Assembly (NCBI GenBank): GCA_003971905.1
Contig: RSEE01000049.1
Span: 248,001 to 312,000 of the forward strand
Reading direction: 5' to 3'
DNA: 64,000 bases
Source: Moniliella sp. 'wahieum'
Lineage: Eukaryota
Shown here: positions 1 to 64,000 of the stretch, piece after piece
How positions within the stretch are numbered: the stretch's first letter is position 1
Layout: each line of letters begins with the position of its first letter
Position numbers and translations under genes: made by a program
The notes under the pieces: model-generated
What the model saw: only the letters and a program-made list of their open reading frames with translations
The model's database searches: none
Told to the model about the DNA's origin: nothing

Positions 1-42
1 TGCCGTTGTGGCGCCAACGTCTACATGCGGGTGCCAATGACC

Positions 43-72
43 ATGATGCATGATGCATGATGCATGACGTCA
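43..72. repeat. Palindromic heptamer array (ATGCAT-G)x3 ending in TGACGTCA
   Basis: ATGCAT at 46-51, 53-58 and 60-65, each separated by a single G. Confidence 0.85.
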
Positions 73-975
73 GTGCATCGTCGGTCACTGGTCGCATGAT
101 GATGCATGATACATCGTGGCAAGTCGTTGTGGCCGGTGACGCGGTGACGACCACTGAGTACCTCAGTAACCGATCAGAGGTCCGATTTCAAAACTGCTCC
201 ATACTGTCTTCATTAGCTTCATTGTTCCGCCGCTTTTGGCCCGCCCTGGTGGTGTTGCACCGTGGCTATTATTGTGAGGGGCACTGCCCTCGTTAGAGGT
301 TTGGTTTAGGCTCCGCCTCCTGTGCCCCGCGCGCGTCTCCTATCCGTGGCGCCTCCACCACCTCTCCACCTTGTTCCAATTGTAAGCCGCACGTGTAGTA
401 GACGCCGCTGGCGCATTCCTCTGTTCTTCCCTACCACCTACGACCTACCACCGCCACCTTTTTGCTCAACTCTTTACCTCGTTCTCGGTCATCTGCTTCT
501 GGCAGCCCAAACCGCGCCGTCTGCCTGCCGTAGTACGTCGCTACATTGGCCCCTGGTGGCGGCTGTAGACCACCACCGCCCCCAATGGGATTGTACAATC
601 ACCCTCGAAGGCCATCAGGACTCCAGGTCTCATTTGAGTGTGGACCGTCTTTTTTGCTTAGCAGAGGACTGGTTGTTGGCCAAAATCAAAGACGAGACAC
701 GTACTGCTCCGCCACAGGTGTGGCTTGTCGCCCCCCCATATACCCCACAGATAATGTGCTGGTGGTCGATCTCCCCTTTCGTCCAAGAGAGCGCCGGGGG
801 CGGAAGGTGCCCCAATACCGATGCCGAGGCAAAGACCCCATCCTTTGATCCATGGACGAAGTGGTGTTGCACAGACGTAGAGTCAATGCCTTCTGTTTAT
901 CACTACTAAAGATAGCGGGGCAAAAGGGGAGGGCAGTGATAGAAGCGGCTTCCATTTACGCAATCTTCAAAAATA

Positions 976-1075
976 TGATCGAACCCGGGATCGAACCGGG
1001 GACCTTACGCGTCTCAACGAGACCTGTTGCTCCAGGATGTGAAGCGTACGTCATGACCAGCTAGACCATCCGACC
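976..1075 (-). tRNA. tRNA-Val(CAC) with 26-nt intron
   Basis: Reverse complement folds as a cloverleaf: GGTCGGA/TTCGATC acceptor stem, D arm GTCTAGCTGGTCATGAC, anticodon stem TACGC/GCGTA with TT-CAC-A, intron at the canonical 37/38 position (1012-1037), T arm CCCGG-TTCGATC-CCGGG. Confidence 0.93.
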
Positions 1076-1384
1076 TTGTATGGCTCCACCTACATGGTTA
1101 TATTATTGAGAACGTTCAAAGGGAGTTACTGAGCTCCATTACAATCCACCACATCCTCTCCGTTCTGCGCTCACTCAACTGTTTAGCGTAATCCTGTCCA
1201 CCAACGCCACGTAACTTTAGTAACGTAGGATGCTGCTTTAGGAAAATGCCACGCAGACAAAGGGGATGACAAACAAGGTGAATGGCAGTGCGAGCAGGTG
1301 GGGAGTAATTAACAACAATTGACTTGACCGGGGAACTTAGGGGTTATTAAAAAATATTTACTTGGGCGCCCTTTATGCCACGAC

Positions 1385-2878
1385 CTAACCGGCGGGCGAG
1401 AGCATGGGTGTGGGTGACCAGCACACGTCGAAGTTCCGCTTGGTCGTACGGGTCGCGCGTGTGGGATGAACGGGAGAAGGGCGTGGCGATGCCGAGGGAG
1501 AGGAAGGGAAGAGGGAGTGGTGGTCGCCAGGGTGAGGATGGGTCGTGGTGCCGTGACCAAACAACCGGCTGCCTAATGACAGTCTCCGCTTCTTGTGCCC
1601 TCCTCCCACTCCTCCCGGATGCGACATGCGACGCGAGGCAGAGCTCATGCCGTCCATAATGTACGGAAAGGGGAACCCACCCGGGTCCCGCTCACTGCTG
1701 CGGGAGGAGGAAAGTGCGAGCGGACTACTGGGTGTTGTAGGCCCCGAACTGGGTAGCAAAGTAAAACCATCGACTTGGTCCTGCTCCTCGGTTGGATTAC
1801 AAGCCACGTGCACCTTGCGCCCAGACCGTTGAAACTCATCGGCCGCCCAATCTACATCGTTCACAATAACGATTTGGCTGTACGGCTTGGCATGCGCCAA
1901 ACGTACCATGGCATCCACTAGCGTCTCCCCATCTTGCGCTTGGTCCACCTCGGTCGATACATAAAATGTCACCTTGGTCTGGTGAGTGCTTGCTGTGTCC
2001 AGCTCCCCGGCCAAAACGATGAGTCGGTCAAGCAATTGTTCGCGCACCTCTTCCCTCGCTTCGTCTTCCATCCGCAAATCGTCAGTGAGCTCCAGAAGCT
2101 GCTCGCTGCCGGATCGAGTCGAGGGTGGGACACTTGCTTCGCTACTAGGAAAGGACGTAGAGCCGCGCCGGGAAGAAGGAAAAAAGGATGCAAAGATGCT
2201 CCCGGCACGAGACTGTCCCGCTCGATCTCGCACCGAACCGATCGAGTCGGCTGAAAGACACAGTTCCCGCTCGGGACTGCTGGCCGCCAACGTGCCAAGC
2301 AAACTGGGGCGGCGTGGTCGGTGTGCCGGTGAAGCGGGACGAGAGACGGTGGTGTGCTGTCGCTGGCAAAAGGTGTCATGGAAGGAACGGATGTAGGAGG
2401 CAGGGAGGATGGACACGCATTCGACGCTCATACTGGCTCGAGCTGGGGAGGAGAGGGAAGAGAAATCGGAATTGGAATTGGAATCGGAATCGGAATGTGA
2501 ATCGGATGACGGAGGGCAGCGGAGAGATGCGTTGGTCAGGTACGCAGCCACATCGTGCCCGACGGACTGGAGGGCATGAATGGAGCGTGAATGGTCCGAG
2601 TCCAGCAGAGACCCTGCCTCGTCTTGTGTGCATGCAGAGAAGACCGGGGGGAGCGGAGACGGCGGAGAGGAACCCTGATGCGAGGGTGGGGGGGAGTGGG
2701 AGGGCGAGTGGGAAAAGGGGCCTTGGGGCGGGGGGGAGCGCTGGGGTAGGCCGGGTGGGCATGGGCGAAAGATGGGCTGGTAGAGGAGGAGCACGGGAAG
2801 CGGCGCCGAGGAAGCAGACTTGGACACAGGCATGCAGGCGGCGGTGGGCTTGGGTCTGGGGAAGGCAATCCCGGTCAT
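1385..2878 (-). CDS. Hypothetical S/P-rich protein, possibly with a degenerate NYN/PIN-like domain
   Basis: Uninterrupted ~500-codon ORF with first ATG at 2878. Low-complexity segments flank a globular-looking block (TKVTFYVSTEVD...LVDAMVRLAHAKPYSQIVIVNDVDWAADEFQRSGRKVHV). Confidence 0.6.
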   Translation of the reverse strand: MTGIAFPRPKPTAACMPVSKSASSAPLPVLLLYQPIFRPCPPGLPQRSPPPQGPFSHSPSHSPPPSHQGSSPPSPLPPVFSACTQDEAGSLLDSDHSRSIHALQSVGHDVAAYLTNASLRCPPSSDSHSDSDSNSNSDFSSLSSPARASMSVECVSILPASYIRSFHDTFCQRQHTTVSRPASPAHRPRRPSLLGTLAASSPERELCLSADSIGSVRDRAGQSRAGSIFASFFPSSRRGSTSFPSSEASVPPSTRSGSEQLLELTDDLRMEDEAREEVREQLLDRLIVLAGELDTASTHQTKVTFYVSTEVDQAQDGETLVDAMVRLAHAKPYSQIVIVNDVDWAADEFQRSGRKVHVACNPTEEQDQVDGFTLLPSSGPTTPSSPLALSSSRSSERDPGGFPFPYIMDGMSSASRRMSHPGGVGGGHKKRRLSLGSRLFGHGTTTHPHPGDHHSLFPSSPSASPRPSPVHPTRATRTTKRNFDVCWSPTPMLSPAG

Positions 2879-3202
2879 GGTGTCGGTGGTGGCCGAGACG
2901 GGTGCTGTGGCATGGGTGGATGGGAGAGGGCGGGACAAAGGCGAAAGGAGATGCCGGTGTGTGGATCGAGCGGCAAGACTGCGGTTCCAACCTGCTCGTA
3001 CCAGGGAGAGGGTCTGCCTAGGACAGCGTTTAGTAACCGCGCACAGGATCCAGCCAGAGCCAAGACGGAGTCACACGGAGTATAACAAGTACTGCTGCAA
3101 CTGAGGGTCAATCTCTTTCATCCGGCGTCGTCTGGCTCGCACGGGGATTGGATATTCAGCCTGAATGCCTCGGCGCCAGCCAGCCCAACCCCACGGTGTG
3201 TG

Positions 3203-3226
3203 ACTAGTGACTAGTGACTAGTGACT
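3203..3226. repeat. Palindromic heptamer array (ACTAGT-G)x3
   Basis: ACTAGT at 3203, 3210 and 3217, separated by G. Confidence 0.85.
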
Positions 3227-3987
3227 TTGTGACCGCGCGGAGACTGCCCCCATGCGGGCGGGTGCTCTGGGGGAGTGCGTCAGGTAGCATGACCGTGGCC
3301 CCAACATGTGCATCGCAGGAGCACGGCGCGGAGAAGACGGACGAACGCCAAGAGCCATCAGCGCATCAGCTGCTGTTACGCGCTAGGCCGGTTACACCGG
3401 CTCCGCGTTGCCGCTTTTCCCAGCGCTTCCCCCGTTGCGTAAATAAACGCGCTAGTAGTAGCACGCAGCTGATACCCCGCCTTCTCCACGAGCCGCCCCC
3501 GCTTCATCAGTGTAGCTTCACCTGGAGCTTTACTGCCCCCCCCCCGCACGGACAACATTGGGCTGCTGGCCGACGTCAACGTGTCAACCCTCAACGCCCA
3601 GTACTTTGGTCGGCGGACCACACACTTTATATATGCATTTTTCTCTTTTACGCCCATGCCTCGCGGGGCACCCTAACTAGACAGGGGAGCACCAGGGGCG
3701 GCAGGGGAGGGGGGGGAATCGATGAGGTATGTACGGGTGCCGACCAAGTTAGACCAAGGTAAAGGAGAGAGAAGGGGGTTCGGAACTGAAGGTAGTGTTT
3801 TGGGGTGTATAGGAAGGGACAGTGAAGCTGGCGTCCGCCCAGCGGACCAGCCCAGCCAAAAAAAGCAATAAGAAGAGCAAACAAACGTCCACGATCAATG
3901 TAGACACTGAACAGTAAGAGCTAGTACGCAAAGGACAAAAGCAGGTCGTTCAAGGCACGCAGCCAGTATAGATATAGGCAACCTCAT

Positions 3988-6900
3988 CTACCCTTCGCTC
4001 CGTAGGCCACGGAACCGATTCGCGTGCGCCTGAAACGGTTGCGTCGGCGTCATTGAGGTCATTCCCCATTCGGCCGCTGCTTCGGCCGCTGCGGTGGCCG
4101 CTGCATCCGACGCCACCGAGCCAGGACGTGGGGGCACGGGAATGCTGCGGCGCACCGTAGAGGGAGCGCCGAACGAGCGGGCAAACGCGGAGGGAGGCGG
4201 CGAATGAGGGGAGCGAGAGACTCGACCGAAGGTTTGCGCCGTAGGCGAAAAGCTGAGGGCCGAGGGGGGGCTAGGGAGCTGCGCCGCCGAAGGCGTAGCC
4301 GGCGTGGGTGTGATGGACGAAGCGCCGTGCAGCGGCGACGAAGGACTGGCCGCGCGCGACGCGGCACGATAGGAATGCACGTTCCTTTGCCCGTCGGACA
4401 AACGAAGACTGAAAGTAGACCGGTGTCGGTCTTGACTCAAGGTGCTCACCGACTTATGATGGTGGCTCGGGTGACCTCCCCTCGCTTTGGACGTAAAACT
4501 AGGCAGCAACCCACGAGGATGGTCATGCGCATGAGCCAGTGAACCCACATCGTGATCCCCATCGCAGCAGACACGCACATTGTCCAACCCAGATCGACTG
4601 CTGTTGCCATCATCTTCCTCGATCATCGATTCTGCCGTCCGGGCGGGACCACCATCCTCAACTGCCGGCCCGCCCCGCCCCCCGTCCCAGGGCGGCATTG
4701 GGCCTGCCTCAACAAGCTCCGATGAATCCCGACCGCGTGGGCGGGGACTAAGCAGACTGAACCGTCGGCGCGGCGTGTCCAGTTCCTGACTCGCCCTGGG
4801 GTGCGACATGGACATGGCAGATGTGGACCGAGAAGGCTGGGAGCCCTGTGAGCTTGCCGCATTCGTTCGCCACGGTAAGTTCCACCGCTTGATCGACGGA
4901 CTGCGCTCGGCCCAGCGCGACCTGCGTTCGGACGAAGAGCGTCCCATTGGACCCGTGGACAACAGCTGTGGTGTTTCTCCCAATCGAGAGGGCAAAGTCG
5001 AGTAGTCTGCATTCGCCTGTCCCTGTGATACACGACGCGGTGGGATGGACCAAGCAGGCACATCGTTCGCTACCCCCTCGGCCGTCGAGGAAGGCGGCAG
5101 CGAGGTAGGCAGCACGTTGGGCACTGGCAGCTCGAGCGGGGGTAAATCTTGAATTTGCCTATCCCGCATGCGTTCCCGGTCAGTCAAGAAGCGTAGCGCG
5201 GTCAGCCAGGTGCGGTGCGCCTCAGCCGACGGCGCGGTCAGGTGCAGTGCCTGTCCCTGAGGGGACGTAATGACAAGTGACTGGGCATGCAGACTGACAC
5301 TGTGGTCGCCCAGCTGACGCGGTGCTCCGTACAGCGCGCCGTCGGGGTCGTACGCCTGTTCCTCCCGTACCGCGGCGACCTGCATCGACTTGGACTGGCT
5401 CGGGTCGCCGGCCGCTTGGACTGGGGTGGTAGGCGGGTGCCCGTGAGACCAATAAATGCGCATCGTGTAGGGCTGGAGCCAAACAAAGCGCAGGTGCCGT
5501 CGTTCCAAGAGTTTGTTACGTTGTCGCGCGACGCGATGTCCAGTCCGGGCCTCCTCCCCGTCGTCCGACTCGGGCCCGCGCGAAAGCGATCGGGCAACAA
5601 TACTAATCCGACGGGGAAGGCGGGTATACTTGACCATAAACATTCCAATCATCGCCTGGGAGATGGCTTCCATCGTCGCCTGTTGCGGGCGGAAGGATGT
5701 GGCAACGGACGTTGGCGGGATGGAAAAGAACGGTAAGGGCGAGCGGGAAGTATGCTGTGACAAGGCAGGATCCTGCGCTGGGGCGGGGGAGTTGGCTGGG
5801 GAAAGGTTGTCGCGGTCCGTGTCTCGTGGGATGAAGTAAATGGACGAACGAGAATGCTGGTGGGCGTGAAGGTTTGGACGAGGCGATGTATTAGCAACCA
5901 AGTCAGCACGGCTATCGTCCGGCCCTGCTGGGGCCAAGGTAGGCGCCGGACGAGGCGGGGAATTATCGTGGCTCATCGTCGCAGTTGGATAGGCTGCCCT
6001 GTCGGGAGACCCAGGGTTCAAGGGTATGGGGGTATGCTTTCCCAAGGGAGTGGACAGTGGCGGATGCCTGTTTACCGTAGATGGGAATGAGTCCAAACCC
6101 GTGTCGGGAATGGTTTCAGCCACGGTGGACTTCTGGCTTGGCTGGCCATCAATAGGGGTAGACATCCGCGCCGGACGCGTTTCCGCCTGGGATGATGAAG
6201 TGTGGGTATCATCGCGAGGACCGTGGGCTTGGTGATTGTGGTGGTGTCGGTGATGGCGAGGGGAAGAAGAGTGAGGCAAGGCATGGTGGTGTCGTACCGT
6301 TGCATTTGACTGGGGGGAAGACTTCTTCGTGCTGTGCCCAGAACGATGGTCAGAACGGTGGTCAGAACGGTGGTCAGAACGGTGGTCAGAGCGGGCAGAG
6401 GATCGGCGGGAGCGGGACTGGACCCGTGGTCGAAGATGGGAATCATGAGCGAATGAACGCGCATCCATAGGCTCCACATCCGCCTCTGCACCGTCACCAT
6501 CGGAGCTGTGCCTGGTACCAGGGGCATGCGGTGAGGCAGCGACGTGCAACCGACGAAGGGCGAGCGGCTTACTCTGGGGCGCAGAGCGGGATGTTCCCCC
6601 GAGCGGCGAAGATGCTGGGGTTGGGGTCGGGGGAGCAGAGCCACCAGCCGTGGTGTGCGATTCTGAGGGTACCAGTTCAGGTGGGGAATACGTTGGGCGC
6701 AGTGAGCCGCAAGCGGGTGAGCCGCAAGCGGCGTCACAGAGGGAAGTACCGTCCACGGCTCGGTTTGGACTGCTTCATCCACACGGGCTACTTCGTCCGT
6801 TGCAACATTAGCCTCGACCCGGTCGGCGGAGCGAATGCTGTCCTCAGCCGCTGTGCGCTGGGAAGGGCCCAACTTGGTTTCCGCGTGCAGTGGCTGTGGT

Positions 6901-9054
6901 CGTACGGAGCCAGCGCCGCCCTCTGGCTGAACAGGTGGGCCAATGTCCAGAGACGAGAACTGGGAACTCTCATTGGCGTCAAGGAACCGCTCCTCTGTCT
7001 GTTCCCCCGACTCTGGACCAACCTTCAATGGGCTTAAACCCAACGCATTCTGTTCTTCGACACCAGGGGCCGGAACGCCAGAGCGGGCACTCCGATCCTT
7101 CTCGAGGAGCATGCGGAGCGCCGTTCCGTGTTCCTTGACGATTGCCTCGAGCTGTTCCGATAGAGTCTCGGCTGCGGCCGAGAAAAGAGCAGGGTCGACA
7201 CTCGACACACCAGATTGAGACCCCTTTTCTTCTGCTGGCAGAGCCAATTTGAGAGTGGGATCGACGCCTGTTCGGGCCCCCGTACGCGGCACAGCATCCT
7301 TCTCACCTAAGGTGGCAGCCGTAGCACCAGTCGAAGTTGATGCAGAAATTGCTTTAACCTCTTCTCCCACGGAGGAGTGAGCCGCCATCGACTTGTTTCG
7401 GGCAAGATTTGATCTCGCCCGGGTTCTTGGAATGGCTGGCGGACGACGAACCCGAGGAAGACACGAAGATTGTTGTGGTGCTGGCGCGACATGGATCGTC
7501 GGAGGGACGACGTATCGGTCGCCCAATCCGGCAGGGAAAGATGCAGGCGAGGAGGACGGGGGTGGGCAGTACGACTGAGCGAACAGCCGGGTCGCGCAAG
7601 GAAGAAGAGCGGGGCTGCAGAGCAACGAGACGTTGGGCTTCGTCCCTCTGCTCGGCTATCGTCTCTATGTCTCTCTGGGCCCGACGCGCTCGCTCTTCCG
7701 CCTCGCTTGCCTGCTCTTGGTGGCGGCGCAAAGATGCTCGTAAGGCCAGGCACTCATCCTCATACGCCGCACGTGTCTGGGACGCTGCTTGCATAGCAGC
7801 GGTAAGTTCAGAAGATAAACGGGCCACTTTGGCCTCGCTACGAGCCAACGCCGCCCGCATGTCCGAAAGATCGTCTTGGGTCGCTTGATGGGCCATGTGC
7901 AGATCGTATAGCTCGTTGGACACCGAATCTAGATAGACTGCTTGTCAGTGCTCATTTCCCCCCCCCCCGTGCGAAAGAAGAGCAAGCGAACAACAACGTA
8001 CCTTTGGCCTCCTGCACCAACTTGAGTCGATGTTGGTGCTGGCTCAGAGTACGTTCCAAGCTATGAACCGCCTTTTCCCGCTCTGTGCGCGCCTCAGCAA
8101 GGTCAGCTTCAAGCTGGGCAAGCGACTGGTCTGTCTGCTGCTTCAGGTTGGCCGACGCCTTGACCAAAGACGCATTGTACGCCTGTAGCCGACGCAGTTC
8201 GGCCAGAAGCTGGTCTTGCAGTTGGCGAGCAAAAACACTGTCCAGCTCAAGTTGGGCCGTTGGTTTTCCGCGCGAATCCGCCGGGCAAAGGGGGGATTGG
8301 GAAGGGCGACTTGGACTTGGCTGCAGGCTGGGCTCGGCCATGGCAAGACCGGATGGTATGGGTTGCGAAAGGGTGGGAGGGATGTTGCGGCTTCGCCGGG
8401 CGGTTTGGGTCTCGTTCCGACTGGCTCCTTGGGCAAGATCGGAACCAACATGGATGGTGACCTTGGGGCGCCCATCGACCTGCTCGAAAGTGCGTCGGGC
8501 AAGCCAGTCGACGTCGTCGGTGGGGGCTTGGGTACCGGCTTGAATCGCAGCTGTGAGCTGGTGGAGGAGAGCTTGGCGCTGGTGGGAGAAGTGGGTGTGC
8601 TCGTGGCGATGCGTGCCTCCAGCTCGGCGATCTGGGTCATGAGTGCCGTGGCATCCATGCCTACTGTGGGCGGTGCAACCACGGACGGCGGAAGAGACGA
8701 AGAGGTAGAGGCAGAGACAGAAGCATATTGATCGTACTGGCGAGCGCGCCGGACGTCCTGCTCAGCGACCAGACGGGACAGACGGAAGGGCAGCTGGCTG
8801 GCGAGCGCATCGAGCAGCGTCTCGGCGGCAGCCTGTTGGTGCTCGAGCAGGGCGGCAAGGGAGGCGGCAGGGCGGGCCTGCTGGGCGACGTGGGCACGGT
8901 GGTGCTCGAGGCGGCGGCGACACTGGGCTGCCGCAGCGAGGACCGCGGCCGAGGGGAGGTCGGGGGAGGCGGCGTTGCTGGGGGCGCTGGAGGAGGAGGA
9001 GGAGCGGGAGCGCACACTGGCGGCAGTGCTGTCCGCCTCGCTGGCCCACGGCAT
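3988..9054 (-). CDS. NUM1: Num1/ApsA/Mcp5-like nuclear migration protein (cortical dynein anchor); reconstructed across frameshifts
   Basis: N-terminal coiled-coil ORFs (8143-9054, 7952-8341, 7354-7923) are joined by intron 7929-8001 (GTACGT...CTGAC...TAG; splice gives EAK|DSVSNELY). The C-terminal part has an Mcp5-type PH domain (AISQAMIGMFMVKY...ERRHLRFVWLQPYTMRIYWS...AHRTWLTALRFL) and a tail motif LDNVRVCCDGDHDVGSL typical of Num1/ApsA. Confidence 0.8.
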
Positions 9055-9319
9055 GGACCGATGGAGGTGGGGCGGGGCGTGTCAGAGAGGAGGTGGGGGT
9101 GGGTGCGGGCGTGCGGGTGGGGCGGGGGAGGGGCAGGGGCGGCTGAAAGATTGCAGGTGGCATGCCAGGGGTGGCTGGTGCTTGCTGTGGCGCAGCCTGC
9201 CTTACATGTCCCACTGCAAGGGGCACCCAGCCGCTGCAGCCACAAACAAACAAGCCCCTGGCAGCACTCGGTCTGCTGAGTCTCATCTTCACATTGTCTT
9301 CATCTTCATCTTTGTCTTC

Positions 9320-9345
9320 ATCATCATCATCATCATCATCATCAT
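9320..9345. repeat. (CAT)n microsatellite
   Basis: Run of catcatcat... in the intergenic region between NUM1 and ATG5. Confidence 0.9.
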
Positions 9346-9953
9346 CGCCTCCTCCTCTCCATCCTCCTCTCCATCTCTCCTCTCATCTCCATCTTCTGTT
9401 TACCCATCTGATGAACTTGGGGGCTGTACCTTTTCATCGTGTCTGCCGACGGCTGCTCGCTGGATATAGGAAACGTGTGCTCGGGTTGGAACGGCGCCAA
9501 TAAGGCAGTCGCACGGAAGGGGATGCTCTGCCCATGCTGCCGTTCGGGTGCTTGAATGCTGTGTCCTGCCTCTGGCCTGGACGCCCTGGCCTGGATGCGC
9601 TGGCTGGATGCCCAATAGCCGGCGGAGATGGTGGGAGGAGGCTTGTTGCTGCGATTGCATTATACCTAGGTGGGGGATGGGCGATTACCTCAGCACAGTG
9701 CGTATCGCTGCGCCCTGGCCTCTTGGCGGTGCTGTCGCATGTCGCATGCCACATGTCAATGTCACCGCCGCGGTCACGCTCCCCGTGCTGTGTGGCGCCG
9801 CGGCAGCGTACACACGCAGGCCAGCCACCGCCGCCGCCATCGCCGTCTCGAGTGCCCTGCCCACGCCCCTGCCCAGCACGCCTGGCGCCCACACGCGACT
9901 CTCCGCGCCCACCCTTGCGCCCCCACGCCCCGCCCGCGCCTGCCTCCTCCTTC

Positions 9954-11225
9954 ATGGCCGCCTCGTCTGCGCCCCCGCCCGACGTCGCTCTCTTCCGCCG
10001 CACCGTCTGGGAGGCACGCATCCCCGTCGCCATCTTCCTTGACGACGCCCACCTCCCGCCCGGCAGCGACCCTGCACTGGACACCTACTACACCACCGTC
10101 CCCCGCATCTCCTACCTCCCACTCCTCCTCCCAGCCGTCCGCCGCTTCCTTCTGCCCAGGTCGTGCCCTCCCCCTCCTCGACTCCATCCACGACCGCCAG
10201 CTCTCTTCGAAGCCAACGGCGAGCCGCTCAAGTGGCACTGGCCCGTCGGCGTCCTCTATGATGTCCACCACCTCGCCCGCGCGCCCGCCTCTGCCTCTGC
10301 CTCCGCCCCCGTCCCCGCTTTGCCCTGGCGCCTGACCCTCAAGATTGCCGAGGCCAAGCCCCATGACAAGGCAGGATACCATGCATCCGCCACCCACCGC
10401 CGAACTGTGCAAAACCACTTCATGTCCATGCTCAAGGAAGCCGACTTTGTTCACTACGGATCCACCAAGCGCGTTGTCAACCTGCGCCGTCAGGAACAGG
10501 ATGCGCTTTGGGAGGCAATTGTTGAGTGTATGTCCACTTTTGACGTCGAGCATATGTTGATGACCTCCCCCCCCCCTCCCCCCTGCGCGCGCATTGCTCT
10601 TTGTTTGTTCTTGCTCCTGGGACTAACCCGTCTACGTGTGGCAGACAACTTTGACAAGTACTGGGCCGTTGCCTCTAAAGTTTATCCGCCCCCAACCTTT
10701 TCCTCTGGCGTGGGCGGATTGCCACGGCGTGCTCCACTTGGTGGTCCTACGGGAGCTGGGGACGACAAGTCCATTCTCTCCTCAGTCCTTACCACTCATA
10801 CGAACGAGAGCCAAGCCTCGATTCCAGGCTCTCTCTATAGTGTGGCTGTGAGTGAGGCGCCGAGTATGGCGCCCTCCACCTCAGGCGTCGCGGGCGCCGG
10901 TGCTGGTGCTGGTGCCGGAGCTGGGGCGGCGGTGCTGTGGCTGGAGTGCGGGCCCTGCCGATGCGCTTTCACTTGCCTGACAATGCGGGCATGGCACAGG
11001 AAGCCGTCTCGCCTGTCGCCGAGGATGGAAAGAGTCCGCCACGCTGCATTCGGTCCTCAATCCCTCTTCCCTCTTCTTTTTCCTTCGGCCAAGGGGCCCC
11101 ATCCGCCAGCTAGTGCCTTTATCCATGGCGTGCAGATACCCATCGAGGCGCAGCTGTATTGGCTTGGCCTCGCCTTTACGGGGCCCGACGGCTGGCTCTC
11201 GGTTGTGATTCGCATAGATGCCTGA
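9954..11225 (+). CDS. ATG5: Autophagy protein Atg5
   Basis: Motifs FRRTVWEARIP, VPRISYLPLL, PLKWHWPVGVLYD, LPWRLTL, FMSMLKEADF..GSTKRVVNL..QDALWE. Intron 10528-10644 (GTATGT...GACTAAC...CAG). The C-terminal VRALPMRFHLPD segment lies in a shifted frame (compensating indels), followed by IHGVQIP...GPDGWLSVVI. Confidence 0.92.
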   Translation: MAASSAPPPDVALFRRTVWEARIPVAIFLDDAHLPPGSDPALDTYYTTVPRISYLPLLLPAVRRFLLPRSCPPPPRLHPRPPALFEANGEPLKWHWPVGVLYDVHHLARAPASASASAPVPALPWRLTLKIAEAKPHDKAGYHASATHRRTVQNHFMSMLKEADFVHYGSTKRVVNLRRQEQDALWEAIVECMSTFDVEHMLMTSPPPPPCARIALCLFLLLGLTRLRVADNFDKYWAVASKVYPPPTFSSGVGGLPRRAPLGGPTGAGDDKSILSSVLTTHTNESQASIPGSLYSVAVSEAPSMAPSTSGVAGAGAGAGAGAGAAVLWLECGPCRCAFTCLTMRAWHRKPSRLSPRMERVRHAAFGPQSLFPLLFPSAKGPHPPASAFIHGVQIPIEAQLYWLGLAFTGPDGWLSVVIRIDA

Positions 11226-11753
11226 TTTTTATTCTGCTGTGCACCATGCTCCTCCGAGACCTGATCTGTGCGGTGCATTGTAGGCAACGGGGAATCGCGA
11301 TCGGCGAACGTGGAACGGGGGGGATAGAACCGGAATATAGGAGCGGGCACACTATGCGCGCGAGCTGCTAATGAACGCGAGCGTGTCGCGCGTCCGAGGG
11401 AAGCAGGCACAGCGTGCACGGACCGCGCAGTGAGTGAATGCCGCGGTGAACGGTGAGCGGTGAGCCGGCAGCCCTGTGGCCAGAACGCCCAGAACGTGCA
11501 ACCTGCCGCAGGGCATGCACGGCCCTTTGGCGCGAACTACGCCGCGGGGACGTGCGCTCCTATAGAGAGTGTCTGTGCATTGGCCACCCCGACGTTCCAG
11601 GGCCCTCTCACCTCCTTCCGTCCATCGTCATCGTCCAAGGCATGTTTGCCCTCACCATTGCCACGGTCCCATCCCCAGGAATCCCTCTGCGGTATATAAG
11701 TGCACCCTCGGCCCAACTTATCATTCGTCCTCACTCCTCATCGGTCGTCCACC

Positions 11754-13825
11754 ATGACCCCATCTACGCACGATCGTGTCCCCCTCGGGTGGTCCGAAGT
11801 CCAGGCGTTGGGAGATATGGCGCGGGCCGGGCTGTGTCGGAGCTGCTAGCCCATTGGCCTTGCTGGACCCAGCGGAGCGGCGATCCACCGCTGTGGGGGG
11901 ACGAGGTGGAACAAATGGTGGTCCTTCTGGATGCTGACAGGCGAAGGGCCCCACTCAGTATGGCCCAGGACCGGGTATTGACTGCCCTCGCCACCCAATC
12001 CAACTCACCCACTGCCGGCATTGACTTTCCCAGCTTCCAGCCCGAGTACGCCGGTACATGATCGAGTCGTGCCCAGGTCAACCTTACGACGCGTCTCCTG
12101 CCGGGCTGTGCCAAGTGGAGGCCAGTATGCAAGGCCGCAGGAAGCTGATCCAATCCTGCCTGGGCCCCAGGGAGAAGACTATGACGCTCGCCACCTACCC
12201 TCTCCTGGGCATGTTGGGTTCTCACCGCGACGGCCAGTGCACCGAACATGTCGCATTCGCTGGGCTGGAAGGCGCGTCTCTTTTTGGTCCATTTTGGAGA
12301 GCTCTCTTCTTCCCGACGAGATTATCAGCCCCTTTCACCGCTACCGCACTTTGACGGCCAATGGACGCAAACTCAAGGGCAGCAAGCCCGCCATCCATAT
12401 CCCGCTTTTCAAGGACAAAAGGACGCGTGCCAGCTGGCGTCCCCATCCGACGACGAAAACGGACCATCCTGCATATGGGAGACAGATTTACATGGACGCA
12501 TTGCCTTTGGCACAGGGTGCTGTGGCCTGCAGGCAACCATCCAAGCTGAATCCCTCTCCCAAGCCCGCCAGATCCACGACCTCCTCGTCCCGCTTTCTCC
12601 CATTTGCTCGCTCTCACAGCCGCGTCCCCCGCATTTAGGGGCGCTTTGGCCGATGTGGATTCCCATTGGATGGTATTGGCTCAGGCATTGGATGACCGCC
12701 CCGAGGAGAACAACGGAACACACTTTTCTTCCAGCTGATGGATGAAGGAGGCCGGGAGCGTCATCTCAACGACACGGAGAAGAGCCGGTGGGGCATTCCG
12801 AGTATGTACCTGGCTCTGCCTCCGCACTTGGCGGCCACTCCCGGGTATGGGGATCCCCCGACGCTTCGCATTCACCAACAATCGTATGAGACGTTGGTGC
12901 AAAATGGGATGGAGCCGGTTTTGGCACGTCACTTTGCCAGCATTTTCCACACGATCCCCTGCTGTTGTACCCCCCGATGATCGAAACACGGAAGAAGGGG
13001 CACAGCAAGATGGCCCGACAGAGTATCTCGATCTCTTTCTAACTTCTATTTGGCCCGCCGTACGACTCAAGCCGCCCGTTTCGCATGATGGGCCCGGATG
13101 GCGAGTGGAGATGCGGTCGATGGAAATCCAGCTGACGGATTTTGAAAACGCAGCGTTTACCACTTTTGCTGTGCTCCTCGTCCAGGCTCTGTTAGAGTTG
13201 GGGCTGTCGTTGCACATGCCCCTTTCGTCTGTTGACTCCAACATGACCTGCGCTCAACAGCGCGGCGCCGGCAGCTCGATGCGCTACTTGTTCTCGACCC
13301 GCTTTGCTCAAGCACTTGGTGCACCTCCTTCGGACGACACATCGGGTGATGGCCTTTCGTCATTTAGCTTGCATGAGTTGATCAATGGTCAGGTATGTGG
13401 TGTGTTTTGTTGCATCCTGTTCCTTCGTTACTAGCCCCATCTTTTGACCACAGACAACTGGGTTTCAAGGACTGGTCCCTATGGTGCGCTCGTACCTCGC
13501 GCACCAACCAATGGAGGCGAGCCACGCGCGGCAACTGAATGAGTACTTGGACTTTATCAGCGACAGAGCCCGAGGGAAGTATGTCACTCTGGCCTCGTAT
13601 GTCCGCAACTACATTCTCCGCCACCCGGCTTACCGGTTGGACAGCCAGATCAGCCCCGAACTCGGATACGACTTGCTGGTGCACTTGGACCAGGTGGAGC
13701 AAGGCGTGGTCGCTGCTCCTACCCTACTGCCGCGCTCCTATGCCCCCTCGTGCTCGCCCGGCACGCTGCGAGCGTGCAACAACGGTACAAGTAAAACAGG
13801 ACTCGGATGCGAAGCTTTGATCTAA
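11754..13825 (+). CDS. Glutamate-cysteine ligase catalytic subunit-like protein (divergent Gsh1/GCLC paralog); multiple frameshifts
   Basis: Ordered GCL motifs across frames: PLGWSEV, LWGDEVEQ, FQPEYAG/MIESCPGQPY, IYMDA/FGTGCCGLQATIQA, ALTAASPAFRG.LADVD.HW, DDRPEE, KSRW, IWPAVRLKPP, GWRVEMRSMEIQLTDFENAAF, HPAYRLDSQIS. Intron 13393-13453; TATA-like TATATAA at ~11693. The start codon is inferred. Confidence 0.85.
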
Positions 13826-14481
13826 GTGTACCCTCTTATTGGACGGTGGTCTGTGTGGCCTTTTAGTGCCTCAGTCCTTACCTCCCTAGTAGTCCTCTTT
13901 GTCTTCTATTTTGTACTACCCTAGATATTCTATCGCCGTTTCCACGACTGTACGTTGTGCAGACGGCCCCTCTTGACTGATGTGACTGTACTATTACTTT
14001 TTGTTACTACCGGCGGTATTCCCCTATTCCTCCTATTACTACTAGTATATTATTTCTCGGCGAGATGGAGTATCGGTTTTTGGAGTCCTGGTAGTGCAAA
14101 GGAGAGGTCGGGGGATCTGGTCTATTGGGGTAGGGGGGCATAATAGCCGGTAGTAGGGAGGGGCTACCTTGTTTTTGTGAGGCCCACAAAGCCGAGGAAA
14201 TGATATCTCCCTTCTGTATATACGGCGGGTGTGGTACAGGTGCCGTCTGAGTCATTCGAGTCACGCTAGTACCGCGAGACAAAGGACTAATACTTGCTAC
14301 AGCAGCACAGAGGACATGGGTCATTCCGGTCATTAGATACGCGATTGCAAGCAATATTCGGGCAAAGCTGCGTGTGTTGCGTGCATGTCCATATCGCCGC
14401 CACGTCCCACCACGCCGTAACCATCGCCTGCCCAACCCTGCCTGCCCATCGCTCTTGGGGGGCATCTCGTCCTCTTACGCG

Positions 14482-15758
14482 ATGGATCATCCTGATTCAT
14501 CATCCCTTCCCCCATCCTCGCTTGTGCCGGACGTTGTGCTGGCCGCCTTTGGTCTCAGCCACCCGCCCGCCAATACCACCCGGACTGTCGTCCCGCTCAA
14601 TGGCGGACAAGGTACGAGTGTGCTGCTCGATGGCACGACCGTACTGAAGCCCCTCGGCCAGCAAGACAGCAAGGCGCTGGATCAGGCCGAGTCGGAGCTG
14701 ATTGCCCAGCTGTGCGCAGCTATGGCCTCGCGCGCCGAGCAGAGCAACACCTATCGAGTTGTCCGGCCCATCGCTCGCGTCCGTCCCGGCAAGGGGGAGA
14801 TGCAGTATGTGGCGCATGGATGGACTGCCACCACGTTTCTCCCCCACCTCGACGGGAGGGATATCTATGAGCTCCGTCCTTGGGTGCCCCAGTGGAAATG
14901 GAAGAGCAAGTACGAGGACGACTCGCAGAGATCGTTATAGCCTCTCGGGCCTTCCATGCTGATGTCCGCCAATGGGGCATCCACCCCCCCCACTCCCTTC
15001 CCCCCCACTGGTGGTGCACGTGCCTTTCCCACACTCGCCGCTTCATTGATGCCCGCGAACATGTCTGGGCTCAGACGATCGGTTCATCTGGGGAGGTACA
15101 ATGCTCACTACAATCTCCTACCCCAGCACGAAACCAGCGACTCAGACGACAGGCATAGCTGCAGCCGAAGCCCCTGGCGTTGGAATTGGCGTTGGCCGTG
15201 GATTATCAACAGACAGCCATAACCCCCCCATTTGGGTTTGGCTGGCGTCGCCGCCGAAGCACTTCGGGTGCGGGTCGATTCCTCGCTTCAACCTGCCTAT
15301 ACACTGCTACACACTTACTCGCGTCTCCAGCGCCCGCTTGACCCTCGTTCGGTTGAGCAACGTTCTCAGCTCATTCATGGCGATTTGGCCGGAAACGTGT
15401 TGTTTTCTTCGGGTCAAGCCATGTCGCCCCAATCACCATGCCGCCTCCGCCACCTACGGTGTTGGACGTCTCGCCTTACTGGCGCCCGCGCGAAGCGGCT
15501 GAGGGCATACTTGCCGCTGACTTTCTCGTGTACTTTGGCGCTGATGCATCCCACCTTTCTTCGGCGTTGAGCGCCTCCTCCTCCGACCACCTGGATCCGT
15601 TGCAAGTCCAAATGATCATCAAGGGTCTCCTGTTTCGTTTGCTCTCCAATTCAGCCCTTCGACCCGATCCAGGACTGCATCAACACTACACCCACGCTAC
15701 CAACGTAGCTGCTTTCCTCCTGGACAAAGCTGAGGCCTCCACTGGTAGCTCGAACTGA
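14482..15758 (+). CDS. Aminoglycoside-phosphotransferase-like kinase (resembles actinobacterial TIGR02569 family); frameshifted
   Basis: N-lobe VPDVVLAAFGL...PLNGGQGTSVLLDGTTVLKP, then YRVVRPI...YVAHGWTA, ASRAFHAD, Brenner-type QLIHGDLAGNVLF and PPTVLDVSPYWRP. No intron signals seen. Confidence 0.75.
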
Positions 15759-16210
15759 TCATACCTACCACCCCAACTCGTTCGATCGTCCTGGTTTCTC
15801 CGTTATTTGGTCGCTCAAGCTTCAAGTCAAGACGCTCAAAGCGCTAAGGGTCGTGTTAATCACTTTGCATTCAATGCCATCCATCGTGGGTGGTGGTCCA
15901 TCCGGTTTCATGCGGTTTTACTGAAGAAAAGTTGGCCCTGTCCTGTTTGTTCCCACTAGCCTCATTGCGCTCATTGCTGTTTCCTCAGGACTTAAATGAG
16001 GAAACCTTGAGGCTAGTAAAATCCCACATTCATTTTGTAGAAGGAAGGCTTGCATCTGGTGTGCGGTCCAATCACCTTACATGTTCATCAGCGTCCGACT
16101 AGCGAGGGCAATCTCTACATCGACGTTGATCATCACCAGATGAGCAGCGTGCAGTGGGAAGGCAAGAGTTGGTGTTTGGTTTGGGATGCGATTGCTCGAT
16201 GGAGATGGGG

Positions 16211-17486
16211 TTAGAGAGCTGTCCGGGAGAGCTTCTGGAGCTGGTTGAGGAGTACGTCACCATCCTTAATGATCTGGTTGTACTGTGCGTTTTTCGAATC
16301 GGGCCGACGCGTCTCGATGACGCCGTGCACCTTGTCAATTACTGCCGGTAGGCGACCCGACGAAATGAACCTCGACAGTTCCCTGTCGATAAACTCATCC
16401 GTGACCCCAAATGCATCTGCCATGGATCGTAGCGTGACAGACCGGTAGGACTCGAGAAGTTGCGCATAGGCAATGATGCGCATCTCCCGCACGTAGTAGC
16501 GCGCATGGGCATTGAGCAGTCGTGAGGGAAGAAGATAGGTTTGCTCGATCTGGGCCAACGCTTCAAAGAAGGCCTTGTAGTTGCCATTGTACAGTGACTG
16601 AGTGTAGACCCTCAAATGCGGCAGCTCGTCAATCACCTGCAGCACCTCGGGCGCATTGAGAATCTTCTTCTTTAGCTCCGTCCGCGGCAAGGCAAGCATA
16701 TTGGCAATCACTGCCAGTGATACAAACGAATGGTAATCCAGTAGTTCGGTTGCGGTAAACGTAGAGAGCGCCTCGAGAAACAGCTCCCCACCTCGCTTAA
16801 AATCCCGAATAGAGAGGAGGTGGAGACCCTCGTATACCTTAAGCCGGTTGCGGCGGTCCCAGTCACCACCCTCTTCGACCACTTTTTGACCTCGGTAATT
16901 GATGATGTGACAAGGGAGGTGTTGCCAAAGAAGAAACCGATGCGGATGAGGCCGAGTGTCAAGTCGATCTTACTGCCTAGCCCAGCACCCTTTTCGATCG
17001 CCTCCTTAGTAGCAGCGATCGCCTTGTCCTACGGAAAAAGAGGCGAAGTTAGCACAAGGCGGGGAGAAAAAGGAAATGCACGCACTTGGTCCCCAATTTT
17101 GGCATAGTAGCTGGCTTTGTTCTTGAGCACTGCGCTGATTTCCATCTCGCCCTCCTCCTCAGTAGCCTTGGTAAGCTGTTGGTCAAGCTTGGCCAGCTCC
17201 TCCTTGTTGCGCTCCTCAAGCCGGGCCAGAAGATCTTGAGGCGTGGAGGCATGGTGGGTGCTGGTACTCCCAACAGGGGAGGGCAACTTCTTGCTGATGA
17301 GCGGGTCGGCAAGCAGGGCAGCGTAGTAAGGTGCCATCTCGTCGGCCTCAATTCCAGCCAGCAGTTCAGCAGCGGCGGCCGAAGGAGATGGTGTCGCCGC
17401 GCGCACCCCCCGTGGACCACGGTAAAGAGGAGGTGCTGCCAGTGCAGGTTGGGGATAGGTTGGATGCTCTCCTCGTCGGCAGACAT
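16211..17486 (-). CDS. RPN7: 26S proteasome lid subunit Rpn7
   Basis: GGDWDRRNRLKVYEG, STFTATELL, RYYVREMRIIAYAQLLESYRSVTL (PCI domain), IDKVHGVIETRRPDSKNAQY. Intron 17029-17085 (GTGCGT...GCTAAC...TAG). ATG in ccaccaccATG context; at least two indels. Confidence 0.95.
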
Positions 17487-17735
17487 GGTGGTGGCGATGG
17501 GGCGCCGCCCGTCGACTGGCATACCCGCCATGCCATACCTACCGCTGGACCGCAGCTAACACACGCGTCCTGGCCGCTGCCCCAGACCGCGCGGAATAGA
17601 TGGCAGGCGGAACGGCAGGCGCAGGCACAGCGCCAGTGTCGCTCCCCGTGACGCGGCCACTCGTTAAGCGTACAACAGCTCGGCCAGAGCGCTCCTCGTG
17701 CGTCTCTTGCGGCCTAGATCGTGATCCCCACCACC
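17487..17735. promoter_or_regulatory. Putative bidirectional promoter shared by RPN7 and RPN6
   Basis: Only 249 bp separate the two divergent start codons, and both have ccaccaccATG contexts. Confidence 0.6.
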
Positions 17736-19103
17736 ATGGCAACGCCTACACCCACCACCCGCCCTCCGTCGCTGCCGCCGAGACCGCGTTTGATGCTGGC
17801 GACCGTGCGGGCGGAGAGGCCCAGCTCAAGGCTGTGCTTGCCCAGCAGCCTCCCGCGGACAAGGCCGCTTCAGCCAAGGGTGAGGCCATCCTGCGCGAGC
17901 AGGAACTCTCGCTCTTCTTCGTCTCGGCCAGCTGTACCGCGACGAAGCCAACGTGGATGCCCTGGCAAGTGTCGTGCGCGACTCACATGCTGTTCTTGCT
18001 CACTTGGCCAAGGCCAAGACGGCAAAGCTGATCCGCCAGCTGATTGACCTCTTTGGGGACGTACCGGGTGATGCAGCCCGCGCCGCCCAGATTCGCATTA
18101 CCGAGGAGAATATTGAGTGGGCCAAGGAGGAAAAACGCATCTTCCTCAAACAAAGTCTTGAGACGAAGCTAATTGCCCTCTACTACGAGGCGAAAAATTA
18201 CCGCCAAGCCCTGCCCTGATAGAACAACTTCTCAAGGAACTCAAGAAGTTGGACGACAAGATGATCCTCACCGAGGTCCACCTGCTCGAATCCAAGGTAA
18301 ACTTTGCGATTGCCAATTTGCCCAAGGCCAAGACAGCCTTGACTTCTGCCCGTACCTCCGCCAACGCCATGTACACCCCGCCTTTGCTCCAGGCTCAACT
18401 GGACTTGCAGAGTGGTGTGCTACACGCCAAAGACAAGGATTACTCCACCGCACTGTACTCGTACTTTTTCGAAGCGCTGGAGGGCTTCTCTGGTCAGGAG
18501 GATCCACGCGCAGGATTGGCACTCAAGTACATGTTGCTGTGTAAAATCATGCTCAACCTGCCGGAGGATGTGGCGGCAATTATTCAAGGCAAGACGGCGC
18601 TTGTGGCCGAATCCAAAGCGGCCAAGGGTGCTAAGGCATGGGGCGCCAAAGGCGCGGCGGTAGAAAAGGCTACGGAGCGGGACGTGGAGGCCATGTCTGC
18701 CGTTGCCAAGGCGCATGAAGAACGGTCATTGGAGGCATTCGAAAAGGCATTGAAGGACTACCAAACTGAATTGTCCAACGACCCCATTATTCGCAACCAC
18801 TTGGCTGAGCTGTACGACACCTTGCTGGAACAAAACTTGCTGCGCGTGATTGAGCCTTACTCGCGAGTCGAGATTGCGTATGTGGCACAACGGGTGCGCC
18901 AACCCGAGCGGGAAGTGGAGCAAAAACTGTCGCAGATGATCCTGGACAAGACCTTCCATGGAATCTTGGACCAAGGCAATGGGTGTCTGGTTGTCTTCGA
19001 TGAGCCTCCACAGGACAAGATGTACGAGGCTGCGTTGCAGACTATCAAGCACGTTGGTGACGTGGTCGACTCGTTGGCTAAAAAGGCTAACAAGTTGGGG
19101 TGA
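17736..19103 (+). CDS. RPN6: 26S proteasome lid subunit Rpn6
   Basis: [112 protein letters not shown]. Several indels in the 5' half. Confidence 0.95.
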
Positions 19104-19427
19104 GCTTTTTTCTGGCTCCTGGCTTACTCTTAGCTTGCGTGGGGAAGCATTGGGGGGGGGGGCGATCTGCCCAAATGTAATCATTATACACGGTCATGCA
19201 CACCCACTTTGAAGTGCGAAGGGAGGCAAGGTATCTGACATTAAGACAGGAGATTCGGGATGGGGCGTGCAGCAAGAGACAGCAGGAGATGCTTGGAAGG
19301 AGAGGCGATGTAGACGTGTGAGTTTTAAGGTGGTCAACGGGGCCAAGGGCCCAGATAAAGCAAAAGTCCAAATGGAACGAGGGGGGTTGGTGCGGAGAGG
19401 TGGAACGAGAGGAACAGAGAGTTGAGA

Positions 19428-21073
19428 CTAGACGACGGCTGTCACGAGTGTCCTAGAAGAGTGACGACGATGGGAATGCGCGCGTCCTGCCACGAGAGAG
19501 GTTGCCGGCTCCGCATGTACACCCTCCCCAGCCAAGTCCTGGCCAGGGCTCATGTCAAGCGTGCGTGACCGTGGAGGGCGGGCATTCGAAGGATTCAAAC
19601 TGAAACCTGAGACATGCGATCGGGAAATGGAGGCTGCTCCGGCAGCACGGGAGGTGGAGGTGGAAGAGGGTCCACGTGCCTCGGTCGAAGGATGCTGGTC
19701 TAACCCTTGACGCCTTGGTGGAAGGGATCGGCACTTGAGCGGATGGTCTGACTCGTCACAGAGATGGCGTGCATCTCCATCAAGATGCCCAACAGGTTGA
19801 TCAGACGAAGACGAGCGGGAAAACTTGACCAACTGCACTTCCTCGTCCACCTCAAGAGCACAGGGGGGCCTGTTCCCCTCTTCGCGATGATCTGGGGACA
19901 AAAGGGCAATGTATCCCCTGGACCAGTGAACTGGTGCGCCCCAACCAAACAGCCGGTCCACCCCACGCGTGGTAGCGTCAAGGATATGCGCACGGTCGAG
20001 GGGCCGGAGAGCAAGGTGGGCAAAGAACGAGAAGAAAAGGATAGCCATCCCAGCGCCCGCAATCAAGTCAACGGCAAAGTGATGATGGAAGTACATTGTG
20101 GACCAGCACATGAGAGCAAAGTACACCACCATAAAGGCAGATCCTGCTGCCCCTCCGTACCGCGCAACAAATAGCGCACAACACGCTGCAGTTGCCGCGT
20201 GCAGGGAAGGAATCGCACCAAAGACGACAGGCCCGCGGCGGAATCCGTCAGAGTACAAATGGGTCCCAAGTACCTCGTCCACTCGTACCAGTCCAGCGGC
20301 GTTTCCGGGGAAGGCGTAGTTGGGGACTGTACCGGCGGGATAGACGTCATGGAACCACGGGGCAGCATGAGGGTTGAGAATGTGAAGGACCAATCCCGAC
20401 AAGTTTTGAAGACCAAGGCACCAACCAAACACGTTGGCCGCGCCTGGTGCACCAAAGAACCAAATCCACCACCCAGCCAAGAAGGGGGAGGCAAAGTGAA
20501 GCACACCATAAAAAATCCAGGCGAGAACGTCCTGGAAAGGCGAAGGGTCGAGGCCAATAGCTAGATCGTTGAGAATGCGGAGGGTAGGTGGGAACATGAT
20601 CAGGACAGTTGGGTAGAAGACGGCTTCATGGGGCTTTCGGCGTGCATAGCGGATCCAGACGAGGAGTGCGAGCGGGGCCATGAGTACCATGGAGAGGAAG
20701 ACGCCCAAGGGCGAAAGAAGAAAGGTCTCGAGCACGGGCAAGACAGTGGTGTGGATGGGGGGCGGATGTGGTCGGGAATGCGGCGGGCCTGCTTAAAGGC
20801 GAGCGTCCAGACCAGCGGAGGCGCCATGCCAAAGAGGAGACCGGCCAGCCAGCGGAGCGGGTGCTTGGAGTTGAGCAGCACGCGGCTGCAGTGTCGCACG
20901 AGGCGGCGGAGGGGTGGAACACAGGTGCTGAGGAGCAGGATGGCGGCCAGCACGGCGGCGATGGGCAGCACAATGCGGCTCCAGATGGGCAGATCGGCGG
21001 CGGCGACACGCTCGAGCACGGCGCTGCGGTGCGTGGCGCGCAAGTGCGACAGCACCTCGCGTGGCGACGACAT
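19428..21073 (-). CDS. Aur1/Ipt1-family inositol-phosphoryl transferase (PAP2-like), core Ipt1-like
   Basis: RPP/IHTTVLPVLET (frameshift ~20755), DVLAWIFYGVLHF, LGLQNLSG, APWF, AAGLVRVDEVLGTHL, VFGAIPSLH, STMYFHHHFAVDL (catalytic H...H..D); several hydrophobic segments. Confidence 0.88.
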
Positions 21074-21224
21074 GGACGGTGGTGGTGGTGGCGGCGGCGG
21101 GGTGCGATGGTCCTGGCGCCCAGAGTCGCTCCCGGCAAAGGGCGGGTCTGGACCGGCGAGCTCTACCGCCCCGTCCTGGGCACGTGACAAGTAGCGACAA
21201 AGCCCCCAGGCTGAAATCTTTCTA

Positions 21225-21280
21225 AGATCTAAGATCTACGAAGCGTGCGCGCTGGCGACGCGTGACGCGTGACGCGTGAC
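21225..21280. repeat. Palindromic heptamer arrays (AGATCT-A)x2 and (ACGCGT-G)x3
   Basis: AGATCT at 21225 and 21232; ACGCGT at 21258, 21265 and 21272. Confidence 0.85.
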
Positions 21281-21571
21281 GGCGGGGCAGCTGTGTGATT
21301 AATGATTGAGCTGCCCCGCCGATGCAATTTCAAACGCAGCCCTCCGCTCTGTCCAATCCAGATGGCAAGCAAACTTCGCTGCTCTCTCCCCAACTAGCAA
21401 CTCCCACGACGATCGCCATTGGCCATCCATTTCGCCCCGTCCCATCGTCCCCGCCATATTACAGCCCGGCTCATCCCATTTTCTCTCTGTACCCGCATTG
21501 TTGCCGAACCGGGGTCCGCGCCCTGCCAGCGCAGTGAGCCAGTGCGCCCCCTCCATCTCTATTCTCAGCTG

Positions 21572-22288
21572 CTTCCATATTTATTGACAAAGCTTCAGGC
21601 TGGGACAGAGAACGCTACGCCTAAACCGACCCGTTCATCTTGCGTGTGCTGCTTGCTAGCACCAACCCCGCTTAAGGAACCAGGGAATCGCCAGGAGATC
21701 AGGACCCTCTGGTGCCCGCCATCCGTTCCCATACCCGAGGTAGCGCGTGTGGATACGGATGAACGTGGTAGACATCCGAGCGAGGAGATCCATTTTCGTT
21801 GAGAGTCAGTAGTCAAGTCCTTCCAGTGCCCAAGCATCTTGCCCACTGTCTTCGTGCCATAGTATCCTCGCGTCGTCAAAACCGGGGGGGGAAACGGCTC
21901 TTGGGTGCGTCCCTGGTACTTGGCATTCTTGTCGCATTCTGCTTGTTCCAGAAGCCGAAGCAGCTCCTTCTCCCACCGGCGTTTCAAAGGCGTCGCGGTG
22001 CTCTCATGCACCATTCTCCGTTACGCGCTCTGCGCCTCCTGTGAACCCGTGTGGCGCAGCGTGTGGTCCACCTCCTTTCCTCCTAACCCTTCGATTGCTC
22101 TAGGCCCCACCACGCGGTAGTCGGTGCGCTGGGCCCGCGCCTCGTCACATCCTCTTCCTCCACAGTAGGTTCGTTGTGGACGTGGGTGTCGGGGGAATGG
22201 AGCGCACGAGCTGGAGAATGGGCTCCCGTACTGCCTCATGCAACGCACCAAACTTGGCCTACTGGGTGCGGGTGCAAGCCATGATGGC
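21572..22288 (-). mobile_element. 5'-truncated relic of a CRE/RLE-type non-LTR retrotransposon (3' end)
   Basis: Degenerate minus-strand translation: MAC...LHEAVR, RTDYRVVG...EVDHT (RLE-like R.D...D motif), AECDKNAKY...PFPPPVLTTRG...HW. AATAAA near the 3' end. A second diverged copy lies at 39028-39435. Confidence 0.65.
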
Positions 22289-22319
22289 TGACCGGGGCGT
22301 AGGCCCGGTGGTCCTCTAG
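22287..22319 (+). mobile_element. Helitron-type 3' terminus
   Basis: GC-rich hairpin ACCGGGGCGTAGGCCCGGT, a 6-nt spacer, then CTAG|T. Nearly identical to the terminus at 45713-45745 on the opposite strand. Confidence 0.6.
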
Positions 22320-23299
22320 TAGTATGTCATAGTCAACACAGAGGAGACAAACAATAAAACGCCGCTCGACGGATATACTGCCATGGCCGTATACTGAGCT
22401 CATATATGCCACGCAAATCTATAACCGACGGTGCGCGGATCGCTGAAAGGGAGAAGCCACAGGACGCAGTCGAGGATCGATTTGACACAGCCGGCACCTC
22501 GGCCTGTCAAATCCTCTCTCCTATCTTCTCAACACTATGATCTGCAGCCAATGCTTCCCTCTTGACAATTGCGAATGCCGATAAGTCCGTACTTCGGCTC
22601 CAGATAGAATTTTCCTCCAGTTTCTTTGATTCCAAGGGTCAGTGTGTCTTTTCACATGCTACCTTTTACTCCCCCCCTCTCCATCCCCGGAAGAGAGGTT
22701 ACTCGTGTCATCATATCTGAGTCCCGATCACGGTCTCCATTGGACTCCCAGAGCCACAGTATCATCGACTTTTGTTGGCATTAGTCTCTCCCATCGTCCA
22801 TACGTGCTTCTACAGAAAATGTGCATATTTGGCCTTAAAAAGGCGTTCAGTCCTATCTTAGTTTCCCGACGTATGTTATCTATAGGCGCGAGATGCTCTC
22901 CTATGGCCCTTCCACATCAAGCTCTTCATCGCCCCCTCTCCCCATTGACACCGTCAGCTGCTTTCTCTTCAGCTGCTCGCACCCCTTTGCAGCGCTTTTT
23001 CCCTGGTGGAGGAGCACCCTAAACAGTATGTCAGCGTGAAAAGGGGATCACATGTAACGTACCACGGTGTACGGACCAGGATATCGAGGGATGGGACATT
23101 GATGGAACCCGCAGCTTTCTTATATAGGATCACAGGAATGGAGCCAGGTGGACCACACCTTTTGCGGCATTGGGGAACAAAGCATTCGGGCACAAAGGAG
23201 TGAGGCGATGATTATGTACCGAAGAAGGTGGTACACAAGATAACGATAACCGCCACACATCGGGATCATCATGAGAAGGAGCCGCTTCGACCGTTGGAA

Positions 23300-23930
23300 C
23301 AAGCGGAGGAAAGTGAATAGAACACCAGAAGTACCACAGGGACGCACTCAAGATTCTTTCTTACTGCAACGGACTCTGCCTGGATGTGGAGCACCTGCAG
23401 GCCTCTGCAACCAGTGGCGATCGATTGACAGCTACCGATACGAGATGCTCCGACGCTGCATCGTCAACGTTCAACTTTGCCCGACACTTCTGGCCACTGA
23501 GGCAGAGGCCGAGCCCTTCACCAAACAGTAGCGCCCCGGACACTACGACCGCACCGCGCGCCGACATCAAATTGACAGGCACCGGTGCATCCAAAGATGC
23601 TTCGACATTGTACGACCTGACGTTTTGATCCTCCAGGAACAAGACGCGCGAGGGATACATGAGTCGCGTTCGGTAGCAGCTCGCCGCCACCACGTAAGTG
23701 CCCGAGCTGTGCAGGAAGGAGATGGACGTTTTTATCGACACGGCAGCCAAAGCCGTACGACATTATACTGTTACAGGTGCTTTTGTGTGCCCTTGGTCTT
23801 CACCACAGGCGGCTACGCCCACGGGGAAGTCACGTTGCTTTAGTGCACTGGAAGGGGAATGCGAGCGCCGGTTCCTGCCGCACGTTCACTGTCCTCTTTT
23901 TTTTCGTCCTGGCTCTTGCGTGTGAGGTGT
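23300..23930 (+). mobile_element. Second CRE/RLE-type non-LTR relic
   Basis: Degenerate translation: LQRTLPGCG..GLC...RYEMLR, RADIKLTG...LYDLT, KAVRHY, VPLVFTTGG. Same motif order as the minus-strand relic; boundaries approximate. Confidence 0.6.
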
Positions 23931-25854
23931 TCATTGAAGAAGGCATGTGACCACCTCCTCCAACCGCGCCATCCCAATATATTGCGTGCAGGGAGCGATG
24001 TTGGTGTGACCCCGCTCGGCATAAGCGCTAAGCGCTAAGCCAGATGGCGTACACCCCATCCCTCGTAGTGCTCCCTTCTGAGTCTTCCTTCCACTTGGCG
24101 ATATATGACAATGGCATGCGGATGATTTCGATGATTAATACCGTAATGATTAGCCCGGTGTTCGTTTTTGACCGCTGTAGCAGGAACCGCCTGAGAGGCA
24201 GCGACCCTATATATGGCTACCAGCCCCCCCAATAGGAGGCGAGGCCGCAGGCCCTGAGTTCCTACTAGTTATGAGTGTACTCTTTGAGTGGGTGCAGGTT
24301 GCAACAGACAAACGGTCTGGTCCATGTCGTGCTCCTCGACTACATGATGCTTGAGCTTGAGGCCGAGGCTAGCTCTTGACCTTAAGCTCAAGTAGCATGA
24401 GCGCATGAGCGCCCCGAGCGCATGAGCCTGATGGGCCTGATATATCTGAATGGACTTCCCGAGCGCCCAAAGCCATAAGGCTGTCGCCGAAATCCTCAAT
24501 ACACTTGCCTACTGCCCCGTCATACGTCACGCGTCACTAGCCCCGTGTCAATGTCATGCATGAATCAGGCCCGTGTATCACATGCTGTCACACATTACAT
24601 CGTACAAGCCGCGGCTATCACACACGCCGTCCCATGTCCCAGCAGACGGAATGGGCTGTGGCCCAGCGGCGATTCCAGGTACCTGGGCTGCTTCCCCACA
24701 TCCTGCAGTCGATCACCTTCTTGTTCCGGCCTGCCGCCCGCGTTCCTGGCCAGCAGAGGCTCCTGGGTCCTGCCTGCCTTGCCACTCATTACACTCGGAC
24801 TGTGGCCGGCTGAGGCCTTGCCGGTGCTTGTGACCCCGCTTGGTGATATTGATATCCGAAGGATGGTGGCTTCAGCATGCAAAAAGAGGGGCTAGTACGA
24901 TGGCCACAAGTCTTGCATAGGCGCACCGCAACAATGGCCGCTCTTGCCGAGAGGGTGCCAACGATTGAAGAGCCTCAGCCAGCGCTGAGCATGCTGAGCG
25001 CAGCGCTAACACGTATGTCTCTCCTGCGAATCTCAGATCTCACACACTTCCTAACTAAACTGACAGGCTGAGGTGCGCTGCGCCGCGCGGCTCAAAATCG
25101 AGAGCCGCGAAGTGTGGCCAGCAGTGTATACGCGAGGGATCGCACTGACTGTCACATCGCAGATCGTACTACAAGCAGCGAACGATTTCTTCCAGTTATA
25201 CAGATGGAGGCGACTGTGGTAGTGACACGTAGTAATGCCTAATGAAATGGCCCTTTCTCTTTCTCCATGGTGCATGGATCCCCTTCCTCCACTGTGCCAT
25301 GGATTCTTCCATCAATATATCAGCAAGGGATTACTATTGGCTGGCTGTTCCCTCAGAACCCAATGCTTCTTACCAACAAACCCTGTTGTCGCACTAGACG
25401 CTCTATTTCGTTGAGCCGGCCGGCACATTATATAGATGCACAGATCTCGGGCATGAGAGCGGTCTTGCTTTTGGCACAACTGTGCGAGCCCGAACGGCCG
25501 AGCTTCTCCGGCAGCCGATCCATCAGGGATTCTGGGCTGCGAAATAGGAGAAGCAGGATGGCGCATGGAATTATGTAGGTACACAGACAGTAGCTGCATA
25601 GTGGATCCACAACACACCGTGCGGCGTTTGTCAACAAAGGTACACATGTGTAACTGAGCAGCTCGCGCTCACTAACGCTCTGGTATCATAGATCACTAGT
25701 GCCGATCCCTGATGCCGATACCGCCGCAATTGGGTCACATGCCAGCCGAAGGCACCTACTGCCCTTCTGCCATCGTGTGCCGTGAAGAAAGATTTGGGAT
25801 TTCATGCCTTCATGACTGTGGCTTTCTTAGTTCTGTCCCAACAAGTATACCCTC

Positions 25855-25862
25855 TATATAAA
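25855..25862 (+). promoter_or_regulatory. TATA box of the lipase gene
   Basis: TATATAAA ~130 nt upstream of ATG 25987, followed by a CT-rich leader. Confidence 0.55.
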
Positions 25863-25986
25863 TATCAATGAAGCAGGCATGCGGTCAGCCAGCAACCACC
25901 CTTCCTTTTCCCTCCCCTCTCTCTTGCTACTGTCCCACCATCCATCCACACTCTTTTTTCTACACGCTCTCTCTCTCTCTCTCAGC

Positions 25987-27531
25987 ATGAAGTTTACCTT
26001 CTCCTTGTCCCTGGTAGGGGCAGCAGCGATCTTGGCGACCTTGACGGGCAACGGCGTTGAAGCTGCCTCGAACCGCCATGGGCTGTCTCGTCAACACCGT
26101 CAGCTCTTCGCTCGGGACTTCCCCCCTCCCCTCCAAGACCCGTTCTACCGTGCACCCCACAACCTGACCAAGTACAAGCCTGGTGAGGTGATCGCGATGC
26201 GCCAAATCACGCCTGGCATGAAAGGTCTTCACAATGTGGGAGAAAGTTACCAGATCCACTTCCGTACAACCAATGCTGAGGGCCATGCTTCTTCGTCTGT
26301 CACCACTGTCATCCAACCGGCCCACGGTGGTAAGCAGAAGATGCTTTCCTACCACTTGTGGGAAGATGCGACCCAGCGCAACTGCGCACCTTCGTACACC
26401 GTTTTGGAGGGCGCCAATGCTCCCAACGTGATGGTTGTTGGTACGTGTGACTTGCTTACTACTGGTGATGAACCGAGAACGCTCAATGGACTACAACTGA
26501 CTTTTGTGAATCAATAAACAGGTGAGGATGTGCCCATCTGGTTTAACTTTTTGCTTCTGAACGGCGTCAGCGTGGTGGTTCCGGATTACGAGGGGCCTAA
26601 GTCAGCACTCTTCGCTGGTTTCACTGCGGGCTACATCATTCTCGACTCGGCGCGCGCTGTCCGGAACGCTCTCCAGTGGAACGATGACGCTGAGGTTGCC
26701 ATGACTGGATACTCTGAGGGTGCGCATGTAACTGCTTGGGCTGCCAACCTGTCGCCGAGTTATGCACCGGACCTCAACATTGTTGGCGTGACTCACGGTG
26801 GCACCCCCATCGACATGGAGCTCACCCTCAAGCACTTTGACGGTACCTCTTTCTCCGGATTCACCATTGGTGGTATCCACGGTATGAACGTGGCGTACAA
26901 GTCCTTCAAGGAGGCAATGGAACAGTACGGTGGTGACGAGATCCGTTCCGACTTGAAGATTATCACCAAGCCGCCTACTTGCCACTCCATCCTCCGTGGT
27001 CCTGACTTTGCCGGCAAGTCCTACTTGAACATGATTCAACCCCCTGGCAACATCAGTGTCTTCGACTGGGAGCCGTTCCGCTACGTCCTGGACCGCGAGA
27101 CGCTCTGGAACAATAAGTCCTCCGTCGGAGTCGGTTACCCCAAGTTCCCTCGCATGATCTACCAGGGATCGCACGACGATGTAATCAGCTTCGCTGCTGT
27201 CGAAGCCTACGTCAAGCAACAGTGTGCCAACGGTGCGGACATTCAGTTTAATGTGTACACAGCCTACGCCCACACCGCTCCCGAAGTTGTCATTGGCGGC
27301 GACCTCAACGCAATGCGCTTTATCCTGGAGGTCTTTAACCTGAACGGTCATACCCTTCTCAAGCTTCCGTGCGGCGAGCCCACGCCTTCTCTCCTCAACA
27401 TCGGGACCTGGACGGTGGATACCATTTTGGGCCCCAACGTTACTGACTCGTTCCAGCAACTGTTTGACCAGGTTGGCACCTTTGCTAACATTGGTTTCGG
27501 TCCCCATGTCAACAAGACGAACCGTGTTTAA
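25987..27531 (+). CDS. Secreted lipase, CalA/Candida LIP family
   Basis: Signal peptide MKFTFSLSLVGAAAILATL; PPLQDPFY, WEDA...CAPSY, VVVPDYEGPKS, nucleophile GYSEG, HGGTP, PKFPR.IYQG.HDDVI (Asp), AHT (His). Intron 26441-26521 restores the frame; no indels seen. Confidence 0.93.
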
Positions 27532-28589
27532 GTGCATTTTCTCTTCTGGCGGTTCCAGGGCGGCAGGCCCGCTTGAAAGTTATGATTCGCCAGTTTTTTG
27601 CATATGGACACGGCCTGTTTAGTACTCCTAGGTTTTCAGATAGACAAACGTCACTCATCCTATACACCAGTCCTTGCTTTTTTCCCAAGTCTCGCCGTAG
27701 CTCTTGAACGATAACCTATGGGAGCCTTAGACCTGAAGGAAACCTCTGAGTCACTCAGATATTGGAGCGACACGCTGGCATCGAAGAGACGCACTCTGTC
27801 ACGGGCAAAGACGAACTGGTAAGCCCGACGGAGCCTATGCCCGCCCTTCGCCTTCCTAACCCCATACCCAGGTTGGTCATGGGGTTAGATTCGATCCGAT
27901 CCGATATCAGCTGAGGCCTGAGACCTGAGACCTGTCCGCTCTACCCAACAATAGAGCATGCTCCCAGATTCAACTCACTCACTAGATGCACCTCCAGCTT
28001 CCATCCTCAGTTCTCACAGTTCCTCAACAGCCCACCCCGTCCACGTGTGCCTCCCACGTGCCACGTCGAAGTCCAACTCGGTTCAGCCGCGTGTGATCCC
28101 GCCTACAGCCACACCGCCCCAGTTCATTATCGCAGAATTGTTGCTACGTGGCTGGCTAGGTCTTTTTCAGTTAGCTTACCTACTCAGAAGGTTTTCTTTT
28201 CTTCTTGTAACAACGCCTGTATTTGCCTTACCACCATCTGTATCCCGCTCCCGCTTATACTCGAAACTCCTTCTCTCTCTCTCCGCTGTATTCGCTGTCT
28301 GGATCGTAGAGACTATTGTGTCTCGCTTGCGTTCTGGCATACTTGCGTCGCTATATAGAATCGTACCGGTACCGACAGAGTATATACGCCGCGGATGGCG
28401 CGATGGACAACCGAACAATCTGTGAGTTCTATGTGTTGACCATAGTAATATAAGGAGTACTCCGTGCTATATACTGGTTCTGGTTCTGGGTGTGGCTTGC
28501 TTGTCTTCTGTAGATCGATGGTCTCGCTCGCTGGCCGCTGGCCCACCCCGTGGTTACGTAGCGCGTCACTTGACACTGGCATGTGTGAC

Positions 28590-28830
28590 TGACATCCGGT
28601 TATTATGACACAAGAACATGTCCCCGTTTGCTTCTCCCGTGACCTTCCCCTCGTCCTTACTACGCGCTTCACGAAGTCGGGAAGGATGGAAAGGGAAGGA
28701 AGGATGGACCCGTGGAGAGCACTGCACAGGTGGGCGATGTCCAACGACAAGACGCTTCCGTCGCGTCATCGATTATCCACTGAAGGGGTCTTGTTTTCAA
28801 TTGGGCAAACGAAGACCGTTGCTGGTTACC
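28590..28830 (+). mobile_element. Short CRE/RLE non-LTR 3' relic
   Basis: LPLVLTT...GRME...ALHRW resembles the PLVLTTRG...HW segment of the other relics. Confidence 0.4.
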
Positions 28831-29872
28831 AGGAAGCTGGACCGAAATCCTGCATCTATTCTACTCTGACCACAATGGTCAATGATCGTTGTGTGGTCCC
28901 CGGGGCTCTCGCCATGCCTTCAACTTGTAGTCTCGCCGACTGTGTGGCCGAAGAGTGTGTGGCGACGTGACGCATGGTTTTTGAGATATGGTGACGCGTC
29001 CATGGCAGGGCGTTAATGCTACCGGTCAACTGGTAACTCGTAAACGGGAATCTCGAGTGCGCCCCTTAGGCCTTACGAGATATAGATGTCGCCTTTCAGA
29101 CCACCGCGACCACAACGACCAGATTGATCCTGAATGCAGAAGCTCTCTTGAGCTTGCTTGAAGTTCAAGCGCTTGATCTTGACCTTTGGAGGCTTGGAAC
29201 TTGACGTTTGCTGCCAAAGGTATATGTTGAAGCTTGAATATCGAATGCCCATTCGGCACCTGAGCGGCCCGAGCAGCCTCATCAGGAAGACCCCCAATAT
29301 GGTATGCATGATATATGTATCAGTGTTAAGGCATGTGTTCACAGTACGTTTAGTTTAAGCCGAACTGTGATCTTATGATAACAACAGTAGCTCTCCTTAG
29401 TATCGTTGAATTATACTTTCTCCCCCAGAAGAAAAAAAGCATGATGACGATGACACATCTAATGAGTCGAAACACCCTATAAAGGTCCCGGGTAGTCCCG
29501 AGAGAGAAACTCTCCACTCGGAGCACTGAGGACTGTGTACCTCCATGCCAGTCGCGCCTCACGCGGCGCCAGGGCCCAAAAACCCCTGTTTTGCATGTAA
29601 CCGCCGGAGGGAGGGGGTCTGTCCTAAGGCTTAGACTTATGGCCTAATGCGTAATGCGTAATGGCTCTTCCTATGTGGAAGACAGAAAGCAGAAAGAGTG
29701 CGGCCTGGTACAGCGCGTATAAGCCCGATATCGGAGAACAGGAAACCGATGCTGCCCCCTATGGATTAAACTGTGCGTCGTTAGTCATTTTGTCGAGAGT
29801 CATTTAACCTTTTAACACCGCACCTAGTTTTGCTGGCGTGAGAGCTGGGAATGCACAGGTGTCACATATACC

Positions 29873-30000
29873 AAGCTTCAAGCTTCAAGCTTCAAGCTCT
29901 TAGGCTTCAAAAGCTTGAAGACCACACTCATACTCAGTACTCAACCGTTGAGTGTTCAACCTGAGTCTGAGTACACTGAGTACTGAGTCTGAGCACTGAA
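29873..30000. repeat. Palindromic heptamer array (AAGCTT-C)x3-4 followed by AGTACT/CTGAG degenerate units
   Basis: AAGCTT at 29873, 29880 and 29887; downstream tactcagtactc and ctgagtactgag. Confidence 0.8.
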
Positions 30001-30808
30001 TTTACACACACTTATACATATGCACGCCACAGCTCGTCCAAAAGACACAGTAAGTCTGCATAATCTGATGGACATCGGGGCCAGCCGGAAGCCATAGTAC
30101 TGGTAGAGAGTAGGCGAGGATGACGCACACCGTCATCCCCTCCGGCTTTGTTGATTAATGATTCCCCCAGGTGTTTCGTTGGTGGCAGCGCTGGACTTGG
30201 AGACAGGGTTTGAAATGCTGACAGGGGTGTAGACTGGGGCTTTTGGCCGAGAACGCCATGAAAAGACACCAGGCCAATCCAACGGCCAGCTCTGAGATGC
30301 GACACCCCCCCTCTCCTCTTGTTTTCTTCCCATGTGGAGGCACCACTCCTCAACGGCTGGGAACGGTGAATGTGGTGGGGGATTGTTTCTGGTAGGAGGC
30401 ACTGGTACTGGCGGCTAGGGATTCTGGTTGCTAGGGGCGTGGGATCTGGGAAGCGCGCGTGCGCGGTGGCACGCACCCGCGTGACACTGCCCCGGCCGAG
30501 GTGTTGTTCTCGTGTGTCTCGGCGCGCCAAAAATTCAGGGGGAGCGGAATGCAGCGCCGTGCCCTCCCGCCCTTCCGCGATCGCCTCGATCACTCGGCCC
30601 GACACCCGCCTGCCCAGACGTTCGCCAGGCTCCGCACGTCGCTCGCTGGTCTCTCGACGCCATAGGCACTATGCATGCATGCCCGCCGATGCTTCCCTCA
30701 CGCTCGACGCCGTAGGTCCTCCTCCTCCTCCTCACCCCCACCACCCCCACCACCCCACCACCTGCTCCCCCCCCCCGCTTTTACCCCATACCCCATACCC
30801 CGCACCCA

Positions 30809-33800
30809 ATGGGCATCATCTCCCGCATTTGGCACCGCGCCACCGCCAGCCAATCGTCCGGCCCCGCCCCGTCCGAGGCGGCCGCGCCGACCGACGCCCT
30901 ACCTGCCTCCGTCACCACGCCCGCACCGTCCGAGTCCGCATACGAAGAAGCCCGCACTGGCTCGTCCGATGTGCCCTCCGACCCCCCGCCGCTGCTTCGA
31001 CCCATACCAACTCCGTCGCGTCGAGCGTGCGCGGCCAGGACGGGCCGAACCAGTCAGGTTCTGAAGGAGCCGCGGAACCGACGGGAAAGAAACGTGGCCA
31101 TGCAGCCACGAGCAGCATCAGTCGTCTGATGCACCGTGCTTTGGCTCCGTCCAAGGCCAAGGAAACCCTCACTTCGGCGGCGGCTGTCGTGCCGGAGGAC
31201 ACAGAACAGGCTCACTCGTCGGAAGACAGTCCGATCAAACGTCATGAGAGTGCACACGACGACCTTGCTCGCCTCTTGGCCCAGTACGTACCTTCTTCCC
31301 TTCCCCCTGTCCCGGGTGACGATGACAAACGAATTAACGTTGAACACCCCCTGGTCCAGAGATCATGCGCACCCGTCCACCTCGACCGAGGCCGAGGCAG
31401 CAGAACCTGATCCGGCCAACTCGGAAACCAACAACGAACAAAACGAAGAGGAAGCCAAGCCGCTCGAGTCTGTGCCCTCCCAGCCAACCCAAGGAGTAGA
31501 GCCGACGAAGGTGCCTACCCCCGTTGAACCCGAGATTAAGATGGCGACTCCCGCCGAGACTACCACCGAGGAGCCTACCCCGGCCGAGCCCACCACCGAG
31601 GAGCCTACCCCGGCTGAGCCTGCAGCCGAAAAGCCCAGACCCGCTGAGACCACGGTGGTGGAGCCCACTCCCGCCGAGCCTGCCGCTGAGGAGTCCGCGG
31701 CCGTCGAGCCCGCTGAGGAGCCGGTTACTGCCTTGGAGCCCACTGCCGCCGAGCCAGCTGCCAAAGAGGAGCCTACCCCCGCTGAACCTGCCGCCAAGGA
31801 GCCCACCCGCTGCACCTGTTGCCGAGGAGCTTACCACCGCTGAGGCCACGGTTGAGGAGCCCGCTCCTGCTGCACCTGTCGCCGAGGAGCCCACTCTCGC
31901 CGAGCCTGAGGTGAAGGTGGCGGCCCCCGCCGAGCCTGCCGCTGAGGAGCCCGCTTCCGTCGTGCCCGCTGTGGAAGAGCCGGTTGCTACCGTGGAGCCC
32001 ACTCTCGCCGAGCCTGCCGCCGAGGAGCCCACTCCCGCTGAGCCTGAGGTGAAGGAGGCCGCTCTCGCCGAGCCTGCCGCTGAGGAGCCCGCTCCCGTCG
32101 CGCCCGCTGTGGAAGAGCCGGTTGCTACCGTGGCGCCCACTCTCGCCGAGCCTGCCGCTGAGGAGCCCGCTCCCGTCGCGCCCGCTGTGGAAGAGCCGGT
32201 TGCTGCCGTGGAGCCCACTCTCGCCGAGCCTGCCGCCGAGGAGCCCACTCCTGCTGAGCCTGAGGTGAAGGAGGCCGCCCGCCGCGAGCCTGCCGCTGAG
32301 GAGCCCGCTTCCGTCGCGCCCGCTGTGGAGGAGCCGGTTGCTGCCGTGGAGCCCACTCCCGCCGAGCCTGCCGCTGAGGAGCCCACTCCCGCTGAGCCTG
32401 AGGTGAAGGAGGCCGCTCCCGCCGAGCCTGCCGCTGAGGAGCCCGCTTCCGTCGCGCCCGCTGTGGAAGAGCCGGTTGCTACCGTGGAACCCACTCCCGC
32501 TGAGCCTGAGGTGAAGGAGGCCGCTCCCGCCGAGCCTGCCGCTGAGGAGCCCGCTTCCGCCGCGCCCGCTGTGGAAGAGCGGTTGCTACCGTGGAACCCA
32601 CTCCCGTCGAGCCGAGGTGAAGGAGGCCGCTCCCGCCGCGCCTGCCGCCGAGGAGCCCACTCCCGCTGAGCCTGAGGTGAAGGAGGCCGCTCCCGCCGAG
32701 CCTGCCGCTGAGGAGCCCGCTTCCGTCGCGCCCGCTGTGGAAGAGCCGGTTGCTACCGTGGAACCCACTCCCGTCGAGCCTGAGGTGAAGGAGGCCGCTC
32801 CCGCCGAGCCTGCCGCTGAGGAGCCCACTCCCGCTGAGCCTGAGGTGAAGGAGGCCGCTCCCGCCGAGCCTGCCGCCGAGGAGCCCGCTTCCGTCGCGCC
32901 CGCTGTGGAAGAGCCGGTTGCTACCGTGGAACCCACTCCCGTCGAGCCTGAGGTGAAGGAGGCCGCTCCCGCCGCGCCTGCCGGAGGAGCCCACTCCCGC
33001 TGAGCCTGATGTGAAGGAGGCCGCTCTCGCCGAGCCTGCCGCTGAGGAGCCCGCTTCCGTCGCGCCCGCTGTGGAAGAGCCGGTTGCTACCGTGGAGCCC
33101 ACTCTCGCCGAGCCTGCCGCCGAGGAGCCCACTCCCGCTGAGCCTGAGGGTGAAGGAGGCCGCTCCCGCCGAGCCTGCCGCTGAGGAGCCCGCTTCCGTC
33201 GCGCCCGCTGTGGAAGAGCCGGTTGCTGCCGTGGAGCCCACTCTCGCCGAGCCTGCCGCCGAGGAGCCCACTCCCGCTGAGCCTGAGGTGAAGGAGGCCG
33301 CTCCCGCCGAGCCTGCCGCTGAGGAGCCCGCTTCCGCCGCGCCCGCTGTGGAAGAGCCGGTTGCTACCGTGGAACCCACTCCCGTCGAGCCTGAGGTGAA
33401 GGAGGCCGCTCCCGCCGCGCCTGCCGCCGAGGAGCCCACTCCCGCTGAGCCTGAGGTGAAGGAGGCCGCTCCCGCCGAGCCTGCCGCTGAGGAGCCCGCT
33501 TCCGTCGCGCCCGCTGTGGAAGAGCCGGTTGCTACCGTGGAACCCACTCCCGTCGAGCCTGAGGTGAAGGAGGCCGCTCCCGCCGAGCCTGCCGCTGAGG
33601 AGCCCACTCCCGCTGAGCCTGAGGTGAAGGAGGCCGCTCCCGCCGAGCCTGCCGCTGAGGAGCCCGCTTCCGCCGCGCCCGCTGTGGAAGAGCCGGTTGC
33701 TGCCGTGGAGCCCACTCTCGCCGAGCCTGCCGCCGAGGAGCCCACTTCTGTCGCGCCCGCTGTGGAGGAGCCGGTTGCTGCCGTGGAGCCCACTCTCGCC

Positions 33801-34866
33801 GAGTCTGCCGCCGAGGAGCCCACTCCCGCTGAGCCTGAGGTGAAGGAGGCCGCTCCCGCCGAGCCTGCCGCTGAGGAGCCCACTCCCGCTGAGCCTGAGG
33901 TGAAGGAGGCCGCTCCCGCCGAGCCTGCCGCTGAGGAGCCCGCTTCCGTCGCGCCCGCTGTGGAAGAGCCGGTTGCTACCGTGGAGCCCACTCTCGCCGA
34001 GCCTGCCGCCGAGGAGCCCACTCCCGCTGAGCCTGAGGTGAAGGAGGCCGCTCCCGCCGAGCCTGCCGCTGAGGAGCCCGCTTCCGTCGCGCCCGCTGTG
34101 GAAGAGCCGGTGCTACCGTGGAGCCCACTCTCGCAGAGCCTGCCGCCGAGGAGCCCACTTCTGTCGCGCCCGCTGTGGAGGAGCCGGTTGCTGCCGTGGA
34201 GCCCACTCTCGCCGAGTCTGCCGCCGAGGAGCCCACTCCCGCTGAGCCTGAGGTGAAGGAGGCCGCTCCCGCCGAGCCTGCCGCTGAGGAGCCCACTCCC
34301 GCTGAGCCTGAGGTGAAGGAGGCCGCTCCCGCCGAGCCTGCCGCTGAGGAGCCCGCTTCCGTCGCGCCCGCTGTGGAAGAGCCGGTTGCTACCGTGGAAC
34401 CCACTCCCGTCGAGCCTGAGGTGAAGGAGGCCGCTCCCGCGGAGCCTGCCGCCGAGGAGCCCACTCCCGCTGAGCCTGAGGTGAAGGAGGCCGCTCCGCC
34501 GAGCCTGCCGCCGAGGAGCCCACTTCTGTCGCGCCCGCTGTGGAAGAGCCGGTTGCTGCCGTGGAGCCCACTCTCGCCGAGCCTGCCGCTGAGGAGCCCA
34601 CTCCCGCTGAGCCTGAGGTGAAGGAGGCCGCTCCCGCCGAGCCTGCCGCTGAGGAGCCCACTCCCGCTGAGCCCACGGTTGAGGAGCCCACTCCTGCTGC
34701 GCCTGTCGCCGAGAAGCCCACTCCCGCTGCGGCCACGGTTCTGGAGTCCGCTCGCGTCGATGCCGCCCCTGAACTGTCCATCTCGGCTGAGCAGGCTCTC
34801 GAGGGCCCCGCCGCCCGTGGTGCGCTTGACGCCTCGCAGCCTGAGCCCACTGCCCCCCATCATTAG
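30809..34866 (+). CDS. Large acidic E/P/A-rich repeat protein (~1300 aa, PEVK-like); frameshifted
   Basis: ATG 30809 (MGIISRIWHR); intron 31284-31359 (GTACGT...ATTAAC...CAG; Q|DHAHPS). Five overlapping ORFs read the same repeat EPTPAEPEVKEAAPAEPAAEEPASVAPAVEEPVATV in successive frames; stop after PTAPHH. Confidence 0.8.
31550..34730 (+). repeat. Coding tandem array of ~30-nt modules forming a ~138-nt higher-order unit
   Basis: Near-identical modules gagcccactcccgctgagcctgaggtgaag / gaggccgctcccgccgagcctgccgctgag / gagcccgcttccgtcgcgcccgctgtggaa / gagccggttgctaccgtg repeated for ~3 kb. Confidence 0.95.
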
Positions 34867-35085
34867 ATGAGTGTGAGTGTGGTATATGTGTGGCCAAGGA
34901 GCCGCTTGACAAGCTGCAGTTGCTCTGAGATCTGATTTACTTCTCCCACTCCCCATGCCTGAACGTTGAACGCTAAGCCTAGGCTTCCGCTTTTGGCTAC
35001 GACCATCCCCCGTACGCCCTGATCTCTGTCCTAGAGACGGTGGATCTACTTCCCCCTTCCCCTTCTCCTTCTGATACCTATCACG

Positions 35086-35157
35086 ATGCCTGATGCCCGT
35101 TGCCTGATGCCCGATGCCTGATGCCCGATGCCTGATGCCCGATGCCTGATGCCCGAT
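35086..35157. repeat. (GATGCCT/GATGCCC) heptamer microsatellite
   Basis: Alternating tgcctga/tgcccga units, about 10 copies. Confidence 0.9.
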
Positions 35158-35450
35158 ATTTTCGCTTGACGTTTGATGCCCAAACGCTTCTTTCTTGGTT
35201 TCTGCCTTCCCTTTCTTCCCCTTCCTGCCTTTCGACGTTTAATGTCCGCCTGCCTGTGGGCTACGATTTGGTTTGTTTTTGCCGCTTGGCCCTTGCCCTT
35301 TGTCCGTGCCCTCTCTTCTCTGCCTTTGGGCGACAAAGGTAATACCTACACCACTTGAACTAACTGGTCGGATAGCAGAGAGGATGGGACCTCAGGAAAG
35401 AACGAGAAACTTCGGTTGGGAGGATCAATGAGAGTGCAAAGGTGGTACAG

Positions 35451-35541
35451 GTGATGGGGGATGGGATGGGATGGGATGGGATGGGATGGGATGGGATGGG
35501 ATGGGATGGGATGGGGTGGGATGGGATGGGATGGGATGGGG
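35451..35541. repeat. (GGATG)n pentanucleotide microsatellite
   Basis: About 16 copies of atggg. Confidence 0.95.
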
Positions 35542-35729
35542 TAGATCGACGGCGTGCCACAGCCGATCGAAATCTAGAATACAGGTGGGAGGGAGGAGGA
35601 CGGGAGGAGACAAGAAGAGCAGAAGGTGCAAATTGCAAGCACAACAAATGAGGGAGGGTATGGTATGCGGAGAAACGGAGAGGAGAAAAAAAAGTGCTGG
35701 GGGGGGGGGAAGGGGAGGAATTAGAAGCA

Positions 35730-37170
35730 TCAGAAGCCTCCTAAAGCACCTTCGCCATCGTCTCCCCAAGCCAGAAGAGGAGTTGGGGCAGATGCACGAC
35801 GTTTGGGCTTGGTTCGTTTGGACCGCTTCGGCGCCCGCGGGAGCCGGAGGCAAAGGTCGAGTGCAGTGAGGCCCGGTCGAGAGCCGACGGACGTGCAGGT
35901 GGAGGTGGAGGTGGAAGAGGAGGGGATGGCGGGGGGAAGCAGAGATGGGGGTGTGACTACTAGGACGGTTGCCTCGTCCATCACTTTCACCTTGCGAAGA
36001 GCAGTCGTGAGGGTCAGACGTGCTCGCTCCAACGGTGCCAAGCGACGTCTCAGAAGAACGATGGGAAAAGAAAGAGATGCTGGGAAGGCTGGAACTGCGG
36101 GAGGAAGTTACCGATTCTCCTGTGGCAGAAGGCGCCAATGGAACAAGATGTTCTTTCTCACTCGCGCAGGAACGTAAAGGGAGACACGATGACGTGAAGT
36201 AGCCCCTGACAGGCTGGATTGCACAGGGGGAGAGGGAACGGGCGTGACTTCCTCCCCATCCAGGGGGGGCAACTTGGATTGCCCTAGTCCCGGCGTGGAT
36301 AGGGCACCCACAGAGCGGATAATCGGCACGCCCCACCCTGTCGGTGCAGACCCACCGAGCAGAGAGGTGAAGAGGGGCGAGTGCATCCTACTGTCGAGCC
36401 CCGATGCCCCAGAGACAGAGCGGAGACGGGTCGACGTATCGAACCCAACCACATGGCCAGCCTGGAGGCGAGTGCACCAGGAGGTGCCAAAGTAATCCGA
36501 TTGGGCACCGGCCTTGGCTATACGGATGGCCAGCGGGGAATGGAAACATTGATCGTCCTCGTCCCCATCCTCATCCTCGACCTCCTCCCCCTCCTCACCA
36601 AGACGGAGAGAATGGCACCTGTGCATGCTGAGGTCCAGCGATGAGCCTCGTCCCTGGGTGGATTGGATGGGGGTACGGTCATAGTCAGCAGAAGAGTGAG
36701 TGAAAGCCTGTTGGGCAGGGCCGGGGGGAGAAGCTGACGCCGTCCGGGCGGCGACGGACAACATTGGACTGGTTGGGATAGTAGTGGAACCGAGGAGGGA
36801 AGGGAAGGTGGGCCACGTGCGCAGTGTGGCTCAGGATCAGGTGGCTCGCCTCGCCACGAACTCGGCATTTTTCAGACAGGACACACGCGGCGAAAGAGTA
36901 CGGTGCTGCGGGATAGCAGGCGCGGGCGGCAAGGTCGTCTGATACAACTCGTCCAACTGGGGTTGGTCGCAGACGGCGATTTTCCCGCCTCTTCGAGCGT
37001 GATGCCGCAGTGGGTGGAAGCGGCCAGGTGAGGACCATCAGTTTCAGGAGAGGAGGGGTGAGAGGCAGGGGCCACTACGTCTGTAGACGATTGCCGGTTA
37101 GCCTGCTGCGATGAGGCGCAACAAAAGGCGCGGAGAAAGGGATGAGGAGGGGGGCATGCGTACTGGGCAT
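35730..37170 (-). CDS. Hypothetical protein with VSF...THSSADYDRTPI motif and C-terminal GALGGF; frameshifted
   Basis: 7-nt first exon ATGCCCA and intron 37081-37163 (GTACGC...GCTAAC...CAG) give MPNVVAPASH. ORF pieces 36872-37258, 36685-37038, 36108-36764 and 35730-36041 join across homopolymer indels. Confidence 0.65.
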
Positions 37171-38574
37171 CGTGCGTGGGGGGATGGAGTGGTGGTGTTA
37201 GGACAGGCAGCACGACGGAGCTGGGTGGGAAGGGCAGAGCCTGGGCGGAAGCCAGCAAGGCCAGTAAAGTACAGGGTCCACGCGGCAGGGTGTCAGTGTG
37301 GGAAGGACAGGGCGGGCGGTGAGAAAGCAGCGGATGGCAGGGTTGGGTGGAGCGTTGGACGCTGAACGGTGAACGGTGAGAATATTGAGTTGGACGCGAT
37401 AGCGGCGTGGAGGGTGGCGCGGAGGCCTGAGGAGGTTATATCCGTTTCCGCTGGCAACGGTGGTGGGGGTCGTGGAGGTTGGCCTGGTGTTGACGGTGGC
37501 GCCACCCGCGGGAGGGAGGGGGGGTGGCCTGAGGCCTGAGGCCTGGGGCCGGAGGATGATGCCGACGCACGAGGGAGGGTCGGTGGGGGCGAGGAGTTGA
37601 CGTTGGGTTTTGACGAGCGGCGTGACTATCACATGGGCTAGTGATTGCTGGTGTCATTAATCATTCGCCAGCTGGCGCGCAGGCAGGCGTCGCACACACA
37701 GCACAGCGCCTGCTCCAGCCGCACTGGCCCAGTGTGCGTTGGGGGTGAGAAGGCCACACTGCCGCCATGCCCGGCCATGCCGCGGCCGGCATGCAGTCCA
37801 GGCGACTTCCCACGCGCACGGGGGCAGCCGGGGATTGCCGGGGCACGGGGGCTGCTGGCTCGTAAAGCGGTGTGGGCAGCAGCTCGCGTGCGGGGAAGCG
37901 CGGGGAAGCCGGGGCGGCACGCGCTGCCCACCCAGAGCCCGCACGGCGCCAGTGTGGCCCGAGTGGCTGAGACGGCGGACCCGCGTATTACCTGTCGGCG
38001 TTACGTCACCCGCGCCGCCCCGCGCTCTTTTGCCCAGACGCGCGTCTGGCTCAGGCGCGTTGGGCTGGCTGGGCCCTGGTTAAATCAGACTGCCCCATGA
38101 CGTCACAACCCTAATGTTGCACGGCCTACCCCGGGCAGCGCAGTGGTGCGGGGGCATGCATGTCGCCTGTCACCTGTTACGGCTACCTGTTGTCAAGTTT
38201 CAAGTGTCAACATGACAACGCATCAGCTCAACGCTCAACCGTCGTCAGTCGACTTGGGCGCGTCAGCGCGTCGCCTCTTCTCACCTCTGCGGGCCCTCAC
38301 GGCCTCACCGTCGACGCCCAACCAACTCAACAACCACTCTCAGATCTCAACCGTCGAGCTCAACCTTTGGTACTGATGGTGCACACATGCATGACTTGAG
38401 ATCAAAAGCCGGAGGGCGCAGTGGACGTGACTAGTGACTCGTACTATAACACACTGTGAAGCTTGAACCACGTGATGATGCATTAGTCCGTAGCCCCCCG
38501 CACCGCCACAGACGTGTTTTTTTTTCGTGTGTGAAGCAGGTACTCCACGGAGCAATGGACTGGCCAAATTGACC

Positions 38575-38900
38575 AATCACTAGTCACTAGTCTCCATACT
38601 ATAGTCACTAGTCACGAGTCATGGACATGGACTCAGGGACTCTGCCCCTGGGGCCTGAGGCCCTGAGGGCCTCAGGGTACGCAGTACTCGTACTCAGTAT
38701 ACTCGTTGATCTCATCGTGACATTGACAAGAACAAAGGCAACTGGGCCGAGCAACTAGTCACGTTCATCACGTATGAGCTGGTGAGATTGAGATCTATCG
38801 AGAGGATCTGAGATCTCAAAGCCCAGGCCTCACGTGACGCGTGACGCGTGAAGCTTGAAGAGCTTAGAGCCCTTGGAGCTAGCTTGAAGCTTGAAGTTCA
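38575..38900. repeat. Dense cluster of T-N-A-linked palindromes with mixed cores
   Basis: ACTAGT-C-ACTAGT (38579); AGGCCT-C-ACGT-G-ACGCGT-G-ACGCGT-G-AAGCTT-G (38825-38857); agcttgaagcttgaag (38881). Confidence 0.85.
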
Positions 38901-39027
38901 GCGTCACGGCGGTCGCGCCTTCGCTGCTGAGTGGGTACGCAAAGGGCGCACTGGTACGCATCTTCAAACGCATTATCAACAGACCTTGGGACGTTGGGCC
39001 TTAGGCCTTAGATCTTGTTAGACCTCG

Positions 39028-39435
39028 TCCATTTCATGACAGAGCTTAAGGCTGGGACAGGGGGAACGCTACGTCTAAACCTAACCGTTCATCTTGCGGG
39101 GGTTACTTGGAAGCGCCACCAAGATTAAGGGACCAGGGGGATCGCCAGGATATCAGGACCCTCCGGCTCACGCCATCCGGTCCGTACCCTAGGAAGCGCG
39201 TGTGGACACGGAGGAACGTGGTTGACATCCGAGCGAGGAACCATTTCCACTGAGACTTAGTAGCCAATCCTTCCAATGCGCGAACAACTTGCCCGCCGTC
39301 TTGGTGCCGTAGTATCCTCGCGTCGTCAAAACCAGGGGGAAAAACGGCTCTTGAGTGCGTCCTGGTACTTGGCGTCTTGTCGCATTCTGCTTGTTCAAGC
39401 ATCCGAAGAAGCAGCTCCTTCTCCCGGCGTTCCAA
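39028..39435 (-). mobile_element. Diverged copy of the CRE/RLE non-LTR 3' end at 21572-21980
   Basis: Colinear, same-orientation similarity (shared blocks ggctgggacag, ccgttcatcttgcg, tagtatcctcgcgtcgtcaaaacc, gtcgcattctgcttgttc); translation EQAECDK...FFPLVLTTRGYYGTKT...WFLARMS. Confidence 0.7.
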
Positions 39436-40582
39436 GTTAGACCTTATTCGACCTTGGACCTTGGGACCTTGTAGACCAAACTTTTGCCACTTTCGCCCCA
39501 TCTTCCCGCTCCCTCGTCATTCACTCAATCACGAATAATCGTAATCATTAATCACGACGTCACCCAGCTCTGTCTTTACCCAAAGAGGAATGTCCTCGTC
39601 ATTTGTTACGCGTTACGCGTTAAGTACGTTAAGCTTTAAGCTTTAAGGACTGCTAGCGCGGTGATGTGAGAAGAGAGATATGGAACGACCATCCGTCACG
39701 CAAATTTCGAATTCCCTTCTAAGTGCGTTCGTGTTCTTACATCTACATGCTCGTCTCTCTCTGCTCGTTCCAAGATGGATTAGGATATCTCCACTGGGAG
39801 CGGCACTACATCACGCAAGAGCAAACCCGCCTCTACTATATCTATTTTCGGGGTCCTAGCGTTTGACATCTGGGTCGCGTTCGGCCAGCAAGAAGAAGAA
39901 AAGAACAGCAACCAGGAACCAGGAACCAGGGAACAGGAAAAGGGATCCCCGTGCAACCCGGCATCCGGCACGCGACTCGAACGGGAAGAAAGCGGTGCGC
40001 ACGAGAAAAAAGATCGGTGCCAGGTAGAAGGAGTAGAGCTACTGAGCATAGGCAGGGAGTACATTGAGTACGCCGTATGAGGCCAATGAACGTTGAACGT
40101 TGAACCTGAACGCTGAACGGGTGAACAGTGAACGTGCAATGCGCGTGTAAACGGACGTCCTCGAGCGTTTCAAGCTTCAAGGAGGAAGGGATGGGACAGG
40201 GCGTACCGCTCACAGCTTACAAAGGAAAGAGAACCAAGTACTAAGATCCAAGATCCAAGATCAAAGATCAAAACAAAATAAAGAACAGGACTGTATGTGC
40301 GTGGGGGGTGCGAAGGAGGGGTGTGATGGGTAGAGTTGAGACGTGCAAAGTTACCAATGGGGAACGTTTGCCACTCAACCAGCGAGCACGAGGACGGTGG
40401 CATAGACGCAGGCGCCGCAGAGTCCAACGAGCGCACGGGAGGAGGAAGCGTACACGTTGGGCGGAGAGGAAGCGTACACGTTGGGCGGGAGGAAAGCGTA
40501 CACGTTGGGCGGGGAAGTCAGCGTTCAGCTTTTTGCATAGTGGGTGCGAAACTCCATCCTCGCCTCTGCCACCAACATGGAT

Positions 40583-42658
40583 TCATCGTGGTGCGTCATC
40601 ACACCATCCACGCCATCCACACCACTCTACGGGGCCAATCCCGCATCGGTCTCGTTCAGGGCGGGTTGACTGCGAGGTTGAGCAAGTTAGTAGGGTGGGT
40701 AGGGGGAGTGAGTTCAGGAGCAGATGGGTGGTCGGATTGCTTGCGTCGTTGCTGTGCCGCCGCAAGGCGAGGGTACCGATGAGATTGGGCACTGGCACCT
40801 TGACTCCCTCCCCCGAGGCCGACGGGGCAGAGCTCAAGGCCGTACCCGATTCGCGCACCGAGGAGCCAGAGAGAGAGCCACTGGCGTGAGAAGCAGGGTG
40901 GTTATGGTGGTGGGTAGCAAGGTCCGAGGAACGTGTTGTCCGTGACTCGCTTCCCCCGCGGAAGGAATTAGGTACTTTCCCTCTCGAAGAGGAGGAGGAA
41001 CCGCCCATGGCACGGTACCGTTCTTTGGGTGCTGAACTGAAGCCCAGTCCGGCCAGGTCGCCTTCATCGTCCATTGCTGCGCCAGGAAGCTCGGTAGCAG
41101 GGGGCTCGGCAGCACGCGGGGGCACATGCAAGGGCGAATTGGCCAGGGGAGGAAGAACTCCAATCTGCTCATAGTCAATGCCAATGTCGGGGAGATGGGA
41201 AAGGTTGTCTCCTCCTCTTCGTACGCCGCACCAGCGTCATTGGTGTAGTCGTACTCGTACTCGTACTCTTCGGGAGGCGCGGCGTAATAGTGATGATGGT
41301 GATGAACTTGCTGGTCCAAGGACGCAGGGAAATAACGGGAGGTTGACCACGGAGCCAAGCCTGTTCTCGTTGCGCCAGCTCCATCTCGCGCAAATCCACT
41401 TGCGCCTCGTACTCGGTATGGGCACGCTCCAAGTCGGCTCGCGTAAACCCAAACTCGTCCCGCTCTTCCTCAGGGACAGGCAAACTCATCAAGCCAAACC
41501 CACCCGCTGCAGCTTCGGCCTCGGCTTCGGTAAGGAAGCGCGGTGGTGGTAAGGAGAGAATTTGCTCGAACATCCTTGTCCTTCTTCTTGCGCCCCGAGG
41601 AGGCTTTGCTCCGCGCCTTGCGCGAGCGACTGGATTTGCTGCCCTGCTGCGACGAGGGGCGAGAGGAGGTAGAAGTTGGCGAGCTAGAACGAACGAGCGG
41701 ATCCAGGGAAGGTGCCATGGGAGGCGGCGTACGTGGTTCCTGTTGTGGTTCCTGTTGTGGTTCCGATGGTTCCCGTAGCTGCCTTGCGTTTGGGGAGTCA
41801 TGCGTCGTGGTGGAATCCGCTCGAGGGGTAGGTAGAAGAGGCGTGCTGGAACGTTGGTGGGAGGTAGGAGTGGTCGCCTTGGGCGAGAGGGTGGAGTAGT
41901 ATACGCTGACTTGGCATCAAGCGTGACGGAGTGCGCATCGAGGTGCAAGGTCGGGGTGGTGAGGCCCTGCTGCGCCAGACTGGCAAGGTCAACTGGGACG
42001 TAGTCGGACGTGCTCAGGGGGTCGGAAAGTGTGACTTCCGTGTCCGCTTCGCCCTGGGGCGCAGGGCTTACGAGGGGCGGCTTTTGAGGGGGAGAATGGT
42101 CCAAGGGTATGAGGGGCGGCGGCGGCGGTGAAGGAAGCGAAGGCGCGGAGGCGGAGAGGGCGGTGTGGGGGTGGGGGTGGACGGAGATGCAGGGGATGGG
42201 GTCTGCTGGGCCAAACGCCAGTTCAAACGCGCGATAGTCGCATCATCAAACACCTCTGCATCCTCGTTTGAGTCGGAGTGGGGAAGGGTCGTGTCCAGCA
42301 ACGGCGCCTCGTCCTCCGAGTCGGAGAGGTAGATGCGCGCCCAAACAGGCCACAGGTCAGGTAGTGGGACCAGGCAGAGGCCGGGTGGGGCGTCGTCACT
42401 GTGCTGCCCGTCGTCGGGGAGGCGGAGCGGGCGCAGACTGCACTTTCTGCGCCGAGACCGACGACGCCGTTGGCGAGCAGAGTGGGAAACGAGGGAGAGA
42501 TGGCGTCGGCGTCGGCATCGGCATCGGGGTGTGGCGGATGGTGCGCGGCGGCGGGGTGGAGCCGAGGGCGGCGGCGGCGTTCTGCGGCGTGGCAGCTGCG
42601 CCGGGTGCGGTTGCATCGGCGACGGCGCTGGCCGCGCGGTGCACGCGGCGCGGAGCAT
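40583..42658 (-). CDS. Hypothetical low-complexity protein; frameshifted
   Basis: Chain of overlapping minus-strand ORFs (42068-42841, 41175-42104, 40834-41358, 40583-41131) with protein-like blocks (DLWPVWARIYLSDSEDE, DEFGFTRADLERAHTEYE). No family recognised; ends uncertain. Confidence 0.5.
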
Positions 42659-43055
42659 GGGCAGGAGGGCAGGGGGAGGCGGCGGCGGAGGAGGAGGAGG
42701 CGAGGAGATGGGGCGTGTGGGGTGGGGTTGGTTGGGTTGGTTGGGCCGATCGTGTGTGCTCGGCGCTCGGCCATGTGCCTGGCAAGTTTCAACTCTATCG
42801 CAGATCTGCCTCTCCCGCGTTATGTTCAGGTTGAATCGCATCCCCGCTGCCTTTCACGTGGCAGGCATCGCCACGTGTGCCTGCGGCCGCAGCACCGCTC
42901 ATCCCGCCCTTCTGCGCCCCATCCCGCGCCTCTGTCCGACAGCTATCGTTGGCAGGGGTAGAGCATTCAATGCTGAATGGCACCAGCCCATGCATCGTCA
43001 TCAACATCATCCTGTCTGCCGTGGCCCACGCATCCCTCCCCCCCTCCCCCACCGG

Positions 43056-44429
<1,374 letters not shown>

Positions 44430-45712
44430 GGTGGCAGCTGGCGGGGCAGGGAAGATGCAAGTGATGAAGTAGAGGCGGGCACAGCGGCAGGGATCACAGG
44501 GGGGATCGCAGGTGGGATCGCAGGGGGGGTCGCAGAGAGGGAGGCGCGATAGGTAGGCGAGATAGAATCGCCTCGCGTTTTTGCCTCCGCGCTTCCGCCA
44601 AGCGGTCTTCTTCCCGTTCGTCAAGCCAGTCTTGAGCGGGTTGGCCATTTCAGATAGGTGGACGGGCGGGGGGGGGGGGTTGGCTGGTGGGGAAAACACA
44701 AAAAAGTGTCCTTGCGCTTGCTCGATTTTGGTTTGGGCATTGCGATCTCTGGGCCTTGGATTGTGGCCATGCATTATGCATTACGTCACCGCCACCCATG
44801 TCGCCACCCCCCGCATGTCACATGTGTGTCACAGGTGATGTCACCGGCCAGAAACAGGGTCTCCGTCGATCGTGAAAAAAATAATCACATCGCTCTCCTC
44901 CGTATGTCTGTCCATCGCATAGACATATTCCCGTCGGCATGGGTTCCTCCCCGTATGAAGTCATCATGGGGTGACAAAGAGAGGCAACGCTGTGACTGAT
45001 CCCAAGGCGGACACCGGCCGAGCAAGATAGGCCGACCATTCGTACCAGAGCACATGTGCAAGCCCCCTGCACGCTACAACTACCCCTCCCCTTTCACACA
45101 CACACGCGCCTCCAGACCCCCGCGTGACGCGTGGATCCGACAAAGCTGCAACGAGCTCAGTGCTCAGTGGGAAAGCTGGGAACGACAATTAGGAGCAAAT
45201 ATGGGCTTCATGTGGAAAACCGCTTCATAAAGTAACTGTACAGAGTGATCTGCGTGTGTCGTAAATCCTTAAGCGTAAGGGTGAATGATCAAGGGTGAAG
45301 ACTGAGTGCACTGTGAGTGTTGAGAAAGGTGAAAAAAGCCGGGGAAGGGAGGAAGGAGGTTCGGCGGTGAGGATCACAGCCAGCAATCCTCAGGCAGAAG
45401 GGCTGTTTAAATACCGTATACTGGCAGAACAACGCTTAACAAGAAGAAAGGGGTCTACGGTAGTCATGGAAGACAACGTGTGGCCTGTTCTGTCAAGATC
45501 GCGGTCCGGTGGGCCGCAACAGATAAAGGGTTCTGCCAAGATTGTGAGCGCAGCAGTTACAAAGCTTCGTACTGCAACGTCCGTCTTGGCTCTCCGCGGA
45601 AAGTATTAGCGGCATGTGTAAGTTGTTGCCCATGCTGACTCTTGCTCACGGTTATGGTAGTCTCGTGGGGTACCTCAACTCTCTGGCCTGCTTGCTTTCG
45701 CCATATAGAATA

Positions 45713-46040
45713 CGAGGAGACCACCGGCCCTACGGCCCGGTCAGCTGGGGCTTCGCCCTGGCAGCTTGGTGCTGCGTCGCAGCCGCCACCGTAGCCACCG
45801 TTCCCCCGTCGCCACCTTAGCCACCGTTCCCCCGGTCCACCATTGCCACCTTAGCCACCGTTCCCCCGGTCCCCCGTCGCCACCTTAGCCACCGTTCCCC
45901 CCTTCGCCAGCGTAGTTATAATATCACCGATACGCGCTGGCTGGGGTGGGGGGTGGCTGGCTGCGCCCCCGGTGGCTTACGCAATGCTGATGTAAAAGAG
46001 TGGTGCACACCCCGTTTGGGATTCTAATATAGTATAGAGA
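45713..46040 (-). mobile_element. Non-autonomous Helitron (328 bp)
   Basis: Minus strand begins A|TCTCTATACTATATTAG and ends ACCGGGCCGTAGGGCCGGT hairpin-GGTCTC-CTCG|T. It sits between A and T with no target-site duplication and carries an internal minisatellite. Confidence 0.72.
45783..45905. repeat. Minisatellite gccacc(tt/gt)agccaccgttccccc, ~4 copies
   Basis: Repeated unit inside the Helitron. Confidence 0.85.
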
Positions 46041-47399
46041 TCTCGCCTATACATTCCCTTTGGCTCGACCCAACCTCGATCTATCTTCTCTTTTTTCTCT
46101 TTGTTTCCTTGTCGCTTGGTCAATCTCCCTCTCCTGTCCATACTATGAATGTTTTGATTATGAATTGAATGGCCAAGCCGCCAACCATCGTTCCCATTGC
46201 ATCATCACGGCTCTTGAACACACCTTCTCCTTGTGTGCTAGAGTCTGATCTCGGCCTACTCCTCGACCTGCCTACTTCTCTCTACCGCTTCTACTCCCCC
46301 GCAATGACCTTACTCTGCCGCCCTTTGCCCCTGCCCACGAGAGCCCGGACTACTCGTAGCCAATAAGTGTGATTTTGATACTGTGACATCACGGTAGCTT
46401 GATTCGCTTCTGCCAGCGTGCGCATTCCATTCACGGACCAGCTGTTACTTGTTAGCCTCACAGGATACAGCTATTGGATTAACTTGTCACTTTCGAGCAG
46501 CTATTATACGAAACATGCATCACGCAGAAAACACCATTACAGTGTCATTCTGTTACACAAACTATTAACGAGACGTCTCTCCACTATTGCTCCCTTGGCC
46601 GCCAATATTGACTTGCAGGCGATATCCCGAGAAGAGACTTCGGTGAGAAGTATTGTGCAGCTAAGTGGGGATGGAGGTGGTAAAGTCATAACATTCACTG
46701 CATAGCTCCCACAGGAGCTATGCTCCCATTCGCAAGAGAGAAAAAGAAGAAGATAAGAACACTACTGCTGCAGTGCCACTGGTCGCATGTCACCAGTATA
46801 GCACGCGATTCATCCACACAACAAGAAGCAAGTTGCACTACGGTGCCTTAGCCACATGAAAGGCTCGTTGTAGCGATGGACCGAACGCTTCCTTTCGGCC
46901 TTCGGATTCTTCCACAGGGACACTAGCTTATAATTATAGACCTGAGTCAGCCCCGGATGTGTTTTCGCTATAGGTCTCACCGTTTTGTTCCTCAGCCTGG
47001 ATACTGAGTATGTCGTCCACTGAATAACTATTGGGGTTGGGGCCCTGGCTCTTTTCCTGTTCGCGCCCTAGTAGACCCTGCATAAATGGCATGTAGGCCA
47101 CACCGGTTCCATTGCGTATAACTCTGCCAAGAGGCACCTTTAATTTCGTCAAGATTTCTATGACATAAAGATGGGTACTGTAAAGGTCGGGCGATGCGAG
47201 TGAGACCAAGCGCCGAAGGAAGCAAAAGATGCACTGGTAGAGAGATGAGCAGGATTGGCGTTGAGCAGAGAACTGTGATTAAGTATAAGAGGGCCGTGAC
47301 TGGCAGGTACCACCGGGCCGCTAGTATTTCAGTGAGTTTTGACGCCCTCTGCGCGCCAATACGAGCTAAGCTCGAAGATCCAGCGGGAGAAGAATGAGA

Positions 47400-48400
47400 C
47401 GCAGTCTAGTGACTCAGTGCCGTGGGCAGGTTCCACGCACAAACTACTGTTGAATATGTACCGCAACCGTCAGCAGCTAGGCCGAAGTGTGGGAGCCGCG
47501 GTGAACGAACTCGATCAGCGGGTGACTAACAATATCAATACGAGTGCAGATATTCAGCTGTCGCAAGTTTTCACAAAAGGTTTGTTGACCATCATTTCGT
47601 AACCCTCACGGTGGATGAGGCCAGAAAGCCCGCCGCAGCAATGCGCCTCCGCACCCGTCGTTGTCCCACCGTTGGCAGTGTGAATGCACGACAAATCACC
47701 TTTTGGTGGAACCGTGGACCGGCCCCTCACCTGCCCACTATCACGGGAGGTGGGGTGGCCACGCTCACCCACTGGACCAATCGCGGGAGTGCACAGGAAC
47801 AAACGAATGGACCTCCCCAATTGCAAAAACGGCAGTCTCACATTCTGCATGGCCTGTATGATCCCCCTCAAAGGCTTTATACCGTCGGTATCTATGATCT
47901 CCCCGAAATCCCTGTTGTCTTCCCTATATATGGTTCCACTGAAATCCTTTATTGGTCTGACATTAGTATTGGATATCCCTAGCCACCTTAATATCGTTGA
48001 TAACCGGCAACCCTGTGAACCATCTGTGACTTCCTCGCCGTGGTCATGACTTTTGAAACTCATTGATGTCCCTCCTCTTCGTTATCATTTGTTTTGGGAA
48101 GAGGGCTCCAATTTGAATGCCATTGTAACGATGGCATTGTCCAGTACCAAGCCCCTTCGACTTCTGGCATTGGATCCGATCTTCCGAGACGGAGGACGTG
48201 TCAATGTCAACCCATCTTACATGCCCCGCGTCACTGCTCTGTTCCACGCTACGGCGAGTCGACCAATCCCGACTAATCATTGTTTCCTGTTACGGGCTGA
48301 CATGCATTGGATCTGAGATGGTCTGATCCAAGCTAAGACCCGCCTTCTCTGCACATGTCCAGAAGAGCGCGCTCCGAAGTCCAACCAAAAGTTTGCTGAT
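47400..48400 (+). pseudogene. Highly degraded Pif1-type (Helitron-like) helicase relic
   Basis: Motif remnants in the expected order across frames: VDEA (47611), DKSPFGG (~47700), LPTITGG, HRNKRM, NLN/CNDG, YMPRVT, CFLLR, RPAFSAHVQ..AL. Each match is weak on its own. Confidence 0.4.
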
Positions 48401-48480
48401 CGTTGCTTAAACCATGTACGATGGATGGTCCGAGCGGCCACGCATCCGCGCGACAATAGTCGTCCCCCGCTCAAGTCGAA

Positions 48481-49090
48481 GTCGGTTGACCTACTAAAAG
48501 GGGCCACCAGTTCCCGGTATCATTATGCGACGACTGTCGCCCCGTCACTGCTTACTTTGTCCCTTCTCCTTTGTGCCTGCGGCAACCAACCCCTCTTTTG
48601 ACATACCTTCCTTTCTACACCCCTTTTGCTTCCGTCTTCCCATTTAAATGTAGCCTGTACCCCTGAGGTTGGTGCCAGGGAATCCTTTCCGCAGGCTTGC
48701 ATTCTCGACCCTTCCCGCCTTTCCTGTCCAACAGCTGCCCGTTTAAGCAGCCAGTTGATTCTCTACAGGCAACCTTGTCTTCAGTTAGTTGCCTCCTCGT
48801 CTTTCAACAGCTTGTCTCCACTTAGTTGCCTCCTCGTCTTCCAACTTTGTTTCCCAGCCATTCGCCCAATCGGGTGAGCTTTGCTTTAGTCGCGCCGAAT
48901 TTGCGTACCACAGCTTATCGCATGGGTTCCTTTCTAGCCACGTCATCTGGTGCCGCTGTTGAGCGCCACCTCTGGCAGTGTTTGTCCTTCACTGCCTCTA
49001 CCAGTCTCCAACGCCGGGAGGCCCCAGGCCTTTTACCACACCTTCATCCGGCTCGCACACAGCGTTACCATACGTGCAGCCCCGTCTACC
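48481..49090 (+). repeat. Copy A of a ~600-bp diverged inverted repeat
   Basis: Exact 31-nt match 48575-48605 to revcomp 53735-53765; 16-nt match 48906-48921 to revcomp 53427-53442; colinear weaker similarity between them. Confidence 0.8.
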
Positions 49091-49399
49091 CCTTCTGTTC
49101 AGGAAACAAGTCTCAACCACAACTCAGTCAATGTTTGTGAGGGACAGCATCATGCAGTTCGTCCGTCCCATTGGTGGTCCACCACGCAATATCCTTCTGT
49201 AGCTTCTTGAAGGAGGGGGATCTCTTTAGAGATGCCGATGGTATTCATTCAGGCTGCATGGAATGGAGGATTATTATATACCACTGCAGAGGGAAGAGGA
49301 ATAGCAATCACACGGTACTAATTCAAGGCATCAGTGGGAGAGAGACATACAGGGGTCAAGGCCGATCTAAAACAGGGTCATACGCACACAGCCGGTAGG

Positions 49400-52100
49400 T
49401 ATGTGTGTGTGACCCGTCACTTATAGCACTGTTATGCACAACATGTACTACTAGAGCTCGGTGCAGAGTAAGCCAGCATACCAATCCGTGCGAAAGTGCA
49501 TTTAACACAGTTGAATAATATACGCGCCGCCGAAGTTCTGAAGTCATACATGATAACCCATCGCTCCCATATATTTGCATCCGAGGGTTTAGTACATTCG
49601 CCGACCAGTAGGCGAGTCCCGTCATGAAGGCAAGTATCATTATTCGCCATAGGTCCTAACTACGTCACCAATTTCCATATTCTCCATGCCATTGATGTTT
49701 CTTAAACATCTTCTCACCATACTCACAATGTCTGTGGGTGTCTTCATTGGCATCGCACCACCTGCTGCTGCTGAACACACAGTTGGTTTCCGGTGGGTGA
49801 GGAAATCACTTTGTATCCAGAATCCCTTATGGTAGTAGCTTCATACGAGCCAGTAACAGTTATTGCATCTTTCAATCCAAGCCCAATAGAAACCCAGCTT
49901 TGCGCGCTGACACTCAAGGCTACGCCCAGGGGCTGGTGGCGGACTACATCTTTGAAGATGATTTCCCAACTATAAATGCATCGGAGGCATAATGAAACAT
50001 ACCGTTTAGATTCGGCTTTCTCGAACTCAACAACACGGTATAGTAATCTGCTGAGAGCAGTCGTTCTCCTTATACAGAGCTAAATGTTAGGGTGAAACTA
50101 CTAATGCGGAGAAAGCGGGTGGAGAACCAACTCACTCATCATGCAGCCGCAATGTTGATCCTGACCGTTTAGTGCCAACGTCACTTCCATCATCTCCGAC
50201 CAAGGCGGAAGAGATAACCTATTTGATGCGTGTGCGATCTTTTTCTTCCTGGCGGACGTCCTCATTGGAATGCGTATTGCAAAGAGCCATCAAAACAAGT
50301 ACGTCAGCATGTAATGGTGTTGATTAATCTCTCCAGATGGTGTAATGAACTGCGACGGTAGGCATGAGGAGATAGGGGTGGGAAAAGAGAACGTGTGTCG
50401 AGGGTGGTTAACCAGCTACTCTCTGGTTTCCCATGTCACAATACCACATTATTTGATGGTTACATGCACAACCACGATTCTCAAGGCTCTAACAAGGATA
50501 TAATATCCAAGAAAGACCGCCCGTGGGCAGCGTTCGCTGTTTTTAGGCTTGAGGCATTAACAATTAACGATCCTCGTGATGGCGTACTGATATTACAATT
50601 GCGGGTTCAAGCCAGTTAGGAATGTGATGTTACCTATTCTATATATAGATGCCATACAGGGACTATAGTGACCACCAACTGATCCTGCAACGGTGGATCA
50701 GGGACTAATTGACCATGAAAGGCGCTTATGGCCTAAATGACATAACATAGCTTCTCAGTATACAAGTTCGGGCTGGTGGCATAGTTATACAAATCGAAAC
50801 TTCTGGATTGTACTCCCCCATGTAACTGGTACATCCTGTGAGTTGCGCATTCACAGCAAAGAAACACACTGAAAACGGGTATCCAGATTACAAACATACG
50901 ACAGGAATATGAGAGGTTCGGGTTCAACGAGTTCAGCTGAATTTTCTTCAAACCCTCTTAGGCTTGTGAACAACCCCAAGGAACAAGTTGCTGATAGGGA
51001 TGGTGAAATGTAATCGCTGGTGCATAACCAATGCCATTGTCATTCAGCATTGCGCCCACCCGAGGGCTAACACAAAGGGTGCCGGTGGTGGTATTCTCCT
51101 GTCTGTTGTTACTAGAGTTACTTCTAGCCTTTGTCTCTAACATCGATCAATAAAATGTTGAGGGTCCTTGTAGCTGTGCTCTAATTTCCAAATGGGTGGC
51201 CCGTATCCCTCACTCAAGGTTTCCCTTACCATTAGCCTCATCTGGGCTGCATGTGAGAATGTGCTACTTGCAAATATCTCTGGCATATAAGAGCCCCATG
51301 ATATGCGGCGGCCGCGAGTGTATGCTTTCCGCTTCATTCCTTCTGCACTCAAGACAAGTATTAATCACTTGAGCGGTGGACCATCGGGCATGCGGACAAC
51401 TGGTTGTTTGTTATTGGATAACCGTTAACCCATTTAGCGTCATTGTTCGACGTAAACGTTCTGCATTCGGCAGTTCATCTTTGCACCGTTCTCACATTTT
51501 TGTGACCAATGTATGATGCCCGGGAAATGCGGATAATAAGTTGTCATACGCGTTCCTGAGGTTGCGAGAAGTTGGTCCTTACGCTACATACTATGGGCAC
51601 GCACATTCTTCCCTAGTCGACTGCGGGCAATGCGTACATTTGTGGTATTTATTTGGGCAGAGTGGGACGGATACAAGGAACGTACGAAATAGACATTATT
51701 CCCCTTCATCATGACAATGCGATTATACCACCAAGCGCAACAAGATATTTACAGAAGAATGAACTGACGAGTTTTAGGGTGAAAAGGGCTCACTGCACTC
51801 GTGTCTATCATACTTGGTCATATCCACGTGCGCTACCTTCGGTCTGGAAGTGAATGACGCATGTGGTCTGGAAACTAGAGGAGCATCAGCTTCAGAGACA
51901 TTGCAGAACAGGGACTTAATGCATATCTCACAGGGCGGCACCAAGGGTTCGGCCCGATTAGCTGAATCCAGAGGATAAATGCTGGAGAGGCTTGAGGCGC
52001 CCCTTTTCTGAGAGGACGGACGGTCTTGGATATAACGAACGATGGGGTTGAGGATTACGATATTGACCCGTTGCAATCACTGGGGCAAAAGGACAACGAC
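49400..52100 (-). pseudogene. Possible degraded Helitron Rep/helicase relic
   Basis: Lower-GC, stop-rich region. Remnants CEICIKSLF, YRVVEFEK (cf. Rep Y.VEFQKRG, ~50017-50040) and CLHDGTRLLV (cf. GLCNGTRL.V, ~49603-49632). Confidence 0.3.
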
Positions 52101-53269
52101 AATGCATTTGAATTGAGTGTAAGTCACCGAGGTGGGAGAGACGAGCCGTTTATGGCTCGACTGTGCTGCGTGTGATGGAAACTGTGCCCAACTCACAGCC
52201 CATCCTGTAATTCGTTCCGGGCAGAGTGGTCGCTACGTCGCATGCTATTCCCTAGCCAGTGGACATCCTAGCAGGAAAGATACAATGGCTGCCAGCCCAT
52301 CCTCATCCCCTCCGAAGGAAGAAGCAAGGATTGGTTGGTGTTAAATGAAGCGAAGGACCCAGTTCCGGGAGTCTGTCTGGTTCGGACTGCGTTCAGTCGT
52401 TGTCACAGTACTGCCTTCAGTTATACTTTGTGTCCTCTTCGCTAGGTATAATGAGTAGCGGTAGAGATGCAGGGTTGAGGTACGTCCTCCCCAATAAATG
52501 CTGGATGAAGCGCCTGCTCCTCAAGCCGAGTCGCTTCTCGTCGTCATCGGTATTATGAGGCTGGAATGAAGAGGCAAAAAGCTCTGTTGACGGAGGAAGT
52601 TCAAGTGTGAGTACTTGTCAGCATAATGGAGGAGGTGTGTTGTCCTCTGCCAGTAGTGATGTTGGGCATGAGTGTTTATTGCTGGGTAGCTATTTGGGCA
52701 CGAAGTACGACCTCTTTCTCCCGAGGACGAAGTCTTGATTGAACAAGGAGCACTAGACGTCGTCACCCTTTTCATGAGGGCGGATCGAAAAAAGGGCGTT
52801 GTTGCGAAGAAAGGTGGGGTGGGTCGGGATGGGCACAAGAGGGTCCTGTGGCTTACTGACAATATCGCACTGCTTTCATACTATTTTGTCCCAACTTCAA
52901 TGGCACGCCTTGCTATAGGTGTTGGCCCTTGGAAAATGGTGGCTAGGCCCGTTTGCGTACTACGGCGTAATTCCTATCAGTCGTGTCCTTCCTTCTAAAT
53001 AAGTTTCTGAGGTGCATATACCTCCAGACCGTCTCCCCAGAAGTATCCAATCCAGCTGCTTGCGAGGAGTATATACCTCTCCCCCCACCCAATGGACAGT
53101 AAAAGGGACAAATAGAAGGGGGGGGGGGTGCAGGGAGCCCGCCCGCGTTTATATGGGTTACGATCCCGTAGGAGGCAGCAGGTCTACTCACGGTAGTTTC
53201 GGGCTTGGGCTATAGTTGGTGGATCCGAGCAGAGCTAGGGACGAGGAGAGGCCTTTTTGGGCGCAAAGC

Positions 53270-53857
53270 CGAGGCGGCTGCACGAGTGGCTAGGCTGAGT
53301 ATACATCGGCTTGGGCCGTAGTAATGTATCTGAAGCGTCCGGGGCTTAGGGACGGGAGGAGGCAGTGGAGGACAAACGCTGCCATAGCTGAGACTGGACA
53401 GGGACGGCTGTCGACGTGGAACCCCCGCGATAAGCTGTGGTATGGGAAATCGACGCGGCTGACGGAAGGCTCGCGCGACTGGACGGATGGAGAGCTGGAG
53501 GACGAGGTGGGAAGAGGAGGTGGGAGCTAAGAGAAGAGGAGGCTGCCTGTACTTGAACAATTGGCTGGGAAAAGGGCAGGAGCTAGACAGGATAGGCGGG
53601 AAGGGACGAGAGTGAAGACAAGAAGGACGAGGAGAGACGAAAATGGAATGCGGGGAAAAAGATCCTCTCATCAACCAGGGGTACAAGCTAGATCAAAGGG
53701 GAAACGGATACAAGAGGGGATGTAGAAAGGAAAATATGTCAAAAGAGGGGTTGGTTGCCGCAGGCGTAACAGAGAAGGGAAAGGGAAACGCGGGGACGGA
53801 GGCGACAGTCGTCGCAAAGATACTGACAACTTAGTGGCCTTATTTAGGCCATCCGAC
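53270..53857 (-). repeat. Copy B of the inverted repeat
   Basis: Reverse complement aligns to 48481-49090; both copies carry the hairpin GCGAC-GACT-GTCGC near their outer end. Confidence 0.8.
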
Positions 53858-53973
53858 ATGGACTCAGTGTGGGCGGGGGCCGCCTATTGTCGCGCGGATG
53901 CATGGCCCCTCGGGCCACCGTACCCAATTTATCCATAACCATCATCACACTTGGTTGGACTGCGGAGCGCGCT

Positions 53974-54450
53974 CTACTGGGCATGTACAGGGCAGGCGGG
54001 CCTTAGCTTGGATCGGGCTATCTCGGATCCAACGCGGTCGGTAACAGGAGCAAGTAATATTTTTGCCAAAGACCCTTGATGGAGGGATACTTTGGGGTCT
54101 CGATCTCTAAAAGTGGCAATGACTGCTTTCTTGAAGCTGTGCGCACAAATCTCGGCCTTGGTACCAAAAGTGCGGGGTTCGCCGCCATTATAGATCTGGT
54201 GGGCCTGACATCTATACTCTTGCACGGAGGCGATGAAGTGGTCGACTGTTTCCCGAAAATCTTGTCAATGTCCTCTGTGAGAGACCATGCTCGTCGCAAA
54301 CACGTTTGACTCGGTAAAGCCACATCTCGATGACTGTACTGTTGCGCTTCGTTCCCAAAAAGGTAGGGATATCGTCGACATAAGTGGAGCATCGTAGGTT
54401 CGAGCGTTTCATGATGTCAGGAGCCTCTGAACTAGCTCGGAAAAGCGAAT
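53974..54450 (-). mobile_element. LTR-retrotransposon gag-like relic
   Basis: DDIPTFLGTKRNSTVIEMWLYRVKRVCDEHGLS...SFKKAVIATFRDRD resembles a capsid N-terminal region; no LTRs or pol seen. Confidence 0.4.
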
Positions 54451-54718
54451 TCAAGGAGGTGGTACCCCTCGACTGATAACCCGCCGTTTCAGCTGTTACT
54501 ATCTCTCGAGGCCAAAAAGGGCTCGATTCAATAAGGCCTCCCGTCCATCGGCCATCGATCGATTGGCTATTAGATTGTTTATAAGGAAACAATGATGGAG
54601 AAACAAGCTCGTCGAGTCGTAAAGCGTACACACGTGTAGTAGTGTTGTAAATGTCCGTATCTACAATAGCACTGGGGAAGGAGGGGGGAAGAAGGGTGCG
54701 AGGGAATACCAGCTTAGC

Positions 54719-56601
54719 CTAGTTCCCTTCCTCCCCCTCCTCGGTCCGTTTAGGTTTCTTACTGCTCTTGGGTTTGAGGAGGGGCAGCCAATCTTGATGC
54801 CCACGTTGAAAATGAGGATGAGCAAAGCAGTGGTGGGACCCGTAGAGTGTCAAGGCAGTCAAGCCCGGGGTGAGAGCAGCGGCGGTGGCTTTTGCTGCCG
54901 ACGCTTCGGCGGTCAACGTGGTGGCCAAAGTCGAGGTGGGGTGCAGGGCAGTTTCTTCCTCGGCTCTGGCTTGGATAGCGTGTGCCGTCACCGCTGCTTG
55001 TATTGCCTGGTTTGCTGACGAGGGGGAGAGCAAGTTCTTGCTCACGGCTAACTGGATCTCGGCTGGAGCAAGGGGTCGTGTGTTGCTGATTCGTTGGAAA
55101 CCATACAACTATCGTTTCAATCAGCGTCAGAAATGCACACAGATGGAAAGACAGAGAGAAGGACGTTTGACGAGAGGGACGTACGTTCAACTGGCGGATA
55201 AACGAAGCATTGTTGTTGTGACGATAGAGGGTGGGAAGGACGTGAGCGGCAAACTCAGTACTGATCGCGGGATCCGCCACAATTATGATCTGGTCTCCAT
55301 TATGAGACCAATGGATGTACTTTTGATACAAAGGGGCGTATCCATCAGGTACCAGAGCTTGGTCACAAACGCTGGATAGCTTGCATTTCCACCCATTGAA
55401 GACCGAATCGTATTGACAGCCTTGGCTGCACTTGCCGAATCCCCATGAGGGGGCACATTCGCTGGAGGTGGGGGAGGCACGCTCACCTCCCGAACAGGAG
55501 GAGGGGAGCATGTACTATATGAAGGCGGCACATACTCTTCACTGCCCGAGATGGAGTCACTGTCGTCCTCCGTCCTGGGCGGAAAGTAGGCTGGAATCGG
55601 AGTAGGGAACGAGGAGGAAGCCAAGTAGTTGAGGGATCGCGACAGGCAGAATGAGGGGGTGGGACCGTAACCGTATCCCCAACTGGGATTCGATGGGGCA
55701 CTAGGCCGACGTACCAAAGCACCCGTGTCCTGGTTGGAAAGCATCCCAAGACACTCGGGCCCCTCCTCGTCTGCCTCGTCGCTGTCTAGCGAGGTGCGCT
55801 GTCTTCCACTGGAGTTGGCAAGGATCGTTGCCGCCGACACGGCATCAGCATCGGCGGCAACGGGAGACGGGAAGCCCCTGCTGCTTGCATGAGAATACCG
55901 TCGAGGGGAATACGGCGCAGCAGGGTACTTGGAATAGCTGGGGCGCCTTCCGTACTTCAGCCACCGATAGCTTCCTTCTTTGCCCCGCAAGGGATCGTAG
56001 GATGAGGAGGATCCCGGGCCACGTAGGCTGTGAGGCAGGGACATGCGCTTGGAGACGGACGTGGCTAGTGTGCCGAGGGATCCGGGACTGAAGCTGAGGC
56101 TTGTGCTGACTTCGCTCCGTCCGGAACGGTCGGGAGACACGGAGTGTGCCCAGGCGGTGTGAGAAATGCGACGATCGGTGATGGGCTGAGCGAGGGAGCG
56201 AGGCCAATTCAAATCCTCCTCCACGGCCATCAGTGTTGGCTCATCATCGTCCGGTTCGATTTGCATGCCTTCCAAGCCATATTCCAGTGCATCCACCTCG
56301 TTCTCTGCCTGCTTGGGGCAGCGCATGGCCGACGTCTTGAATCGATGTCCTACATAGAAGGGGGATGGGTATTCGGGCATGCTGGTCCAGTAGGGGGCTG
56401 GAGAGGATGCCAAGGTGGCGGTGGGTGGGCGTGGGTAGTCGGGTACGGAGCGGCCGGTGCGCGGGCTGCCCAACAAGGATGCGCGACGGGGGGGGGCACG
56501 GAGTGGGGGCCGGTGCGGGTGCTGGGGGAGATGGCGGTGGCGGTGGGGAGCGGGATGGGGCGGCTGGGCGGAGGGCTGTGACCGGCGAAGGAGGGAAGCA
56601 T
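54719..56601 (-). CDS. HSF-type DNA-binding domain transcription factor; frameshifted
   Basis: PAFVTKLWYLM, YIHWSHNG, EFAAHVLPTLYRHNNNASFIRQLN|LYGFQRI with intron 55109-55184 (GTACGT...CTGAC...TAG). Long S/P-rich N-terminus and a basic C-terminal KPKSSKKPKR. Confidence 0.85.
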
Positions 56602-57726
56602 GGCAGGAGGGCTGGTGGTGGTGGCGGTGGTGGCGAAGTAGACGACTTTCTTCCTGCGCCTGGACAGGGGCTAGGTAGGGATGCGCCTTATAATAGGCAG
56701 GCCATTAAGGGAGAGTTGGAGCGCCACCGACAGTGGCCGAGTGCGGGCCGGGGAGCCAAAAGGCATTGGCCAGTGACAGTGACACCGGTAACGCGTTCGG
56801 AACGGGTGGATAGGATACCTTAACCCCGCGCATTAATCAATCCAACTAGTCCATCAATCCATTTCAGCGCGGCTGTAGCATTGGACCCCGTCACGTAACC
56901 TCGGTTGCACGACAGTAGGGACCGAGGGGAGTAAGGCGTCTCTGTCCTCTGGAGGGAGCAGTCGTGTGGTGGTGAACCAACTTACGATCGACTTGAGCGT
57001 GGATGGTGAAGATTCTGGCACGCAGAAGAACGTTCAGATCATCCATTCTCCTCGCCGCCATCCGAGTCGTACGTTCCTGCTCGGACTCGTCAACATCCAA
57101 GTCGTCCAGCAACTGCGCAGCAGTGGCAACGTAAATTGAATGTGCATCTCAATGAGCCATGAGAAGCCGCTAGCGACCAGTGTGTTTGCCTCTAAAAGGG
57201 AGGAAGACGAGCAAGTTTACTCCACGAGGATCCATGCAGACTCCGCCGATGATACAGCGCCTGGTCTCTTGCGAGGAAAATGTGCGTTTGGGACGCAAAA
57301 GGCAACGTTCAAAGAACGATCCGCCCTGTCTGTTGCGGCCCTGGACTTTACGGTCCATGGTGCGTCTAGGCAATGGGGTAGAGCTCCTGGTAGGCATTGG
57401 CAAAGTAGGTGCGGTCCTTGAGTATGGCCGGCGGAGCGGTAGTAAACGCGAATGCGCAGTTCGAGGTCGCCCGGGATCGTCTCCCACGGGGGGGGGGGGG
57501 GGGGGGTGAGCTGGTCTAGGGGCATACGAGGCGGGGGGTGGCGCTGCGCGCTGCCGACGGGCGCGGGAGCAGAGCACATGCCCGGCACGAAGCAGGCCGT
57601 GCCACCCACCGACCAGGGGACAGCAATCATGTTGCAGCCAGCGCATGACGTAAGCACCCGCCCTATGTCCTGCTTTCTTCGCCCGTCAGTCGACGGGATT
57701 ATAACGATGGTTAAAGCCCTCCATCT

Positions 57727-59614
57727 ATGTCCAAGCGTCCGCTCTCGCTCGCGGAGCTGCTGGCCCAGAAGCAGCACAATGCCTCCTCTTCCGCTCCTTC
57801 TGGCGTGTCTTCCGCGCCCTCCACGCCCTCTGCGCCGGCCGGCCCTCGGTTCCTCACCAAAGCCCAGCGTCAAGCCGCCGCCGCGCAGGACAAGGAGCAC
57901 CAGCAGCAGCAACAGCAACACGACCATCCCCTCCTCCCACTTCCTCCTCCTCCCACCGCCCACGCGAAGCCTCTGCCTCCCGCTCGGCTCCTGTCGCGCC
58001 CTTGCCGCCTGTGACGGCAGCAGAGCAAGAAGCCATCCGGCAACGTTACCTCGGTCTGAAGCCCTCCCGCGGCAGCACCAAGAAACCACGGCGTGCGCAA
58101 GACCGGCGGTGGCGTTTCGAGCACGATTTGGACGAAGATACGAGCCAGGCTGGGGAGGTGGGTGGTGCGGCGGTCGTTCCTACCCCTTCTGGTGGGTCCC
58201 ATTTAAGTGGCGGATGGAAAACGCGGGATCCGTTGGCCAAGACCAAGGCTGGTGGGGACCAGCGCCATTGGTCGGAAAAGACGTTGGGGGAGATGAGGGA
58301 CCGGGACTGGCGTATTTTCCGAGAAGATTATGGGATTTCAGCGCGTGGGGGCTCGATTCCGCGACCGCTGCGGACCTGGGAAGAAAGCAGTATCCCCCCT
58401 GCCATTGTGGCGGCGATTGCCGATATTGGGTACCAAGAGCCCACTCCGATTCAACGCCAAGCCATCCCGATTGGGCTGGAGAACCGGGATTTGATTGGGG
58501 TGGCCGAGACTGGGTCGGGAAAGACGGCTTCGTTCCTGATTCCCCTTTTGGCGTACATTTTGTCGCTTCCGCGCCTTACCGAGGCCACCAAATCGTTGGG
58601 CCCGTATGCCCTGATCCTCGTCCCTACCCGCGAGCTGGCGCAACAAATCGAGGTGGAGGCACGCAAGTTTGGTGCTAGGCTGGGAGTGCGGACAGTGTCG
58701 ATTGTCGGCGGAAAGGACATGGACGACCAAGCGCATGCGTTGGAGGAAGGGACGGAGATTGTGATTGCCACACCTGGTCGGTTGCGCGATACGCTCGAGA
58801 AGCATATTCTGGTACTGGCGCAGTGCTACTATGTGGTGATGGACGAGGCGGATCGGATGTTGGACATGGGGTTTGAGCCGGCGGTGAACTTTATTTTGGA
58901 TGCGCTTCCTTCGGAGCAAGAAGGGCGGGAGCGCGTGACAATGCTCTACTCGGCGACCATGCCGACGACTGTGGAACGCTTGGCCCGCACCTACCTCCGT
59001 TCCCCGGCCAGCATCACGATTGGGGATGCCAACGAGGCTTCGTCGACAGTGGAGCAACGGGTGGAAGTATTAAGTTCCGAAGACAAGAAACAAGCGCGGC
59101 TGTTGAGTTTGCTACGGGAGGTGGGTGGGGCAAAGATTGTGTTTGTCAACACCATTCTCGAAACCGACCGACTGGCCAAATGGTTAGCTACCGCCGCGCG
59201 CGTCCACCCTGCCGTCTTGCACTCGAAGCGGACCCAATCGCAGCGAGAAGAAGCGCTAGCGCAGTTGCGTGCAGGCAGTACGGACGTGTTGGTCTCCACC
59301 AACCTAGCTGGACGCGGGATCGATGTGCCCAACGTATCGCTGGTGGTAAATTACCAGATGAGCAACACGATCGAAGACTACATTCACCGCATTGGGCGTA
59401 CGGGAAGAGCGGGCAACCAAGGGTTGGCCATTACGTTTATTGATCTCAAAGCGGATGAAGGGGTCCTGTATGATCTAGTGCAGCAACTGGAACGTTCACC
59501 CCTTTCCCGTTTCCTCCTGAACTCGCGCGCCATCCCGCGTCCAAAACCAAGGCAAGCACCAGTGTCCGCGATGGGGGCAAACGCAAACGTGGGGCAGACG
59601 ACGAGGGGTGGTGA
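57727..59614 (+). CDS. PRP28: Prp28 DEAD-box splicing helicase
   Basis: MSKRPLSLAELL, PRFLTK, RHWSEK.L.EMRDRDWRIFREDY, PTPIQRQAIPIGL, AETGSGKT, PTRELAQQI, DEAD, SAT, GRGID, HRIGRTGRAG. The true C-terminus PPELARHP...KRKRGADDEGW* lies in a shifted frame. Confidence 0.95.
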
Positions 59615-61484
59615 GTGCCTTTTTGCGCAGGGATGGCGAGACTGCCCTCCACCCCCTCGATCCGTCTCGGGGCTTCTGGGGGCTCTGCGGACGAGACACC
59701 ACAAGTCATACATGCCCTATTTTTCACCATCGTCCCGACCCTCCTGGGAGGCGTGATGTCCCCTTAGAGAACTGCGGCCAAGAGGGCCGACGACTAGGCA
59801 GCTCCGTTTGAGCCCGGTACGAGTAGGTCATAGGGATCATGGGGTGCTTGCGGTCTTGAAGGAGGGTCATGCATGCAGTGGAAAACAGCCTGTGAGAGCA
59901 ACAGGGGGGTAAGGAGAGGACACGAAAGAACGAGCGAAGAAGGAAAGGGTTCGCGTAGTGGCAAAAAGGTAGGCGCTGCAAGAAGTTTCTCTTAGGCCTC
60001 GCCTTCCCCAGCTCAGTCGGACCGAGCGTCAGTTTATCATTGGTTGCGTGGAGCCAAGAGTGAGAGAAGAATACAGATTTTGTCCCCACGCAGAAATGTT
60101 GACGGGATGAGCGAACATCGAAACTACCAAGAACGTGCTCGCTCGTCACCGTGGTCGAGTGACCTCCCAGACCCCCCCTACCCCGGAGCAGCGAGTGAGA
60201 GCAATCCGCCACCCGGCCCGCCCGCCGCCTCTTCGTCGCGACTGTGTATCTTCATACTTGCTTCAACGCAAAACGCATTAATCACGCAAGCGCCGGAAGG
60301 AATGGATGGGAGTGCTAGGGATGGGGGAGGACATGTTGGTGTTGATGTTGATGACGCTGGAGCATCCAGGGAGCTGGAGAACGGTGCAAGCGGGGGTAAC
60401 GTGTAACGCGGAATGCGTAACGCGTCGTGAAGGGAGCGTGGATGCTGTGCCATGGCGGTGCCCTGCTGTGCGCCGCTTGGCCTTAGGCCTCAGCCTGAGG
60501 CCTTATACAGCGCGGCTGAGCACGGACGCATGATGCATGCATGATGCGAGCGACCCATGGTGGCACGCAACCAACAACGGGTGATGCTTGGCACGCGTGA
60601 CGCATGACGCAGGAGTGCGTGCAAGGGACCGAGTGACGTCAGAGCCAGAGACAAGATGGGGTACGGAGCACCGGCGCATTGCCTGGCACTGCGTGGCGCT
60701 GAACTGAGTCTCAGTACTCAGCACTCAGTACAGTGTGCTCAGTGCGCACGCACGGACCAACCACGCTTGCGGCCCAGCAGCCATGGTGCACGGGCCAAGC
60801 GGGGCACGGCGACGGTGCAGACGATGAAGCTCCGGCCTGCAACAGCAGGCTACAACAGGCTACAGCGTGGACAGCTGGTCTGTCGGGCACTGCAAGTTGA
60901 ACCCTGGGAGCTATGGAAGGTACTCAAAACGAATGCGGCGATGCTGTGGATGCTGGAACACGTTTCGCTGTGGAGACATGGGTATTAGCCCCGTATAGAA
61001 CGCTATCATGTATCAACCCCTCCTCAAAGAACCTATTCACCCATCCCAACAGTAGACCCCTAGCCCCTAGCCCTCTCCAGCCCTGTATGAAGAGCGTCTC
61101 AACCTTGGGCTCCTTGCCTGCGTGAGAGTGTTGCTGAGTGCTGAATCGGACCGAGAAATTAGATCTCAGATGATGAGATCTCAGATTCACCCAAGCGTCT
61201 TTAGGTCCAACGTCCCTGGGCCGAATGCATGCGCTGTTGTGCGTTGTGCACGCGCAGAACTCAGCCACTCAGCATCGTCTCGTAACGCGTAATATCCATT
61301 ACTTGCCTCCTCGACCTCTCGTCAGCGTCACGAAAGGACGCAACATGGCGCATGACGCGGTGCGAGTCACTGACTAGGGACAGTCCACTAGCCACTAGCC
61401 ACTGGCCACTGGTCCCTCAGCGCCACCTGCTGCTCACAGGTACATTCTGCTACATCCTGCTCTCTCCCCGGGATGTAGGAGCGT

Positions 61485-61516
61485 GCGTGACGCGCGTGAC
61501 GCGCGTGACGCGTGAC
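61485..61516. repeat. T-G-A-linked palindromes ACGCGCGT-G-ACGCGCGT-G-ACGCGT-G
   Basis: Read directly; 9-nt period followed by 7-nt period. Confidence 0.85.
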
Positions 61517-62957
61517 CCACAGGCGGTATGGGATACCGTCGTGGCAGGCAGTGAGTGATCTTGCTCTTGCTTAAAGCTGGAGGGACGTCCGTGCGCAATA
61601 AATACCTCGTTACCAAACGTGACCGTCACCGGGAGCAACATTCGATGCCAAGCGCTGGGCTTAGCGCTACCCAGTCACCGTCGACGTCATGCACGGTCAG
61701 CCAGTCACCTGAGGCCTCACCTGAGGCCTGACCCTCAGGCGGCCTGGAGGCCCAAAACGCATGTTGGGATGCACGGTAGGAAGGAATGTTTGCGCATGGC
61801 TCGTTCCTCCCCCATTCAATCCTCAATACTCGAGTACTCATCGATCCTCGAGCTCATCGCCATCTCCATTGCATATCGGCCGCGTCATGCGCGCCATTCT
61901 ATGAACTGGTTGGGCCACCACAGGGGGAGGGTACACGTCATGCCGAGAGCTCCGATGCACGGGGGCACGGATGCACGGATGCACGGATGTCTTGAGCTGG
62001 CCGTGCATGTCCAACAGTTGGAAAGAAGGTCAGGGACTTCGCGAGTGAAGCTTGAAGCTAGTGGCTTGAAGCGTGAAGGTAGCACGAAGCCTAAGTGAGA
62101 AAAGTGACCTAGTGACCAGAGAGTGGAGAGAGGTGGCGAAGGGAAGCATGAAAGCCCGCACGCTGCCATACGGATAAGTCCGAGAATTCGATGGGCACCA
62201 GGCCAATGTGCGATGCGCCACCAAAGGCATGGCGGACGAGAGGAGCGTGAGGCCTGGGGGAGCCCATCCTTCCCTCGACCTCATCGATCTCATCAGTAGC
62301 CAACTAGTCAATGGCAACGTGGTGGCGGCATGCCAGAGCCGACCAGGACAGGCCGAACCGGCCCCCAGCCAAAAAGCCTATATCATGACCTGGTCCAGCC
62401 TGCGCTTGTCACATGTCACGCGTGATTCATTGGCTGGCTCCGCTCTGTCGTCACGCGTCACGAGTCACGCGTCACGCGTCATCGAGTGAGTTACGCGCTA
62501 CGCTCAGCCAGGACTACCCGCCTGCCCCCCGTCGTCCTCCGCGGCTTCCCCCGCTCCGCCCTCGCGCTGACCTTCGACAGCCTGCTCGGTACTCAGGCCT
62601 CCTCCGGCTCCCCATCCAATCCATTCCCTCCCTGCGTCGCACAGCATCACCCATCACGCACCACCCGCACGCATCCCTCACCCCACCGCGTATGATGTAA
62701 CCCCATCCCATCCATCTCCCCCTCCGCTTCCCCCTGCCAACGTCCGTGCGCCCAGCCGATTGCGTCAGGAAGATCGTCAAGCGCTCTTGCGCGGCCAACG
62801 TGCGACGGGGAACGGCTACCGGCTAACTACGCTCCACGCGCCAACACTGGGCCCGTGCAGCCATTCCGTCGCAGGCCTCAGGGCGCTCTTTACTTTCCCA
62901 ACTGCACAGCCTCCCCCGCCCTCTCCCCCCAGCAGACCGTGCACGAGCCATGGACTG

Positions 62958-62964
62958 TATATAA
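62958..62964 (+). promoter_or_regulatory. TATA box of the DDR48-like gene
   Basis: TATATAA 120 nt upstream of ATG 63078, followed by a CT-rich leader. Confidence 0.55.
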
Positions 62965-63077
62965 TCCCCCCGCCCGTCGTCCTTTTCCCACATCTCTTTC
63001 CCCCCACCCACCAGATCTTCTGGCACCTCCCTTTTCCAACTTTCTCTCTTCCGTTTCTTCTAGACAACACTTCAACC

Positions 63078-63821
63078 ATGGGCCTCTTGATTCTGTACGT
63101 GATCTACTCCCACGGTGCATACTGCTCCTTTCACCCCCTTGTACCCGTAGCCCCGCCCACGGATGCAGTCCGTCCTAACCGTCTTTCCCCCTAGGCAAAG
63201 CAATTCGCCGAGAACAAGGCACAGGAGAAGTTCGGCGGCAACAACAGCAACAACCAGTCTGGCGGCTACGGCGGTAACTCTGGCTCGGACTCGTACGGGT
63301 CGGGCAACTCTGGCTCAGACTCGTACGGCTCGGGTAACCAGTCGAGCGGCTTTGGTGGCAACTCCGGATCGGACTCGTACGGATCGGGCAACCAGTCGAG
63401 CGGCTTCGGTGGCAACTCCGGATCGGACTCGTACGGTTCCGGCAACCAGTCTGGTGGCTACGGTGGTAACTCGGGCTCGGACTCGTTCGGCTCGGGTAAC
63501 CAGTCGAGCGGCTTCGGAGGCAACTCTGGCTCGGACTCGTACGGTTCCGGCAACCAGTCTGGTGGCTATGGTGGCAACTCTGGTGGCTACGGTGGCAACT
63601 CTGGCTCGGACTCGTACGGGTCCGGCAACCAGTCCGGCGGCTTTGGCAGCAACTCGGGCTCGGACTCATACGGATCCGGCAATCAGTCCGGCGGCTTCGG
63701 TGGCAACTCGGGCGGTGGCTATGGCTCGGGCAACCAGTCTGGCGGCTACGGCGGCAACTCTGGTGGCGGCTCGTACGGATCTGGCAACCAGGGCGGCTAT
63801 GGCGGCAACAGTGGCTTCTAA
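63078..63821 (+). CDS. DDR48-like G/S/N/Y-rich stress protein (~214 aa)
   Basis: Exon 1 63078-63094 (one base apparently missing; MGLLDS), intron 63095-63194 (GTACGT...CTAAC...TAG), exon 2 AKQFAENKAQEKFGG followed by 54-nt repeats encoding GNQSGGYGGNSGSDSYGS up to TAA at 63819-63821. Confidence 0.8.
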
Positions 63822-64000
63822 ATCTAAAGAAGCTAACTGGAGGCCTCGTGACGGCCCATGGACGTCTTGCTATGCTTTGGTCGCCTGAATGTATTGATCC
63901 TGTTCGCTGAATAGAGTAGAAATGATTCCGTGTGCGTCGACAGGAGTGTCTAGAGTGATATATAGTTTGGCTTGTCAACGTTAGGATTCGTGCTCATGTT

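What the first reader, a model, noticed from the sequence alone, without database searches (positions are those of the whole stretch)
11754..13825. GCL paralog with a rewired glutamate-binding pocket
Seen: metal/ATP motifs are retained (WGDEVE, PEY..MIE, LQ, W..VRLKPP, WRVEMR), but three normally conserved positions differ: GTGCCGLQ (vs GMGC[CS]CLQ), DVDSHW (vs D.D.RW) and KSRW (vs KSRY). The usual ENIQSTNWQT reads DLFLTSIWPA. Knowledge (recalled from the yeast Gsh1 structure, to be verified): this Cys, Arg and Tyr contact the glutamate alpha-carboxylate. Inference: co-ordinated loss of those ligands with an intact catalytic core suggests an ATP-dependent carboxylate-amine ligase acting on a non-glutamate acyl donor, rather than the housekeeping Gsh1.
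Basis: partly seen in the sequence, partly recalled or inferred. Interest (0 to 1): 0.72.

Follow-up and report, generated by a model that had tools for sequence, protein, structure and literature searches.

The report
Fast-evolving glutamate-cysteine ligase gene, assembly-broken
This is a real but unusually diverged copy of the enzyme that makes the first step of glutathione, whose apparent breaks are most likely sequencing errors and whose altered substrate pocket is only partly shared with its one intact relative, so a new function is possible but unproven.

Summary
They can only be read after eight reading-frame corrections and removal of one 61-nt intron.

**Frame breaks.** All eight belong to the single-base-deletion class. 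The same class breaks four conserved neighbours: RPN6, RPN7, the HSF DNA-binding domain and PRP28. The corrected GCL frame has no stop in 672 codons. It keeps 89 of 101 highly conserved columns; its intact relative P0046 keeps 91. I therefore read the breaks as assembly errors, not decay. Their density in GCL is still about 3.5 times that in the neighbours.

**Divergence.** The gene is a hyper-diverged glutamate-cysteine ligase (GCL). It is 36-42% identical to any canonical GCL, while canonical fungal GCLs share 47-62%. It nests with Ustilaginomycotina GCLs on a stem about seven times longer than theirs.

**Active site.**
- All Mg, ATP and gamma-carboxylate ligands are kept.
- M262T, C266G, Y362W and the changed NWQT loop are shared with P0046, so they are real lineage features.
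- R313H is unique to this window (Arg in 147 of 147 other sequences).

**Open points.** Whether this is a paralog or the only GCL cannot be tested here. There is no evidence for a non-glutamate substrate.

The parts
11754..13825 (+). Whole GCL-family gene: ATG at 11754, TAA at 13823-13825. The conceptual product is 672 codons once 8 frame breaks are bridged with X and the intron is removed.
11754..13392 (+). Exon 1. Read in nine frame segments (frame = codon start mod 3): 11754-11810 (frame 0), 11813-12052 (frame 2), 12055-12273 (frame 1), 12276-12506 (frame 0), 12509-12601 (frame 2), 12604-12729 (frame 1), 12732-12947 (frame 0), 12950-12979 (frame 2), 12982-13392 (frame 1).
   Evidence: Frameshift-aware alignment to P0046. 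Reproduced with canonical GCLs P0193 and P0194, tblastn and collinear Pfam coordinates.
11811..11812 (+). Frame break 1: 2 nt where a codon is expected (single-base-deletion class). Context ttgGGaga. P0193 and P0194 place it at 11832.
12053..12054 (+). Frame break 2, between PEYA(G) and YMIE. No room for an intron.
12274..12275 (+). Frame break 3, in a poorly conserved loop. Its position is uncertain within about 12222-12300; a T5 run lies nearby.
12507..12508 (+). Frame break 4, just before GTGCCGLQ. Context ccTTTgg.
12602..12603 (+). Frame break 5, before LLALTAASP. Context ccaTTTgc.
12730..12731 (+). Frame break 6, in the loop after DDRPEE. The references place it between 12706 and 12736.
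12948..12949 (+). Frame break 7, before HDPLLL.
   Evidence: With P0193 and P0194, breaks 7 and 8 merge into one 'skip 1' event.
12980..12981 (+). Frame break 8, the last one. There are none in the remaining roughly 850 nt of the gene.
13393..13453 (+). Intron of 61 nt, GTATGT...ACAG, phase 0. P0046 and P0044 both read through an intron at the same place (after ..NGK).
   Evidence: found automatically with P0193.
13454..13825 (+). Exon 2, frame 2, including the stop. It encodes the C-terminal GCS region (Pfam profile 293-371).
11894..11911 (+). WGDEVE, equivalent to yeast W47-E52. The ADP and Mg ligands D49, E50 and E52 are kept.
   Evidence: PMC5613772 Table 3.
12038..12069 (+). QPEYA / YMIES, equivalent to yeast E96 and E103 (Mg and cysteine-amine ligands), both kept. 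G98A is shared with P0046.
12509..12532 (+). GTGCCGLQ, equivalent to yeast G261-Q268. M262T and C266G are both shared with P0046. C264 and Q268 are kept.
12652..12669 (+). DVDSHW, equivalent to yeast D309-W314. Arg313 is His here (codon CAT). It is Arg in P0046 and in 147 of 147 other sequences.
12780..12791 (+). KSRW, equivalent to yeast K359-Y362. Tyr362 is Trp, shared with P0046 (QSRW).
13030..13077 (+). DLFLTSIWPAVRLKPP. Trp445 and Lys451 are kept. N444I, Q446P and T447A are changed; P0046 has T, P and V at these positions.
13096..13116 (+). GWRVEMR. R468, E470 and R472 are kept. F471 is Met (Ala in P0046).

Best explanation
The locus is a biologically intact two-exon gene for a glutamate-cysteine-ligase-family enzyme. 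It derives from the Ustilaginomycotina Gsh1 lineage and has evolved several times faster than its relatives. Its eight reading-frame breaks are single-base deletion errors of this assembly, not mutations.

**Mechanism (inferred from the retained residues).** As in Gsh1, a cluster of glutamates (E50, E52, E96, E103, E470) holds Mg2+. With K451 and R472, this positions ATP and a substrate carboxylate. The carboxylate is phosphorylated to an acyl phosphate and then attacked by the amine of a second amino acid, which is held by E96 and W445.

**What has changed** is the far end of the acyl-substrate pocket (M262T, C266G, Y362W and, in this genome only, R313H) and the loop around W445. I think it most likely still ligates glutamate, or a very close analogue, to cysteine with loosened alpha-carboxylate recognition.

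**Shown:** family membership, the retained core, the lineage-conserved substitutions, the phylogenetic position, and the error signature of the assembly.

**Inferred:** that the gene is intact in the organism, and what it ligates.
For: **Same kind of frame break in conserved neighbours**
- RPN6: PSMD11 residues 7-105 end at DNA 18213 in one frame. Residues 108-379 start at 18219 in another. That leaves 5 nt for 2 residues.
- RPN7: Pfam profile 53-104 and 100-174 fall in two frames on overlapping DNA, at an A5 run.
- HSF DNA-binding domain: the break is at a C4 run.
- PRP28: the break at 59511 shows with 2 of the 4 references tried; a second break lies near 57883.

**All breaks go the same way.** All 13 homology-supported breaks in the window (8 in GCL, 5 in neighbours) belong to the single-base-deletion class.

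**The GCL gene looks otherwise healthy**
- No stop in 672 corrected codons.
- ATG, GT..AG intron and stop are all intact.
- Of 101 columns that are at least 90% conserved, the window alone deviates at 7 and P0046 alone at 5.

**The breaks follow a patch, not the gene.** All eight lie in 11811-12980. None lies in the last roughly 850 nt. The 3' end of ATG5, immediately upstream, seems to hop frames in the same direction.

**An intact relative exists.** P0046 is a single 855-codon ORF, 51% identical, carrying the same pocket changes.

**The catalytic residues are retained**.

**Phylogeny**
- Careful tree: the clade of window + P0046 + five Ustilaginomycotina GCLs has support 99/92 (ultrafast bootstrap / SH-aLRT). 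Its stem is 1.49 against 0.2 for the sister groups.
- AU test: holding that clade together is 17.4 lnL better than the free quick tree.
Against: - **Break density.** GCL has 8 breaks in 1.95 kb. The homology-checked parts of PRP28, RPN6, RPN7 and HSF have 5 in about 4.35 kb. By my own calculation, Poisson P is about 0.002 for a uniform rate. Some breaks could therefore be real.
- **Arg313 is lost.** It is otherwise invariant (147 of 147), and a second conserved Arg (the RDP motif at 12950) is also His. Both are G-to-A changes at CpG.
- **Longer branch.** The window's end branch is longer than P0046's (1.05 against 0.72).
- **ATG5 frame hops are unconfirmed.** They rest on my reading of the frames and a recalled Atg5 motif. 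PDB, Pfam and Atlas searches with those pieces gave nothing.
- **Not every break fits a homopolymer.** Some GCL breaks sit at short or no obvious homopolymer runs (12053, 12948, 12980).
- **No direct data.** There are no reads, no transcript data and no second assembly.
Confidence: 0.55

Rival explanations
1. Neo-functionalised paralog. A duplicate of Gsh1 kept the ATP and Mg machinery but remodelled the alpha-carboxylate clamp, so it now activates a carboxylate other than L-glutamate. A canonical Gsh1 would sit elsewhere in the genome.
For: - Y362W, M262T, C266G and the changed NWQT loop are conserved between two lineages that are only 51% identical.
- Tyr362 hydrogen-bonds the glutamate alpha-carboxylate in ScGcs (PMC5613772 Table 3).
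- In this genome the invariant Arg313 is also gone.
- The stem is about seven times longer than those of the sister groups, and both end branches stay fast, as expected for a copy freed from the housekeeping role.
- Identity to every canonical GCL (36-42%) is lower than between fungal and diatom GCLs (43-52%).
Against: - No second GCL could be looked for, so paralogy is unshown.
- P0046 keeps Arg313.
- Each single substitution occurs in sequences annotated as ordinary GCL: Trp362 in Gigaspora P0200, and Ala at position 266 in L. donovani.
- The gamma-carboxylate and amino-group ligands (R472, E52) are unchanged.
- The flanking genes are housekeeping (ATG5, RPN7, RPN6). This is not a metabolite cluster.
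- The co-variation test had no power.
Confidence: 0.2
2. Genuine pseudogene. A redundant or dispensable GCL copy is decaying. At least some of the eight frameshifts and the two Arg-to-His changes are real mutations under relaxed selection.
For: - Break density is about 3.5 times that of the checked neighbours.
- The universally conserved Arg313 is lost, and so is the RDP arginine.
- Six of the 7 window-only losses at conserved columns lie in the same 11.8-13.0 kb stretch.
- The window has the longest end branch of the pair.
Against: - All 8 breaks belong to one class, identical to the breaks in essential genes.
- There is no stop codon in 672 codons.
- Conserved-column losses are 7 against 5 for the intact relative.
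- Start codon, splice sites and stop are intact.
- No break lies in the last 41% of the gene.
- The breaks seem to continue upstream into ATG5, that is, across a gene boundary.
Confidence: 0.2

Closest known systems
Saccharomyces cerevisiae Gsh1, the glutamate-cysteine ligase catalytic subunit (PDB 3IG5, 3IG8, 3LVV, 3LVW; Pfam PF03074)
   Same: - Same family and same length class (672 against 678 codons).
- Alignable from residue 9 to about 643 through P0046.
- D49, E50, E52, E96, E103, C264, Q268, W445, K451, R468, E470 and R472 are all kept.
   Different: - About 37% identity to the K. lactis ortholog.
- M262T, C266G, R313H, Y362W, N444I, Q446P, T447A, F471M and Y53Q.
- The reading frame is broken 8 times in this assembly.
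Canonical Ustilaginomycotina GCLs: Malassezia sp. CBS 17886 (P0193), Jaminaea pallidilutea (P0194), Parajaminaea phylloscopi (P0195)
   Same: These are the nearest named relatives by tree. The 7-row clade has support 99/92. They also have the highest pairwise identity, 41%.
   Different: - They are 62% identical to each other and carry the canonical pocket residues.
- The window + P0046 stem is 1.49 against 0.2 for theirs.
P0046, an unnamed 855-aa protein from a public assembled contig, and the 117-aa fragment P0044
   Same: - They are the only close relatives found: P0046 is 51% identical over 639 positions, and P0044 is 64% identical over the fragment.
- Same pocket changes: T262, G266, W362 and the xWPx loop.
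- Same intron position.
   Different: - P0046 keeps Arg313 and is one uninterrupted ORF.
- It has long insertions, and its ORF reads through the intron.
Trypanosomatid gamma-glutamylcysteine synthetase (L. donovani, T. brucei)
   Same: It is a bona fide GCL whose GMGCxCLQ motif naturally differs at the two cysteines. L. donovani has Asn324 and Ala326 where S. cerevisiae has Cys264 and Cys266 (PMC5613772, passage seen). So the Cys-to-Gly change here need not abolish GCL activity.
   Different: Trypanosomatid enzymes keep the Tyr (Tyr397). They also keep the Arg that I take to match yeast Arg313 (Arg367). That correspondence is inferred from spacing and was not aligned here.

Membership tests
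Eukaryotic glutamate-cysteine ligase catalytic subunit (Pfam PF03074 GCS; Gsh1/GCLC) | Sequence match to the family profile above the curated cut-off, collinear along the gene | tested here: met
   5 of 7 frame pieces hit PF03074 (110.1, 75.7, 39.7 and 37.3 bits above the cut-off of 25, and 24.2 bits just below it). Profile coordinates run in order from 6 to 371; 3ig5 at E=4.7e-11.
Eukaryotic glutamate-cysteine ligase catalytic subunit (Pfam PF03074 GCS; Gsh1/GCLC) | Mg2+-binding glutamate cluster (yeast E50, E52, E96, E103, E470) | tested here: met
   All five are Glu in the window and in P0046. Ligand roles are from PMC5613772 Table 3.
Eukaryotic glutamate-cysteine ligase catalytic subunit (Pfam PF03074 GCS; Gsh1/GCLC) | Nucleotide, phosphate and gamma-carboxylate ligands (D49, K451, R472) | tested here: met
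   All kept. K451 is 221 of 221 and R472 is 222 of 222 in the sample.
Eukaryotic glutamate-cysteine ligase catalytic subunit (Pfam PF03074 GCS; Gsh1/GCLC) | Tyr362, which hydrogen-bonds the glutamate alpha-carboxylate | tested here: not met
   Trp in the window and in P0046. In the sample it is Tyr in 136 of 161, Trp in 8 and Phe in 6.
Eukaryotic glutamate-cysteine ligase catalytic subunit (Pfam PF03074 GCS; Gsh1/GCLC) | Invariant Arg of the D-x-D-x-R-W motif (yeast Arg313) | tested here: not met
   His (CAT) at 12664-12666. It is Arg in 147 of 147 other sequences, including P0046.
Eukaryotic glutamate-cysteine ligase catalytic subunit (Pfam PF03074 GCS; Gsh1/GCLC) | Cysteine-site Trp445 within the NWQT loop | tested here: inconclusive
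   Trp445 is kept (214 of 217 in the sample), but its neighbours are changed: N444I, Q446P, T447A.
Eukaryotic glutamate-cysteine ligase catalytic subunit (Pfam PF03074 GCS; Gsh1/GCLC) | One continuous coding frame per exon | tested here: inconclusive
   There are 8 frame breaks in exon 1. The same class of break occurs in RPN6, RPN7, HSF and PRP28, so the assembly cannot be trusted on this point.
Eukaryotic glutamate-cysteine ligase catalytic subunit (Pfam PF03074 GCS; Gsh1/GCLC) | Makes gamma-glutamylcysteine / rescues a gsh1 mutant | not testable with these tools
   This needs expression of the polished gene.
Eukaryotic glutamate-cysteine ligase catalytic subunit (Pfam PF03074 GCS; Gsh1/GCLC) | Is the organism's single Gsh1 ortholog (versus an extra copy) | not testable with these tools
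   Only this window is available, and tblastn finds no second GCL in it. The genome collection on offer holds bacteria and archaea only. The tree position fits either reading.
Pseudogene | Frame-disrupting changes specific to this gene | tested here: not met
   The same single-base-deletion class breaks four conserved neighbours. Only the density is higher in GCL.
Pseudogene | Premature stop codons in the restored frame | tested here: not met
   0 stops in 672 codons. There were 0 in-path stops with P0193 and P0194.
Pseudogene | Excess loss of conserved residues relative to an intact relative | tested here: inconclusive
   Window-only 7, P0046-only 5, both 5, out of 101 conserved columns. The window's losses include the invariant Arg313.
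Pseudogene | dN/dS near 1; no transcript | not testable with these tools
   No nucleotide sequence of relatives and no expression data are available.
GCS2 / YbdK-type carboxylate-amine ligase (Pfam PF04107) | Match to PF04107 | tested here: not met
   Only PF03074 was reported for the 7 pieces at E up to 0.01.

The most novel reading that the evidence does not exclude
In this organism a Gsh1-derived ligase has lost both side chains that clamp the glutamate alpha-carboxylate (Tyr362 to Trp, Arg313 to His) while keeping the whole ATP, Mg and acyl-phosphate machinery. It would then work as a carboxylate-amine ligase on an acyl donor that lacks a free alpha-carboxylate, or otherwise differs from L-glutamate. 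That would be a new enzymatic offshoot of the eukaryotic GCL family. A canonical Gsh1 elsewhere would do the housekeeping.
Probability: 0.15. Interest if true: 0.7.

Novelty: new variant of a known kind. Interest (0 to 1): 0.35.

Why it matters
- **If the gene is intact.** It marks a small yeast lineage in which the rate-limiting glutathione enzyme, normally very conserved, has evolved several times faster and re-lined its amino-acid pocket. That could mean either altered glutathione biosynthesis or regulation, or a new ligase activity. The polished gene would give enzymologists a natural test of how much the Tyr362/Arg313 clamp matters.
- **Practical lesson.** This assembly carries systematic single-base deletions in coding sequence, at least 13 in the genes I could check. 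'Pseudogenes' and unusual residues called from it need confirmation from reads before any biological reading.

Tried and rejected
- **Uniform error rate.** I first took the frame breaks to be confined to GCL, because the long neighbour ORFs gave full Pfam domains. Scanning all frame pieces of the neighbours overturned this. PDB alignments, frame reading and the PRP28 control confirmed it.
- **Codon-bias frame plot**. The bias is too weak (GC3 0.64) to trace frames, so I did not use it.
- **ATG5 alternative-frame pieces.** There was no hit in PDB, Pfam at E up to 10 or the Atlas. The triple frame hop in ATG5 therefore stays a reading, not a result.
- **First quick tree of 59 rows**. It put the window + P0046 with unnamed divergent GCLs and Bogoriella (SH-aLRT 92). 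The AU test showed a better tree with them among Ustilaginomycotina GCLs. The careful 28-row tree, from which I left out the 17 divergent rows and 14 other unnamed rows, agreed. I treat the first placement as long-branch attraction, though the AU test does not formally reject it.
- **Co-evolution of pocket positions** (independent_pairs). There were 5 usable pairs and p=1, so no conclusion.
- **Pocket variants elsewhere.** Several unnamed GCL homologs share parts of the pattern (for example P0171, P0113 and P0094 with G266, W362 and P446). Their organisms are unknown, and the Atlas only said 'GCL, Ascomycota/Chordata clusters'.
- **Cluster look-up** for the source of P0046, P0044 and P0029 was not available.
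- **Primary structure papers** (Biterova and Barycki 2009, 2010) are not held. I used PMC5613772 instead.
- **Literature searches** for fungal GCL paralogs or duplications listed 1 and 2 papers. None was relevant by title or abstract start, and I did not read them.
- **Downstream ORFs** at 14251-15758 gave no Pfam hit at E up to 1.
- **Collections that stayed unchecked.** The genome collection holds only bacteria and archaea, so I made no search for related loci, synteny or a second GCL.
Full report
**What is at the coordinates.** The window is from a GC-rich fungus (about 58% GC). Between 11754 and 13825 on the + strand, pieces of a glutamate-cysteine ligase (GCL) lie in all three frames.
- Five of the seven frame pieces I submitted match Pfam PF03074. 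The profile coordinates run in order: 6-45, 41-80, 87-147, 163-295, 293-371.
- Yeast Gsh1 (3ig5) matches the longest piece at E=4.7e-11.
ATG 11754 and TAA 13823-13825 bound the gene.

**Gene model.** I wrote a frameshift- and intron-aware protein-to-DNA alignment.
- Against the closest full-length relative, P0046, it gives eight frame breaks. They are near 11811, 12053, 12274, 12507, 12602, 12730, 12948 and 12980. Each is '2 nt where a codon should be', that is, the single-base-deletion class.
- A ninth 'break' in that run lies inside the intron, which P0046's ORF reads through.
- Against the canonical GCL P0193, the same breaks appear. The last two merge into one event, and the intron 13393-13453 (61 nt, GTATGT..ACAG, phase 0) is found automatically.
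- With P0194 the breaks are again reproduced, but the alignment crossed the intron by two further shifts instead of modelling it.
- At most breaks the flanking homology is contiguous, so no intron fits.
- Bridging the breaks with X gives 672 codons with no stop.

**Are the breaks real?** I first thought they were confined to GCL, because the neighbours gave full Pfam domains in long ORFs. That was wrong.

| Gene | Evidence for a single-base deletion |
|---|---|
| RPN6 | PSMD11 residues 7-105 end at DNA 18213 in one frame and residues 108-379 start at 18219 in another: 5 nt for 2 residues, at a CCC run |
| RPN7 | Pfam profile 53-104 and 100-174 in two frames on overlapping DNA, at an A5 run (16883-16887) |
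| HSF DNA-binding domain | Its first residues are in one frame and profile 14-58 in another, at a C4 run (55333-55336) |
| PRP28 | Changes frame at 59511 with 2 of 4 references (P0227, P0229; P0232 and P0233 gave no C-terminal match); changes again near 57883 in its N-terminal region |

- All 13 homology-supported breaks in the window go the same way. Natural decay would give a mixture of shift directions. RPN6 and RPN7 are essential proteasome subunits in yeast (established knowledge).
- In GCL the breaks stop at 12980, leaving the last roughly 850 nt clean.
- The 3' end of ATG5 just upstream appears to hop frames 0, 2, 1, 0 in the same direction. That is only my reading, helped by a recalled Atg5 motif. 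PDB, Pfam and Atlas gave no support for those short pieces.
- Of 101 columns conserved in at least 90% of homologs, the window alone deviates at 7, P0046 alone at 5, and both at 5.

I conclude that the breaks are most likely consensus errors of the assembly. The argument that remains for a pseudogene is density. GCL has 8 breaks in 1.95 kb, against 5 in about 4.35 kb of checked neighbour sequence. My own Poisson estimate for a uniform rate is about 0.002.

**Relatives.**
- A word-indexed search with the core piece found only 39-48% identical GCLs.
- The exhaustive HMMER search found two closer sequences. P0044 is a 117-aa fragment, 64% identical. P0046 is 855 aa and 53% identical on the core.
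- P0046 is one uninterrupted ORF from an unnamed contig. It is 51% identical to the window's product over 639 positions.
- P0046's best named hits are the GCLs of Malassezia sp. CBS 17886, Jaminaea and Parajaminaea, at 33-37%.
- The organism itself has no close named relative. Its PRP28 is 73-83% identical to unnamed proteins and 56-59% to Tilletiaria and Ustilaginales.

**How diverged.**
- Canonical fungal GCLs are 47-62% identical to one another, and 43-52% to a diatom GCL.
- The window and P0046 are 36-42% identical to all of them.
- A quick 59-row tree placed the pair with unnamed divergent GCLs. The tree with the pair held among Ustilaginomycotina GCLs is 17.4 lnL better (p-AU 0.82).
- A careful tree of 28 rows puts window + P0046 in a 7-row clade with Jaminaea/Parajaminaea and the Malassezia group. 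Support is 99/92 (ultrafast bootstrap / SH-aLRT), as an unresolved three-way split. For that tree I left out the 17 divergent rows and 14 other unnamed rows.
- In that tree the stem is 1.49 against 0.2 for the sister groups, and the end branches are 1.05 and 0.72.
- So the gene descends from the Ustilaginomycotina Gsh1 lineage and evolved much faster. Whether by duplication or as the ortholog of a third lineage cannot be told.

**The pocket.** I mapped residues to yeast numbering through P0046's alignment to 3ig5 and a 227-row alignment.
- **Kept:** D49, E50, E52, E96, E103, C264, Q268, W445, K451, R468, E470, R472.
- **Changed in both the window and P0046:** Y53, G98A, M262T, C266G, Y362W, N444, Q446P, T447, F471.
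- **Changed only in the window:** R313H, where Arg is found in 147 of 147 others. Also the Arg of the RDP motif, and two Arg in the RRG region.

From passages of PMC5613772:
- ScGcs Tyr362 OH lies 3.0 A from the glutamate OXT.
- Arg472 binds OE2, and Glu52 lies near the amino group.
- Glu96 and Trp445 hold the cysteine moiety.
- Sc Cys264 and Cys266 are active-site residues that are Asn and Ala in the active L. donovani enzyme.
- The modelled L. donovani glutamate pocket includes Met322, Gln328, Arg367 and Tyr397.

That Arg367 matches yeast Arg313 is my inference from spacing. The role of the T. brucei arginine is recalled, and I saw it only as a statement and a reference in that paper. The primary yeast structure papers were not held.

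**Reading.**
- The chemistry end of the site is untouched: metals, ATP, the gamma-carboxylate and the attacking amine.
- The end that recognises the alpha-carboxylate, and the loop beside Trp445, are re-lined. Most of that re-lining is conserved in a second lineage, so it is selected rather than noise.
- Each single change also occurs in sequences annotated as ordinary GCLs (PMC5613772).
- Tyr362 changes at least 11 times on my (biased) 59-row tree. A controlled co-variation test had no power.
- The flanking genes are housekeeping (ATG5, RPN7, RPN6). This is not a metabolite cluster.

I therefore rank the readings as follows:

| Reading | Confidence |
|---|---|
| Intact, still a gamma-glutamyl-type ligase with loosened recognition | 0.55 |
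| Substrate-switched paralog | 0.2 |
| True pseudogene | 0.2 |

**What stayed unchecked.**
- The rest of the genome, and hence a second GCL.
- The reads behind the assembly.
- The organisms and contigs of P0046 and P0044 (one search was not available, and I did not try to trace them).
- Synteny in other fungi.
- Literature searches for fungal GCL paralogs returned 1 and 2 listings. None looked relevant, and I did not read them.

Noticed in passing
window 18214-18218 (+), RPN6 gene about 17884-19100: The proteasome lid subunit RPN6 has a single-base deletion at a CCC run. PSMD11 residues 105 and 108 are separated by only 5 nt, and the frame changes there. This is almost certainly an assembly error.
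   Followed up: yes
window 16883-16887 (-), RPN7 gene about 16214-17538: RPN7 changes frame at an A5 run with no room for an intron. A separate, normal 57-nt intron (17029-17085, GTGCGT..CTAAC..TAG) happens to be in frame and carries a stop.
   Followed up: yes
window 55333-55336 (-), HSF gene about 54762-55400: The HSF-type DNA-binding domain starts in one frame (PAFVTKLWYLM..) and continues in another after a C4 run. It is the same deletion class.
   Followed up: partly
window 59511 and about 57883 (+), PRP28 gene 57705-59753: The DEAD-box helicase PRP28 has a frame change about 30 codons before its true C-terminus (seen with 2 of 4 references). It probably has another in its low-complexity N-terminal region. 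The long ORF hides both.
   Followed up: yes
window about 10930-11070 (+), 3' end of ATG5 (ORF 9504-11225): ATG5's UblB domain lacks profile positions 1-33 in the main ORF. The missing part seems to be encoded in the two other frames in turn (0, 2, 1, 0). That would be three more single-base deletions directly upstream of GCL. No search confirmed it.
   Followed up: partly
window 26441-26521 (+), secretory lipase (Pfam LIP) gene 25831-27531: The stop that splits the lipase ORF lies inside an 81-nt in-frame intron (GTACGT..CTGAC..ACAG). It is an ordinary intron, not a nonsense mutation.
   Followed up: partly
window 14251-15758 (+): A chain of overlapping ORFs runs downstream of GCL (frames 1, 0, 2, then 0) with no Pfam hit at E up to 1. 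It may be one unknown gene broken by the same kind of deletion.
   Followed up: partly
window 30000-37000: This is a very GC-rich stretch, up to 0.73 at 32-34 kb. It has many long overlapping ORFs on both strands, and none of the eight I submitted hit Pfam.
   Followed up: no
proteins P0171, P0113, P0094, P0173, P0090, P0051 (not in the window): Several unnamed GCL homologs from public data carry parts of the same pocket pattern: Gly/Ser/Ala at 266, Trp/Phe at 362, Pro at 446. All keep Arg313. They may form one or more uncharacterised GCL-like subfamilies, and their organisms are unknown.
   Followed up: partly

Follow-up and report, generated by a model that had tools for sequence, protein, structure and literature searches.

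A 64,000-nt stretch of the genome of Moniliella sp. 'wahieum' (GCA_003971905.1, contig RSEE01000049.1, positions 248,001-312,000, forward strand), referred to here as the window, contains arrays of palindromes linked by T-N-A junctions, and these arrays are real and far above chance. At positions 38575-38900, on which the analysis focused, and in many other non-coding parts of the window, they take the form of short repeats of period 7, the unit of which is a 6-bp palindrome that begins with A and ends with T, followed by one base; seen from the junctions, this unit consists of T-N-A and then a 4-bp palindrome. With a probability of about one half, we regard the units as scars of a hairpin-forming break, most simply the excision of a cut-and-paste element that cuts with a 7-bp stagger centred on T-N-A, extended by repeated hits and by slippage. 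No published account of such a heptamer grammar in fungi was found in a full-text literature search, the coverage of which left out most subscription journals, nor did the literature search return any description of the 'heptamer-rich intergenic DNA in smut fungi' that an earlier note on this DNA had mentioned.

Perfect tandem runs of at least two units were found 49 times at period 7, seven times at period 8 and four times at period 9. Of the period-7 runs, 23 had a unit made up of a 6-bp palindrome and one further base, and in 21 of these 23 the palindrome was of the A....T type, the two other cores being GCGCGC and TGGCCA. We then classed pairs of palindromic hexamers by their end bases and by the spacer between them (0-6), using 100 dinucleotide-preserving shuffles as the control. 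Pairs of the type A..T/A..T at spacer 1 occurred 24 times (18 with the same core and six with different cores) against a shuffle mean of 0.5, whereas none of the remaining 111 classes had more than four members and all were close to their shuffle means. Hence, against the controls that the earlier note had proposed (other end bases, and spacers of 0 and 2), only A..T/A..T at spacer 1 was enriched. When scored as a 4-bp palindrome between two T-N-A triplets, the structure was found 57 times with the same N in both triplets (1.8 in shuffles, with a maximum of 5 in 100) and 13 times with different N (6.0 in shuffles). Moreover, with the coding repeat at 30300-35300 masked, 55 of the 112 T-N-A pairs with the same N at spacing 4 enclosed a palindrome, as compared to 79/1645 for the other 15 triplet classes pooled. 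The excess was confined to spacing 4; none was detected at 2, 3, 5, 6 or 8.

The smallest structures measure 12 nt instead of 14 and read T-N-A-a-b / b'a' / T-N-A-a-b. The net product at a T-N-A site is a 7-base insertion that consists of a direct copy of 5 nt and the reverse complement of the two outer bases, with no loop in between. This 5+2 form was present 33 times on the + strand and 34 times as its mirror image, and the next commonest outer letters, C-N-A, gave four of each. Two features of hairpin-type (P-nucleotide) scars are found here: a direct duplication flanks the joint, at the 33 + 34 sites and with the same N far more often than in the shuffles (57 vs 1.8), and a loop-less inverted copy abuts the flank bases, since the spacer is reverse-complementary to the last two bases copied. 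That the same N is kept in the 57 junctions indicates that T-N-A is copied directly and is not inverted. The inverted piece measured 2 nt in 67 of 84 cases, 1 nt in 13, 0 nt in four and 3 or 4 nt in none (outcomes with deletions are invisible to the search), and it invariably lay on the side away from T-N-A.

In the 53 junction chains, the core was matched by the left outer flank only in 19 cases, by the right only in 16, by both in eight and by neither in 10. At least one outer flank thus matches the core in 43/53 chains, with a chance of 1/16 per flank, and 35/53 chains are one-sided 5+2 structures. There are at least 11 cores in the window, 11 being found among the 42 chains with the same N; that so many cores obey a single rule follows from the templating of each core by whichever flank was used, and different cores can be chained in register because a palindrome templated by the left flank of a T-N-A site differs from one templated by its right flank. 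The view put forward earlier, that slippage of one microsatellite cannot yield one junction rule with many cores, is borne out by the 12-nt units (5 direct + 2 inverted) and by the flank-templated cores. On the non-copied side, T-N-A was preceded by G in 17/27 one-sided loci (background 0.29, p = 2e-4), whereas at the mirror position on the copied side G was at background (8/27); the contrast between the two sides is modest. This may mean that the target is extended or asymmetric, or that one of two hairpins tends to win.

All of the arrays listed in the earlier note were recovered at or near the positions given there, including the mixed chain at 38825-38860. The first of them, at 42..67, consists of three units of TGA+TGCA (ATGCAT) templated by the left flank, and the next, at 3200..3226, of three units of TGA+CTAG (ACTAGT) templated by the right flank. 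Between 21221 and 21307, TAA+GATC (AGATCT, 21221-21238) and three units of TGA+CGCG (ACGCGT, 21257-21281) are accompanied by a single TGA+TTAA event. Two units of TAA+GCGC (AGCGCT) at 24022..24040 are templated by the right flank. The array at 29872..29988 has 3.9 copies of TCA+AGCT (AAGCTT, 29872-29898) together with GTAC units (AGTACT, 29934 and 29975), and that at 37526..37545 has 2.9 copies of TGA+GGCC (AGGCCT). Downstream of the focal region there are a left-flank-templated TTA+GGCC (AGGCCT) at 38997..39011, two units of TTA+CGCG followed by two of TTA+AGCT at 39605..39647 (ACGCGT, 39605-39622; AAGCTT, 39629-39647), and a TGA+ACGT array (AACGTT, 40087-40105) that runs into decayed units (ACGC, ACAG) and extends over 40087..40135. 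Finally, junctions with the cores GGCC (60483), GTAC (60711), GATC (61159), CGCG (62449-62481), AGCT and CATG are clustered within 60483..62481.

The focal region illustrates the range of these structures. At 38577..38592, 2.3 copies of TCA+CTAG have a core that is matched by the right outer flank only, and a second TCA+CTAG junction at 38602..38621, in this case templated by the left flank, is followed by a unit with one mismatch (CGAG). A GATC core at 38805..38818 lies between TGA and TCA, the complementary N making a perfect 10-bp palindrome that may be ancestral rather than derived from an event. In the mixed chain at 38825..38863, the palindrome TCACGTGA is followed by two CGCG units (left flank CG) and one AGCT unit (right flank AG). 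The entire chain was regenerated letter for letter when two events on the left flank and one on the right were applied to an ancestor in which 38825-38837 is joined directly to 38859-38863; the initial TCACGTGA is a palindrome that predates the process and is not a product of it. At 38881..38896, two units of TGA+AGCT have a core that is matched by both flanks.

The units also have a later history. In the T-N-A class, cores with one mismatch outnumbered those with two (24 vs 13), whereas in the other classes cores with one mismatch are a minority, which indicates that the units decay by point mutation. In addition, arrays of mutated, non-palindromic units were found (TAA+TGCG, 2.7 copies, at 29645; TGA+GACC at 27917; TGA+ACGG at 37363), which shows that whole units are copied too, either by slippage or by renewed hits. 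Four '(1,1)' sites that we had considered as a third class were dropped; they are mostly edges of mutated arrays (27912, 60711). The heptamer arrays at 40243-40262, 61057-61073 and 61385-61403 combine a 4-bp palindrome with C-N-A or C-C-C instead of T-N-A, and C-N-A is the second commonest class (7/160 runs); these arrays may be T-to-C mutated units that were later expanded, or they may mark a weaker second target. Two further repeats lie outside the T-N-A rule, a 14-bp alternating repeat of two 7-mers that differ by one base (35084-35157, 5.3 copies) and a pentamer array, (GGGAT)16, at 35458-35540.

Could the units have arisen by an error of replication or repair copying, with no dedicated double-strand break? 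A nascent strand might switch template at T-N-A, aided by an odd palindrome with T-N-A as its loop, and the product might then grow by hairpin-assisted slippage. The mutated, non-palindromic arrays at 29645 and 27917 show that slippage operates after the first event, and palindromic arrays are able to self-pair. The gain of whole units from an existing repeat, however, accounts for later array growth only: slippage predicts perfect 14-nt duplications, not the 12-nt one-sided class, and the founder events (35/53 one-sided chains) do not fit. Nor does the 2-nt inverted copy, which abuts its template free of any loop, look like the work of a fold-back primer, which would need one; fold-back priming was rejected on this ground. 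The spacings near 4 show no spectrum of related products. In tandem 7-bp units present in 2-4 copies in non-coding DNA, with mutated units copied whole, the arrays resemble heptanucleotide microsatellites, but slippage leaves unexplained the single rule for at least 11 cores, the 12-nt founder and the requirement for T-N-A.

Heptamer repeats from other DNA bear on the same question. A search of metagenomes with the pattern of a three-unit AAGCTT array yielded 121 loci (587,458 bases), from which the seed core was then dropped. In this pool, T-N-A pairs at spacing 4 enclosed a palindrome in 38/716 cases, as compared to 753/15,056 for the other triplets, which is chance level, so the T-N-A rule is not general to heptamer repeats. 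That 587 kb of foreign DNA with AAGCTT heptamer arrays stays at chance also speaks against a copying error, and we judge that explanation decidedly unlikely. Twelve contigs that are eukaryotic by their Pfam hits showed a weak excess (9/79 vs 59/1721), and multi-core chains like those of the window were present on four independent metagenome contigs (L015, L053, L106 and L109). The T-N-A rule is therefore a strong feature of the Moniliella genome and a faint one of some other eukaryotes, but heptamer repeats in general do not obey it.

The scars are unevenly distributed. Four gene-flanking spacers (16.9 kb, with 796 T-N-A sites) contain 32 scar loci, or about 2 per kb, and no scar locus was found in 17.8 kb of coding DNA. 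The coding set is mostly Pfam-supported, the remainder being the repeat-protein ORF at 30370-34912, which has no Pfam hit; the lack of scars in it is as expected, because insertions of +7 are frameshifts. A gene-less block of lower GC content at 45001..54700 (9.7 kb, with 531 T-N-A sites) also had no scar locus, suggesting either that the process favours accessible DNA beside genes or that it is older than the block. The genes of the window include those for ATG5, RPN6, RPN7, glutamate-cysteine ligase, an HSF-type factor, a DEAD-box helicase and a secretory lipase, the nearest Atlas cluster of which is mostly basidiomycete, and for a 922-aa protein, the best relative of which is only 43% identical to it and carries a fungal PH-domain family. 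Scans of the window with Rfam and for tRNAs gave no hits. The avoidance of coding DNA, the exact, flank-templated and many-sequenced nature of the structures, and the similar chains on the four independent metagenome contigs all make it extremely unlikely that assembly or basecalling created the arrays.

Location in gene-flanking spacers and absence from the gene-less block would also be expected if the palindromes were cis-elements kept by selection, as binding sites for dimeric factors or as a chromatin signal, and some of the cores equal known factor sites (ACGCGT and CACGTG, which we take to be fungal promoter motifs). Arrays of transcription factor sites, however, are expected to have one or a few conserved cores, whereas the 11 cores found here are flank-templated and decaying. 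At least 11 cores obey one rule, each copying whichever two bases adjoin the site, and single mismatches erode the units. The spacer at 59757-63174, which is faced by the 3' ends of both neighbouring long ORFs if the unannotated ORF at 63175-63978 is real, has scars as well. We consider selected cis-elements a very unlikely explanation of the arrays. The earlier note had left the choice between a mutational or repair process and a structural or chromatin signal under selection. The anatomy is best matched by hairpin opening or by footprints of transposon excision at T-N-A, and the mutational option is favoured; the selected signal fits poorly, because point mutations erode the units and every core is a copy of its neighbour, and it is not needed to account for the origin of the arrays.

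How might a hairpin-forming break produce such units? A loop-less inverted copy is the hallmark of a sealed hairpin nicked off-centre, the origin of P nucleotides, and nucleases of the Artemis type open hairpins 2 nt 3' of the tip. If the cut had a 7-bp stagger with N at its centre, a 7-bp target duplication, l2-l1-T-N-A-r1-r2, would result. On departure of the element, each flank would be sealed as a covalently closed hairpin, and a nick 2 nt 3' of the tip of each would give two 4-nt self-complementary 3' overhangs, leaving two recessed strands that each start with T. The overhangs would overlie each other, and one of them would become fixed, giving the joint r1r2r2'r1' or l1'l2'l2l1. With one overhang fixed, the period would stay at 7, left and right products would be equal in number and the T-N-A target would be restored. 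The two predicted joints are exactly the classes found in the window, and in the near-equal proportions found there. Arrays would then be built by repeated hits and later slippage, and hits that use the outer flank would start a new core in register. The agent would be a cut-and-paste transposon or a transposase-derived host nuclease. The possible asymmetry in G (17/27 vs 8/27) is not predicted by a fully symmetric 7-bp model.

Period 7 agrees with a 7-bp duplication of the hAT7 kind, yet identical letters would come from duplicating 5 bp and adding 2 P nucleotides to one side. This second scheme would need both an asymmetric target and asymmetric opening of the hairpins, whereas the transposon targets reported are palindromic (PMC4168063; PMC1131882). 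Several other schemes were rejected. If T-N-A itself were a 3-bp duplication with flank hairpins, the palindromes would centre on the edge of T-N-A, and the form mirrored from the T-N side was found only five times, as coincidences. Retained bases of transposon ends would make the cores element-specific, yet they are flank-templated. With a centred 5-bp duplication, the second flank base could not be copied. Fill-in of a cut made by a type II topoisomerase would leave direct 4-bp duplications.

Among known systems, V(D)J coding joints carry P (palindromic) nucleotides that come from hairpin-sealed ends. What our structures have in common with such joints, and with those of Transib/RAG, is that terminal bases of the flank are present at the joint as an inverted copy with no loop, here of 2 nt; the difference is that the inverted piece is here always on one side and almost always of exactly 2 nt. 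In the targets of hAT transposases, the second base of the duplication is usually T and the last but one is A, and the hAT transposase of Hermes nicks with an offset of 1 nt. Here, in contrast, T and A adjoin the central base, no T-to-A distance in the 7-nt unit fits the hAT target, and the junctions are even 4-bp palindromes instead of the odd-centred ones that a 1-nt offset would predict. An offset of this type was rejected for the same structures, as it predicts 3-nt odd junctions and spacing 3 was at chance (15/69). Transposases of the hAT, Transib, RAG and MULE kinds seal the flanks as hairpins, which are then united by end joining (PMC5499845), and 7-bp-duplicating transposons of basidiomycetes include hAT7, from rust fungi, and Kyakuja (PMC12730594). 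If they are hairpin scars, our structures would share with hAT elements (Ac/Ds) and hAT7 the hairpin-sealed flanks, the end-joining footprints and perhaps, for hAT7, the 7-bp size of the duplication; a hAT transposase gene with short terminal inverted repeats (TIRs) was not encountered within the window.

The 5-nt direct copy recalls the 5-bp duplications made by Transib, but the Transib targets reported are palindromic and GC-rich, for example the symmetric cCASTGg (PMC1131882), whereas T-N-A-a-b is asymmetric and its b is not enriched in A. No transposase of the Transib/RAG kind was seen in the window, and the treatment of fungi in the 2005 paper places Transib in soybean rust only (PMC1131882). 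Galileo, a member of the P superfamily, makes a 7-bp duplication with the palindromic consensus GTANTAC, within a 15-bp palindromic target motif (PMC4168063), and so resembles the 7-bp scheme proposed here in having a duplication that is palindromic around a free central base. It differs in that its centre is A-N-T and not T-N-A, it is an animal element, and no genome-wide tandem scars have been described for it. Excision footprints in rice are, as ours may be, scars of departed DNA transposons across non-coding DNA, but they are heterogeneous, only 8/94 excisions being perfect (the plain duplicated target) and the rest carrying deletions or filler (PMC4423477), whereas here one dominant product is stacked into arrays. 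A possible parallel with the T1 transposon (PMC9942834) was dropped, as the relevant text of that report concerns Tcn12 only. P-nucleotide joints, hAT footprints and 7-bp-duplicating elements are the closest relatives, and none of them is known to be centred on T-N-A, to form an even 4-bp joint or to be stacked into arrays.

A search of 225 translated frames of the window (17 + 99 + 110 ORFs, one of which was scanned twice) with Pfam found none of the transposase, integrase or reverse-transcriptase families, and none of the 2294 pairs of T-N-A-centred 7-mers in the window enclosed an element with TIRs of at least 9 nt. Two further observations argue against a plain transposon. About 2 scar loci per kb of spacer implies very many events, yet no such element was seen in this piece of the genome, and the scars are far more uniform than natural excision scars, although the search sees only outcomes that keep both T-N-A triplets. 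Because the window shows no transposase, no bounded element and one dominant product, we keep as a serious rival, if in itself an unlikely one, an activity encoded by the host with no mobile element involved. Here a domesticated transposase or another site-preferring nuclease would make hairpin-capped breaks at T-N-A in accessible gene-flanking DNA, repaired in one stereotyped way, and the scars would be made by a cellular process, either incidentally or as its product. The anatomy would be the same as in excision, and the lack of an element in the window, the outcome that is unusually uniform when set against the rice excisions (PMC4423477), and the absence of loci at the 531 T-N-A sites of 45001-54700, as compared to 32 loci at 796 gene-flanking sites, are all consistent with it. 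There is also a precedent in a yeast, in which Kat1, a domesticated hAT transposase, makes hairpin-capped breaks (PMC4763223). On the other hand, no candidate gene was seen in the window, and the absence of a transposon from 64 kb says nothing for the whole genome. Next to such a host-encoded nuclease, a copying error without any break and cis-elements under selection are the weaker rivals.

A broader interpretation seems doubtful to us, but it would have consequences if true. The scars could record a very precise process of DNA insertion, without earlier description and acting, now or in the past, genome-wide in this fungal lineage, in which a staggered, hairpin-forming cut of 7 bp centred on T-N-A is made in gene-flanking DNA and repair always adds a 7-base palindromic unit templated by the flank; the enzyme might be a new or domesticated transposase and not an ordinary resident transposon. 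Such a process would be a de novo source of palindromic microsatellites and of palindromic words resembling factor sites beside genes. More generally, if the units are hairpin scars, as we favour, gene-flanking spacer would hold a dense and legible record of a single molecular event, at about 2 loci per kb, and short tandem repeats and palindromic words would be born without slippage. The scars would also point to an enzyme that forms hairpins at a 7-bp target centred on T-N-A, of a kind not so far described from fungi. The rule lets ancestral states be rebuilt, as for 38825-38863, so that comparisons between strains could date and count events directly, and the restriction to gene-flanking DNA could act as a natural map of DNA accessibility.

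The window holds several other repeats. Two copies of a dispersed repeat of about 400 bp (21585-21990 and 39035-39436), 77-90% identical in pieces, both lie within scar-rich spacers; their shared part differs by indels of 1-3 nt only, with none of 7 nt. No Rfam family matched this repeat and no reading frame is common to both copies; a solo LTR, or some other non-coding element present in many copies, is a possible identity. When contigs from two unrelated public sequencing runs were compared with the region, the second copy was matched at about 95-99% and was the most deeply covered part; the matches were confined to this copy (39037-39436) and a few diverged pieces, and none fell on the arrays. 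In the gene-less block, two inverted copies of about 730 bp (48285-49017 and 53339-54049), about 78% alike, enclose 4.3 kb of gene-less DNA of lower GC content; their outer ends begin with identical letters, no target duplication flanks them, and the 110 frames of 45-54.8 kb contained no Pfam family. A long, GC-rich open frame (about 0.70-0.73) at 31500-34900 is built of nested tandem repeats with periods of 30, 78, 138 and 168, and its product, which has no Pfam family, is rich in Pro, Glu and Ala. Lastly, at least eight copies of a 54-bp tandem repeat are found at 63273-63767, within an unannotated open frame on the - strand.
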